Notes under the pieces: generated by a model
Databases searched by the model: none
Seen by the model: only the letters and a program-made list of their open reading frames with translations
Told to the model about the DNA's origin: nothing
From: Azolla caroliniana
Lineage: Eukaryota > Plantae > Polypodiophyta
Reading direction: 5' to 3'
DNA length: 64,000 nucleotides
Assembly: GCA_043228905.1 (NCBI GenBank)
Contig: JBHGNT010000022.1
Span: forward strand, 10,664,001 to 10,728,000
In this document: positions 1 through 64,000 of the stretch, in pieces
Position numbering within the stretch: the first letter of the stretch is position 1
How the letters are laid out: each line of letters starts with the position of its first letter
Position numbers and translations under genes: made by a program

Positions 1-54
1 ATAATCTTAAATAAATTTTTTATAAGTTTTCATATCGTGTGTGAAAAACCACAC

Positions 55-3000
55 ATCAAAGCCACCTTGGCGCAAGTTACATGATCTTCCTTACCAAACC
101 AAATGTAATTGTGTACCAGTCCTTGAATCTGATGTATACTTTCCTTGGAGATTGTCCAACATGATAGACTGTATCATGTTGTTGCAAGTAGTACCTGGTT
201 TGCCACTATGATGCGACCTGCTAGCGACAGTTTTTTCAAACTCCAATGTATCAACTTTTGTCGAATGGAATGGATAACGGGTGCAATCATAGACTCGGAC
301 GGTATGTTGAAACCAATTTGGAAACCCAAATATTTGGTGCTCGCTCCTTGATTGATCCATTTGAAGGCGGGATGTGGGTGCCACGCATGATGCGTTTCAT
401 GAGAAAACCATATTGCACACGATTTGTGCCAATTGATCATGGCATTGGATCTCTTGCAAAATATGGCTAACCCACTTTCTAGCTTTTGGAGGTTTTCCAA
501 GTGCCCTTGTAGGTAGACCACAATTTATCATCAACAAATTCTATATCCAGTATGCTTTGGTGAAAATGAGGTACGTGAAGACCACATAGGCTGAGATGTC
601 GCGAGTTGAGAAAGCAAGAGAGTGCTTCGGCGTATAATAGAAATCAGGATTGAGCTAGTGGGCATTCCTATCATACAAATTGGGATATTCTGAAAAAGGG
701 GCCCCTTTCACCTGCCAGTGAAATGCAACTGTTGTCGTTCCTATAAAGTCCTGCAATGAGTTTGATCCATGTCTCTTGAAAGCCGAGTTTCCCCATCACA
801 CTTTCTAGAAAGTTCCAGCATACCCTGTCATATGCTTTCTCAAAATCTAGTAGCACCACCACTACCTTGTTGTTGGTACTCTTCGCAAGGGCTACTACCT
901 CCCAGAATGAGAATAGGTTGTCTAGGATGCTTCGATTTCTAATGAAACTTGTTTGGGACGGATGAAAGAGTTGAGGGAGAAGTGGTGTTAAACGGCGTGC
1001 CACGATTTTTGCGAGCAACTTATAGATGGTATTGAAAATAGTTATGGGCCGCCACTTACTAATGTCGTTGGCACTCCCACCCACCACTTTCAGGAATGAG
1101 ATGTATCATCCCCTGTCCAAATTCCTCCGGCATGTTTTCAGAGGTGATGATCTCCTCATATGCCTGGAGGAGGTCTTCTTTAATAGTGTCCTAAAGGCAT
1201 GTGAAAAAGTGAGGGGGGAGGCCGTCGATTCCGGGACAACTATCTGCATCCAAATCAGAGAGGGCCTCCCATATCTCGATGATTGATAGGGGACACACGA
1301 GCCATGTATTCATTTCCATCGTGACTTTCTCGGGTATGCTTTGGAGGATAATATCTTCTCTTATGTCTTCCCCTATGGCCATAGTATCTTCGGTAAGTAG
1401 GCGTTTATAGTAACTTGTGGCAATATTCCTCATTTCGTCGCCATCCCCAGTGGTCGTTCCATCCTCTCGGTTGAGGCTGCGCATCATCGTTCTAGCATGC
1501 CTTGGGCCTTTGGAGCGGAAGAATTTCTTTGTGGTTTTGTCCCCTACTCGAATCCATCGCACCATGCTTCCATGAAACTCCATCTCATATATTTCCTTTT
1601 CCGCCATGCTGAGTTCATGTTTAGCCATGGCAACTTGTCTTGCAATCCAACTACATGACGGGTATCTCTGTTGGAGTCATTGTAAGGCTATTAGTTCCCG
1701 TTTTGTCTTCTATCGCTTTTCCTGAGCCTCCTTGCTTCTGGTCTTGACAATCTCATGTAGGAGAGTTGAGGCTCTTGTTAATTTAGCTAGAAGTTTGCCA
1801 GATAGTGATGAATCATTGATGGGTAATGACCATTTGTTGGAGAGTTGTTCCTTCACTTCTATCACTGTGTAAATAGTGTGTGGGATGCGATGCTGGAATG
1901 GCCCCCATTTTGAGTGCAATTGAAAATAACCAACTATCGGGTAATGGTTAGAGAAAGTCATGCCCGGAGTTATGTGACACCACCCTCCCTTCGCTTCTAG
2001 AGCCCCGCCCACATAAATGTGGTCAATGCGAGATAGGGTGGGTCCATTATTCCACCGTCTAATCAGGAGAATAGGAGAGAATCCCTTTTTCGTTGGAAGT
2101 TGTCAGAATGTTAGATGTCTCCTAGGTTAAGGTGTACACATAACTTCTCCCATTGTTTACGTTCCCTTCCTTGTAGAACTATGGGGTTGTTGGAGCTATC
2201 ATGAATGGATTCGCTCATATAAAAATCCCCTCCAATGCACCACTCTTCCACACCCGCTACTTGTAGGCAGATGCGTTCCCAGAATGTTGCCCTTTCTATT
2301 CTGCTATTTGGAGCATAAACATTCATGAAATTCCAGCATTGCCCTTTGATGGCCAACGTGCAAAAATGTGCCCTACCAAGTATAAGTGATTCCTAGTGTA
2401 TTAAGCCTTGGGCTAGATGTTCTCGAATCAAAGTGCAAATACTACCATGATTTCCATCCTCCCCTATTGCTGGCTCCCAAATTGCTCGCCATGATCTTGG
2501 TAGAAGGTCTCCGACTTCCTTTGACTGCGTGCTATCGAGGTTGTGTTCCTGCAACATGATGATGTCAGCAACAATCCCTAATAAATATTCCTCAAGATCC
2601 CTTCTCCATTTCCATATGTTTTGCTGGTCTAGTCGACTTCTAAGCCCTTGCACATACCATGTTACAATCTTCATACTCATGGAATGAGGTGGGAGATTGC
2701 CAATTATTCCTGGTGCTTTGCACAACAGGTCGTGAGTGGGGAGCACTCACCATTTAGACATCCAATCATTTCCAGGCATGGAATGTTGGTCCACGAGTGG
2801 AGTTTGTGGGCTATCCGATGAGCTTCAATAGTTACTTCCTGCTTCTCATAGAAATAGAAGAAGCCTGGAGTTAGTTGGGCGTCTATAATTGTCCGCAGGT
2901 GGATGTGGCAGAGATGAGGTTCCTCTTCATCCATGGTGCACCAGAATTTTGTGTTATTCCAATGCTTCTTTAGTTCATTCATGAGGGCTTCATCTCTTAT

Positions 3001-3669
3001 TTTTGTGACAAAATAGGCTGCTTGACTGCATAGGGTATCGTTGATCTTGGACTTGGACCAGTCCTCTTGTTCCAAAAGCAAGAGTGGAAAAGAAATTGAG
3101 GTCGTCGGTACTCCATTCTTGTGTATCGCCGATACATGTACCCTTATTTTGTCCAATGTCATATGCCCTATACCTAGCCATTTCAGGACATTTTGAGGGT
3201 GTGGTTCAAGGTCCTAGCTAGATGTGTCATACTCATTTATGGCTGGGAAGGCTATGATTTGAGGCGTGATATTCAAACTACTGCCTTGGTTTGTTGTTTC
3301 TCCATTGGGTGCAATTCCATTAAAGCTTTTCATTAGGGTCTTAACATGACTGATCCTTCGCCGCTTCCCTGTTTTGTAAGCTTTAACGAGTATTTTCTCT
3401 TGTGTTTTTGGAATCACCTTGGGCATTTCCTTGGGGCTTAAGAAAGCACTAGGGGAGTGTTCATCTGTGTGGGGAAGCTCTTGTACTAGATCACAACAAT
3501 TGGGGCTCATTGGCAATGAGGGATTTTGTGACTGTGGTATTTTACGTAGGACATGGGATTTCCCCACCACTTGCCATTCCATCACAACCTTATTGGGGCG
3601 TGTTGGGGGAGGCTTCTGATTTCCTATGGTATCCCGCCCTTCCAAGGTCTCCACAGTGGGATCCTTAAT
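55..3669 (-). mobile_element. Degenerate L1-clade LINE, 3' part (end of ORF1, APE endonuclease, RT)
   Basis: Minus-strand fragments in L1 order. Endonuclease: KIVTWYVQGL..DIIMLQE (2393-2746), MNVYAPN..WCIGGDF (2111-2356), SNHYPI (1710-2012). RT: WRPITIFNTIYKLLAK..LLDFEKAYDRV (671-1087), KYLG..SLAGRIIVANQVL (174-521). Many stops and frameshifts. Left boundary approximate. Confidence 0.88.
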
Positions 3670-4024
3670 TGCAAAAGTAGCGTACGGAAGCAAGTGTGAA
3701 GATAGAACAGAAGGAAGAACACTCAGGTTTAATGGAGAGCTTGAGCTTACGCAGTATACGCGGGAGAGATAGAGAGAAGACACACTCGCCTTAAAAAATT
3801 CAAGAAAAACAAGACAATACATATATGTGTTCAATGAACACTTTGTACAAGTCCTAGGACCAAAGTACTGACAGTACTTCAATGCTCATTAAGAGCTCCT
3901 ACACTAACTCCCAAATATATTCCTCACGGAATATCTTTCGTAACGGCCTAACCGATCGGTCCCAACCAATCCGGTCCTCGGCTTCTTCAGCCGATCCGGC
4001 CGATGTTGAGCTTGTCTCTCAACA
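3670..4024 (-). repeat. 3' LTR of Copia-1, internally deleted
   Basis: Matches 16231-16340 joined directly to about 17180-17432 of the other LTR. Confidence 0.9.
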
Positions 4025-4390
4025 CTCCCCCTCAAGCTCAACTTGAGGCTCTTCGGGATCTTCACAGCACCGGTTCCTCCTGGCTTCACGCCTCGCTCGC
4101 GCTCCTCGACCTGTTCGACTCCGCGCGCTTCGACCCTTCCGGTCGGCTTGTCTGCTCATGTGGTCCTTATCAGCTCTTCTACTGTTGCGGTGTCGACACT
4201 TCTTCTGCTGCCTTTTCTTCCGCTTGGGCCTCGGTTGATTCAACGTGTCTGAATCAAACATCCGAATTGACTCGGCGACCTCCGATCGGTCTTCGCTCTT
4301 GTCCGAGTTGCCTGTCTCCAACTCGTCTTCAGTCTTCTCGCCGTCGATGGCATCATCTTCCCCATGCGTGGTTGGCTTTGGCTCTCTCCT

Positions 4391-7300
4391 TCAGCTGCTC
4401 CCCTTCTGTCCTCTTCCGAACTTTTCCGCGGGTCCGCCCTCGGCTTCTTCAGCCGATCCGAAGTCGAACTCGACAACCGACTCGGTGTCGCGGTCTCCGC
4501 TCCTTTCCCGCTGCCTTGCTTGGTCGTTCGGGACTGTTCTCCCCCTCAAGTTTGGCACGTCGAGGTGACGCAATCCGAGCGCACCTGAGAATCGCCGCAA
4601 CTTGTCCAGACCAAGGGGCTTGGTGAAGATGTCGGCAATCTGCCGATCCATCGGCACGTACTGAAGTTCGACTTCACTGGAAAGGACACGCTCACGGACG
4701 AAATGGTAGTGCACCTCAATGTGCTTGGTCCGTGCGTGGAAAACTGGGTTCTTCGCGAGCTGGATGTTGCTGAGGTTGTCGCAGTAGATCGTCGTCGGAT
4801 CTGACACCTCCGCTTGGAGGTCCTTAAGTAGCCGCTTCAACCATATGGCTTCGCACGTCACGACAGTCACGCCTCGGTACTCAGCTTCGGTGCGCGACAG
4901 TGCAACTGTCGGCTGCTTCTTACTGCTCCACGCGATCGCGGCACTCTCGAGGGAGAACGCATATCCGGACGTGGATCGGCGATCGGCGGCGTTGCCAGCC
5001 CAATCAGCATCAGTGTAGCCGACTAACTGCACGGTTGCACCGGTCCGATATAGCAGTCCGCGGTCCTTAGTGCCGCTTACGTACCGCAGTACGCATTGCG
5101 CACACTGAAGGTGCTCCTCGGTAGGTCACGCCATGAACTGACTGATCACCCCGACCGGATAACTGAGGTCGGGTCAGGTGATGGTCAAGTATATGAGGCT
5201 TCCGACAATTTGTCGGAACCTCGTCGGGTCGCATACCTTTCCCGTATCGGGACGAAGCTTGATGGTTCTGTCCAGAGGAGTCGAGACGGACTTACAGTCG
5301 GCCATCCCGAGTTTGAAGAGCATACCTAGCACGTAATGACGTTGGCTAATCAATATGCCTTCGGGGGTACGGATCACTTCGATCCCGAGGAAGTAATGAA
5401 GGTCCCCCAAATCCTTCATGTCGAACGATGCCGCAAGCTGGAGCTTCACGCGGTCGATTTCACCTAGGTCGGCGCCGGTGATGACCAAGTCATCGACATA
5501 TAGTAGAATACTAACCGGTCCGAGTCGACCTTTCCGGATGAACAGGGAAGAGTCCAATTTTGACGTGAAGAAGCCCATCCGACGCAGTTGTTGCGTGATC
5601 TTCGCGTTCCAAGCACGCGGGGCTTGCTTCAGTCCGTAAAGGGACTTCTTCAGTCGGCATACTACCGAGGAGTTCATTCCGGAGTGAAATCCGGGGGGCT
5701 ATACCATGTACACTTGTTCCTCAAGGTCACCTTGCAGTAACGCATTCTTTACATCTATTTGATGTAGGTGCCACCCCTTGGCCGCGGCTACTGCGAGCAA
5801 AACACGGACGGTCGTCATTTTCGCGACCGGCGCAAATGTCTCATCGTAGTCGATGCCGTGTTTCTGCACGTAGCCCTTTGCCACTAGCCGAGCCTTGTAC
5901 CGGTTGACCGACCCATCGGTGTTGTACTTGACTTTGTACATCCACCTACACCCGATCTGTTTTACCCCTCTTGGTGCGTCAACCAGGTCCCAGGTCTCGT
6001 TCTCCGCCATTGCGTGCATCTCTTCCTCCATCGCGGCATTCCAAGTCGCGTCTTTAGCCGCTTCCGCGTAGCTCTCCGGCTCACGCACTTCCGCTACACG
6101 GGTCATGTACACATAATGATGCGCCATGTACTCGTTGTATCCGAACCGCACAACAGGATTCTTCTGGCGGGTAGATCGGCGTAATCTCGCATTAGCCAAT
6201 GTCGAGGCCTTCTCGGTCGACGCGGACTTCACTTTTAAAGACCCGTCACCGATTCCCTCGGAGTCGGACTCGCGTCGGTCTGACTCGTTCCTATCCGTGC
6301 CGGAATCCGACACCTTCTTCTTCCCTTTCTCTTTGCGCGTAAGCCGTCTCCTCGGCTTTCTGCACGGGGAATGCACGACCGAGTCTCCACTACTCGCCGG
6401 CTCTTCATCGGACTGGTCGTATCGACTCAGTCGTCCAATCGGTCTAGTTAACCGGAGTGAAATCGGACTCTCTTCGCAGGTCTCGATTTCGGGCTCATCC
6501 GGAGGCATCTCGGCCTCGCTGACCTCATCGTCAGAGCTCGGATTGGGGGCAGGGTTCGAAGTCGGGGGCAGGTACCAGGACGCGAACTCGTCAAACACAA
6601 CGTCGCGGCTGACACGCGCTTGTTTGGTGCGAGGGTTATAGCACTTATAACCCTTCTACTCGTCCAAGTAACCGACCAAGATGCATTTCTTGGCCTTTGC
6701 GTCCAGCTTCCTCCTTTTCTCCGTCGGTACATGCACATATGCAATGCTACCGAACACCCTCAAGTGTCGCAAGTTCGGCTTCGTTCCGAAATATAGCTCG
6801 TGCGCCGACACTTTGTCTCCGATCCGGTTTTGGATGTATACCACGGTCCTTACCGCCTCGGCTCAGTAGAACTTGGGCAAACTCTTCTCCTCCAGCATTG
6901 CCCGTGCCGTTTCCACAATTGACCGATTCTTCCTCTCGGCCACGCCGTTCTGCTCCGGCGTGTATCTACAACTGAATTCGCGCCGAATTCCCATTTGTTG
7001 TAGGTAACCGTTGAATTGACCAGAAAAGTACTCTTTCCCACCATGCGACCGCATGCACTTGATCTTTCGTCCCGTCTCCGTTTCCACGAACCCTTTGAAG
7101 TCCCGGAAACAGTCGAAGACTTCGCTCTTCCTCTCAATGAGGTAGATCCACGTGTGCCGCGTGTGGTCATCGATGAAGGAAACGAAATATCGGCTCCTGC
7201 CAAGACTAACATTTTGTGCCGGCCCCCATACATCGGAGTGTATAAGGTCGAGCTTGTTCCGGCTCCGGTTTCGCTCGTTGGGGAAGGGAAGTCGGGGTTG

Positions 7301-8152
7301 CTTCCCAAGCTGGCCGGCTTCACAAATTTGTGCCTTTCGGCCACTAAATTTGGGCAATCCGAACACTACCTGTTTCGATTGTAGATCTTGAAGCCGCTGG
7401 TGGTTGACGTGGCCTATCCGCTTGTGCCACAAGTCGATGTCCGACTCGGATTTTTGTCCCTTTGCAAACATTGCGGTGCCGCCGTCAGTGGAGTCGAGGA
7501 TGAACATCCTCCCGTCTCTGTGCCCTTGCGCGATCACACGGCCTTCTTCCTCAATGAAGCACCCGAGGTGTGTAAACCGAACATCCATCCCTTGGTCGAC
7601 GATCTGTCCGACCGAGACCAAGTTTTTCGTGATTGTCGGAACGTGCAACACGTTCATGAGTTTCCCTTTCTGCCCAACATGGCTAAGGGGAACTTCTCCG
7701 ACATTCGTGATCGGATGCGGAGTGTCGTCTCCAGTTGCGACTACTCCAGGTTGTATCGGTTTTTCAAGGTACGAGAACCACTCCTTATGGCTCGTCATGT
7801 GGTTTGACGCGCCGGAGTCTACGTACCACACCTCGTTCGATCTCGGGGTGCTCTGTTTTATTGAGTTTGCTTCGTGTCTCGTCACGAAGGCAGACCCTTC
7901 TTCGGCTCTCCTGGAGTCTTCGGCGTAGTGCGGTCGCTGCCTATTTCCCTTGTCGGTATGTCTGGAGCCGTTTCCGGAACCGGTTCTCTCGGAATCGGCG
8001 CGGTTCTTCCAGCACTCACTTTCCCTGTGGCCTTTCTTGCCACAGTACCAGCACTCCGCGATGGCCTTCCCTTGCCGGTTCTCATCGCTTCGACTCCCCC
8101 TGTTTCCGGAGGGTCCGGAGTTGCTGTCGGCATCACTTCGGTGCCTTCTTCC
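4391..8152 (-). pseudogene. Copia-1 gag C-terminus and pol (zinc knuckle, PR, GAG-pre-integrase, INT, RT, RNase H), disrupted
   Basis: Motifs CWYCGKKGHRESEC (about 8030-8056), [74 protein letters not shown]. Premature stops and frameshifts split it into several ORFs. Confidence 0.93.
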
Positions 8153-8389
8153 CCCGGGGGCTTCACTGTCAAAACTTGTATGATAGCACGTGAGTTCATC
8201 AAAAGGGGTTTAAATTAGCCATTGAGGTACAGAATGTATATATATAAGGGTATTAATAAATATGTGAAATATATATTTACATAAGGGTATTATTAATTAT
8301 GCTAGAAAAAAATTTACATAAGCCCATGAAATATTACATATTTTAATGAGATAGTAAAGAATTATTATGCAAACAATACTCGAATTTGG

Positions 8390-8895
8390 AGTAGCATATA
8401 TACATGTATTCTTTCATACATACATACATATGAATTCATGCATATATACCTACATTCAAACATTACATCTATGAATATGTACATACATACATTACACCGA
8501 TTTGTTCATGCATACTGACTAAACATAAATATATGTACAAATATATATTACCATGTGTAAATGTTTACATACACATACATAAATGCATTGCATATTACAT
8601 ATATAAATACATGCATACAATATAATCAGCCATGTGTGTGTGTGTATACTACACATTCTTACAAACATATTTTATAGAGTACATATTATACACATATATC
8701 ATTATACACACAATTATATGCAACTACATATATGTATACATACATACCAAGCACAAAAAATATACATAAATAAATAAATTACGTATTATATATACATACA
8801 CATACACATACAAATTAATACATAAGATTACATATTATATGTATTACAAATTTCCACACATACAAACAAGTTACATATATTATATTATATATATG

Positions 8896-8933
<38 letters not shown>

Positions 8934-10745
8934 AATAAATTAGATATTACATATCATATAATCCATACATATTAACAATAAACAAATTTACATACAATTA
9001 CATACATACATTACATATATACATATATAGATATATTACATATGCACATACATATTCCACACATCACCATATATATAGATTATACGAAACCATGCAAACT
9101 ACATTACTTACATATATACACACACATTAGATATATGTATACTTACACATACATCGGATATATACATGCATATTACATACATACATCCATATACGAGCCA
9201 TACACATACTAAACATGAAAACATCCCGAAAATATACATACATAAATACATTACATATATACACATACATACATTCATGCATGTACATACATATCACCAT
9301 ATACACACATATATACACATACATACATAAAATATATGCATACATATTACAAACACACATCCTTGCACATTGCCTCATGTACATTGACATATGCATATAT
9401 GCAGTGCACACATCCATGCACATTGACTCGTGTACATTGACATATGCACACACATACAGACATTACATATGTAAATACATATTCCATATATATACATACA
9501 ATATACATACACACACATTGGATATATGTATACTTACACATACATTGGACATATGCATATATATTATGTGTATATTGCAAACATACATCCCTATATGAGC
9601 CATACACATACTAAACACGAAAATACCCTGAAATTATACATACATAAATACATTACAAATTACATATATACACATACGTACATGTACATGTACATACATA
9701 TATTCATTTATCCATTGCTACATTTATATACGTACATATGCCTACAATGTTACACATATAAATTTTACAAACATACATCCATACACATATATACATACAT
9801 TATATACATGCATACACATACATACATTGCATATGTATATTACATACACATACATACATACATTACATATGTACATAGATATCATCACATATGCACACAC
9901 ACACACATGGTCATACACACTATAAAAGTACATTTATACATACATTAGATATATATACATAGATATCATGCACATATTACAATCACACATCCATACACAT
10001 TGAATTGTGTACATTGACATATGTATATATGCATACACATATGTACATTCGTACATGGACATATATATATATTCATACATACACTAAATAGTACATATAT
10101 ACATACATATAGATATTATGCACATATTGCAATCACACATATATACATACATACCATATGCATATATGCATGCACATATGTACATTAGTACATGGACATA
10201 CATATATTCATTTATACATTGCTACATATACATGCACATACATACATTAGATATTTACATAGATATTATGCACATGTTACAATCACACATCCATACACAT
10301 TGAATAATGTGCATTGACATATGCATATACACATACATACACATACGAACATACATACATTACATATGCATACACACATGTACATTCGCTTATGGGCATA
10401 CATATATTCATTCATACATTGCTACACGCATATACGCACATATGGCTACAATGATACACGTATAAATTTTACAAACATACATCATTCCCTGAAAATATGC
10501 ATAGACAAATACATGTTATAAATCCGTACAATGTTACACATATATACATACACATGCCTTCCATGATGATACATGTATAAATGTTACAAACTTACATCCA
10601 TCCATCTGTACATACATACATACATACATACATACACGCAAGCACAAAACACATACCTCACATACTCACATGCCATACACACAATACAATATGTACATAC
10701 ATACACACATGCCATACATACAATATACACAATACAATACAATAT

Positions 10746-10780
<35 letters not shown>

Positions 10781-11008
10781 ACATCTGCATATACACACCT
10801 ACACATGCACATATATACAACACACACACACATAACAAATACATACATGTACATATAATACATACAATGGACGCTAATTGTTTGAAAAAACGGGGGAAGA
10901 TTACAAATTTACATATGTACATACATGTGTTATGTTTTTGCAAAAAGTTAAGGGGGGAAAAGGAGAGAGAGAGAGAGAGAGAGAGGGAGGGAGAGAGAGA
11001 GAGAGAGG
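8390..11008. repeat. Cryptic (TACA)n/(TA)n/(CA)n simple-sequence tract ending in (GA)n
   Basis: About 2.6 kb of alternating purine-pyrimidine sequence, with pure CA runs near 8900-8930 and 10748-10776 and a GA run at about 10963-11008. Confidence 0.9.
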
Positions 11009-12269
11009 GCAATCATGAAGCGATTGAGAAGGGATGGACACAACGCGGCCATGGCAAATCGAGATGGAGCCATGGGGGTGGCCTACCAGCAGGTGACTAT
11101 GAGTATATCAATGTGATTGTGAGTATATCTATGTAGTGATCCGTCTTGCCATCTTGAAACAGATTGCCCGAACACCTGAAACAGATTGTCAAGACCATGT
11201 GCGCATCTGCGAAGAGGTCATTGAAAGATCAGGGCACCCACCTCCTCCCGCATCACGCCCAAAAGCTCAAAAGACGATCTCTTAGGGCTCAGACTAGGGT
11301 TAGGGTTCATTCACGTGCAGGCCGATCTCCAACCCATTGCGATGAAGCAAGAGATGGATATCTCCTTCTTTAAGGCTCAGGCTCGAGCAGCCGCCACAAT
11401 GTTGTCTTCATGTGCGTTTGCGGCCGCTGTATCGACAAAGACTGGTTTCGATCAAGACCCACAAGTAGCTGCCATGGAGGCAGCTTTATACGGCCCCAAG
11501 ACTGCCGATGCGCTCGGGAAGGTGTCATCGCATTCGGGCCTCTCGACGGCCCTCAAGCTGCAGAATTTGGGAGTAGTGTTTCAGTCTTGATACGATTGCT
11601 AATACTATGGTTGGGAAGTATTAGAAAATGGATCTAGTTCATCTGGCCATGATTAGGGTAAATCCAACCAAAGCCATGTGGTTCAACAATCACCATCCCA
11701 TCATGGATATGTATGATAGAGAGTTTTTTGTATCATATTTTTGTTTGTACAAAAGAGGAACCAGGCCTAGGCCTAGCCCTAACTTGATCTCTCTCCATCC
11801 CCACCCCTGTTAGGGGAAAATAGAGACTTGCTTTTTTGGTTTTGTGAAGAGAACTTTTTCCTTGTCTTCCATAGTGAGTAAAAAAGATTGGCCACATATG
11901 GAATGCTTTTGCTTCTTGTTATTTGTAGCAAGCGTTTTTTGGGTGAGTAATTAAGGATATATGATGAGAGAGAGAGAGAGAGAAGAAGATTGATTGACTG
12001 AGACGAGGCAGCAGAAAGAAGAAGAATGGAAGAAGCAGGATAGAGATGGAGCCCGAGGACGAAGGAGGGATATGGTATGGCCAAGTTTTAACCTGGTCTA
12101 TTTCTCTTTTGGCTCACGTTGGAGAAAGAGGCACAATCTTGACTTTAACCTGGTCTATTTCTCTTTTGGCCAAGTGCGTTGATTGCTTGTAAATTTAGAT
12201 GTTGCTTTAATTTTACTTTTTGGTTTCAAATCTTTACTGGATGAATTAATTGTGCTATTTCGTTTGTTC

Positions 12270-15051
12270 AGATTCTCCTAATGATTTGTATGCCACAATG
12301 GGATTCTAAGTTGTTGCTTTCTCCTCTTCTTAAGTTTTGTACTAATGCTGGTAACTCAATTTCCATGTTTCAATGGAATCTCAATTTACGGCTGGTTTGG
12401 TCTATTCAATGTTGACACTAAATCTTTTATCATTAGGTGTGTCATTTCATCATGCACTATTTGCACCTAGCCTTTCATCGTATAGTACTGTGACTATTGA
12501 CTTGAACTCTCCCAAAAGCAATGATAAAGAGGACTTGTCATGGCAGCTTGCAATACAAAAAGTGTGGGAAAATCTTATCCAAGCACAAAGAGAATGTAGA
12601 TTTGGACTAAGAAATACAAATGTATTGTACATGAACACATTTGTTTAAGAAGCGTCACCTCTGCTACAATAACAGGAAATCCTGCTATAACTCAACAGAC
12701 ATTACGTCCTAAAGACATCCTTTCTAGGCATGAGGCATTGAAGAAAGAAAATGATCTCTTTGGTGGACTGCCAAGTAGTGTGTTGCCTTCATTACCAATT
12801 TTCCTCGACCTTCTCTGTCAATATGCTTGAGAACATTTGGGACTTCAGCTACAGGTTTTCTCTAATTTCCTCTAGTGTAGTTGGCTTAGTGTTCAATTTA
12901 TTATCTGACAAATTGTTTGACCTAGAATTTGACTTATTTTTCATGAAATTTAGGTGGAAGATGTGATTTGGAAATGCCATCAATAGTATATATTAGATAT
13001 TTTATGATACCAACCAATGGATTAGTCTAGAAGATCTAGGAACATAGATGAATAGGTGTCTGAAGTGGACACCCTTCATTATGAGATTAATAGGTGAAAT
13101 CCTCAAAGTAGAGGAGTGTATCATCAATGGCCGAAGTGTTGGTATAATATGTATGGATATTAGCGATGGATGCAAAATTTTGGATCATAGAGAAAACATT
13201 GAAATTTGATCCATCAAGTCATTTGTAACATCTTCTGCTCTGTTACATGGCATAATTATAAAGACACAATGGAAAGTGTAAGAAGTCAAATTACTCTGAC
13301 AAGAAAAAAGTTAGAACATAATCAGTGTTAGTGGTCTTAAATTCCAATGATGGTTTAGGTCAAATCCATATCTTATGTTCTAGTAAAGCTTAATTATTCT
13401 CATTTATAGTTTGTATTAAACTGAGAGTGGGTGGTAAGTTTCAAAAAGGACTTTTCCTCAAATGAAACTTTTCTAAAGATAAATTAGGAATGTTCCAATG
13501 AAATGTTAACCTTCAGTATTTGTTCTGGGGATCTTAAACGTGTTTTTCAGCATTGTGTACTGAGATTCTCCATCATTCTTAGTCTGAAACTCTTTTCTTT
13601 GTTGCATATATAGATGTGGAAAGATGCCTAGGTTGGAATTTCAGTTTGTAAGCATAATTATCTTTCAGTTTCATGATAAGGTTGTAAGTGTACAAGAATT
13701 ACTCTATTGTTGACAAAGGTTCCCCTTATTGGATTTTATAGATGGGTTTCCAAAGTGTGGATCTACCTCCAATCCTAAGCACATGATCTTTGTTCACAAG
13801 AGCGATTCCATAAGACATGCAAAACATGACATTTGTCATACTCTGTCAAACCTCATTGGCATTTATAACAGGTATTGTTAGACTATTTTAATTGCTTTAG
13901 TAATACATTTTTTGCATATTTAAAATTTCACAAGTCCGCCCATACAATAACATAGATACTCCAATCTTCTATCTTGCAGTCCAACAATGGACCTTGGAAA
14001 ATTGAATGTAGCAATGCCCAAACCAGAAAAGTAGTGGCACTGATACTAAGGTTTGAGACCCCAGATCGAACCATAGATTAGTGATTTTGGTGACACTAAG
14101 ATGTGAAGCCTAATGACTTCATGTGCCCTTACAAATTGCCATTTTTAAGTGAAGAAAAGCTTGATTTTTTAGCAGGTATTTTTGAAAAGAAAAAGGGCAT
14201 TGTTCATCTGTCCAAATGTTTTATTTGTTTGATTATGAACAATGATATGTAGAAGGAATGTTACAATCCTAAAGTTCACATATTATTACTAGGGAAGTAC
14301 AAATGACATCATCAATAAAGAGAGAGCGGCTTCAAGCATAGAAGCAAAATGTCTCCAAAACAAATTGTGAAAAAGTATTTTCTACAAATTCAAAATTCCC
14401 AAACTCTTCAAATGAGTTCTTGTTTGAACAAACCATTGGGCTCATCAAATATATCAAAAGATGTAGAACAGATTTGGCCACAAAGAAGATTACGTTCCAC
14501 ATATTGCTCAGAGTCCTCAAAGTCTTCATATTAGCTCTGCTTTGGTACCACAATTGGGCTCATCCAATGTTGGAAGATGTAGAACACATTTTGAAATATC
14601 AATCCTATATTATGGCAAGGATATATGAAAACTTTATAGCACTTATTTGCCCTTCATCATGTTGGCAAACATACAATGGAAGGGTTGTCAGAAGAGACAA
14701 TTAATCATACCATGCAATAAGTTTCAGAGGTTCACCATGAGTATATATTAAGTATGAGGAAATCTATTGTTAATTATATACTTAAGATTTCGGCATTATC
14801 TATCCCGATTTAATTATCTTAAAAGCACTTGTATTATATTATAAATCGTTAAGGCAATGTCAAGACTCGATTCTAAAAGAGTAATTTCCTACCCACAATG
14901 GCATAAGTTAGGGCAAGATAGACTTGGACTTACAGATATAGAAAAGGTCCTTTTAAGTAATGACGTCATATTTGGCAAGATCCCACATGATCTAGATTTT
15001 AATACCAAAGTGGCGAGTTGTTTTCTTGAATGCACATGGGGGCAATGTTAA
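12270..15051 (+). pseudogene. Possible decayed intron-containing gene inside the TIR element (unidentified; transposase remnant or cargo)
   Basis: A Cys-containing frame with scattered stops at about 12360-12854 ends CAG|GT. Further AG/GT-bounded blocks near 12953, 13741-13871 and 14175-14720. No family motif recognised. Confidence 0.3.
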
Positions 15052-15463
15052 GATCATTGAACATACTACAACCATTAACTTTAGAGGTTGCATATGCATA
15101 ATACATAGATACATACACACATGCCATAGATCTAAGATATATAACGGATATAATAGAATAAATACGTAAATAAACATGAAATATAATATAATACATACAT
15201 TCAATATAATACATACATATGAACATATGCAATACAACACAATATGTACATATACACACATGTATAAACCATAAATGTGTCTTACGTAAGGGCATTTAAA
15301 ATGAGTGTTGCCAAAATATATATTGACACTAAGGGGTATTTTTATTAACCAATTTTTTATAAAAGGGTATCTAAAATAGCAAAAACCATACGTATAAGGG
15401 GTTTATAAAAGATGTCATGAACGCACGTGATACAACCTCTTTATATATAGTGGAGCCCCCGGG

Positions 15464-16158
15464 CTTCTTCCTTGATCTTGTCGGCCGCTTCCATTGCGTA
15501 CCGACTCGCCTCGTCCGCCACGACCACGGGGCCTTTCTCCCTCCGTGTACAACATCTTGCTGTCGGAGTGCGTGCTCGTCGACGCACCCGTGTGGTTCTC
15601 CTCTACCAGGAGCATCGACTGTAAGTTGAAAAAGGACGGTGTATTTTCCCGGGTACACACAGCCGTTCGGAACTCTCCGAACTTCGATGCCAAACCCCCG
15701 AGACAGATCTGGACCATCTCGCTCTCCTCGATGTTCACCTCTATGGAGGCGAGGGAGTCGCAGATATCCTTGATCTTCGAGGTATAGTCCGCCACCGACA
15801 AGTCGCAATGTCGTAGGTTGCTCAACTCCTGTCGGAGCTGAAGCTTCCTGGCTGTGGTGCTCGCGGCGAAAATCTTCTTCAGATTTTCCCACACACCCTT
15901 CGGCGTCTTTGCATCCCGAACATAGCTCAATAGTTGTTCGCCCACACACGACGCGAAGCAGTATAATACGCTGCTCGCCGAATGCTCCCATGACGGGAAG
16001 TCTCTGTGTGTCGATTCGGGTGCCGCGTCATTAGCTCCTTCGACATAACTCCAGTAGCCGTGCCCGAGCACGTACTGGTGCATCTTGTAGGACCAAGACG
16101 CGTAGTTGGTTCTCTCGAGCTTCTCTGCTGGAAGCGAGCTTGCCATGCCTCTATCCAT
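15464..16158 (-). pseudogene. Copia-1 gag N-terminal part
   Basis: KLERTNYASWSYKM..VWENLKKIF..LRQELSNL..SVADYTSKIK is a typical Copia gag. It lies just downstream of the PBS. Confidence 0.9.
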
Positions 16159-16218
16159 CGTTCTTCTTGTTCTTCTTCGTCAAGTTGTGTCGGTTGCAGA
16201 GAGGTTCTCAACCCTCGC

Positions 16219-16230
16219 GCTCTGATACCA
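16219..16230 (-). promoter_or_regulatory. Primer-binding site (tRNA-iMet) of Copia-1
   Basis: TGGTATCAGAGC on the minus strand, directly after the LTR end. Confidence 0.92.
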
Positions 16231-17432
16231 TGTAAAAAGTAGCGTGCGGAAGCAAGTGTGAAGACAGAACAGAAGGAAGAACACTCAGGTTTAATGGAGA
16301 GCTTGAGCTTACGCAGTATACGCGGGAGAGACAGAGAGAATGACAGGAACTCAACGCTCCTTATGTCCGCCATTCGGCCACAACCGAGTTTCTTTTCATA
16401 CGCAGAAAACGGGAAACAAATGCACGACACGAAGTGAGAGAGGATACACACAATACACAGGAGGTTTACGTGGAAAACCCCAAACTACGGGAAAAACCAA
16501 GGCAGCCCACAGGCTGCAAACTGTCACTATGTAAGAATGTACAAACAATGAGTTCACGGAGGCAACGACCTCGTGCTCACGATCTTCGCCACAGGCGGCG
16601 GTTACAACAGAGGCAACGACCTCGTTCTCTCTCTCTCTCTGTACAGTTACACGCTCTCTCTTATTCTTGCACCAACAAGAAAATGACAACAAATAACAAC
16701 CACAAAAAAAGTTTGCCCTAAGTCATATTTATACTAATATGACTTTTCGGCTATTTACAAATGTAGCCTCGATGGGCTCTCAGAAACATATTTACGAATA
16801 TGTCTCTTCCTGCGGTTCTCACCGGGTCTGCGTCATCCGGCTCTCCATAGCCGGGTGCTCCTCATCCGGTTCTCACCGGGCCTGCACCATCCGGCTCTCC
16901 GTAGCCGGGTACTCCTCATCCGGTTCTCACCGGTCCTGCACCATCCGGCTCTTCGTAGCCAGGTACTCCTCATCCGGTCTTCACCGGGCCTGTATCATCC
17001 GGCTCTCCGTAGCCGGGTACTCCTCATCCGGTCTTCACCGGGTCTGTATCATCCGGCTCTCCGTAGCCGGGTACTCCTCATACCGTTTTGGCCGAGGGAG
17101 GGACGGCCTCGGCCGAGTTTGTTCGTCGGCACTGTTCTTCTCCCTTCCCGTTCGGAGGGACCTGTCTCCCAATAGAGAAGACACACTTGTCTTAAAAAAT
17201 TCAAGAAAAACAAGACAATACATATATGTGTTCAATGAACACTTTGTACAAGTCCTAGAAGGACTGACCGAAGTACTGACAATACTTCAATGCTCATTAA
17301 GAGCTCCTACACTAACTCCCAAATATATTCCTCACGGAATATCTTTCCTAACAACCTAACCGATCGGTCCCAACCGATCCGGTCCTCGGCTTCTTCAGCC
17401 GATCCGGCCGATGTTGAGGTTGTCTCTCAACA
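16231..17432 (-). repeat. 5' LTR of Copia-1 (1202 bp)
   Basis: TG...CA ends, both matching 3670-4024. TATA-like AGTATAAATA on the minus strand near 16726-16735. Confidence 0.92.
16812..17081. repeat. Five tandem 54-bp repeats in U3 of the Copia-1 LTR
   Basis: Unit approximately CCGGTTCTCACCGGGCCTGCACCATCCGGCTCTCCGTAGCCGGGTACTCCTCAT, starting at 16812, 16866, 16920, 16974 and 17028. No spacers between units. Confidence 0.9.
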
Positions 17433-17437
17433 TTAAT

Positions 17438-18700
17438 GCGTCTCATGGGGCGGTTCAATTTTAAATGACCAAGCTTTTTGCATGCAAATCATTGTCCTGA
17501 TGCACCGATCACTTCTATGCATTGTTCAATCCATGTTCCGTTTTCCCCCGAAATGAAGATCTTGGAAGGAAGTTTGTTGATGTCATGCACCAAGAGGCGG
17601 ATAGAGGGAGGGCCTAGGTGTTTCTTTAGCCTATCCATTAGCGTTAGTTCCTCTTCCAACATCATACCCAAGGAGTTTCCAATAGTAGGAAGTAACATGT
17701 TGTATTCTAAGGATAATCCCAGAAACAACATTGTTACCTTTTTCATGGAATCATCGTGTTGCGCTGCCTTCTCTGGGTTAAAACCATGTGTCCATTTATG
17801 CATGAATAACTATGTGTTTTGGACTTGATGGGGAGACATGGTTATGAGGTTCGCTGTGGGATCCTTGTCCTCTACAACGGTTTGATACAAACCTTTACCA
17901 AGCGGTTGGACTTCTTTTTTCCACCTACTTGTAAATGAAATTTGGCTTGCAACATATCTCTCAATAGTCCTCTATTTGGCCGTGATCCCACCAAGTAGCA
18001 TATGACCGCTATGTGCTCGAGTCGATCTATCTCCTGCTCAGGTAGAAGCATTTCTTCTCTAGTGAAGCTAGTCTCAACAGGACACCTGTTATTTTGATTG
18101 TTTTGATCTTACATTTGCTCTTTATCGATCGAGGGGTCTATTTGAGATACGTGTTCGGTAGTGCCGATGTATGGTGTTTCCATGATTGACGGAATCTTCG
18201 AAAGTTGTGTTGGGGGGGGGGGGGGGGGAGAGGGGGATATGTCCCACCCGTCGAACTTTGGTGTGGGTCCACTCGTCGAACTGGCTGTGGGTCCCACTCG
18301 TTGAACTAGCTATGGGAGCCCACTCATCAAAATTGGGTCTACTCGTCGAACTCTTGTGGGGTCCCACTCGTCGAATGGTTATTGGAGGGTCCAACCTACT
18401 CGAACTTTGGGTGGGGAAAACCCTAGCTTATCACAGCGGTGAAGAAGAATCGGCGACGACCGTCGGGATGGGGCAACAACGGCGAGTGCAGAGAGGGTGT
18501 GCTAGCCTGTGTGCCCCACGTCTGCAAACCTCCACTTTGCACTGGTAGGTAGAAGCGAGGCTCCGCTACCCTACTTCAGCTCCTGCTCCGCTCCTGAATC
18601 TCCTCTCAAATATTACGGAGATGAGAGAGTCTCCGCGGCTTTGCTTCAGCTCCTGCTTCGCTCCTGCCTGCTCCTCTTCCACAAAAAAATCGATTCTTGA
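17438..18700 (-). mobile_element. 5' part (ORF1) of the same L1 LINE
   Basis: LGKGLYQ..HKWTHGFNP..IGNSLG resembles plant L1 ORF1 (DUF4283-like). It is followed by a decayed knuckle *FACKKLGHLKLN that runs into the TTAAT TSD. Short GGGTCCCACTCGTCGAACT-like repeats at 18245-18410. 5' boundary uncertain. Confidence 0.7.
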
Positions 18701-18780
18701 AAAGCTTGAAATACCGAAATGCACACGTACACTCATACATATACTATTGACTAAATTTTAATTTAGCTAAAATTTATCTC

Positions 18781-20910
18781 GTTGAGCAACATCTAACAAA
18801 ATTTGCAATCTCTCTCTCCACTTCAAGGTTATTGTCCAAGTATTGCCTTCATTGTTTTTCATGAAACACATTTCAATGCGTTATTATTTTATACAAAACT
18901 ATCACCTAGTAACACATCATGAGTAATATAAAAAAAAATGCCATGATCTCTTATTGTGTTACCTTAGGTACATATGATGATGATATCTTTTAGAGCGTGT
19001 TACGAAACCTACAAAAAAGGGCATCAAAAAATGATATCTGCGATATAAATTCATAAACAAGTATCAACTTGTTGTCAATACAATATCCTACCAACTCCAC
19101 AAGGTTCTTATGATGCACTTGAGACAGAAGAGTGACCTATAGTCCAAATGTTAAAAAAAACAAATTAGCACATGTTCACTAGGAATTCTCCCATCATTGT
19201 TAAGCTTATAGAATTAAGTGTATATGTGCATTTCATTGGTCAATATGGAAGAGAACCGGATATTATCCATTTATGCAACTACCTCATTGAGAAATTCTTC
19301 AACTCGGTGTGATGTACTGGATAAAACTTTAACTGCTACAACCACTCCATTCATCAGAATGCCCTTATATACAATGCCAAAACTACCTTTACCGAGGATC
19401 ATTGTGAAATTGTTTGTCACTATCTTAATGTCTTCAAAACTAAATCTTTGTGCAACCTTTGTAGCTACAGCAAGTACTCTTGTATGGGTAACAACTAGAA
19501 AAGATATGCAAGAAATGTTAGCTCATTTATAAGCATTAGATTAGAATTTCAAATCTTTGATTATTGGAATAGTGTGTGGTGTTTTAGCAATAACATGCAT
19601 TAAAAGATCATATCTAATTATATTTGATTTGGGGAACATGCAAATATGCACTATGACTTCTGAAAACCTCCATACAAATTGAGGTATTGGCCCACCAATG
19701 TAGCATGACATGGTGGTGAAGTTGGGCTAATTTGGTAGTTGAGATGGAGTACTTTCATTCATTGCAAACCGTGATTCATGAGATAAACACAAATTTGTTC
19801 GCATGCTATCAAGATGAGAATCAAAGTATACGTGGCAACAAATTTGGACCTATAAGAATGTTAAAATTGAGAATTGGTAAAGACATTGATATATCTCCAT
19901 TTCAATCATATACATAAAATTTAAATTTAAACTTTTCTAGATCTAGGCTTAAAATGGGTGCGTCATACACATTTTAAGCAAAACATATATATAAATAAAC
20001 TTGAATTAGATTAACTATTGGTGTTTATTGACATACAACTCAAAATATAGTCATTACGATGATCTAGGTAGTCTATCTTAGTTGTATTAGTTGAGTTGTT
20101 GTTTCATGACTCGAGGACTGTTGAGGAGATCATTGCCTCTTCCACACTCAAATGCATGCAACTATGATCACAATAAGCACAACTAAAATACCACACACTA
20201 TTCCAATAATCAAAGGTGTGTTATATTTAGTTGTCGATAAAACTGGTGCAGTGTTGAATCAACAACCATTCATTGCAACGCACAAAAAGTTGTTTCCTTA
20301 GTACCTATGAATGGTGATATTAATGCTCAAATACTTGTTAATCACAAACGATGTTTTCAATAACACGCTATATTTTTCTGACAACACAAATAATGTTATG
20401 TTGTACTCAAATTACACAATTAGGAAAGTCAATTGTTAAACATACTTGAAAACAAGCCCTTCCTTTTGGAGTGCAGTAGGAACCACTCCACTAAAGTTGT
20501 TGTGTGTCAAATCACTAGAAATGAATGAGAATGAGAATGAAACACCATAGGTCAGAATGATACAAAACATTTTGTGATTTAGAGAAACCAAGGATTCTTA
20601 CAAGTATTTTCACTTTGTAAATTTCACAAGTGAAGTAGGAGTTTTCTTTTTTGGGATTGGTCCACTCAATTTGTTATTGCTCAAATTCCTATAAATTGAC
20701 ATGTTTAGGCCAAAAGTATTTATGCATCTCATAGTTAAATATAGGAATACAACAAAATATTTTTGCCAATAATTTTTTATTTTAAGAAATCTTGTGTTGC
20801 TAACACCAACATGAATTAACTAAAAAACATTGTTTAATTAAAGTAAGAATTACAGAAGTTCCATAAGTATTAGTAACTCCCAAAATTGGGGTCTGCCCCT
20901 TGAGGAAAAT
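18781..20910 (-). pseudogene. LRR receptor-like kinase pseudogene fragment (LRR-I-like exon structure)
   Basis: AG/GT-bounded exons: 20602-20688 NLSNNKLSGPIP; 20446-20514 DLTHNNFSGVVP; about 20058-20304 GNNFLC plus TM PLIIGIVCGILVVLIVIIVAC (with stops); 19283-19494 RFSFEDIKIVTNNFTMILGKGSFGIVYKG..VAVKVL..EFLNE; about 19009-19136 [24 protein letters not shown]; 18781-18848 LKWRERLQILLDVAQ. The N-terminus and kinase C-lobe are absent from the window. Confidence 0.9.
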
Positions 20911-21766
20911 AGGTGTGAAAGTGGTTTTAGAATTTAAGCTATTGAAATTAGAAGAATATAAAGTATAGAGCATTCACATTTGGAGGCTAAGAACACGAAC
21001 CAAGACCTTAAGAAGATGTCAAAAGTAAAAGTAAGAGACACAAAGAAAAGTAAAAAGTGAAAAAGCGAGCCACAAAAAACAGTAAAAAAAGGAATGGTAA
21101 AAAAGGAAGGATGAGTGTTACCCATAAGAATATACGAGGAGGCATAAGAGTATATGTAATGATGTGGTTGATGTGTATGTGTAAAGTAAATGAGTGTGTG
21201 AGGATGAGTATGTGTATGGACACATGCACAATTATGTGCATGTTACAAGAATGTGTAATGGTCTTATTTATAACGGTCATGTAACCTTTACATTGTATAT
21301 ATTATATAAACCCCTTATGGGGCATGTAATGGATAACTTTTTCCTCTCTCACATTTTTGTGTCATTTTTTATTTTCACTCTCCTTTTCTCTCTCTATCGT
21401 AACCCCCTTGGGAGGGGAGGTGCTTGACTCGAACCTTCTCGTTCGATCAATACAAGTTGCGATTGAATCATACACCAATCGGCTAGTTCACTGTGGCATG
21501 GGTCGTGAAATTGTGTTGTGCATTTGTGTATTCTTTCTTTTATCATGTGAAGTGAGTTTTATATTATTATTATTATGATGATTATTATTATTATTAATTT
21601 TTTATTCTTTTTACCCTGAAATTTTTAAAATTTTATTTTCAGCCCTTGTGTTTTCGAAATTCTACATTCTGCCCTCCAATTTTTGAAATCTCATGTCATG
21701 CCCTTGAATTTTGGAAATTTCATCTCATACCCTTGAGCTTATAAATTTTCATCTTCTCTGCCTTTA

Positions 21767-24353
21767 CCAAATACAAATATACAGAGAGACTTTACCAAAT
21801 CCCAAACCAACCACCCATTCCAATGCCTTCCACACCCTGGCCTACCATGGGGACACTTTTCACGACCTCTAGGGTCGTGAAGGTCATAAAGAAATTACAA
21901 CATAGGAAGTCCATGGACCACACAGGATTGCGAGTAGAACACATTATATATGCGAGAGAGTGCCTAGCTCCCTTGCTAACTCTAATCTTCAATCGTGCCC
22001 TTGCAGAGGGTTTCCACCACAGTGGACTATGAATACAGTGGCCCCCATACATAAAGGGGGGGACCCCATGGACCCAAATACATATAGGACCATTATGATA
22101 GGCCATACCCTTGCTAAGTTATATGGTGCAGTAATGGAAGCAGAGCTTAGCGACTATATGGAGACCCTAAACCTTCGTGCACCTGAACAAGTTGGCTTTA
22201 GACGAGCCTTCTCCACTATTGATCATATCTTCACACTTAGATGCCTAATTGACCAAACTAAGGCTCGCAAGAAGAAATTATATTGTTGTTTTGTGGACTT
22301 CTGCAAAGCCTTTGACACGGTCCCTAGAGAGCGGTTGTTTGATAGACTTAAAAGCTTGAGGATACCAGATGATATGGTATGGGCCATCTACGCACTATAT
22401 GAACAAGTGTCTGCGTGTGTCCGATGCCCAGGTGGCCTATCTAATCATTTCACTAGCACTATTGGTGTAAAACAAGGTTGCCCCCTATCACCGACGCTTT
22501 TTGGGATCTACATTGATGAGATCACAGATTTTATTGCTCGTGAGGGAGGCACCGGAGTGGTCCTTGGGGATACGCAGGTTCGTATCTTGCTCTATGCAGA
22601 TGACATAGTTTTGCTCTTTGAATCCGAACACGACCTACAAAGGCACCTTAATGCCTTAGATGACTTTTGTGTACAACGAGGATTGGTAGTGAATCTAAGG
22701 AAAACGAAAGTCCTTATCTTCCACACATCGGCCCAAGTTAGAACTAAGTGTCACCTAACTATCTCCCATAGCCCAGTTGAGGTGGTTGGATCATACGTCT
22801 ATCTCGGAGTCACTTTTAGTGCCCGCTCAGGTAAATTTTCGATGACACAGGCAGCGAAGGATAGACTCACGAGAGGACATGCATCCCTCTCACTCCTAGA
22901 GAGACAATGCCACCAAGCACACTTTCAAGAGCCACGGACTAAAGGGTGGCTCTTTGACTCATTAGTGACCCCCTCCCTCATGTATGCATCAACGGTTTGG
23001 GCTCCAGGATTACCATCTTTCATGTGGACGCAATTAGAGAGACCATTGGTGATGATGCTATCACGCCAACTCCGAAGCAAATCGACTGTACCACATGACA
23101 TTATTAGGGCTGAGTTCACATTACCCCCAATGTTAGTAGAGGCACTTTTTCAACTTGTAGTCTTCATTCACAGGATTCATAGCCAACCACATGATAGAAT
23201 ATCTCATCAAGCCTTTAAGGCCTCTCGATCATTGTATGAGTCTGGCTATACTAGCTCATGGTATGGCATGATGGTGAGTTGGCTTTTTGCGAATGGTCTA
23301 GACATTAATAACCTACCTCCCCTTAGGTACAACCACACGAGTGATAACACTTTAATCTCTCATGAGGACCGCAATAAAGTAATACGCCATGAAATATGAC
23401 AAATTTACACTCGGTGTAAATGGATCGCCCCACTAGAGCCACTCCCATCTAAAATGTTGTACTATAAGAAACACCTCATGCACTTCTCTGAGTTAGGTTT
23501 TATCACGCGGCCAAAATATCTAGATGTATTCTTACCACATGCACTAAGGGTTGCCATTGGACAACTTAGAATATCATCTCACCAACTTGAGATTGAGAAT
23601 GGTCGTACTAGTGGAGTCCCTAGGGAGGAAAGGATATGTAGGTTATGTCACATAGAGATAGAGGATGAGTACCACTTTACATGCAAGTGTCCAACCTATG
23701 CCGAGATAAGGGTAAAATACCAAGACATACTTGGTTCGTCTCCCACCCTCCCCAAACTATTAGATACTCTAGATATAAAGAAATTAGACAAATACATTCT
23801 AGAGCTAAAACAACACAGAGAGAATAAGTTACAAAATGTTGACAATAATGTTGCTAATGATCACGAACATGTAACAAATGAAGTTTTTCAGGAACATGAG
23901 GAGACAACGAATGCCGACACACTTGCACCACTCGGCCTTTCCATTGATGAGGCAGAAAACCAGAGAAGAACCAGACGTCCTCGGGTGCCGGGTTTCAAAG
24001 CAACTCGACGTGATGTGGAAGCAATATTGAAAATAAGGGAACGTGAGCTACACCGCCTAGAAGTCATGGCTAGGGCACTCTCTACATTGGAACCCACATC
24101 AAGACCCTTTGACCCCCCACTTCTTTTCGAGAGGCTTGGGTGGAAATAAAATTAGGCTTAGTGTATAGTCACTTTCGAGTATACTACATATTGTACACTA
24201 CTAGAACTCTTTTAGTTTAAGTTCTATTTTTACTTAATTTTATTTTAGTTATGATGACTGGATAAATACTCTTTTGTTGTAAACCAATTGTCTCATGGGC
24301 CAAATTTGGCCTTAGAAGACCTTAATATATCTTTCTTTCTTTCTTTCTTTCTT
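21767..24353 (+). mobile_element. 5'-truncated non-LTR retrotransposon (RTE/RTEX-like) in the left arm
   Basis: RT motifs EQVGFR..VDFCKAFDTV..GVKQGCPLSPTLF..LLYADD..YVYLGV (21960-23399). C-terminal RISSHQLEIENGR..CRLC..EDEYHFTCKC (23454-24149). (CTTT)n 3' tail. TSD TCTGCC(T/C)TTA at 21757-21766 and 24354-24363. The empty site is visible in the right arm near 32790-32810. Confidence 0.9.
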
Positions 24354-24439
24354 TCTGCCCTTATGTTTCTGAAATTTTCTCTTCATGCCCCTCTTCTCTT
24401 TCTTTCTTTGTGCGTTCTTCTCTTCTTCTGCTTCTTCTT

Positions 24440-25009
24440 CGTTTGCCTCTGCTTTACCTCAATCATCCGAATTGATCACACCATGTGGGATCTCAGAGGT
24501 GTTGCTTATGCGAGATTGAAGGAGATCTGAGATCATGCTCATAAGCATGGTCTCTATAATGATCTCTGGAATGAGTAAGCCAATTGTCGCAATACTACCT
24601 TGATTGCATCTGTTATGTCCTTGATGATTCTTCCACGCTTGATCCTCCCTGTTTGAGCTTATTATCAGATCAGTAATTATACTCATGCAGTGGCAGCAAC
24701 GATTGCGGCGGCATCCAATTTCTCAGCAATCTTATCATGGTTGCCAAGATTTATATCCTCTAAAGTAGTATACTGAGAAGAGCTAAAACTCACAATATCT
24801 CGTGATGCAAATTCTGTTATACTAGCGTCTTTCACTTCCTCTTCTTCTTCCATAGCCAGATCTCTATTTAAGAAGCTTACAGGTTGTCTTTGATCATCGT
24901 TTTCTTCTTCTCCAGAGCTCATGAGCTGAGGATTACGAAGCAAGATGTAGCTAATTCTGTTTCTATGCTTTCTAATCATCTCTGTAAACAGCTCGTCCTT
25001 CTGATTCAT
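24440..25009 (-). pseudogene. Unidentified coding-like fragment within the arm (inverted copy at 26374-26560 plus 32371-32700)
   Basis: 108-aa ORF 24683-25009 (..SSGEEENDDQRQ..AMEEEEEVKD..) with protein-like composition. No family recognised. Confidence 0.35.
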
Positions 25010-25144
25010 GATTATATTATCTTGAGATTGTCCTCCCAGATTATCCGCTTTGTTCTCACATGCATTGGTTCTACAACTCCTCCTTCTGATTCATGATTAT
25101 ATTATCTTGAGATTTTCCTCCTAGATTATCCGATTTGTTCTCAC

Positions 25145-25620
25145 ATGCATTGGTTCTAGCAACGAAGAAGAAATCCTTATCTCCATTGGCATCCCGAGAT
25201 GCTGCTATCTTTTGTGCATGCTCCTTTGCTGGAATGACTTGCTTTCCAGGCATATGGTCACATTTCTTGGGCCAGACTTGATCCTCTAGAAAGCAGCCAA
25301 CTGCACCGGTTGCAATCAGATCTTTGACGGTCCTCTCTGTACATTCGGTGCATTACCTCCTCCAGTGTCTTCATGTGTCTGCATCTGCAATGATAGGTAT
25401 CTTGTAAGCAGTCACACAAATGAATCGAGTATTCATTGCCATTTCAGGTGGTTTCAAGAATAGGAAGTCTGATTTTCCCATGAGAGAGGCAGAGAGAGCA
25501 TCCTAACAACCAGGCATCCGAACGACACCACCGTCTTGGATCAGATCCAACACTTTTGTCAGCAACCCCTCCAACAATCCGGCCATGGCCTTGTACCTTC
25601 TGATGGCACTGGAGGACGCC
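25145..25620 (-). pseudogene. Captured fragment of an isocitrate lyase/PEP mutase superfamily gene (2,3-dimethylmalate lyase / carboxyphosphonoenolpyruvate mutase-like)
   Basis: Translation: LIQDGGVVRMPGC*DALSASLMGKSDF..PPEMA..IPIIADADT/GGGNAPNVQ/RTVKDLIATGAVGCFLEDQVWPKKCDHMPGKQVIPAKEHAQKIAASRDANGDKDFFFVARTNA. It contains the family motifs DADTG, xEDQ, KKCGH-like and ARTD-like. It has stops and frameshifts, and no introns. Confidence 0.88.
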
Positions 25621-25910
25621 ATGGTGATCTTCTCCCTATCCTTCTTCTCATCATCATCACGGCCAAAAGTCTGGGCACCTGCTTATGACGATCCTCCATT
25701 CCTCTTCACTTCATCGAGCTCCTGTCGGTGGATCTTCTTGGCCTCGAGGAACTGCTTGAAAAGCTCATTCAGCTCGGCCAGTCTCAAGGGAGGCATCATG
25801 TCGAGGAGGTCCCTGATCTCTCTGATACGGACCTATAGGGCATCGATCTGGTGCTTGAGGAGGCCGATCTGCTGGATGAAACTGAGCTTTTTGTGGCGCT
25901 TCACATGCAG
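25621..25910 (-). pseudogene. Second captured coding fragment (helical/coiled-coil, unidentified), in frame with the lyase fragment
   Basis: GC-rich frame LHVKRHKKLSFIQQIGLLKHQIDAL*VRIREIRDLLDMMPPLRLAELNELFKQFLEAKKIHRQELDEVKR.. Confidence 0.5.
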
Positions 25911-26203
25911 GCAGGGATCAAGGGGGAGGGGGAGGGGGAGGGGCAGGGATCAAGCGAGAACGAAGGAGAAGGAGAAGGAAAGAAGGAAGCTAAAGGAAGG
26001 AGACACAAAAGAAACACTGAAGAAGGCAAGTTCACGAACAAGAGTACAAATGGATCAATTTCTTTCTCTAAGGAAGTACAAGTAGGGAGTTTATGGTTAC
26101 GAGAAAGAGAAAGACATAGACTTCCTCTGAAAGGAGGGTCGGGTCATCCGTTCTGGCGTGCCAAAAGTGTTCTTGGGGTGGGGGTTGAAACCTAGAATGG
26201 CTT

Positions 26204-26372
26204 CACCCCCCTCCCAAGGGGGTTACGATAGAGAGAGAGAAAAGGAGAGTGAAAAATCAGAAATGACACAAAAATGTGAGAGAGGAAAAAGTTATCCATT
26301 ACATGCCCCATAATGGGTTTATATAATACATACAATGTAACGATTACATGACCGTTAAAAGTAAGACCGTTA
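26204..26372 (-). repeat. Third, internal partial copy of the terminal segment
   Basis: Reverse complement of about 21255-21422, including TATTATATAAACCC and a ~35-bp stretch missing from the right terminus. Confidence 0.85.
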
Positions 26373-26560
26373 AAAAGCATAGAAACAGAATTAGCTACGT
26401 CTCGCTTCGTAATCCTCAGCTCATGAGCTCTAGAGAAGAAGAAAACGATGATCAAAGACAACCTGTAAGCTTCTTAAATAGAGATTTGGCTATGGAAGAA
26501 GAAGGGGAAGTGAAAGACGCTAGTATAACAGAATTTGCATCACGAGATATTGTGAGTTTT

Positions 26561-29500
26561 TGTTGTGTAAAGGTGTCCCTCCTTGCGGGGGAGTCGGCCG
26601 AAAAGTCGACTTAAGAGTCGGCTGGTCGAAATCGGCTGAGAAGCCGAAATGTGTCGGATTACCGAAAACAGCCGAAAAGCCGAAAATAGTCAGATTACCG
26701 AATTTGGCCGAAGTCGGTCAAAGAGCAAAAGAATGGTCGGTTTGCCGAAGAACCGAATCTGGGGTCAATTGACCGAATTCGGTGAGAAAGCCGAATTCGT
26801 ACTCAATCAAATGGACACATATACATATACATATGCCTTCTTACATATAAAGTAAAAAAAAGACCTAGTATATATATGCCAACAGGCCTGGCAGTATATA
26901 TGTATGAGGGAAAAAACGAGTTGGATGTATGCGTAACTCTGAGAACGACTGAGTTTTCTACACAATAGTGGTTGTGTAAGAGTATACATACTCAGAAGCT
27001 AAGAGAGGAAAAGAAGAGAGAATCAAAAGAGAAACAGAGAAGCTTGGGAAGCTCAAAAGGAATAGACGTCTATGTGCTAGGGTTTTGGATGCGGTCGGCT
27101 GAAATCGTGTTGTGTAAGAGTATACATACTCAGAAGCTAAGAGAGAAGAAAAGAAGAGAGAATCAAAAGAGAAACAGAGAGTGAAAGACAAAGAAGCTTG
27201 GGAAGCTCAAAAGGAATAGACGTCTATGTGCTAGGGTTTGGATGCGGTCGGCTGAAATCGTGGTTTTAGCACACTCCCATACCAAATCAGGTTTTATTGT
27301 TCTGATTGTATTCCGTAATTGCTCATAGTGAAATTTCCTATTCCCGTGGTTTTTCCCTGAAATCAGGGTTTTCCACGTAAATCATGTGTTCTTCATTTTC
27401 TGTTTAGGTCTAAGTTCGATTTCTGATTTTTGTTTGAGTGAAATTCTATCAAACTGGTATCAGAGCCTAGGTTCTAGATGGAAGGGGGTGTGAGTGGCTT
27501 TCCAGGTATGATTGTCTTGAACTCACAAAATTATTCAGATTGGAAGATCAAAATGGAAGATCTCCTAATAGTAAAAGACTTGTATGAGCCTATAGAAAAT
27601 AAGGATATACCAAAGGGGGTAATAGAGTCGGAGTGGAGAATTCTAAATAGGAAGGCAGTGGCGATTATGAGACAATGTGTAGACATTAGTGTTCTACAAC
27701 ATGTAGCGAGTGACACCAATGCCTTCGAACTATGGCATAAACTTTCTGACCTCTATGAAAGGAAAAATGCCTTAAATAAGACCTTCTTGATGAGGAAGAT
27801 AGTGAGACTGAAGTACATAGATGGGGAGAGCATTGTAGAGCATATCAGTGTGTTTATGGGACTACTGAATCAGTTAGCCTCATCAAAGTTCCCATTAGAT
27901 GACTGTATGTAGGCCACACTATTGTTATGTACTCTCCCGGATAGTTGGGAAAACTTAATAGTAACACTCAGCACTTCATGTAAAGAAGACAACTTATCCT
28001 TACAAGTAGTAAAGACGAGTATTTTAAATGAAGAGACAAGAAGAAAAGACAAAAATGTCTTGTCTCAGTCGGAAGCTAATGTGACCCAAGAATTTAGCCG
28101 AGGTAGAAGAGAGCATAGAAGCCCAGAAAATGGAGATAGGTTTTATGGAAGGTCAAAGTCTAGAGGAAGACCTACATGCTTTTATTGTGGGAAGCCTGGT
28201 CACTTCCAAAAGAATTGTTGACATCTTAGAAAGGACAAAGGCATGGCTGATGAGGTCGAACCCAGAAAAATTTCTGATGATAAAAATACCTCAGCCATTG
28301 CAACTAGTGAGGAAGAGATGCTATTCATCTGTGAACAAGATAGCGTGAATCTTGTAAATGATGAGTGCTCATGGGTAGTGGATTCCGGTGCATCTTTTCA
28401 CCTAACTCCCAAAAGAGAATGTTTTTCATCTTACACAACCGGTGACTACGGCCATGTAAGGATGGGAAATGACGGTGAATGCAAGATTGTGGGCATAGGA
28501 ACTGTGTGTTTGCTAACATCTACTGGTTGCAGGATGATATTGAAGGATGTACGCCATGTTCCGGATGTCAGATTGAATCTGATATCGGCTGGACGGCTAG
28601 ATGATGACGGGTACAGTGGTGGCTTCCAAAATGGTACATGGAAGTTCTGTAAGGGGAACCTGATTGTGGCTCGAGCCCAAAAACAGAACACATTGTATGT
28701 AATGTATGCGAAGTTGTGTCGAGAGGAAGCAAATGTAGTGGCTGGCTTAGATGGTGAGTTATGGCATAAAAGGCTCGGACACATGAGTGAAAGGGGAATG
28801 TATATCCTTGCGGAAAAGGATTTCCTACCAGAGGTGAAAGGAATACATTTGGAAAAGTGTGTGGATTGCTTGGCTGGGAAGAAAAATAGAACAGCCTTTC
28901 ACTCTAGGACTCCAATGAGGAGAGAACATGCCTTAGAGCTGGTTCACACCGATGTATGTTATATTGATGCCCCATCTCATCGTGGAGGACAATACTTTGT
29001 CACATTTATTGATGACTTCAGTAGAAAGGTGTGGGCTTATGTGTTGGTGTCTAAAGACCAAGTGTTGTCGGTCTTTAAAGAGTTTCATGCTAGGGCAGAA
29101 AGAGAGTCCGGACAGAAGCTGAAGGCTGTCTGGACAGATAACGGTGGCGAATATAGAGGCCAATTTGAGATGTATTGCAAGACTCAAGGCATCAAACTTG
29201 AGTATACGGTGCCGAAGACACCTGAGCTAAATGGTCTAGCAGAAAGAATGAATCGAACCATAATGGAAAGGGTAAGAAGCATGTTGGCACATGCAAAATT
29301 GCCAAAGTCATATTGGGCTGAAGGAATGTTGACAGTTGTTTACCTTATTAACAAGTCTCCATCAGTGCCTCTAATAGGGGATGTACCACAAAGAGTGTGG
29401 ACAGGAAGAAGTGTATCTTATCAGCACTTAAAGGTGTTTGGATGCTTGGCCTATGTACATGTTGCTAAAGATCAGAGGTCAAAGATGGACAGTAAATCCA

Positions 29501-32365
29501 AACCTTGTATATTCTTGGGGTACTCGGAAGAAGAGTTCGGGTACAGAATGTGGGATCTCCTTGATAAGAAAGTGATAAGAAGTCGAGATGTCATATTAAT
29601 GGAAGACAAGACAATCGAGGACTAGAAGCAACAAAGACCAGAGTCGTCTCCCAAATCGACTACTGTTATGGAGTCAATACTAGTCGATCCCACTCCCACA
29701 CAACAATCAGCTAACGAAGTTGAATTTGAGTCGGTCGACACCCAACATCAGATTGATACACACGAATCGGAGTCGGAAGATGAGTTGTTGGAAGAAAATG
29801 ACCATGAGCCAATTATTGAAGGAAGAAGATATCCACGAAGACAAAGGAAGGTCTCCTCTAGATATCCAGCCAGTCAATATGTCCTCTTGACTGATGAAGG
29901 GGAACCAGAATGCTATGAAGAGGCCATGACTGATATACAAAAGGAGAAATGGTATAATGCCATGCAAGAAGAAATGGATTCCTTGCATGAGAATCTAACT
30001 TATGAGCTGATGGAGCTGCCTGATGGTAAGAAGGCACTTAGAAACAAATGGGTCTACAAATTAAAGACTGGTGAAGATGGCAGTACACCCAGGTATAAGG
30101 CCCGGATTGTCGTAAAGGGTTTTCAACAGAAAAGGGGTGTTGACTTTGATGAGATTTTTGCCCCAGTTGTGAAGATGACCTCTATTCGGAATGTTTTGAG
30201 TATGGCCACCAGTATGAATCTTGAAATCGAACAACTGGATGTTAAAACAGCTTTCTTGCATGGTGAGTTGGAAGAAGAAATCTATATGAAATAGCCAGAG
30301 GGTTTTGAGGTAAAAGGAAAAGAAAATCTTGTCTGTAGGTTGAAGAAAAGCTTGTATGGTCTAAAGCAAGCTCCACGACAATGGTATAAGAAATTTGAGT
30401 CCTTTATGTTGGTACATGGATTCCACAAAACACAAGCCGATCATTGTGTATTTGTGAAAAGATATGATGAGAGTGACTTTCTTATTCTGTTGTTGTATGT
30501 AGATGATATGTTGGTTGTTGGACAGGATGTCAAAAAGATTGCAAGCTTGAAGAAAGCATTGAGCAAATCGTTTGCCATGAAAGATTGAGGACCGGCAAAA
30601 CAGATTTTGGGAATGCATATAGTCCGGGACAGGACTGAAAACATGTTATGGCTGTCACAAGAGAAATATGTGACAAAAGTTTTGCAAAGGTTTAATATGT
30701 ACAATGCAAAATCGGTCGGATCGCCATTGCCAGTGGACTGTAAGTTAAATTCAGGACAATGTCCGAAAACGGAGAAAGATAAGGCAGAGATGAGGAGAGT
30801 GCCATATGCTTCTGCTATTGGCAGCCTTATGTATGCTATGGTTTGCACAAGGCCGGACATTGCATTCGCTGTTGGAACCGTTAGTCGTTCCATGAGTAAT
30901 CCTGGGAAGGAGCATTGGACAGCCGTAAAATGGATTCTCAGATACCTCAAAGGAACTTCGAGTGTATGTCTTAGATATGGCTCCGGGAAACCTGTGCTAG
31001 AAGGCTTTACAGATTCTGATATGTCGGGTGATGTAGATTCTAGCCGATCCACATCAGGGTATGTGATGATGTATTCAGGGGGAGCTGTGTCATGGCAATC
31101 AAGATTGCAAAAGGTTGTGGCTTTGTCAACCACCGAGGCTGAGTATATGGTTGCAGTGGAAGCCGGAAAAGAATTGATTTGGATGAGAGAGTTCTTGAGC
31201 GAACTAGGATTGAAGCAAGACAAGTACTTACTTCATTGTGACAATCAAAGTGCTATCCATCTGGCTAAGAATGCTACCTACCACTCTCGTACAAAGCACA
31301 TTCAAAGAAGGTACCATTGGTTAAGAGAAAGAGTGGAAGAAAATGAGTTTGTTCTAGCTAAGATCCCCACTGAAGAAAATGGATCAGACATGCTCACAAA
31401 AATTCTGTCTATGGAAAAACTCGTTGCATGCCGGAATAAGATTGGCTTGGTTGGTCCTCCCCCTACAGGAGTGAAGGGGGAGTTTGTTGTGTAAAGGTGT
31501 CCCTCCTTGCGGGGGAGTCGGCCGAAAAGTCGACTGGTCGAAATCGGCCGAGAAGCCGAAATGTGTCGGATTACCGAAAACAGCTGAAAAGCCGAAAATA
31601 GTCAGATTACCGAATTTGGCCGAAGTCGGTCAGAGAGCAAAAGAATGGTCGGTTTGCCAAAGAACCGAATCAGGGGTCAATTGACCGAATTCGGTGAGAA
31701 AGCCGAATTCGTACTCAATCAAATGGACACATATACATATACATATGCCTTCTTACATATAAAGTAAAAAAATGACCTAGTATATATATGCCAACAGGCC
31801 TAGCAATATATATGTATGAGGGAAAAAATGAGTTGGATGTATGTGTAACTCTGAGAACGATTGAGTTTTCTACACAGTAGTGGCTGTGTAAGAGTACACG
31901 TACTCAGAAGCTAAGAGAGAAGAAAAGAAGAGAGAATCAAAAGAGAAACAAAGAGTGAAACACAGAGAAGCTTGGGAAGCTCAAAAGGAATAGACGTCTA
32001 TGTGCTAGGGTTTTGGATGCGGTCGGCTGAAATCGTGTTATGTAAGAGTATACATACTCAGAAGCTAAGAGAGAAGAAAAGAAGAGAGAATCAAAAGAGA
32101 AACAGAGAGTGAAAGACAGAGAAGCTTGGGAAGCTCAAAAGGAATAGACATCTATGTGCTAGGGTTTGGATGCGGTTGGCTGAAATCGTGGTTTCAGCAC
32201 ACTCCCATACCAAATCTGATTGTATTCCGTAATTGCTCATTGTGAAATTTACTATTCCCGTGGTTTTTCCCTGAAATCAGGGTTTTCCACGTAAATCGTG
32301 TGTTCTTCATTTTCTGTTTGGATCTAAGTTCGATTTCTGATTTTTTTCTGAGTGAAACTCTATCA
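26561..32365 (+). mobile_element. Full-length Ty1/Copia element (Copia-2, Tork/Tnt1-like) in the right arm
   Basis: LTRs 26561-27451 and 31485-32365 (TG...CA). TSD GTTTT at 26556-26560 and 32366-32370. PBS TGGTATCAGAGC at 27455-27466. PPT GTGAAGGGGGAG at 31471-31482. Each LTR carries a ~140-bp internal tandem duplication. Confidence 0.97.
27478..31494 (+). pseudogene. Copia-2 gag-pol polyprotein: one frame, five premature stops
   Basis: Six ORFs, all in the same frame. Motifs CFYCGKPGHFQKNC, WVVDSGASFH, VHTDVC, NGLAERMNRT, LYVDDML, FTDSDM, RTKHIQRRYH. Confidence 0.95.
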
Positions 32366-33758
32366 GTTTTAGCTATTCTCAGTATACTACTTTAGAGGAT
32401 ATAAATCTTGGCAACCATGATAAGATTGCTAAGAAATTGGATGCCGCCGCAATCGACGCTGCCACCGCATGAGTATAATTACTGATCTGATAATAAGCTC
32501 AAACAGGGAGGATCAAGCGTGGAAGAATCATCAAGGACATAACAGATGCAATCAAGGTAGTATTGCGACAATTGGCTTACTCATTCCAGAGATCATTATA
32601 GAGACCATGCTTATGAGCATGATCTCAGATCTCCTTCAATCTCGCATAAGCAACACATCTGAGATCCCACATGGTGTGATCAATTTGGATGATTGAGGTA
32701 AAGCAAAGGCAAACAAAGAAGAAGCAGAATGAGAGAAGAACGCACAAAGAAAGAAAGAGAAGAGGGGCATGAAGAGAAAATTTCAGAAACATAAGGGCAG
32801 AGAAGATGAAATTTTATAAGCTCAAGGGTATGAGATGAAATTTCAAAACTTCAAGGGCATGACATGAGATTTCAAAAATTGGAGGGCAGAATGTAGAATT
32901 TCGAAAGCAAAAGGGCCGAAAATAAAATTTCAAAAAATTTTAGGGTAAAAATTTTAAAGACCAAAGGGTAAAAAAATAAAAAAAAATAAAAAAAATAAAA
33001 AACTCACTTCACATGATAAAAGAAAGAATACACAAATGCACAACACGATTTCACGACCCATGCCATAGTGAACTAGCCGATTGGTGTATGATCCAATCAC
33101 GACTTGTGTTGACCGAACGAGAAGGTTCGAGTCAAGCACCTCCCCTCCCAAGGGGGTTACGATAGAGAGAGAGAAAAGGAGAGTGAAAATAAAAAATGAC
33201 ACAAAAATGTGAAAGGGGTTTATATAATACATACAATGTAATGGTTACATGACCGTTATAAATAAGACCGTTACACATTCTTGTACACATGCACATAATT
33301 GTGCATGTGTCCATACACATACTCATCCTCACACACTCATTTACTATACACATACACGTCAACCATATCATCACATACCCTTATACTTCCCCGTATATTC
33401 TTACAGGTAACAATGAGGGAGATATGACGATTAGAAGGTCATTATGTCTTAATTAAAAATAGGAGATAAAAAGCTTGTAAAAATAACATGAACGAGGGAG
33501 GAGAAGAAGATTATAAGAAGTGAGATGAAGGAGGTTAAGGCGGGGTGAAGTGATACATTTGTAATAAGGAAAGGGTCTTGAGAGAGGAGAGGTCTTAGTA
33601 GTGGGAAGAAAGAGATTAAGGTAGAATTGTCAAAAAAACTTGTAGGTTTGAGTGATTGGAAGTAAGTTCTTTGGTTTTTTAGTTCAATTTGGAGTTTATC
33701 CCCTTTGTATTGATTTTATAGTGGAATATTATAACATTCTATCTCTTTCTCATCTTCT

Positions 33759-35245
33759 TGTAAAGAATCGATGGTGATTCTTGTTTAGCGGAAAGGATGT
33801 GTGTTATGTGTATGTGTGAGAGGAAAGAGGAGAGGAGAGAAACACAAGATGGATAAGAGACAAAATGAAGTACTCAAGAAGAAGGAGATGTATATTAACA
33901 AGGAGAATATGATAAATGAAAATGTAGCATTACAAGGAGTCACAACCGACTTAGTATGAAGTATAAGGAGGGTGCTTTATATAGAGTCACCCTCTCTCTT
34001 CATTAAATTACAACAACCACTCTCTCTCTTGGGGAATGTGAAGACTCATAGTCATGGGGAATATGTAACTCATTAGTTATGTGTCATAGAATATGATTCT
34101 ACGACACATAGTTAATGTGTAGAGAGTAGTGGTGTGACTCTTGACCTTTGAGTAATCATAGATTCTCAAAAGATGTGTTCACACCTTGTGCTATGTTGAG
34201 CTTGATTCTCAACACTTCTCGACCTTTTGTCTTAATGTCTTGAGTCTCACTCTCTAATTCGTAACTATTTTGATTTATAAAAACTATTATAGTTCACAAC
34301 TCTCTCGAATCGGCTTGGTCAAGCCCCCATATTGTGTACGACTATCCTTTGTCTTATACACTCTATCAATAGGCTCCTATTAAATAGGAATCATTAGAAT
34401 GTCAAACATTCACTAATTGAATCATTTATACTTCCAAGGTTCTTTATTTATAACAATTTCTTTATTTTAGGTATACCTAACAGATGTAACACTCTCCCGC
34501 TAGGGGTGAGAGTTTCAACCACGAAACTAATGTCTGGTGGCAACATTTAGCCCCCCATGTTAACTATGGTTTTCCTTAAGAATTTGGATGGTTTAGTGGC
34601 TCCATTAACCACTCGAAACTTGCTTGCCATTGCACCTCCTTAGTAATCCACGAAGCTTCCACCAATGATCACCCATGCCACTTGATCAAGTAGCATCTTC
34701 TCCCTCGACAAACTTGTGTCTTTAATATGGCCTCTAGTTCGCGTTGGAAGTTATTCGTTGCCTCACAACCCCACTTTTCATTTGTATGAAAAGGCTTTAG
34801 TAGGCTGACATGACAAACATCGTGGATTTTGGAGGTTGTAGGTAGTTGTAATTTGTAGGAGACGCCAATTAGCCGCACTGACTAATCCTAAGTCTCCTAG
34901 GAAAAACTCCACATGTTCATGTTTCTTGTTGACCCGATTAATCATTTGAGACTTTGTCTTAGTCAAATGCACTTGTGCTGCTTGCATTCTCTCCTTCCAT
35001 TCTTCCAAAAACTTGGCTACATCTAGCTCTTCTGTCTGTATTTTGTTAGTAGTATGTAACAAGGCAATCGACATGAGTACTTCTTTGCCCATTGATAGCT
35101 CGAATGGAGAGAAACCCGTTGCTAAGTGGATAGTTGCATTGTAGCAGAGCTCAAGCATGTCAAGATGCTCCACCCAATCTGATTGACGTAACAATGAATA
35201 TAACCTTTGATGCCCTGATTAAGCAGCTCAATCTGACCATCGGTA
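33759..35245 (-). mobile_element. Degenerate chromovirus (Gypsy) 3' remnant: integrase C-terminus, chromodomain, PPT and LTR
   Basis: Motifs TDGQIE..DWVEHL..YNATIH..TGFSPF, YKLQLP..IHDVCHVSLLKP, YLIKWHG. PPT-like CTCTCCCGC at 34492-34500 next to ..GTAACA at 34491. Left LTR edge uncertain. Confidence 0.75.
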
Positions 35246-38200
35246 CAAGCGACTGACACTAACTCCAAGGAATATGCTTACATACTAGGCTTGGACCGTA
35301 GGCTCAAACAACCTACCGGTTCTCACTATTTCGGAGTTCGATCCAGTTCTCTGGTCCATCTCTAGGTACCTATCTGGTTCTCCATTCCAGATACCGATCC
35401 GGCTCTGGCTTATTTAGCCAGTCTAGATCCGGTTGAGCTTGCCCATCTAGGCTCCCTCGCTGTTGCGATTCCAACGCTTCTCAACCCGTCTGTGTTGACT
35501 TCCGCTACCTTCTCGTCTGTTTGGCCTTCAGTGGATACGACTCCTCCGAATCAAACACCTCTTCCGAATCAGGTGCCTCTAATTCGTTCCAACTCTTGTC
35601 CAAATTGGCTGTCTCCAATTCTTCCTCAATCTCCAAGCCCTTCACCACGCCGGACCACGTCCGGGTCTTGGCCTTCTTCCTTTGGTCAGCTCTGTCCTTT
35701 TGGACTCTGCCTCTGTCGCTGCTTGTTCCGACTTTATCAGATGTGCTGACTTCTTTAGTCGACTCGGCTTCCTTTTTTCTTCTTCTTGTCTGGTGCCATT
35801 ACCTGTTTCCCAATTCCCGTTCCCGTTTCCTCCTTTCTCCCCCTCAAGTAGGGCATGTCGAGATAATGAAGACCAAGCATCACCGAAAAATGTTACAACT
35901 TGTCCAAGCCGAGAGGTTTGGCAAAGATGTCGGCAATCTATTGATTCATCGGAACATACACAAGTTCAACTTCACCGGAGAGGACCTGCTCGCTCACAAA
36001 GTGATAATGCACTTCTATCTGCTTTGTCTGAGCATGGAACATGGGGTTCTTGGCCAACTACATCCTACTCATGTTATCACAATGGATCGGAATCGGAGTC
36101 GGTACTTTGATCTAGAGGTCTTGCAACAGTTGTTGAAGCCAAATGGTTTCACAGGTGGCAACGGTAGTGCCCCGATATTCAACTTTAGTGCTCGATCGAG
36201 CCACTATTGGCTGCTTCTAGCTGCTCTACGCAACAATTGCGCTACCTAAAGAGAACATTAATCCGGAAGTGGAACGTCAATCCGACGCATCTCCGGCTTA
36301 GTCGCCATATGTATATCTGATTAGCTTCGCGGTTATACCATGTCGGTATAACAATCCTTGGTCCTTAGTGCTGCTGACATACCTTAGTATTTAGTGCGCG
36401 CATTGAAGGTGCTCCACTGTTGGCTTCTGCATGAATTGATTGATCGCTCTGGCCGAATAGCTAATTTCGGGTTGGGTGATTGTTAAATAAATAAGTCTTC
36501 CAACAATTTGTCAGAACCGTTTCTAATCGCAGGCCGGTCTAGAGTCGGGTCCAAGCTTGAGATTCTGATCCAGGGGTGTGGAGACTCATCGGCAATCCGT
36601 CATGCTGAACTTGTACAACATATTCAACACATAGTGTCATTGTGAGAGCAGTATGTCATCGGGGGTGTGGATCACTTCGATCCGGAGGAAATAACGAAGG
36701 TCCCCTAGGTTCTTCATTTCGAATGCATCCGACAATTGAGATTTCACTTGGCCGATATAGGCAAGTCTGGGTCCAGTGGTCACTAGATCGTCCACATATA
36801 GCAGGATACATATTGAACTTTTCGGACCTATCTGGATGAACAACGATGAGTTGGACTTGGAGGCCACAAACCCCATCTTATGCATCTAGTGTGTGATCTT
36901 TGAATTCCAAGCACAGAAGGCTTTCTTCAGGTCGTAAAGGAACTTTTTAAGTCGGCACACTACTGACCTGTTCATCTCCAATTGAAATCCAGGGGTGGGA
37001 TCATATAGACCTGTTCTTCAAGGTCACCTTGAAGAAATGCATTCTTCATATCCATTTGGTGAAAATGAAACCCCTTGCCGCAGCAACTGCGAGCACCACA
37101 TGAACCATCGTCATCTTCACTATCGGAGTGAAGGTCTCGTCGTAATCGATTCCATAGGTTTGCATGTATCCTTTGGCCACTAATCGGGCCTTTTACCGGT
37201 TGACCAAACTGTCAACATTATACTTTACCTTGTACATCCACTTCCAACCGATCAGTTTGGAATGTCGGGGAGGGTCAACCAAGTCCCATGTGTCGTTGGC
37301 ACCAAGTGCCCTCATCTCTTCCTCCATAGCGGCTTGCCAATGTGCGTCCTTTAACGTTTTTGTGTACCTCTCCGGCTCACACACCTCTGCCACTTTTTTC
37401 ATGTACGCATAATGATGCACCATTTACTAAGTGTACCCATACCATTTTACAGGGTTCTTCTGGCGGGTGGATTGATGCAACTTCTCGTTTGCCGATTTTA
37501 GGGCTCTCTTGGCGGGCTTAGACTTCGTTCTTTCCGGATTCGGATTCACTCCGATCCAACTCTTCCCTTCTGGTGTTATATTCAGACATCTTCTTCTTCC
37601 CTTCCTCTTTGCACGTGAACCGTCTCCTCGGTTCCTAACACGGGCAAAGCATGACAATGTCTTCGCTCCTCATGGGCTCATCATTTTGGCTAATCATTTT
37701 GCTGGTCCTTCTGACTAAGCTCTTCATTCGTCCCGCTCAGATTAAATGAGATCAGACTCTCATCTAGAGTGTTGAAACCTTCTTCATCTTCTGGAATCGG
37801 GGGTTAGAGTCGACAGAGAGTACCAGGATGACGATTCGTCAAATTCGACTCCTCGGCTTACTCCGACTGTCTTTGTCCGGGGATTATAGCAGTTATACCC
37901 ATTTTGCTCATGTGAGTAGCCGACAAGGACACACTTCTCCGACTTCGGGTCCAACTTCCTCCTCTTCTCATCCGGCACATGCACATAGGCAATGCTTCCG
38001 AATATCCTTAGGTGCCTTAAATTCGGCTTCCGCCTTAAATATAGCTTGTGTGCTGACACCTTATCCCTAATCTATTCTTGGATATAAACATACCAATAGA
38101 ACTTGGATATGCTATTCTCTTCCAACATTGTCTGTACCGCCTCCACGATCGACCGATTCTTCCTTTTGGCCAAACCGTTTTGTTCCAGTGTGTATCTATA

Positions 38201-39562
38201 ATTGAATTCTCGCAAATAATTGTTGAATTGGCTGGAAAAGTATTCTTTCCCGTCATTCGACCGTAGGCACTTGATCTTTCTCTCTGTTTCCCATTCAACA
38301 AGATTTTGCAGTTTTGGAAACAGTCGAAGACTTCGTTTTTCTTTGCGATGAGATAGATCAACGTGTGCCGGTTGTAGTCGTTGATGAAAGAGACGAAATA
38401 TCAGCTCCCCCCAAGACTAATGTTTTTTGCCGCCCCCATACATCCGAATGTATTAGATCGAGGTTGTTACCGCTCCGGTTACTTTCGAAGGGGAAAGGAA
38501 GTCGGTGTTGCTTCCCGAGTTGGCAGGCTTCAAAAATTTGGGCCTTCCGGCCACTCAATTTCGGCAATCCGAAAATAACTTGTTTCAATTGCATGTCTTG
38601 AAGTCTCTGATAGTTGACATGGCCGATCCGCTTGTGCCATAGGTCGACATCCGACCTTCTGTCCTTTTGTGAACAAAGTGATGTTGACATCGTTGGTGTC
38701 CAGGATAAACATCGTCCCATCCCGGCGCCCTTGCGTGATGATTCATCCCACTTTCTCAATGAAGCACCCGAGCTGCGTAAACCACACATGCATCCCGTGG
38801 TTGATGATTTGACCGACCGACACCAGGTTCTTTGTGATTGTGGGGACATGAAGCACGTTCATAAGATTCCCTTGTTTTCCAACATGACTCAAGGGGACTT
38901 CACCGACATGCACTATTAGGTTTAGGGTTTAGGGTTTAGAGTGTCGTCTCCGGTTTCGACAACTCCCGGTTGCTCCGGTTTTTCCAGATATGAGAACCAT
39001 TGTTCATGGCTCGTCCTGTGGTTTGATGTTCCGGAGTCAACGTACCACACTTCCTCCGATCCGAATATAGTATTCTTCATTGAGTTCCCCTTGTGCTTCA
39101 TCACAAAGGCAGGCCCTTTTCCGGTCTTTCCGGTTCCGGATCCTTCTGATCCTTCTACGTAGTGTGAGCTTTCTCGGTTCCCTTGTCTGGCCTTACTGGA
39201 TCTGAATTTATTTGAATCGACGCCCTTCTTTCAATACTCTCTTTCCTAGTGGCTCTTCTTGCCACAATACCATAATTATGTGTCCATCTTTCCTCGCTGA
39301 TTTCTGGTGCCACTTTGACTCCCCCTACTATTTGCATTATCTCACCCCATCCTCCATGCCCACAAGGCCGATTTGCCTCTATGTAAAACATCCGGTTATC
39401 CGATTGAGTGCTCCTTGACCCACTTGCGTGGTTTTCTTTGACCATTAGCATCGATTGTAGGTCGACGAAGGACAATGGTTTCTCCCGAATCCGACATTGC
39501 TACACTTCCTCCTTCTAGTAGGTCCAGTATTCGTGCCCCGACAGGTACTGGTGCATTTTAAA
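35246..39562 (-). mobile_element. Degenerate Copia (Copia-3), same family as Copia-1
   Basis: Colinear with Copia-1: KMHQYL.GH, WYVDSGTSNH, LWHKRIGHVNYQRLQD, RRKLDPKSEKC, LLYVDDL. LTR remnant at about 35250-35450 and a large gag deletion. Confidence 0.88.
38916..38939 (+). repeat. Short interstitial plant telomeric repeat tract
   Basis: TTAGG TTTAGGG TTTAGGG TTTAG inside the Copia-3 protease region. Absent at the homologous site of Copia-1 (about 7710-7722). Confidence 0.75.
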
Positions 39563-40090
39563 CCAGATCATCCGAATCAATCTGTTGAACCGAATCAGCT
39601 GCTTCCAATTCATTCTAGCTCTTGTCTGAATCAGTTGCCTCCGATTCGTTCCGGCTGTTGTTCGAGTTGGTAGTTTCCAACTCATCTCCCGGGACTTGGC
39701 CTTCTCCTTTTGGTCGGCTCCTTTTTAACTCAGCCGCCACCGCTTGTTCTGACTTGTTCGAATATGTTGACTCTTTCAGTCGACTTGGCTTCCTTTTTCT
39801 TCTTATATTCCCCTATCTTGGTTCTCTCTTTCTCTATGGTCCCTTGTTTGGTGCCATTATCTGTTTCCATTCTCCCCCTCAAGTGTGGCACGTCAAGACA
39901 TTGAATGACATTGAATGCCGAGCATCTCCGAAAAGTGCTGCAACTTGGTCGATCCGAGAGGCTTAGTGAAGATGTTAGCAACCTGCCGATCTGTGTGAAC
40001 ATATCAAAGTTCAACTTCACCACTCATGACCTGCTCACGGACAAACTGATAATGCACTTCTATGTGCTTGGTCCGAGCATGCAATACGAG
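39563..40090 (-). mobile_element. Additional RNase H C-terminus and 3' region of the Copia-1/3 family
   Basis: HARTKHIEVHYQFVRE and CTCCCCCTCAAG. Similar to about 35560-36060 and 4390-4770. Confidence 0.8.
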
Positions 40091-43000
40091 ATTCTTAGTG
40101 AGCTGTATGCTGAGGATTGCTCATGAATCGGCACACCACTCTGACTGCATATCCAATATCCGGCCAGGTGCACACCATTGCATACATCAAGCTCCCGATG
40201 GTTGAAGCATATGGTATCTTCATCATATCTGTCTTCTCCGCCTTTGTTCTTGGAATTTGTCTTCCGGATAGCTTGTAGTGTGCCGGAAGTGTCGATCCGA
40301 CCGGTTTCGCATCCGACATGTTGAACCGCTGAAGCACCTTCGTCACATACTTTTTCTGTGACAGCCACATCAGCATCTTCAACCGGTCCTGGATGATATG
40401 CATCCTCAATATCTGTCTTGCCGGACCCAAGTCTTTCATCGAGAAGGTTCAGTTCAGAGCCTTCTTCAACATCCGTATCTTGACTTGATCTCGTCCGATG
40501 ATTAGCATGTCCTCCACGTACAGGAGTTGTATCAAGAAGTCTCCTTCGTCAAATTTCTTCACGAACACGCAATGATCGGCTTGCGTTTTGTGGTACCCTT
40601 GATCGGTCATGAAGGAGTCAAACTTCCGGTACCATTGCCGGGGGGAGCTTGCTTCAGTCCATATAAGCTCTTCTTCAGCCGGCACGCCAGGTGCTCCTTC
40701 CCTTTCTTCTCAAATCCTTCTGGTTTTTGCATGTAGATCTCCTCTTCGAGGTCACCATGGAGGAACGCCGTCTTGACGTCTAGTTGCTCTACCTCGAGGT
40801 CCATGCTTGCCACTATGCTCAACACCGTCCGGATGGAAGTCATCTTAACTACCGGGGCAAAGATCTCATCGAAGTCCAGTCCTTTCTTCTGCTGGAAACA
40901 CTTCACCATGATCCGGGCCTTATACCTTGGTGGATTCCCGGTGTCTCCCAGTTTCAGCTTGTACACCCACTTGTTCCGGAGTGCTCTCTTCCCTTTCGGC
41001 AACTTCGTCAGTTCATATGTGTGGTTCTCATGCAAGGAATCCATCTCATCTTGCATGGCACTCAACCACTTGCGGTTGTGGGTGTCTCTGTTTGCTTCTT
41101 CCAACCTTCCTGGCTCCCCCTCATCGGTTAGCAACACATGCTCTTCATCCCGGAATCTCCGGGGGGCTCTAATCTCTCGGAGAGGATATTTCCATCCTTG
41201 GTTTCTGACTACCGGTTCCTCCATTTGTTCCGAATCCGAATCCGATTCGGGATCTTGTCTGGTTCCTATGTCTGGTTCTTCTTCTTCTTCTTCTTCTTCG
41301 GTCGGTTCATTTTCTTGTCCGTAACTGGCCGGTTCGTCGAGTGTCATCCGGTTACCGGCTAACATCCGGTTTTCATTCGGGTATATCCTTTTGTCCTCAA
41401 GCCGGTTCTCATTGGATGATCTGGAGTTCATCACCTTCTTCTCCGACTCCCAGTCGGCAATGGTCTTGTCTTCCATGAAGACTATGCCCCGACTCCGGAA
41501 CACCTTCTTGTCGACCAAATCTCACACCCGGTAACCAAACTCATCATCACCGTATCCAAGGAATATGCATGGCCGGGACTTCAGATCCAGCTTTATTCTC
41601 TTTTCCTTTGCCACATGCATGTAAGTGAGACATCTGAACACCTTCAGATGCCGCTAAGACACATCCTTACCAGTTCATACTCTCTGCGGTGAGTCTCCGG
41701 CCAAGGGTACTGAGGGTGATCTGTTTATCACATAGGTCGTCGTCGTCAACACCTCAGCCCAAAACGTCTTGGGTAACTTGGCATGTGCTAGCATGCTTCA
41801 GACTCTCTCCATTATGGTTCGGTTCATCCTTTCAGCCAGCCCGTTCAATTCCGACGTCTTTGGCATGGTAAATTCGAGCCGGATTCCCTTCGATCGGCAG
41901 TACTCCTTGAATTGCCCCCGGTATTCTCCTCCGTTGTCAGCTCGAACCGCCTTCAGCTTCCGACTAGTTTCTCTTTCCACTTTCACGTGGAGCTCCTTGA
42001 AGACGGATAACATTTGATCCTTCGTCTTCAACGGTGAGACCCACAACTTCTGGTTGTGGTCATCTATGAACGTCACGAAGTACTGCGATCCGGCATGTGA
42101 CTTTGTGTCCACTTCACACACATCTGTATGCACCAGCTCCAGTGGTGCATTCCGTCTTATCAGTGGTCTTGACAGGAAGGAGGTTCAGTTTTGCTTGCCG
42201 ACCAAGCAATCGGTGCACTTCTCAAGTTGCACGTCCTTCACCGAAATGAGGTTGTCTTCGGCAAGCCTTTTCATCCCCTTCTCACTCATGTGACACAGTC
42301 TTTTGTGCCACAGCTCACCAGTAGTGTTGGATGCTACGTTCACTTCATCCCAGCATATTTGGGCATGGATAAGATATAGCGTGTTGACATTCCGGCCTCG
42401 AGCCACTATTAGGCTCCCTTTGCTGAACTTCATAACTCTGTTCTGGATGTTGCCTGTATAGCCCTCATCATCTAGCCGACCGGTTAATATCAAGTTCAGT
42501 CAAACCTCCGGAACGTGTCGAACTCCTTCAGTAACAATTTGCATCCGGTTGATGTCGTCAACGACACATCTCCTATGCCGACAATTCGGCATGTACTTTC
42601 ATTCCCCATAAGAACACAACCATGATCACCAGCTGTGTAGGACGAGAAGCATTTCCAATCCGGTGTCAAGTGGAACGACGCTCCGGAATCGACAACCCAT
42701 GTTGTCTTGTCGCCGACAAGGTTTAACTCATTCTCTTCAGTAATGAGCATCAGTTCTTCTTCACTTGTCGTGATTGCCGATGTTCACTTCAGATCCAGGC
42801 CTCTCCGGTTCGAACTGTTTCGATCCGGACTCTTCTTCAAATCGGTAGTGCCGGTTTCTTTCTCCTTCCGGAAATGTCGGCAGTTCTTCTGGAAGCGTCC
42901 CAGCTTCCCGCAATAGAAGCATGTGGGCCTCCCCCTTGACTTCGACCTCGTCCTTGATTTGTCCCGGTTTTGGGGATTCCGATACCGACCTCTTCCCTAG

Positions 43001-44275
43001 TTGTGGTTATCTTCCGTGACCAAGGCCTTCAGATCAGTTCCGGACTCCCGGTCCTTCCGGCGAGCTTCTTCATCTAGCAAGCTTGATTTTACTCTTGCTA
43101 GGGACAATTGTTTTCCTTTTGGCCCGGCGTTGCCCAATGTGACAACTAATGTCTCCTAGCTATCAGGGAGGGAACTGAGCAGGAGCAATGTGAGTACCTC
43201 ATCGGCAAGAGGTACTTCCAACGAGGTTGCTTGATGTATCAGTCCCTGGAAGGCATTCATGTGACAACTAATGTCTCCCAGCTATCAGGGAGGGAACCAA
43301 GTAGGACCAATGTGAATACCTCATCGGAGAGAGGTACTTCCAATGAGGTTTCTTGATGTATCAGCCCCTGGAAGGCATTCATGTGCTCCGCCATATTGGA
43401 GCCGTCCTGGTACCGGAGCCTCACTAGCTTCCGGAATACCCAAACCCGATTAACAACATTCTTGTTCTTGAACATGATTCCAATCTTCTCCTAGAGTTCA
43501 TGAGCCTTGCTCTCTTCATTGAAGTTGTTGTACAGGATTATGTCAATGAAGCACCGAATGTATGCCATTGTCTTCATGTGCATCACCTCCCACACTGTGG
43601 CATCGATCTTGTCCGGTCTCTTGTCCCCGAACTGAACCGACAACCAAAGATCTTTAACCACCAGCATATCCCTCATCTTCGACTTCCACATTGAGTAGTT
43701 GGAGCCGGTGAGCTTGAGTGCCGCCGAACGATTCTTCCATTTCTTGTGTTGTTCGCTTTGATACTAGTTTCTGGAGAATCGCGGAATATTGCTCAGCCAC
43801 AACCGAGTCTTGAATCACAGAAAATGACATAGGGATGGGAATAGAAGTACACATACAAAAGGGAGTACACAGGATGTTTACGTGGAAAACCCTGAATGGG
43901 AAAGACCACGGGAGCCCACAAACTCCAACTATCACTATGAAGAAAAGAGAGTACAATTGGAGACTTGGAGGCAACGACCTCAAGCTCTGTTTCTTTGCCA
44001 ACCGACGGTTACAATAGAGTATTTCTCTGTATCTCACACACACTCTCTCTCTCTGTCACTCTCTATACAACAGCTCTTACAACAATATAACAACACACAC
44101 GCTAAAGTGATTGCCCTAAGTCATATTTATACTTATATGAACTTAGGGATATTTACAAATATAGCCTCAATGGGCTTACTCAAGAAATATTTACAAACCT
44201 ATCTTCTCTTCCGGTTCTCACTGGGTCCACTTCATTCTCAACCGGATCCCATCCGGAGGGACCGATTTCCCAACA
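40091..44275 (-). mobile_element. Degenerate Copia (Copia-4): Tork/Tnt1-like gag-pol with a 5' LTR resembling that of Copia-1
   Basis: Protein fragments closely parallel Copia-2 (WVVDSGASFHLTP, GELWHKRL, ELNGLAERMNRTIMERV, LLTDEGEP). Decayed iMet PBS at 43755-43766. LTR about 43770-44275. A ~122-bp tandem duplication in gag at about 43139-43382. Confidence 0.88.
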
Positions 44276-46125
44276 TGATGTTGCTATGGTCTTGGTCTCA
44301 GTGGTTGACAAGGCCGTGCACTCTTGGAGCTTCGACCTCCATGATATCGCACCCCCACCATAGGTGAAAATATAGCCTGATGTTAACTTCTGATTGTCCA
44401 TTTTTGCGACATAGTCCGAGTCAGTGTAGCCTTCGACTTCGACTGAGGTTGTCAAACCAAAAGTCAACTGTGTATCTTAGGTCCACCTTAGGTACCTGAA
44501 GATGTGCTTGACGGCCTCCCAATGCTTCCGTCCCGGATTTGACATGTACCGGATGACCACTCCTACGACATAGGCTAGGTCAGGCCAGGTCGCCACCATT
44601 GGGTACATGATACTTACTACGGCCGATGCGTAGGGCATCTTTCCATTGAGCTCTCTCCCCTTGTCTGTTGAAGGAGAGTCTCTGTCAGGTAGTTGGATAG
44701 ACATCGGAAGTGGTGTTGGTGTTGGCTTCGCATTCTGCATGTTAAAGCGCCTCAACACCTTCTGAATATAGTCAGACTGGGAGAGTCAGTGCGTCTTGGT
44801 TGTCCAATTCGCTCGATCCTCATGCCCAGTATGTGATGGGCTTGTTCGAGTTCCTTCATCGCGAACTTGTCGTGATGGCTCCGCTTTAGCTTTCCGATCT
44901 TTTCTTGATTGCTTCTTGCAATCAACATGTCGTCGACATATAGGATCAGATAAATCCTAGACTCGTAGGCCAATTGCCGAATATACATGCATGGGTCGGA
45001 GTCAAATCGGCGGTATCAAAGCTGCGTGATGTAGGAGTGAAACTTTTGGTACCACATCCTTGGCTCTTGTTTCAAGCCATATAGACTTTTCTTTAACCGA
45101 CATACGATGTGACTGTCCTCCTCCGTCGCTGTGAAGCCTGCCGGTTGAGACATATAGATGTCCTCTTCCAGATCTCCATGTAGGATTGCCGTCTTTACGT
45201 CCATCTGCTCGAGCTCTAGGTCTTCTGTCGCTACAACTCCTAGTAGGAGTCGGAGGGTGGTCATCTTGACTAGTGGTGAGAATATCTCGTCGTGGTTGAC
45301 CCCTTATTCTTGTTTGAATCCCTTGGTAACGACCCAAGCTTTGTACGTGGGTTTTCTGAGTTGGATACATATTTGTATCGGAAAACCCATTTGCAAGGTA
45401 ACGGCTTCCTTCCAACTCGTAGTTCGACTAGCTCCCATGTCTGATTCTTGTGAATCGATTCCATTTCGGATTTCATGGGTTGTAGCTATGTTTCCACGTC
45501 CGTTGTGGCCATAGCTTCCTCATAAGTGCTTGGTTCGCCTGCATCGATGTAGTTGACGTAGTTGAGGCCCAGAGGGAAAAACTTTGTTGGCCTTCGAGCT
45601 CATCTAGATCTCCTGGGTGCCGGGATAACTGGTTCGGATTCTTCGATCGACTTGGTTGGGCGATCGGTCTTTGTTGAACCATTTGTCATGATATGGCAAG
45701 ACTCGAACCCATGACCTTAGGTTATATGGGTCGAGCTCTTGACCATTAGATCATCTATTGTAATACGTAGGATATTATTTTCATTTACATTTTATTATAG
45801 GAAATTAGTGTATATTCCAGATTTCTCTGGAACATTCTAGAAGCTTCAGGATTACTCCTGAAAACACTATAAAAGAGGGCACTATGCATTATGTTGAACC
45901 AAATTGGTTCAACGCCAATCTTAAGCCTTTTAGCCACCATTGTATATTCTCTTCATATAATACATATCTTTCTTATCATCACTCTCTCACTCTCTCTCTC
46001 TCTCACTCTCTTTCTCTCTGTCTCGCTCACTTCTTCCTTCTCTCGAAGAAGTTCCACACCTCTCATAGTACTAATCCTTCGTTTAGTACTAATTCCTTCT
46101 TTGTCTCAGTACTATTCATGACAGT

Positions 46126-46137
46126 TTGAACCAATTT
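46126..46137 (+). promoter_or_regulatory. Non-tRNA (self-priming type) PBS
   Basis: TTGAACCAATTT is the exact complement of AAATTGGTTCAA at 45901-45912, about 27 nt downstream of TATAAAA (45868-45874). There is no TGG-initiated tRNA PBS. Confidence 0.78.
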
Positions 46138-46197
46138 TCCCTACCTTCTGTCTCTCTCATTTCCTACTAATCTTTTATTCCTCTTTTCTTTCATCCC

Positions 46198-47349
46198 ATG
46201 GCCACTGTTAGCGCTGAAGAATATCAATCTGTTTTCTTGGAATTTCACTGCTTGAAGGAGAAGTTCCATGCTTTGGAACAAGAAAACCAACGGTTGCTGG
46301 GGGATCTTCAACAAATCTCCTTAGAAAAGCAGCAAACGCAACAACAACATGGGGAACTTGCGTTACGTGTGCAACAACTCGAAGCAACCATCGTAGCGAT
46401 GCAACAACAAGGGCCCGGAACACAAGGGATTCATAGAGAACCCAAGATTGGCCTTCCCACGAAGTTTGATGGAACGCAATCGCAGTTTAGAGGGTTCCTT
46501 AACCAGTTATGATTAATTATTCAAATGCATCCTTCCCGATATCCCACCGATGCATCACGAGTGGGTTTAGTAGGCACTTTGTTAAGTGGCTCAGTGTTGT
46601 CATGGTTCGCTCCACTATTAGAAAAGGAATCTCCATTACTCCACAATTTTGAAGAGTTTCTAGGTGAGTTTAAAGCATGTTTCGGAGATATTGATAGCAT
46701 CAGGACCGCAATCAACAAAATCCAGCGATTACGCCAAGGTGACTGTCCAGCCTCCGCATATGCTACAGATTTTCGCCTACTCGCTGCCGATATCCCTTGG
46801 GATGACCAAGCGTTGATGGAGCAATTCCGTTATGGTTTACGCAACGACGTCAAGGATTTACTATTGACCTTCCCCGAAGAGCCAAAGTCCTTAACAGAAG
46901 CAATCAGTCGCGCGGTGAGATGTGACAACCACCTCTTTGAGCGACGTTCGGAACGACAGCTACAGATGCCGAGGGCAAGATTAGAGCCCACCTATGCCTC
47001 AGTGGTAGCAAGACCTTTTCCGAGGGAGTCATATAATGCGCCTCCAGCGAATACTCCGACTTCAATGGAGATTGACACTACACGTCGTCGAGGGCCATTA
47101 TCCGAAGAAGAAAAGCAGCGACGCCGTACAAATCGACTATGTCTTTACTACGGTGGACTAGGACATATCGCAATAAATTGCTCCCATAGGCCAAGAAGAC
47201 AGGTAAACCAAATAATCGCTAGTTCTAATTGTACTAAATCCGAGCTTATTTTAGTAGGGATATCTGATAGTCCTAATAGTACTAATATCCCAGATCTAGC
47301 AAACAAATTTGATGTCCTTAGTCAGTTAGAAGAAGAGTTAAACGACTAA
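46198..47349 (+). pseudogene. Chromovirus gag (one premature stop)
   Basis: Coiled-coil N-terminus, PTKFDG..FRGFLNQL, LRQG..ASAY..F, FRYGL, MEID, and a decayed knuckle CLYYGGLGHIAINC. Confidence 0.9.
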
Positions 47350-47390
47350 GTCCAGCCAAAATAGGAGTCGTTTGGTTGGACAACCCTAGA
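47337..47390 (+). promoter_or_regulatory. Putative -1 programmed ribosomal frameshift signal (gag-pol)
   Basis: G_TTA_AAC just before the gag stop, a 6-nt spacer, then stem GTCCAGCCAAA/TTTGGTTGGAC. The -1 frame is open into protease. Confidence 0.65.
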
Positions 47391-50300
47391 TCTGTGCAGC
47401 CCATTAGTGGTTCCATTCCCTCTAAGCAAGTTAGTGATGTGTTCGTAGCCCAAGTAATAGTTAGTACTAAAAGTACCCCTCCAGTACATGTCCTAGCACT
47501 CCTAGATTCCGGAGCTAACTCTTGCTTTATGGATAAGAAATTTGTTCAAGCTCATAAGATATCCCTAAGAAAACTCCAATCTCCAACCTTTGTAGTAGTC
47601 ATTGATGGACGTCCCATTGCTTCCGGAAATATCATAGAAGAGTCAGAGCCCATTAATATTGACCTAGATAACTTAGCATGTGTAGTATCATTTAATATTA
47701 TTAGTATCCCAGAACTTCCTATAGTTTTAGGATTACTGTGGTTCAAGCTACATAACCCAGACATAGATTGGAGAACAAGAGAAATCCGGTGTCGACAAAC
47801 CCAAGGGTCAACTCAGAAGATGGCAACCATTTTGCTACATCAGTTGCGTAAAGAAGGGCGCAAGTAGGAAATGTTCCTCTTTGCAATATCAGTAAACCCC
47901 TCCAGCACCACTAAAGAAGAATCCACCGTTCAACTTCCCGAGAAGTATCGTCATTACGCCGATGTGTTCGATAAAGTACAAGCCAACACACTTCCTCATC
48001 ATTGACCGTACGATTGCCCCATCGATTTACAACCGGGAAAAGGGCCGCCATGGGGACCGATCTACAATTTGTCACCAACTGAGCTGGAAGTCCTTTGGGC
48101 CTATATAGAGGAGAATTTGGAAAATGGTTTCATTCGGCATTCGAAATCTCCAGCCGGCACGCCCATTTTCTTCGTCAAAAAAACAGATGGATCGCTTCGT
48201 CTCGTTGTAGATTACTATGGCTTGAATAAGGTTACAATCAGGAATAGGTATGCTCTTCCCCTTATCTCAAGTCTTTTAGAACGGATCAATGGTGCCAGGT
48301 TCTTCACGAAGATCGACTTACGGGAAGCATATAACCTCGTACGGATCCGACCAGGAGACGAATGGAAGACCGCGTTTCGCACCAGATATGGGCACTTCGA
48401 GTATACGGTCATGCCGTTCGGCCTCACTAATGCGCCGACAGTCTTCCAACACATGGCTAATGATATATTCCGAGATCTATTGGATGATTGTTTGATCATC
48501 TATTTGGATGATCTACTGGTTTATTCAAAGACCCAAGAAGAACATGATTCTCATGTACTATTAGTACTAAAACGACTTCGAGAACATGGTCTGTATGCAA
48601 AGCTGGAAAAATGTAGTTTCGGGTGCAACCAAGTGGAATTTCTCGGGTACATCATTTCGTCAGAAGGCATCTCCATGGACCCAACTAAGGTCAAAACGGT
48701 GGTAGAATGGCAGACTCCGCGTTCGGTGCGAGATGTGCAATGCTTCTTAGGCTTTGCCAATTTTTACCGGAAGTTCATACAAGAATACTCAAAGATCGTT
48801 CTACCTCTCACACAACTTACCAGGAAGGGACAACCGTTCATCTGGTCTGAAGAAACGGACATGGCTTTCGAGAGTCTTAAAAAGACATTTACATCGGCTT
48901 CAATTCTAGCTCATGTCGATCCGGAAAAACCATTCATTATCGAAGCAGACGCATCGGATTTTGCATTGGGGAGCATTCTATCACAACAGGGGAATGATGA
49001 GAGGCTACATCTTGTGGCTTTTCACTCACGCAAGTTTGACGCCGCCGAAATCAACTACGAAATTCATGATAAGGAGCTATTGGCAATAGTGGATTCTTTT
49101 ATGCAATCGAGGCCTTTTCTGGAGGGATCCTCTCATCCAGTCACCGTATTTAGTGACCACAAGAATATTGCCTACTTTCAGGATGCTCTTGTGTTGAATC
49201 GACGTCAAGCTGGGTGGGCCCACTTCCTCACGTGTTTCGACTTCAAAATTACATATCGTCCGGGGAGGTACCAAGGGAAGGCAGATGCATTATCATGACG
49301 TTCGTATCTAGCACCCCGTCCCGGCGAGCCAACTTTCGATAACCAAAAACAAGTCATCTTGGGACCGGCACGACTACAAGCAACACAGATCTTTGACATG
49401 CCTATGGATTCCCGCGTTATCGATACCATACGTGAAGACTTGAAGACAGATGCGTTCGCCCAAGCTATACTAGCACAAATTGATCCCTCTCGAGCGTCGT
49501 GTTCATAGTCGCAACCACCAGGTACGGACTATAGGCAATTCAAATACCATGATGGATTACTCTTCTTTAAAGAACTTTTGTATGTTCCTAATGGTTCTTT
49601 CCGCCTTCAAGTAGTACAAAACTGTCATGACACATATACAACTGGGCATTTTGGTAGTACTAAAACATTACATTTAGTACAACGAACATTCTGGTGGCCC
49701 TGTATGCGACAATTTGTCGAGGATTTTGTTCGGACTTGTGATACATGTTGCAGAGGGAAAATGCCAAGGCATCATCCATATGGTTTATTAGAACCATTAC
49801 CAATTCCAAGCAAGCCGTGGCAATCCATTGCTCTAGACTTCATCACAGATCTTCCAGTCTCTAAGGGGTTCAATGCAATTCTAACGGTGGTCGATCGATA
49901 TACGAAGATGGCTCATTTCTTGCCATGTACTAAGGAGATCTCCAGTGAAGACACTACCGAAATTGTCATGCGTGAAGTATGTCGGCATCATGAACTTCCC
50001 GATAGTATCATCAGCGACCGTGGACCCCAGTTTGTGTCAAAATTCTGGAAGCACCTTTTAAACATGCTCAAGGTCACTTGTAACCTCTCCTCCGACTACC
50101 ACCCACAAACCGACGACCAAGCTGAACGAACAAATCAAACGTTGGAGCAGTATCTGCGGTGCTTTCTCAACTATCATCAAGATGACTGGGCAGATATTCT
50201 CCACTTCGCCGAATTTGCCTATAACAACTCTATCCACGCATCCACTAAAGTTACGCCATTTTATGCTTATACGGGATGTCACCCCCGGTGGAGTGTACTT

Positions 50301-50933
50301 GAAACCCCAGAGGTGTCCACAAATCCGTGCGCGGAGGATCGTTTGGAGCAGTTACGCAAGACACAAGCGGATTTATCTACTCATCTCCAACAAGCTCAAC
50401 AAACACACAAGGTCTACGCAGATCGTCATCGACTTCCATCTAGTTTTAATATTGGAGATCGGGTGTGGCTGCTACGACGGCACATCAAGACTACTCGTCC
50501 ATGTGAGAAGTTATATTATCGGCGATTAGGTCCTTTCCGTATTATTGGACAGATTAATGATGTTGCTTTTCGTCTCGATCTACCTCCTCAACTTCGGATA
50601 CATCCGGTGTTTCATAGTTCTCTCCTCGAACCCTACCACGAGAGCACCATCCCAGGACGTCTTATCCAACCTCCACCCCCGATCAAGCTTGAAGATGGGC
50701 CGGAGTACGAGGTTGCCGCCATCCTTGATTCCAAGATTGTTCGCAACAAGCTCTACTATCTAGTCGATGGGCTAGGCTATAGCCCCAACGAACGTACTTG
50801 GGAACCGATCGAGAATGTGACCAATGCTCGTGCTCTTCTTGAAGACTTCCATCGTCAATATCCACACAAACCAGGTCCTCAATCCAAGACGACTCGTGAC
50901 ACTCGTCGTTTTAAAGGGGGGATAGTGTCATGA
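47376..50933 (+). pseudogene. Chromovirus pol (PR, RT, RNase H, INT, chromodomain) with several stops
   Basis: Motifs LLDSGA, MPFGLTNAP, YLDD, EADASD, NYEIHDKELLA, H..GH..C..C, IISDRGPQF, EYEVAAILDS..YLV..TWEP. Confidence 0.95.
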
Positions 50934-51645
50934 TATGGCAAGACTCGAACCCATGACTTTAGGTTATATGGGTCGAGCTCTTGACCATTAGATCATCTAT
51001 TGTAATACGTAGGATATTATTTTCATTTACATTTTATTATAGGAAATTAGTGTATATTCCAGATTTCTCTGGAACATTCTAGAAGCTTCAGGATTACTCC
51101 TGAAAACACTATAAAAGAGGGCACTAGGCATTATGTTGAACCAAATTGGTTCAACGCCAGTCTTAAGCCTTTTAGCCACCATTATATATTCTCTTCATAT
51201 AATACATATCTTTCTTATCATCACTCTCTCTCTCTCTCGATCTCTCTCTTTCTCTCTATCTCGCTCACTTCTTCCTTCTCGCAAAGAAGTTCCACACCTC
51301 TCATAGTACTAATCCTTCGTTTAGTACTAATTCCTTCTCTGTGTCAGTACTGTTCATGACACCATTTGTGTCAGGAGTTGTGTTGGGTGACCCTCCCCTA
51401 GGTCGGGATTTTGGTGGTGTCACGTTGTCCTCCCCTATGGACTTTATCAACTCAGTTCTATTTCCTATTTGCATCTTGTGGACTTTGCTTGCTTCGACTC
51501 TGTCTTTGATGGCTTTGTCTTCGAGTTTGACTAGAGGACTCCCTACCGATTTAGAGTCGGCAGGTATGTTGTCAGTTTGGTCGAGTTTGACAGTTTGTCG
51601 AATCTTTGAGTCGGCCCAGTGGGTCGGTCCTTCTACGACGTCTTT

Positions 51646-52846
51646 GTGATGTGTATGTGTGTGCTACTTGACTGGGACCACTAGGGACTTAAAATAGACA
51701 GGATGGATGACCGAAAGCTTGTTAGTGTCGAATGATCATCAAACTCAAATGCTTGTTAGTGCTGAAGGCTCTGTGGAGTCGAAGTTAGGCCGTAGTCGAA
51801 GGTAGGCCATCATCTTTTAATAGTACATGAAGCTTCATCCTTTCATCTCGATCAATAAACCTTACAAAAATCAACACTTTGTCCACCCCCACCGATCTTT
51901 GGTCTCGATCTGAAAGTCATGAGAATTGATGCTCAAACTCTTGGAAAGATGTTAAAGTAGTTATCAAACTCGTAGCGAGTTGTGCCAATTACATCCTCGT
52001 CGTCAAACTCTTTTAGTAATGCCATTTGGAAAATATCCCATGAGTATAAACCTCTTGAAGCTCTATAATTTGTGTATGTAGAACCGTTCATATCACTCGA
52101 CAAAACTACCTTAATTTTGTTAGCGCATGTACATATGCTTGAAGTATCACATTGTTGTGTTTATCCAAATAATCTATGACATTGACAAGTCTATCAAATT
52201 GTCCATATGTGTATACAAGTGTCTCGATTGCACATTGTGCGACATCTCTTTCCTTTATGAACTTCATCATCATTCTCTCCATCGTCGTCCTCCCCTATTG
52301 CTCTTTCACGTCAGGTTCACCAAATAATGTCGCAAAGTTACGCGTATATGTGTGCTACTTCAGTGGGATCACCGAGGACTTGAATCGGAGAGGATGGATG
52401 GCTTTTTTGCTCCTTAATGTCGAATGATCATCAGAGTTGAAAGATTGCCAGACTCGAAAGTTCTTTAGAGTCGAAATAAGGCTAATACAAAGGTAGCCCA
52501 AAGTTAAAGGTAGGTTATAGTCAAAGGTAGCCCAGAGTCAAAGGTAGGTTAGAGTTGGAGGTAGCCTAGATTCAAATGTAGTAGCGATTTGAACAATGAG
52601 TTATGCTTGAGATTAACACATAATTAACCCAAAGAACTTGAGATTATGAATGGCTTTTACAATACTAAATCTAGATGGTCCTTTTTATAGGCCAAAACGT
52701 TGGATTATGAAAGAAAATCCCTTTATAAAATAGGGTTTACAAGATTTTGGAGTTTTTTATTACAACGATGATAATTTTTCAGAAATTAAAAATGAGCTAA
52801 GAACCCTAAATTTCACGAAAAAGATGTAAATAAAACCCTCAAAACA
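51646..52846 (-). mobile_element. Deleted Gypsy remnant with tRNA-Trp PBS, related to 55323-57680
   Basis: TGGTGAACCTGACGTGA on the minus strand at 52306-52322. LTR about 52328-52846. Gag remnant about 51815-52300. Diverged partial second LTR copy at about 51650-51810. Confidence 0.6.
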
Positions 52847-53063
52847 TAGGTATGATGTGGAGAAGAAGAAGAAAAGAATAATAGTGAAGCTTTGAGGGAA
52901 AATCCACAAGTTTCAGTGTAAATTCCCAATGATCAAAGGCCACGTCACCTCTTGTTGATGCTCGTCTTACACGCACACCCTCTTGATTCACTACCGTTGC
53001 TTCTCAATTTGGTAGAGCTTTCGTCTCTCTCTCTTGATTCACTACCGTTGCTACCAAGTATAT

Positions 53064-53227
53064 ATTATTTGTCTTCTCTTATTCACTCTTTACGCTGATT
53101 TTATTCATTACTTAATAGGTAACTATCTCATAATTTAGTATTAATTATTTGTCTTCTTTTATTCACTCTTTAGGCTGATTTTATTCATTACTTAATAGGT
53201 AACTATCTCATCATTTAGTATTAATTA
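53064..53227. repeat. About 79-bp AT-rich tandem duplication
   Basis: TTTGTCTT..ATTCACTCTTTA.GCTGATTTTATTCATTACTTAATAGGTAACTATCTCAT.ATTTAGTATTAATTAT occurs twice. Confidence 0.8.
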
Positions 53228-53779
53228 TATATTTGTTGGACCGCTTATGAACAATTGCTATAATCCTAAAAGGCACATTTACTTTTCCTAGTGTAAGAAT
53301 TGCTTTACACATTGTGACCTTTCATAATTGTGGATTAGTAACTAGGCAACATGAAGCAAGATTTTTGGCCATCCATTCCACTATTTGTGCGTGGGGGTTA
53401 CCCTCAACAAAAAATCCTTTTGGGTGAAGGAAATCCTAATTTTTGTTGCCTATGTAGATAAGAGGAAAGAGAAATCCTCTCTCTTTTACACGAGTTTCTT
53501 GCACATACACATTTCAACCCCCTATCACCAGATTTTCCCACACTCGGCACGCCACATCAGGACAACAACCTGATGTCATCCTCTCAAGCGGAAGGAATTC
53601 AAGGAAATCCTCCTGGGCCAATCCCCATTTAGTCGTATTTGATACAAATACAAAATTTCCTTAATTCAACCACACATGAGATGTCCAAACTTCGGCAATC
53701 TCATAGTGCTCTTGAGACACATGTGATTAGTTTACAACGTGATAATAATAGAACCAATGAGCGTTAGGGTGAACCATCA

Positions 53780-55322
53780 TTTGTCATAAAGCCATTTACG
53801 TGAGAAAAAAAGAAAAAATGGAAGAAGCAATGGTTGAGCCGATGGGAGTCTCGTTTTGAGCTCTAGCCCAAGTAGTACGAAGATTGCATATGTCGGCTGA
53901 GAACTAGGTGGTAAAGTCGCCCCCTGGTGGTGTGGGCTCCGCACTTTGGGGAATTTGCCCAATACCTGGATAGAATTTGTCACAGTTTTCAAGGGCCAAT
54001 TTCTACAACCTCCATCTCGAACCAAGGCAACACAAGCTTTAATGAACATCTCTGGTAGGAATTTTTCGTCGCTAGAAGACTATGTTCACCATGCTAGAAC
54101 CCAAATCCAAAAATCAGGTCTAGAAGGGGACAATTTGTTGATAGCTTGTTCTGTCAATGGCATCCCCAATTTGGACTATCATTGGATAGTCCATGATAAG
54201 GATCCAAAATCCTTCGAAGAGGTCGTTGAAATAGTTTTTCGCTATCAACGCACTTCAAAGGACCATAACAAACCTAACGAAGCGCCCTGAACTAAGCAGT
54301 CGCAATTCCCTGGGAAACGCAAGACACCCAACGAATTCATGGATCGCGATTGTAAGCGACAAAATCCTTTTTGCGTATTTTGCAAAAGGAAGGGTCATAC
54401 AAAAGAGCAATGTTGAAAGCTCCAATGCAAAGAGCACGATAGCAAAACAGAAGCTGCAGACCATAAAGGTTAGATTCTTGATGTCCTTGGGGTCTATACA
54501 CATCATTTAAGTAGTTCTAAATGTTATTTCCCTCAATATGTATTGGGACCCAATGATTTACTACGTGAAAATGGGTATATCAATGGATCTCCTGTACAAT
54601 TTTTATTTGATGGGGGAAGCTCACACAACTTTGTGAATGATCATTTGGTTCGGATATGGGGAATCCAACCCACCGTAAGTGATCACACCTATAAGGTGCA
54701 ATTGGCTGATGGAAGAGTACAATACATCAACGGGGCGATTCATTCATTGATGCTTATATAGAGGAAGTAGAATTCCATGTAATGAATCTTTGTACCACTG
54801 ATGTAATACAGGGTTATCCGTGGTTTTTTAATAAAAACTCTTCTTTATCTATTGATTGAGTTCACCATTTTATTTCTTTTGTACTGAACGATTGTACTCA
54901 TTTTATTGAATGTGTACTCATCAAAATCTGAGTTGTCTTGTTCTTCTTTATTTTATTGTGTACTTGATCCGAACATTCACATTTATAATGCCAATAATGT
55001 CTTGGGTCAATTATCATATTTTGAACAACAACAACTCGATGAAATCTTAAATGATTTTCGTTATGTTTTTCCGAGTGAACTAGCACATGGGTTACCTCCT
55101 AAACATAATATAGACCATCGTATAGATATTGTACCTAGTATTGCACAAATAAATATACCTCCTTATCGGTTAAGTCGATTCGAAGAGGATGAGGTATCTA
55201 AGCAACTCAAGGACTATTTACGAATGGGTTATATACGTTATAGTAAATCCCCATGAGGTGCACCTGTTCTCTTGGTAAAAATGAAAGAGGGCACATGGCC
55301 TATGTGTATTAACTACCGACGT
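53780..55322 (+). mobile_element. Degenerate Gypsy gag-PR-RT start, interrupted by an LTR
   Basis: Motifs WW..LPNTWIEF..FKGQF, CVFCKRKGHTKEQC, LFDGGSSHNFV, GLPP..IDHRID..PPYRLS..GYIRYSKSP*GAPVLLVK. Confidence 0.82.
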
Positions 55323-57680
55323 TGTCGTGAAGATTTTTGGCGATAGTGTGAAACTTGTGAGGAACATACGAAATCGAGTGTGGTTCTTCTCACGAAATAC
55401 AAAACAATAATAGTGAAGATACTATTTTAAATAAGTCTAATATCTTGGTACAAAAAGATGGACGCCTTGAAGATCTTTTGAATGCACTTTGCTACGTAAC
55501 AAACAGTCAATTAAGTGTGAAGTTATGTGGGTATGAAGTTGCGAAAAAAGAAAAGAAAAGAAAAGAAAAACAAACCTGTGAGATGTCCCACATAAATAGG
55601 ACAAACAAGGATCCTACAATATATAAAACAAAGCCAAAAACTATCATTTTGTGTCTATGTGTGGAGCATAGAGAGTTTAAGTTGACTTGAACTAAGTTAA
55701 TCAAATGAATCGGTGTGGCCTAGCTACTTGCAAAGGTTTTGGCCAACCAAAACTGAACCGGCGGCAACCGATGACGGAACCATCTAGGGATGCGGACCAA
55801 ACAGGTACAAATAAGATGGATCGGTTGATCGCGGTGCATGGTGTCTTAAAGATATTTGGTGTAATTGCAAGACGAAAGGCCTAATAGTATTTTGTGCTTT
55901 AAAAAGGGATGTATGGAAAACTTGAACATTGCACCTCCAAGTTGAGAGTCTATATGGATATATTCTTGAAGCCAAATCATTTCTTTAGGGATATATTTTT
56001 TATCACTATACTTTTACATGTAATTCCCATACATGAGAGCTTAGATGATGACATGGCAAGCATGCATTGCATGCATTTCATGTATTCCATGTATGTCTTG
56101 CACCCTCACATGCACCATATGCATAGGGGCATCTATAAAAGAGTGGAGGCAAGTAATGTAAAAAAGAAGAAGAGGAATGGTATAATACAAGATCTAAGTT
56201 ACTCTAATGGTGATGTACTTTGTTTCTCAAATCTAAAGTCAAGGATTCAATCTCTATCTTAATCAATCTCTCTCTCTCTCTCTCTCTCCATCTATCTATC
56301 TTCTGAATACTTTCTCACTTACGCTAGAAAAACATCGAGTCCTTCCGGTCCAGGACCCCGGTGGTTCCTCCTCACGATCCACATGTAGTGCCGGATCTTC
56401 ACAACATAATTAAGTGGTGAACCCGATGTGAAAGAGGCGGTAGGAAGGATCAAGTCGAGGATCAACCGATACTTGGCAATGGCGTCCTCAAGCAATCAAG
56501 CGGGAGAGTTCGAAAGGATGATGATAATCGTTGAACAAATGATGACATCTCGAGACAACGATGCGAGCGTGGAGAAGGCCGTCGACCGTGTCATAGAGCT
56601 CGAGGGTCAATTTGATGGAAGGAACGTTACGAAGTTCCTTGACGCATACAAAAGGGAGATTAATCAAAAGGATGTGTCTGAAGCGCGGCAAATCACAAGT
56701 TTTAAGAGAGTGGTCGCCAACAACATCCAAAGACGTGTCATCGAGCTTCAAGAAGGTAAGACAACATGGTCTGAGTTCGAAAAAGTGATATTAACGAAGC
56801 TCGTGACGGAAGACTTGACATGCCCTGATGAAGTGGATAGAGAAGAAGAATAAGAAGATGAGCGCCCCGAGGGTGTACGACGAATTCGACTAGATGTTTA
56901 ATCATCTCCCCAATACGGACCAAGTGCTGCTTGAGGAGGAAAAGACTTGGCGGGATCGATTGTCACGGAGAAAACGAGACAACCGAAAGTAGTTGAGCCG
57001 CCCAAACTAAGTAACCCAGTAGAAAAGAAGATTGACGATGACATCATCGAAGAACTAGCAAAGAAGTTCAATACGGTCACGCTAGCCAACATGAATCGTC
57101 GAGGGCCCAAAGGAAAAGAACCCTTTAGATGTGTGTGGTGTGATAGCATGGACCACATGAGAAGAGATCGTTCGAGCCTTCGAGACGCCATTCGACAAAA
57201 TATCGTATACATGGATGGGAACATGATCTGCTCGAGTGAGACTATGAGACCCCTATGAGTGAATTTCGGAAGAGGGGGAATGAAGAAAGCTATGGAGGAT
57301 GTCGAGACGACTCATGTGGTTGCGATGCACTATGCTGCGTTGGCTGGAATAAGAGTCGAGAAAGACAAAAATGAAGTTGCGAAAGTGGGAGAAAAGTTTT
57401 GGTCTTGCATTCTCGAGTATGAGAAGATGGGGAAGGTCACATCGAACGAGGTAGAGCTTGCGAACCGAAGCGTGCAAAGCATAACCAGGTGGTCGGATCC
57501 GGTGGATGACAACACCATACTCGCGGAAGTGATGTGCGACAACCACGAGGTCTTCGACGAAGCAAAGAGAAAAAGAATAGAAGAGCAAGGCCCATCAAAA
57601 AGATATGAAACAAGGAACGCAAAAAAGAATGAAGATGCAGAAACGAGTCGACCTTTACAAATGGAGGAAGGAGACGCTAT
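55323..57680 (+). mobile_element. Gypsy 5' part: LTR, tRNA-Trp PBS and decayed gag
   Basis: LTR 55323-56406 (TGTCGTGAAGAT...ATCTTCACAACA). PBS TGGTGAACCCGATGTGA at 56415-56431. Gag motifs FDGRNVTKFLDAY and RCVWCDSMDH. Confidence 0.8.
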
Positions 57681-58009
57681 TGTGCCTTTTGACGCCGGAA
57701 TAGTAACCGACGGACAAGAGCACAGGAATATAATATAGTAAAAATTGTAACGCATGTTAACTGTTCACGCGGGAAGCGTGAACGACTAGAAAGATCCTGT
57801 GTATATAAAGGGCAGAAATCCTCTGATAGAGGTAGCGTGTAATTAGAAGAGTGGAAGGCCTGTTTGATTCGAATATATTACTATTTTCTTTGAGTTTTGG
57901 TGTCTGTTCAGTTTTCATTTACTACTATCTGCTCATTCGTAAGTATCGTAGCTAAGCGTAACGATGCATGCAGTGTGCGTGTTATTCTCTGACCGGACAA
58001 GGCCTAACA
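57681..58009 (+). repeat. Possible LTR fragment
   Basis: TG...TAACA ends, TATATAAAG and TGTAA motifs. No TSD or partner found. Confidence 0.35.
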
Positions 58010-58448
58010 CAAGGTGTCACGGAGACACTTCACCAAAGGGTGATTACGGCATAGGATTATGACTCAACGATTACACCGACTTAAGTAGGTTACACGATTA
58101 GCGCTTATGTTAATTACACGCGTAAGATATAACAGTAATTACAGAACGGAAATCAACACAGAAGTATACACACCATATGCTCTATTAATTATCCGCTGCG
58201 ATTACAATGGGGTCCAGGCCTTTAAATAGGTTTCCGGCCCGTAGTACAAAACGGTGCCTATCGCACCTATTCGGGATCCGTCCGGATCTGGAACGGCATA
58301 CCGTTTCCAGTCCGTCCGTCCACACTATGCTTATTTACAACCATACTTAATTAATTCCTTCACTTCGTATTTTGGACTCCTTGCCGGCCGGTAACACATG
58401 GCACGCCCGTGGGACAGTACCTTGTACGTCGAACCCTTCTCGGCCCCT

Positions 58449-61418
58449 TCATTGTTCACCCAAATTGTCCAAAATACTTTGTTCCAGAGTTTCCACTTGT
58501 TCTTCCGGTTGTGGTTGCTGCGGCTGTGCTTGCTGCTGCTGCTGTGGTTGCGGTTGGGACTGAGGCTGCTCCGGCTGCTCCATAGGCGGCTGCTCCGTTT
58601 GTTTCTCTGACTCCGGCATCTCCGTCTGACTGCTTCCGGTCCGGTCTCCTTCCAGTAACGGTTCCTCATCACTGAGGTTGACCGTAACCGGTTCTTGTGC
58701 TTTCTCTTCCCGGATCCGGGACCTCTCGTAGCTTTCAAACTGGATCTGCGCCTCCAGCCTGTCGTCGTCCAGCTGAGCTACAAGTTGCCGGACTTGCCCT
58801 AGTTGGTCCTCTGCCAAGGCTTGAAAGTCTTCGGCCAGCTCATCTCTTATGCCGGTGAAGTCTTCGGAAGTCAGCATATAGCAATCATCTCCCTCCTTCC
58901 GCCGGTTCTCCACGTCGGCCCGCAACAATTGGAGTTCCGCCGCGTTCGTGGCCCACTTGGTCCACCATTTGACGGAACCGTTGTCAATCAAGCTCTTGGT
59001 CTGGTTCAACCAGGCCCGCATGATATCCTGGATGCGACTTGCTCCCATTTGCGCTCTACTTTCCACAACTTGTCGTTCCTCCTTCAACTGCTTGATGAGA
59101 TTAGCCGTATCCTCCGCCTGCTCTCTGTAGCGCGTCAGCTGCCCTTGATATGTTTTTTGCAGCCTCTGTAGTACCTCCGTCGCTCTTTCTTTTTCCGCCT
59201 GCTGTTGCCTGAGGAGCTCTGTCTGAACCTTCTCCGCCTCTTCCAACTGTCTTCTGGTTTCCGCTTGTTCATTAGCGTATGCCGTTGCGGTCTGATCAAC
59301 TGCTTGCCGGAGCTCATCCGTCCGTTCCTTGTGCTCCGTTTGCAACCGTTTATACTCCCGGTGCCAGTGCTCAAATTCCTCCGTTTTTTGTTTGAGCTTG
59401 CCGTTGATCTGGCGATGGTTCTGGTCCTCCCGGTCCTTTAGCTGCCGGAGTTCCTCTTTTAGGCGCTCTACTTCTGTTTCGGCGTTTCTCCGGAGCCTGT
59501 CCTTCTCTTGCAGCATTTTCTCCTTCTCCTTCTTGAGCCGGTCGTACGCTTGGTGGCCTTTTCGTAAGCTCTCCTCGGCCCGGCGTAGATTCTCAGCAGT
59601 CTTTTTAAGTTCTGCCTCCGCTGCCGTCTTCAACTCTCTTTCGCGGCTCTTCAGCGCTTCTTGGGCAGCTAGCTCATCCTTTAAGTCCGCAAGCTCTTGG
59701 GCTTGTGCCGCATTTCTCTCCGGAACGGTTTCCGTTGCCGGGGTCTGATTGCTATGTACAGGTTGATCTGACGCTTTATTCTGTACATTGCCCGGAGTCA
59801 CCGGTGCTTGGACTTGTGTTGTCAAAGCCAATTGAGCCATTTCCCTTGTGACCCTGTCCAAGTCTTGTTCAAGGCTCCGGATTCTGGACCGGGCCGTCTC
59901 TAGATCTACGGTTGTGACGAGCAACCGTTCGTGGTGCGCTCTCTCTTCCGCCTCTATGTACTCGACCGCTCCGGCGATCTGCTCGCCTACCCACCGTAGC
60001 CACATGCTACTGGTGCCTTGCTGCTGTACTGGTCGGGTCGGCTCGTTCACTGTGGAATTGTCTGGCCTGAGTGCCTGTATCTGCCGTTCTGGTTCTACTC
60101 CTTGGCCGCTGTGTGTGCTGGCTGGGCTCGCCGGCTGTTGAGTTCCGGTTCTCGCCGTCTCCGGAGCCGTTGGAATGACTTCTGGTATAGAAGTCGACAA
60201 GGCCGGTTCTACACGCACCGGTTCCGGTTCCTCCCTTGTGGTTTGCTCAGGTTGCGTTGGGGGCGTTTCTTCCTTTTGCGGGTCCGAACGCTCCCCCGCT
60301 GTCCCGGCGGTCCTACTTCTTGACCGTCGTTGGAGGTGCTCTTCTGGCTCCTCCGTTTCCTCTTCCTGGGTAACGGCATGTTTCTGTGCCGTCAAGGGTT
60401 CCGGTTCCTTCTGTCCCGGTCGCCGTATGGTTATCTTAACGGGTCCCACCGGTGACACGTCCTCCGGTTCTGGGAGCCGTTTCTTCCCTTTCGTCGCCTT
60501 CGACGCCAGCAGCTGCTGTCCTTTGGACGCGGGTTTCGAAGTGCTTCCTTCCGATAATCTTGGCCGCTTCTTTGGCTGAACGGTCTCGACCGGCGGCACG
60601 AGCAATGTTATCCACTGAGCTACAGCATGCCACAGCTTCCGGCCCTCCTTGCCGTCCTTCCCTCGTACCATGTCGATTGCCGCGCACAAACCGTCTGCAA
60701 TCAACACCGGCCAGTCCACCTTGATCCCTTCATAGGTGGCTATGATCATCCCTGCCCGATTTTTTGGCATGACAGGGGGTCGGGGGTACACGTGGCCGTA
60801 CTCATGGAGCACTCGAGCTATCTCCCTGAATAGCGGATCTTCGCCGCCCTGCGTTCGATAGCCTTTGCCGGCTAGAGAGTACTCACCGAAATATCGGATG
60901 AGTTGCTCCGAGGTTGGGTTATCGATCTGAAAAATACCTCCCTCCGGAAGGCCTGTTAGCGCACGGATCGCTTCCTCGGTGATGACTTCCGTGTCGAGCT
61001 CCTTGATGACCCGGTCGGCTTCTTTGTGCGGTGGTGCCTCCATGATGGTCAAGAACCCATCCAATCCGTGTTGCCTGAGCCATTTCCTGGCCGCTTCCGA
61101 CAGCGTTTGTGGTTCCATGTCTGCTTCGAGGTCGAGGAAAGATGGCGAGGTAGAGTGGTGATGAGAGTGAGAGCGAGAGAGAGAGTGTTCCGAACGTGGG
61201 GGTTCTCTGAGTGCAGGTTCGCGTTTGCTAAGCTTCCACTGCCTTGGTGCTTCTGTGCTTCTTGGCTCGCGAAAAAAAAAGGTCTCCATGCGTTCTTCTT
61301 TTTCTCTGTGCGTCTTGGCGCCTTTTTCGAGCATGCGCACGTCGTGTACCAATTTAGTATTAAGTAATGTGGCGGCTCTTAAATGCCCACTACGTACCTT
61401 TTCGCTCCTTGCTTTCAC
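58449..61418 (-). CDS. Extra 3' ORF of the Gypsy element (likely start ATG 61118, MEPQTL.., about 889 aa): globular N-terminus, Pro/Glu-rich linker, long coiled coil
   Basis: Uninterrupted 989-codon frame in the sense of pol. N-terminal ITEEAIRALTGLPEGG..GIKVDW recalls plant-transposon-protein domains of Athila/Tat extra ORFs. No hydrophobic TM segment. Confidence 0.8.
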   Translation of the reverse strand: MKARSEKVRSGHLRAATLLNTKLVHDVRMLEKGAKTHREKEERMETFFFREPRSTEAPRQWKLSKREPALREPPRSEHSLSRSHSHHHSTSPSFLDLEADMEPQTLSEAARKWLRQHGLDGFLTIMEAPPHKEADRVIKELDTEVITEEAIRALTGLPEGGIFQIDNPTSEQLIRYFGEYSLAGKGYRTQGGEDPLFREIARVLHEYGHVYPRPPVMPKNRAGMIIATYEGIKVDWPVLIADGLCAAIDMVRGKDGKEGRKLWHAVAQWITLLVPPVETVQPKKRPRLSEGSTSKPASKGQQLLASKATKGKKRLPEPEDVSPVGPVKITIRRPGQKEPEPLTAQKHAVTQEEETEEPEEHLQRRSRSRTAGTAGERSDPQKEETPPTQPEQTTREEPEPVRVEPALSTSIPEVIPTAPETARTGTQQPASPASTHSGQGVEPERQIQALRPDNSTVNEPTRPVQQQGTSSMWLRWVGEQIAGAVEYIEAEERAHHERLLVTTVDLETARSRIRSLEQDLDRVTREMAQLALTTQVQAPVTPGNVQNKASDQPVHSNQTPATETVPERNAAQAQELADLKDELAAQEALKSRERELKTAAEAELKKTAENLRRAEESLRKGHQAYDRLKKEKEKMLQEKDRLRRNAETEVERLKEELRQLKDREDQNHRQINGKLKQKTEEFEHWHREYKRLQTEHKERTDELRQAVDQTATAYANEQAETRRQLEEAEKVQTELLRQQQAEKERATEVLQRLQKTYQGQLTRYREQAEDTANLIKQLKEERQVVESRAQMGASRIQDIMRAWLNQTKSLIDNGSVKWWTKWATNAAELQLLRADVENRRKEGDDCYMLTSEDFTGIRDELAEDFQALAEDQLGQVRQLVAQLDDDRLEAQIQFESYERSRIREEKAQEPVTVNLSDEEPLLEGDRTGSSQTEMPESEKQTEQPPMEQPEQPQSQPQPQQQQQAQPQQPQPEEQVETLEQSILDNLGEQ

Positions 61419-61505
61419 GTCCGTTCATACCTCGATTTTTAATGATTTCTTTTTCTTTTCTTTTTTTCTTTTCTTTTTTTCTCTTTTTAATGACGGTATG
61501 TGATC

Positions 61506-63997
61506 TTACACATCCGTAGGTCCCTTCGGACCCTTACCGTTTTCCTTACGGGTTGCCGTGTCTTCCTTCGCCTCTGCTACGGGTTCCCCGTCGTCTTTTT
61601 CTTCCATCCGTACCATTCCCGGACAGGTTCCCAGTATAGTGCCGGTGGGCTGCATAAACGGGTTACTTGGCATCGGTACTTTATAGGGCTTTAGTCTAAA
61701 TCCGTTGACCCACTTGCCTAGCACTTCACCGGCAAGTGTCCCTAACTGATAGGACCCGTTGTATTCCCGTGTCAGCCAATACGGCCCTGTCCATCTAAAC
61801 CGGAGTTTACCCGGCATCTTGCCCATCCTCGTTTGGAATACTAGCACCGGCTTTCCGATTTCGAACATCTTCTCATTACCTTTCCGGTGACGGTCAACGA
61901 ACGCTTTCCGTCGTCGTTGCTCCAGTTCCATGTGTAGGATGCTGGCCAGCCGTTGCTCCTCCAGTTCGCATAGTGCTACTAGCCGCATTTCCTCCGACTC
62001 CTTTTCATTCAGCCGTTCCCGTAGTTGGATCCGTAAGCTTGGTACCTGAAATTCCACCGGCATGACCGCCTCTAAGCCGAACGCTAACCGGAACGGCCGG
62101 CAAGGAGTCCAAAATACGGAGTGAAGGAATTAATTAAGTATGGTTGTAAATAAGCATAGTGTGGACGGACGGACTGGAAACGGTATGCCGTTCGGTACGC
62201 CCATAGCGCGCTATGGAGCTTTGTATCCCAGTCCGTCTGGTTTTCATTGACGATTTTGCGGAGAATGTTCTGCAGCGTTTTGTTGGTGGACTCTGCTAAC
62301 CCGTTCGCTTGTGGGTAGTACGGTGTGCTCCGTTTATGGACCACGGCATAGAACGTTGTTAAGCTTTCAACTACCTGGCCGAGGAAGTGCCCTCCTTGGT
62401 CGTTGATTAATTCAATCGGACATCCATATCGGCACCAAATGTTTTCGTACAGGAATTTTGCTGTGGATGACACGGTGTTGTCTCTCAAGGCCTTAGCCTC
62501 CACCCATTTAGTGCAATAATCTGTTGCCACGATGACATAACGATTACCCGTTCTCATTGCCGGTGGCTTGAACGGTCTGACAAAATCCAACCCCCACTTC
62601 TGGAATGGCTCTAGTGGAAGTACCGGTTGGTGTGGCATCCGTGCTTGCTCCGTAGGCTGGCCCATTCGTTGGCATAGGTCACATTCCTTAGCATACTTGA
62701 CGGCGTCTTTTAACGTCGTGGGCCACCATAAGCCGCTCTGCCATACTTTCCTTGCCGTCGCTTCCCCGGCATAGTGTCCTCCGGCAACCCCACAGTGTGC
62801 TTCCCGTAAGATTACTTGTTTCTCGTCACTACGGACTGCCCGTCTCCATATTCCATCTGCTCCCTTGTGGTAGAGAGTGTCCCGTAACAGACAGAAATTG
62901 CGGCTCTGCACCGCCAGTCGTTTCCTCTCGTCCCGGTTCATTTCCTCTGGTGGCAGGCCCGTGCTTAGGAACTGGTGCATGTTTGTCAGCCACCTATCTT
63001 CTGATGCCACCGTGTCGTCCGCTGCCGTTTCCGGGGTGATACGGAATAACTCTGCGTCCGGGAATTCATCCGATACTCCGTCGCCTGATTCTCCGGACTC
63101 TAACCGGCTCAGGTAGTCTGCTACGGCATGCTGGATACCGGGCCGGTGGAAGATCTCGAATTCGAACTCCTGCAACAGCAAGGTCCAACGGGCCAACTTA
63201 CCGGTCAGGGACGCCTTGGACACTAAGTACAGGAGCGCCGAGTGATCCACATGAAAGGAGAACTTCCTTCCCAATAGGTAATGACGAAACTTTGTGATAC
63301 TGTAGATCATGCCCAGGGCCTCCCGTTCCGTAGTCGAATAGTTCTTCTCCGCTTGGGACAGCTTCCGGCTGGCGTAATATACCGGCCGGTACCATTTGGG
63401 CTCCGTAAGTTGCATTAAGGCGCTGCCGATAGCGATGTCGGAAGCATCAACGAACACATGAAATTCCTTGCTCCAATCCGGAGGCTGCACGACGGGTGCT
63501 TGCGACAAAAGTACCTTCAGGGCATTGTATGCCTTATCCTCCGTATCCGTCCATTGGAACGGTGTCCGATGTACCGCGGTGTGTAATGGTGTAGCCAAGT
63601 CAGCCAAGTGACGGAGCATCCGGCTGTGCCACCGGATCTGTCCTAAGAATCGGCTTAGTGCTTTGGCCGTTTTCGGCGCCGGTGCCCCTAGTATCGCGTT
63701 TACTTTGTCCGGGTCGACCGCAATGCCCTCCTTACTTACAATGTGTCCCAGTAAGATTCCACTTGACACCCCAAAGGTGCATTTTGCTGGGTTTAAGCTT
63801 AGCCGGTATAACCTACACTTTTCAAGGCATAACCGTAGGTGCTGCAAATGGTCTTTTTCCCGGCTATAGACTGCAAAGTCATCCAGGAAAACCTGCATGA
63901 AGGCTGGAATGTATTCGTCGAAGATCTCCATGATGATTTGCTGGAAAGTTGCTGGTGCCGTTTTTAGTCCGAACATCATTACTACGGCCACAAACAC
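61506..63997 (-). pseudogene. Gypsy pol (RT C-terminus, RNase H, integrase), frameshifted by an inverted LTR patch
   Basis: Motifs FLDDF, VDASD, NYSTTEREAL, H..GGHY..CDLCQ, WGLDFV, YYPQANGLAE, ALWAYRTAY|..|PFRLAFGLEAVMPVEF, RWTGPY. Confidence 0.92.
62094..62193 (+). repeat. 100-bp inverted copy of the element's own LTR (58291-58390)
   Basis: Reverse complement of 58291-58390; I count one mismatch. Confidence 0.92.
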
Positions 63998-64000
63998 CCC

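Follow-up and report, generated by a model that had tools for sequence, protein, structure and literature searches.

The insertion at 21116-33412 of the window (the whole 64-kb stretch of DNA that was analysed) is a dead-on-arrival, non-autonomous Ty3/Gypsy-type LTR retrotransposon with captured mRNA fragments, a rare by-product of an ordinary LTR family and not a new kind of transposon. Its anatomy, its family context, its intron-free cargo and both of its unusual junctions were observed directly. Our best reading, to which we give a probability of about 0.7, is that an aberrant cDNA was integrated via two U3 ends, and that the inverted arms behind these ends were formed either by snap-back before integration or by templated repair at a later time.

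Structure of the insertion

The footprint of the insertion and the parts of the unit that is left when two nested retroelements are removed are as follows.

21111-21115, target site duplication (TSD) ATGAG, left copy
33413-33417, TSD ATGAG, right copy
21116-21762 plus 24360-24975, left arm of the reduced unit, 1263 bp
24976-26369, spacer, 1394 bp
26370-26560 plus 32371-33412, right arm, 1233 bp
21763-24353, plus strand, nested LINE, 5′-truncated, with a (TTTC)n tail (RVT_1, E=1.7e-33)
26561-32365, plus strand, nested Copia, with LTRs at 26561-27451 and 31485-32365 (891 and 881 bp)

At the left junction ATGAG is followed by TGTTACC (from 21116), and at the right junction GGTAACA (to 33412) is followed by ATGAG. 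The inverted repeat ends precisely at 21116 and 33412, and the direct 5-bp repeat starts there; given the base composition of the flanks, a 5-bp match would occur by chance with a probability of 0.0037. The LINE is flanked by the TSD TCTGCC (21757-21762 and 24354-24359), and its empty site, TTCTCTGCCCTTATG, is present in the right arm. The Copia element, which has a PBS (TGGTATCAGAGC), a PPT and gag-pre-integrase and rve domains, is flanked by the TSD GTTTT (26556-26560 and 32366-32370), with the empty site in the left arm. Without these two elements the unit is 3.9 kb long. A sequence-only reading of this DNA had proposed the 5-bp TSD, a 3.9-kb unit with inverted arms of about 1.26 and 1.23 kb, and a nested LINE and a nested Copia, each flanked by a TSD and with the corresponding empty site in the other arm, all of which the junction sequences and coordinates bear out. 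As it had also claimed, host-gene cargo is present (an intron-free PEP-mutase fragment), and no gag, RT or transposase ORF was found in the unit. Its statement that the unit has no recognisable PBS was not quite right: a PBS-like site and a partial LTR lie in the spacer (26150-26372).

No copy of the flanks and no empty site of the insertion was found elsewhere in the 64-kb window, and a protein search with the left-flank ORF gave no match. Loose contig ends at 21088 were considered as an empty-site form, but diverged sequence continuing the left flank would explain them equally well, and they were not used.

Age of the arms

Substitutions separate the two arms at 4.1% of positions (45/1090) and the two Copia LTRs at 3.3% (28/861); the nesting order is therefore consistent. 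Ten of the 45 arm substitutions fall in the outermost 69 bp (p=1.7e-4), and the true excess of divergence is limited to this segment. Such clustering is not predicted by a simple model in which the arms were identical at birth, and it counts against our best reading. A contrast in BLAST identity between the outer and inner parts of the arms (86% versus 97%) was examined as a sign of two sources and rejected, being mostly due to indels and a microsatellite.

Palindromic chimeras are a known long-read artefact, and one such read could have been taken into the assembly; in one read-contig comparison, no contig bridging the junctions was listed. An artefact would however give identical arms, whereas these differ by the 45 substitutions and by several indels, and a separate retroelement with a TSD is nested in each of them, the empty site being kept in the other arm. 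In addition, the segment 25988-26202, adjoining the internal LTR piece described below, is matched exactly by a contig from run X1. Because the arms have diverged by 4.1% and contain different nested insertions, we conclude that they are old and real, and an assembly or sequencing artefact is hardly credible.

Both tips are the U3 start of a Gypsy-type LTR

In each arm, the outermost 307 bp are the U3-side part of a high-copy Gypsy-type LTR of ~345 bp. Three pieces of this LTR are present.

21116-21422, plus strand, left-arm LTR, positions 1-307, with the U3 start TGTTACC facing outward; 92.6% identity to the LTR of outside contig L002
33142-33412, minus strand, right-arm LTR, positions 307 to 1, with a 32-bp deletion; U3 start facing outward, GGTAACA on the plus strand
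26168-26372, minus strand, internal piece A″, LTR positions 141-345, with a TATA-like box and the U5 end ...AAGAACA

The left-arm piece is without the final ~37 bp of the LTR. The two outer pieces are ~95% alike and bounded by the single TSD, with the extra piece A″, which carries additional private changes, between them. They are mutually inverted, and direct orientation is found only between A″ and the right arm.

The start of the LTR is defined by independent copies in outside contigs (L001/L002, L006, L007, L010 and L012), and both tips of the insertion fall exactly at position 1 as set by these copies. In L001, L002, L010 and L012 the start is preceded by ...GCCATG (...GCCATG/TGTTAyCC), while the flank in L007 differs. 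L006 holds a solo LTR flanked by a 5-bp TSD, CCTGG/TGTTATCC...CTACAACA/CCTGG, in which the LTR ends ...ACAACA. The contexts of the LTR in outside contigs are ordinary, comprising the solo LTR, internal region-146 bp-LTR-flank (in L012/13 the order is internal-M-146-LTR-flank, M being the 3′-terminal internal region of the family) and LTR-PBS-leader. An autonomous Gypsy element within the window (58390-64000) has the junction ...CCATG/TGTTACC after an RT-RNaseH-integrase ORF and a 989-aa ORF, and the 3′ internal end of the family, ...GGCGTGCCATG/TGTTACC, is ~86% identical to it over 47 nt. An evident PPT is lacking immediately before the family LTR, and the outside contigs, being of <=6.3 kb, did not yield a full-length canonical element with a direct LTR pair.

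Captured mRNA fragments lie in a normal element order

Between the outer LTR pieces the following features were distinguished.

26150-26167, minus strand, PBS-like site TGGCACGCCAGAAC, 4 nt beyond the LTR end
about 26141-26149, minus strand, leader common to L002 and L007
24976-26149, minus-strand sense, cargo and leader, including a G-rich tract
about 25546-25950, minus strand, coiled-coil-like fragment within the cargo
25146-25532, minus strand, intron-free PEP-mutase/isocitrate-lyase-family fragment (PEP_mutase, E=1.3e-10)
24988-25163, 85-bp tandem duplication in the cargo
24360-24975, minus strand, left arm, purine-rich end of M and low-copy region B, contiguous with the cargo
21423-21762, left arm, region M, element sense on the minus strand
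26370-26560, plus strand, right arm, inner part of B, an inverted duplicate with 97% identity to 24785-24975
32371-33141, right arm, rest of B and M, sense on the plus strand

From 26372 to 21423 on the minus strand, the order is LTR(141-345)-PBS-leader-cargo-B-M, which is the normal one. A conserved PBS-like site, TGGCRCG..., lies 4 nt after ...ACAACA in L002, L007 and L010, and likewise beyond the end of A″ (26150-26163). Region M contains an (ATT)n tract and tandem repeats of 29 bp (TRF), and in L002, L010 and L012/13 it precedes the LTR by 146 bp and has the same orientation. A tRNA or SINE origin was considered for the end of M with GGTTCGAGTC and rejected, ARAGORN giving no match and Rfam only a chance miRNA match. 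In outside contigs L009 and L014, cargo, B and M run uninterrupted across the point equivalent to 24975/24976, with no fold-back.

In tblastn, the PEP-mutase fragment matched a plant PEP-mutase homologue over aa 35-179 as one contiguous block. The gene of that homologue is interrupted by three introns within this span, after about aa 81, 105 and 133. As the fragment is intron-free, the cargo was captured through RNA. Read depth was ~26-37 thousand for the LTR (hundreds of times the unique-sequence depth), 8-13 thousand for M, 126-646 for B and ~100 for the cargo, with unique contigs at ~25-50; the pattern is one of high-copy, ordinary LTR ends around a low-copy interior.

Two novel junctions

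Only two junctions in the unit are novel.

21421-21424, J1, left copy, sense LTR position 307 joined to the antisense 3′ end of M, with microhomology TG
33141/33142, J1, right copy, the same joint in the right arm
26370-26372, J2, joint between LTR position 141 and the inner end of inverted B, with microhomology TAA

The canonical LTR contains a 13-bp hairpin (dG -21.5 kcal/mol, z -5.3), and J1, which is the same on the left and on the right, lies in the 5′ arm of this hairpin. J1 was not found in three independent M-bearing and ~9 LTR-bearing outside contigs, and the J1 terminus does not occur in the rest of the window. The J1 pattern had no match in a genome-contig set, and the J1 and LTR patterns had none in a viral-contig set; these negatives are uninformative, the canonical LTR motif being absent from the viral contigs too. 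J2 is missing from L009 and L014, where B continues into the cargo. Look-ups of exact ORFs spanning J1, J2 and the left tip gave no match.

The sequence-only reading had offered two alternatives, a fold-back cDNA carrying the same LTR end twice, and a non-autonomous Pack-type element mobilised by an integrase-like DDE enzyme. The second would make the insertion a DNA transposon with 1.25-kb TIRs, moved by a Ginger-like DDE transposase or by a retrotransposon integrase in cut-and-paste mode. TG...CA termini, a 5-bp TSD, long inverted termini and internal gene fragments all accord with this; among Ginger-type elements 5-bp TSDs are found only in TDD-4 and TDD-5 of Dictyostelium, and gene fragments are carried by GingerRoot (PMC2836005, PMC6839031). 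However, the reduced unit has no transposase ORF, the rve matches in the window belonging to the Copia and Gypsy elements; the terminal 307 bp are those of an ordinary LTR, elsewhere found in direct, retroelement-type contexts; and the chimeric terminus created by J1 is in none of the ~12 outside contigs. The intron-free cargo implies RNA capture, the interior retains a PBS-like site and a leader, and B and the cargo are low-copy. Neither TSD length nor taxon range fits, since Ginger TIRs are of 40-270 bp with TSDs of 4 bp in Ginger1 and most Ginger2, and GingerRoot has 6-bp TSDs and among plants occurs in bryophytes and lycophytes only, being absent from seed plants (PMC2836005, PMC6839031). 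We consider a Pack-type origin improbable. The fold-back alternative fared better, agreeing with the U3-start termini of a Gypsy-type LTR, the intron-free cargo and the normal order of the interior. The structure goes beyond a simple fold-back, however, as two non-homologous junctions are needed, and part of it may postdate integration.

Origin of the insertion

In our best reading, the parent element would have had the order 5′LTR-PBS-leader-captured mRNA fragments-B-M-146 bp-3′LTR. During reverse transcription, a plus-sense LTR strand, started at the normal U3 start, may have stalled 37 nt short of the LTR end, within the strong LTR hairpin, and switched via the 2-nt microhomology onto a plus-sense template at the end of M, yielding a chimeric end composed of LTR 1-307 and antisense M. 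This end would then have come to lie at both tips, each backed by 1.25 kb of inverted sequence, by one of two routes. By route (a), the nascent strand would snap back at J2, using the 3-nt microhomology, and copy its own 5′ part before integration; we assume second-strand synthesis of the snap-back strand, as required for an integrase substrate. By route (b), integration would come first and involve a simpler element in which a short LTR was inverted; a later break in the 5′ LTR of this element would be repaired by copying from the inverted end and end-joining at J2. Either route would present the U3 terminus ...GGTAACA-3′ at both ends of the integrating molecule, from which integrase would generate the usual 5-bp duplication. 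Afterwards, as the nesting shows, the LINE and the Copia inserted into the arms. Autointegration was rejected, as neither J1 nor J2 involves an LTR terminus.

Alternatively, inversions, duplications and deletions, produced by replication template switching, could later have reshaped an ordinary chromosomal insertion with direct LTRs, ATGAG being either the original TSD or a coincidence. The TG and TAA microhomologies are also typical of chromosomal repair, and the uneven divergence of the arms and the private changes in A″ suggest more than one event over time. On this account, however, the left tip is expected to be the U5 end (TGTTGT...), whereas U3 position 1 is observed, and remodelling must remove both the U5 end and the 146-bp segment before abutting an inverted LTR position 1 exactly on the TSD. 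Both tips match the family terminus to the base. Furthermore, the flanks form a direct and not an inverted repeat, the palindrome stopping short of host DNA. We consider chromosomal remodelling unlikely.

If integration occurred via two U3 ends, the insertion is a natural example which suggests that molecules with two U3 ends can be inserted by a plant retrotransposon integrase with a normal 5-bp duplication. Such an example is relevant to how stringently integrase selects its DNA ends in vivo. Strand-switching errors could in one or two steps make kilobase-long inverted termini with TG...CA ends from an LTR element. Such copies defeat annotation and dating based on LTR pairs, and can be mistaken for new TIR superfamilies. 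A single copy alone is a curiosity. We think it very improbable that insertions whose two tips are the same LTR end form a recurrent class, re-recognised by Gypsy integrase and moved as DNA, and the present data contain no sign that this insertion was re-mobilised as DNA; if recurrent and re-mobilised, TIR-like copies of this kind would be a living intermediate on the route that has been proposed from LTR retrotransposons to Ginger-type DNA transposons.

Comparison with known systems

In its Gypsy-type LTR with TG...CA ends, 5-bp TSD, PBS-like site and lack of gag-pol, the insertion resembles LARD-type elements, as it does in having intron-free host mRNA fragments fused to unrelated sequence and a cargo-bearing interior that is present in several copies (L009, L014). 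Maize Bs1 is the classic non-autonomous LTR retrotransposon with retro-captured gene fragments. Unlike LARD-type elements, the insertion has no direct LTR pair, the U3 start being at both tips with 1.25 kb inverted behind each.

Snap-back (self-primed) synthesis by reverse transcriptase is known from aberrant retroviral cDNAs, and 5′ inversion of L1 arises by twin priming. Our best reading shares with these the use of microhomology for strand switches during cDNA synthesis, leading to inverted segments in one insertion; L1 inserts by target-primed reverse transcription and not by integrase. In the literature searched we found no description of a snap-back LTR-element cDNA integrated via two U3 ends, and no published precedent for U3-U3 integration in vivo or for inverted-LTR insertions with a TSD.

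Complex LTR-retrotransposon insertions produced by abnormal template switching have the structure LTR-internal-LTR-internal-LTR, all direct, with one TSD (Sabot & Schulman 2007, PMC1950507). The present insertion is similar in its single integration with a single 5-bp TSD, its highly similar outer LTRs, its extra internal LTR, and its identical ends, usable by one integrase; in both cases, only reverse-transcription errors explain the structure. It differs in that the arms are inverted and the switches change strand, and inverted forms are unmentioned in the text of that paper.

Pack-MULEs and other Pack-type TIR elements likewise have inverted termini around host gene fragments. Their TSD length and termini differ, and they copy genomic DNA, whereas the fragment here is spliced, crossing three intron positions uninterrupted. 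With Ginger1, Ginger2/TDD and GingerRoot the insertion shares TG...CA (TGTNR) termini as in Gypsy LTRs, inverted termini and a short TSD, and with GingerRoot also internal gene fragments. Unlike these elements, it has no integrase-like transposase, and it combines a 5-bp TSD with 1.25-kb arms, RNA-derived cargo and a terminus that is not common to other copies in the outside contigs and the rest of the window. Bao et al. (PMC2836005) speculated that Ginger TIRs derive from two LTRs in opposite orientation, and the structure described here is of the kind that they invoked.

Structure of the unit

The unit at 21111-33417 is bounded by the direct repeat ATGAG, which abuts TGTTACC on the left (21111-21115) and follows GGTAACA, ending at 33412, on the right (33413-33417), as the sequence-only reading had it. 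The inverted repeat ends exactly at the tips and the direct 5-bp repeat starts there; with the A/G-rich composition of the flanks taken into account, the probability of a 5-bp match arising by chance is 0.0037. Both nested insertions described in that reading were recovered: a 5′-truncated LINE with RVT_1 (21763-24353, TSD TCTGCC), whose empty site lies in the right arm, and a Copia element (26561-32365, TSD GTTTT), whose empty site lies in the left arm. The Copia has LTRs of 891 and 881 bp, the PBS TGGTATCAGAGC, and gag-pre-integrase and rve domains. Once both insertions are removed, the left arm measures 1263 bp, the spacer 1394 bp and the right arm 1233 bp, in agreement with the reduced unit proposed earlier.

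BLAST identity between the arms is 86% in the outer part and 97% in the inner part, a gap owed mainly to indels and a microsatellite. The arms differ by 45 substitutions in 1090 positions (4.1%) and the LTRs of the nested Copia by 28 in 861 (3.3%); insertion of the Copia after arm formation is therefore possible. Ten of the 45 arm substitutions, mostly transitions, fall in the outermost 69 bp (21116-21184 and 33344-33412; p=1.7e-4), and none in the next 74 bp inward. An origin of the inverted arms in the assembly is contradicted by their divergence and by the separate nested insertion in each; the unit is thus not an assembly palindrome.

Just left of the unit, short ORFs with the leucine-rich-repeat motifs LSNNKLSGPIPK and DLTHNNFSGVVP (20436-20732, minus strand) probably represent exons, or remnants, of a gene for an LRR receptor-like protein. 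Directly adjoining the unit, 300 bp (20800-21115) are high-copy or low-complexity sequence, with a depth of 9-26 thousand. Other elements in the window are:

46525-50933, plus strand: chromodomain-bearing Gypsy (gag, RT-RNaseH, integrase-chromo)
40151-42585, minus strand: Copia-type pol region
5699-7885, minus strand: Copia-type pol region

Of the two Copia-type pol regions, one is 72% similar to the nested Copia.

The termini belong to a Gypsy-type LTR family

A 24-nt motif kept in all three LTR copies of the window retrieved eight plant contigs from metagenome assemblies, and protein-cluster look-ups gave six further loci (L009, L010, L012-L014 and the homologue gene locus L011). The outermost 300 bp of the arm are very high copy: their summed contig depth was 26-37 thousand, unique contigs standing at about 25-50. 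Depth was 8-13 thousand for the next 340 bp (M, the 3′-terminal internal region of the family), 126-646 for B, the low-copy internal region between cargo and M, and about 100 for the cargo.

Alignment of the repeat-bearing contigs gave a family LTR of ~345 bp, running from TGTTAyCC to CCCCACCCC(A/T)ACAACA. One contig, L006, is a solo LTR with CCTGG on either side, an ordinary 5-bp TSD. Its downstream flank, CCTGGACCTCATTTTC..., is shared with an LTR in L001 that has internal sequence upstream (L006 compared with L001 and L004). L001 appears to carry the 3′ LTR of a full-length form at the L006 site, and in different samples this one insertion seems to exist as a solo LTR and at full length. 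Four nucleotides past the ...ACAACA end there is a conserved PBS-like TGGCRCG..., followed by a common leader (L002, L007 and L010). Upstream of TGTTACC in L002, L010 and L012/13 lies a 146-bp segment ending ...GGCGTGCCATG, preceded by M in the same sense as the LTR. As L012 and L013 are one locus, this order was seen in three independent copies. In L012/13 the U5 end runs into unrelated flank, which makes it a true 3′ end.

The first 150 bp of L002, which lie a few hundred bp upstream of M, belong to the 3′ end of a Copia-type LTR, with a CCGTGGTTTTTCCC...GGGTTTTCCACGT motif also present in the nested Copia and at 43863-43911. A Copia thus lies upstream of M in the window as in L002, which may be coincidence or an insertion preference.

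The junction ...CCATG/TGTTACC was also found downstream of the ORFs of an autonomous element in the window:

58390-64000, minus strand: autonomous Ty3/Gypsy element, truncated by the window end
62084-63997, minus strand: its RT-RNaseH-integrase ORF
58449-61418, minus strand: its 989-aa ORF, with no Pfam match

After the 989-aa ORF, ...GGGCGTGCCATG is followed directly by TGTTACCGG, the start of the 3′ LTR. The autonomous partner of the studied family may come from the same lineage as this element. Since TGTTACC follows M and the 146-bp segment in the contigs and the ORFs in this Gypsy, it is the U3 start of a Gypsy-type LTR. Both tips of the unit are such U3 starts.

The mutase fragment was probably captured in spliced form

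The unit contains no transposase, as first described, but the statement that it lacks a recognisable PBS is not fully accurate, since the spacer holds:

26168-26372, minus strand: third LTR piece, positions 141-345
26150-26163, minus strand: PBS-like site following the third LTR piece

The leader after this site is common to L002 and L007. It is followed on the same (minus) strand by cargo made up of three fragments: one coiled-coil-like and of unassigned origin, one of the PEP-mutase/isocitrate-lyase family (E=1.3e-10 to Pfam PEP_mutase), and a third that passes uninterrupted into the left arm's region B. A single alignment block places the mutase fragment on residues 35-179 of a plant homologue, in whose gene introns follow residues ~81, ~105 and ~133. 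The fragment therefore seems to have been captured from spliced RNA, with intron positions taken from another plant's homologue and not from the true parent gene. Capture from spliced RNA is the way of retroelements.

At two outside loci, L009 and L014, this chimeric cargo likewise leads into B and M; with 92-97% identity to the window, they have neither the 85-bp tandem duplication nor the fold-back. The minus strand from 26372 to 21423 thus reads as a normal element, complete except for the initial 140 bp of its 5′ LTR and a proper 3′ end. The tandem duplication, at 24988-25163 in the window cargo, is absent from both loci; 365 bp inside the coiled-coil-like fragment of L009 (region 388-752) are missing from the window copy; and the window copy and L009 alike have lost ~20 mutase codons between two ALSA motifs.

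Two abnormal junctions

The two arms have an identical junction J1, at 21422/21423 and 33141/33142. Here LTR position 307, in sense, meets the 3′ end of M, in antisense; the two sides have TG in common, and the 146-bp segment and the final ~37 bp of the LTR are skipped. In the canonical LTR, the position of J1 is eight bases inside the 5′ arm of a perfect 13-bp hairpin (dG -21.5 kcal/mol, z -5.3), a plausible pause site. At J2 (26370-26372), LTR position 141 is joined to the inner end of the inverted B copy, with TAA shared. J1 was not found in any outside contig covering either of its sides. A low-depth contig (run X1) joins 21319 (sense LTR) to 26195 (antisense LTR) with 10 other letters between, and may reflect either an alignment effect or a further inverted LTR-LTR junction at some other place in the genome.

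The footprint, inverted termini and gene cargo had suggested a Pack-type element or a fold-back cDNA. A DNA transposon of Ginger-like or Pack type is contradicted by the ordinary retroelement settings in which the LTR occurs elsewhere, the spliced cargo, the PBS-like site inside the unit, the lack of a transposase there, the fact that none of the outside contigs obtained contains J1, and the disagreement with what has been published on the TSDs and TIRs of Ginger1, Ginger2 and GingerRoot.

Proposed origin

We favour integration through two U3 ends, with a probability of roughly 70%. Plus-strand strong-stop DNA begins exactly at LTR position 1, which explains why both tips match the family terminus to the base. 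We infer that this strand stalled in the hairpin and switched to a plus-sense template at the end of M, producing J1. Two routes from there both require integration through two U3 ends. In a one-step route, the J1 strand would be extended as minus strand through the element, with R/U3 transfer, and would snap back at J2, copying its own 5′ part to the end and so placing U3 at both tips; second-strand synthesis and insertion by integrase would follow. In a two-step route, a simpler element with a normal 5′ LTR, an inverted LTR (307-1) at its 3′ end and two U3 ends would have integrated first. A later break in the 5′ LTR would have invaded the inverted LTR at the opposite end, and repair would have copied J1, M and B before end-joining at J2.

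The internal LTR piece has ~7 private changes and the arms three and one. Together with the clustered tip substitutions these lean towards the two-step route, the counts being small. As both arms have private changes at the tip, the tip substitutions may equally stem from gene conversion or a local hot spot. Chromosomal remodelling of an ordinary insertion is unlikely, as it would need to bring LTR position 1, inverted, into exact contact with the TSD where the U5 end is expected. It keeps some probability mainly because neither an empty site nor an intermediate form was seen.

Comparison with known insertions

No description of inverted-LTR insertions with a TSD was found in the full-text literature searched, whose incomplete coverage means that novelty is not thereby proven. 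The nearest published analogue found is the 'complex' template-switch insertion of Sabot and Schulman (PMC1950507), which, like the unit, has a single TSD, outer LTRs that resemble each other and one additional LTR inside. All parts of that insertion are in direct orientation, whereas the arms of the unit are inverted.
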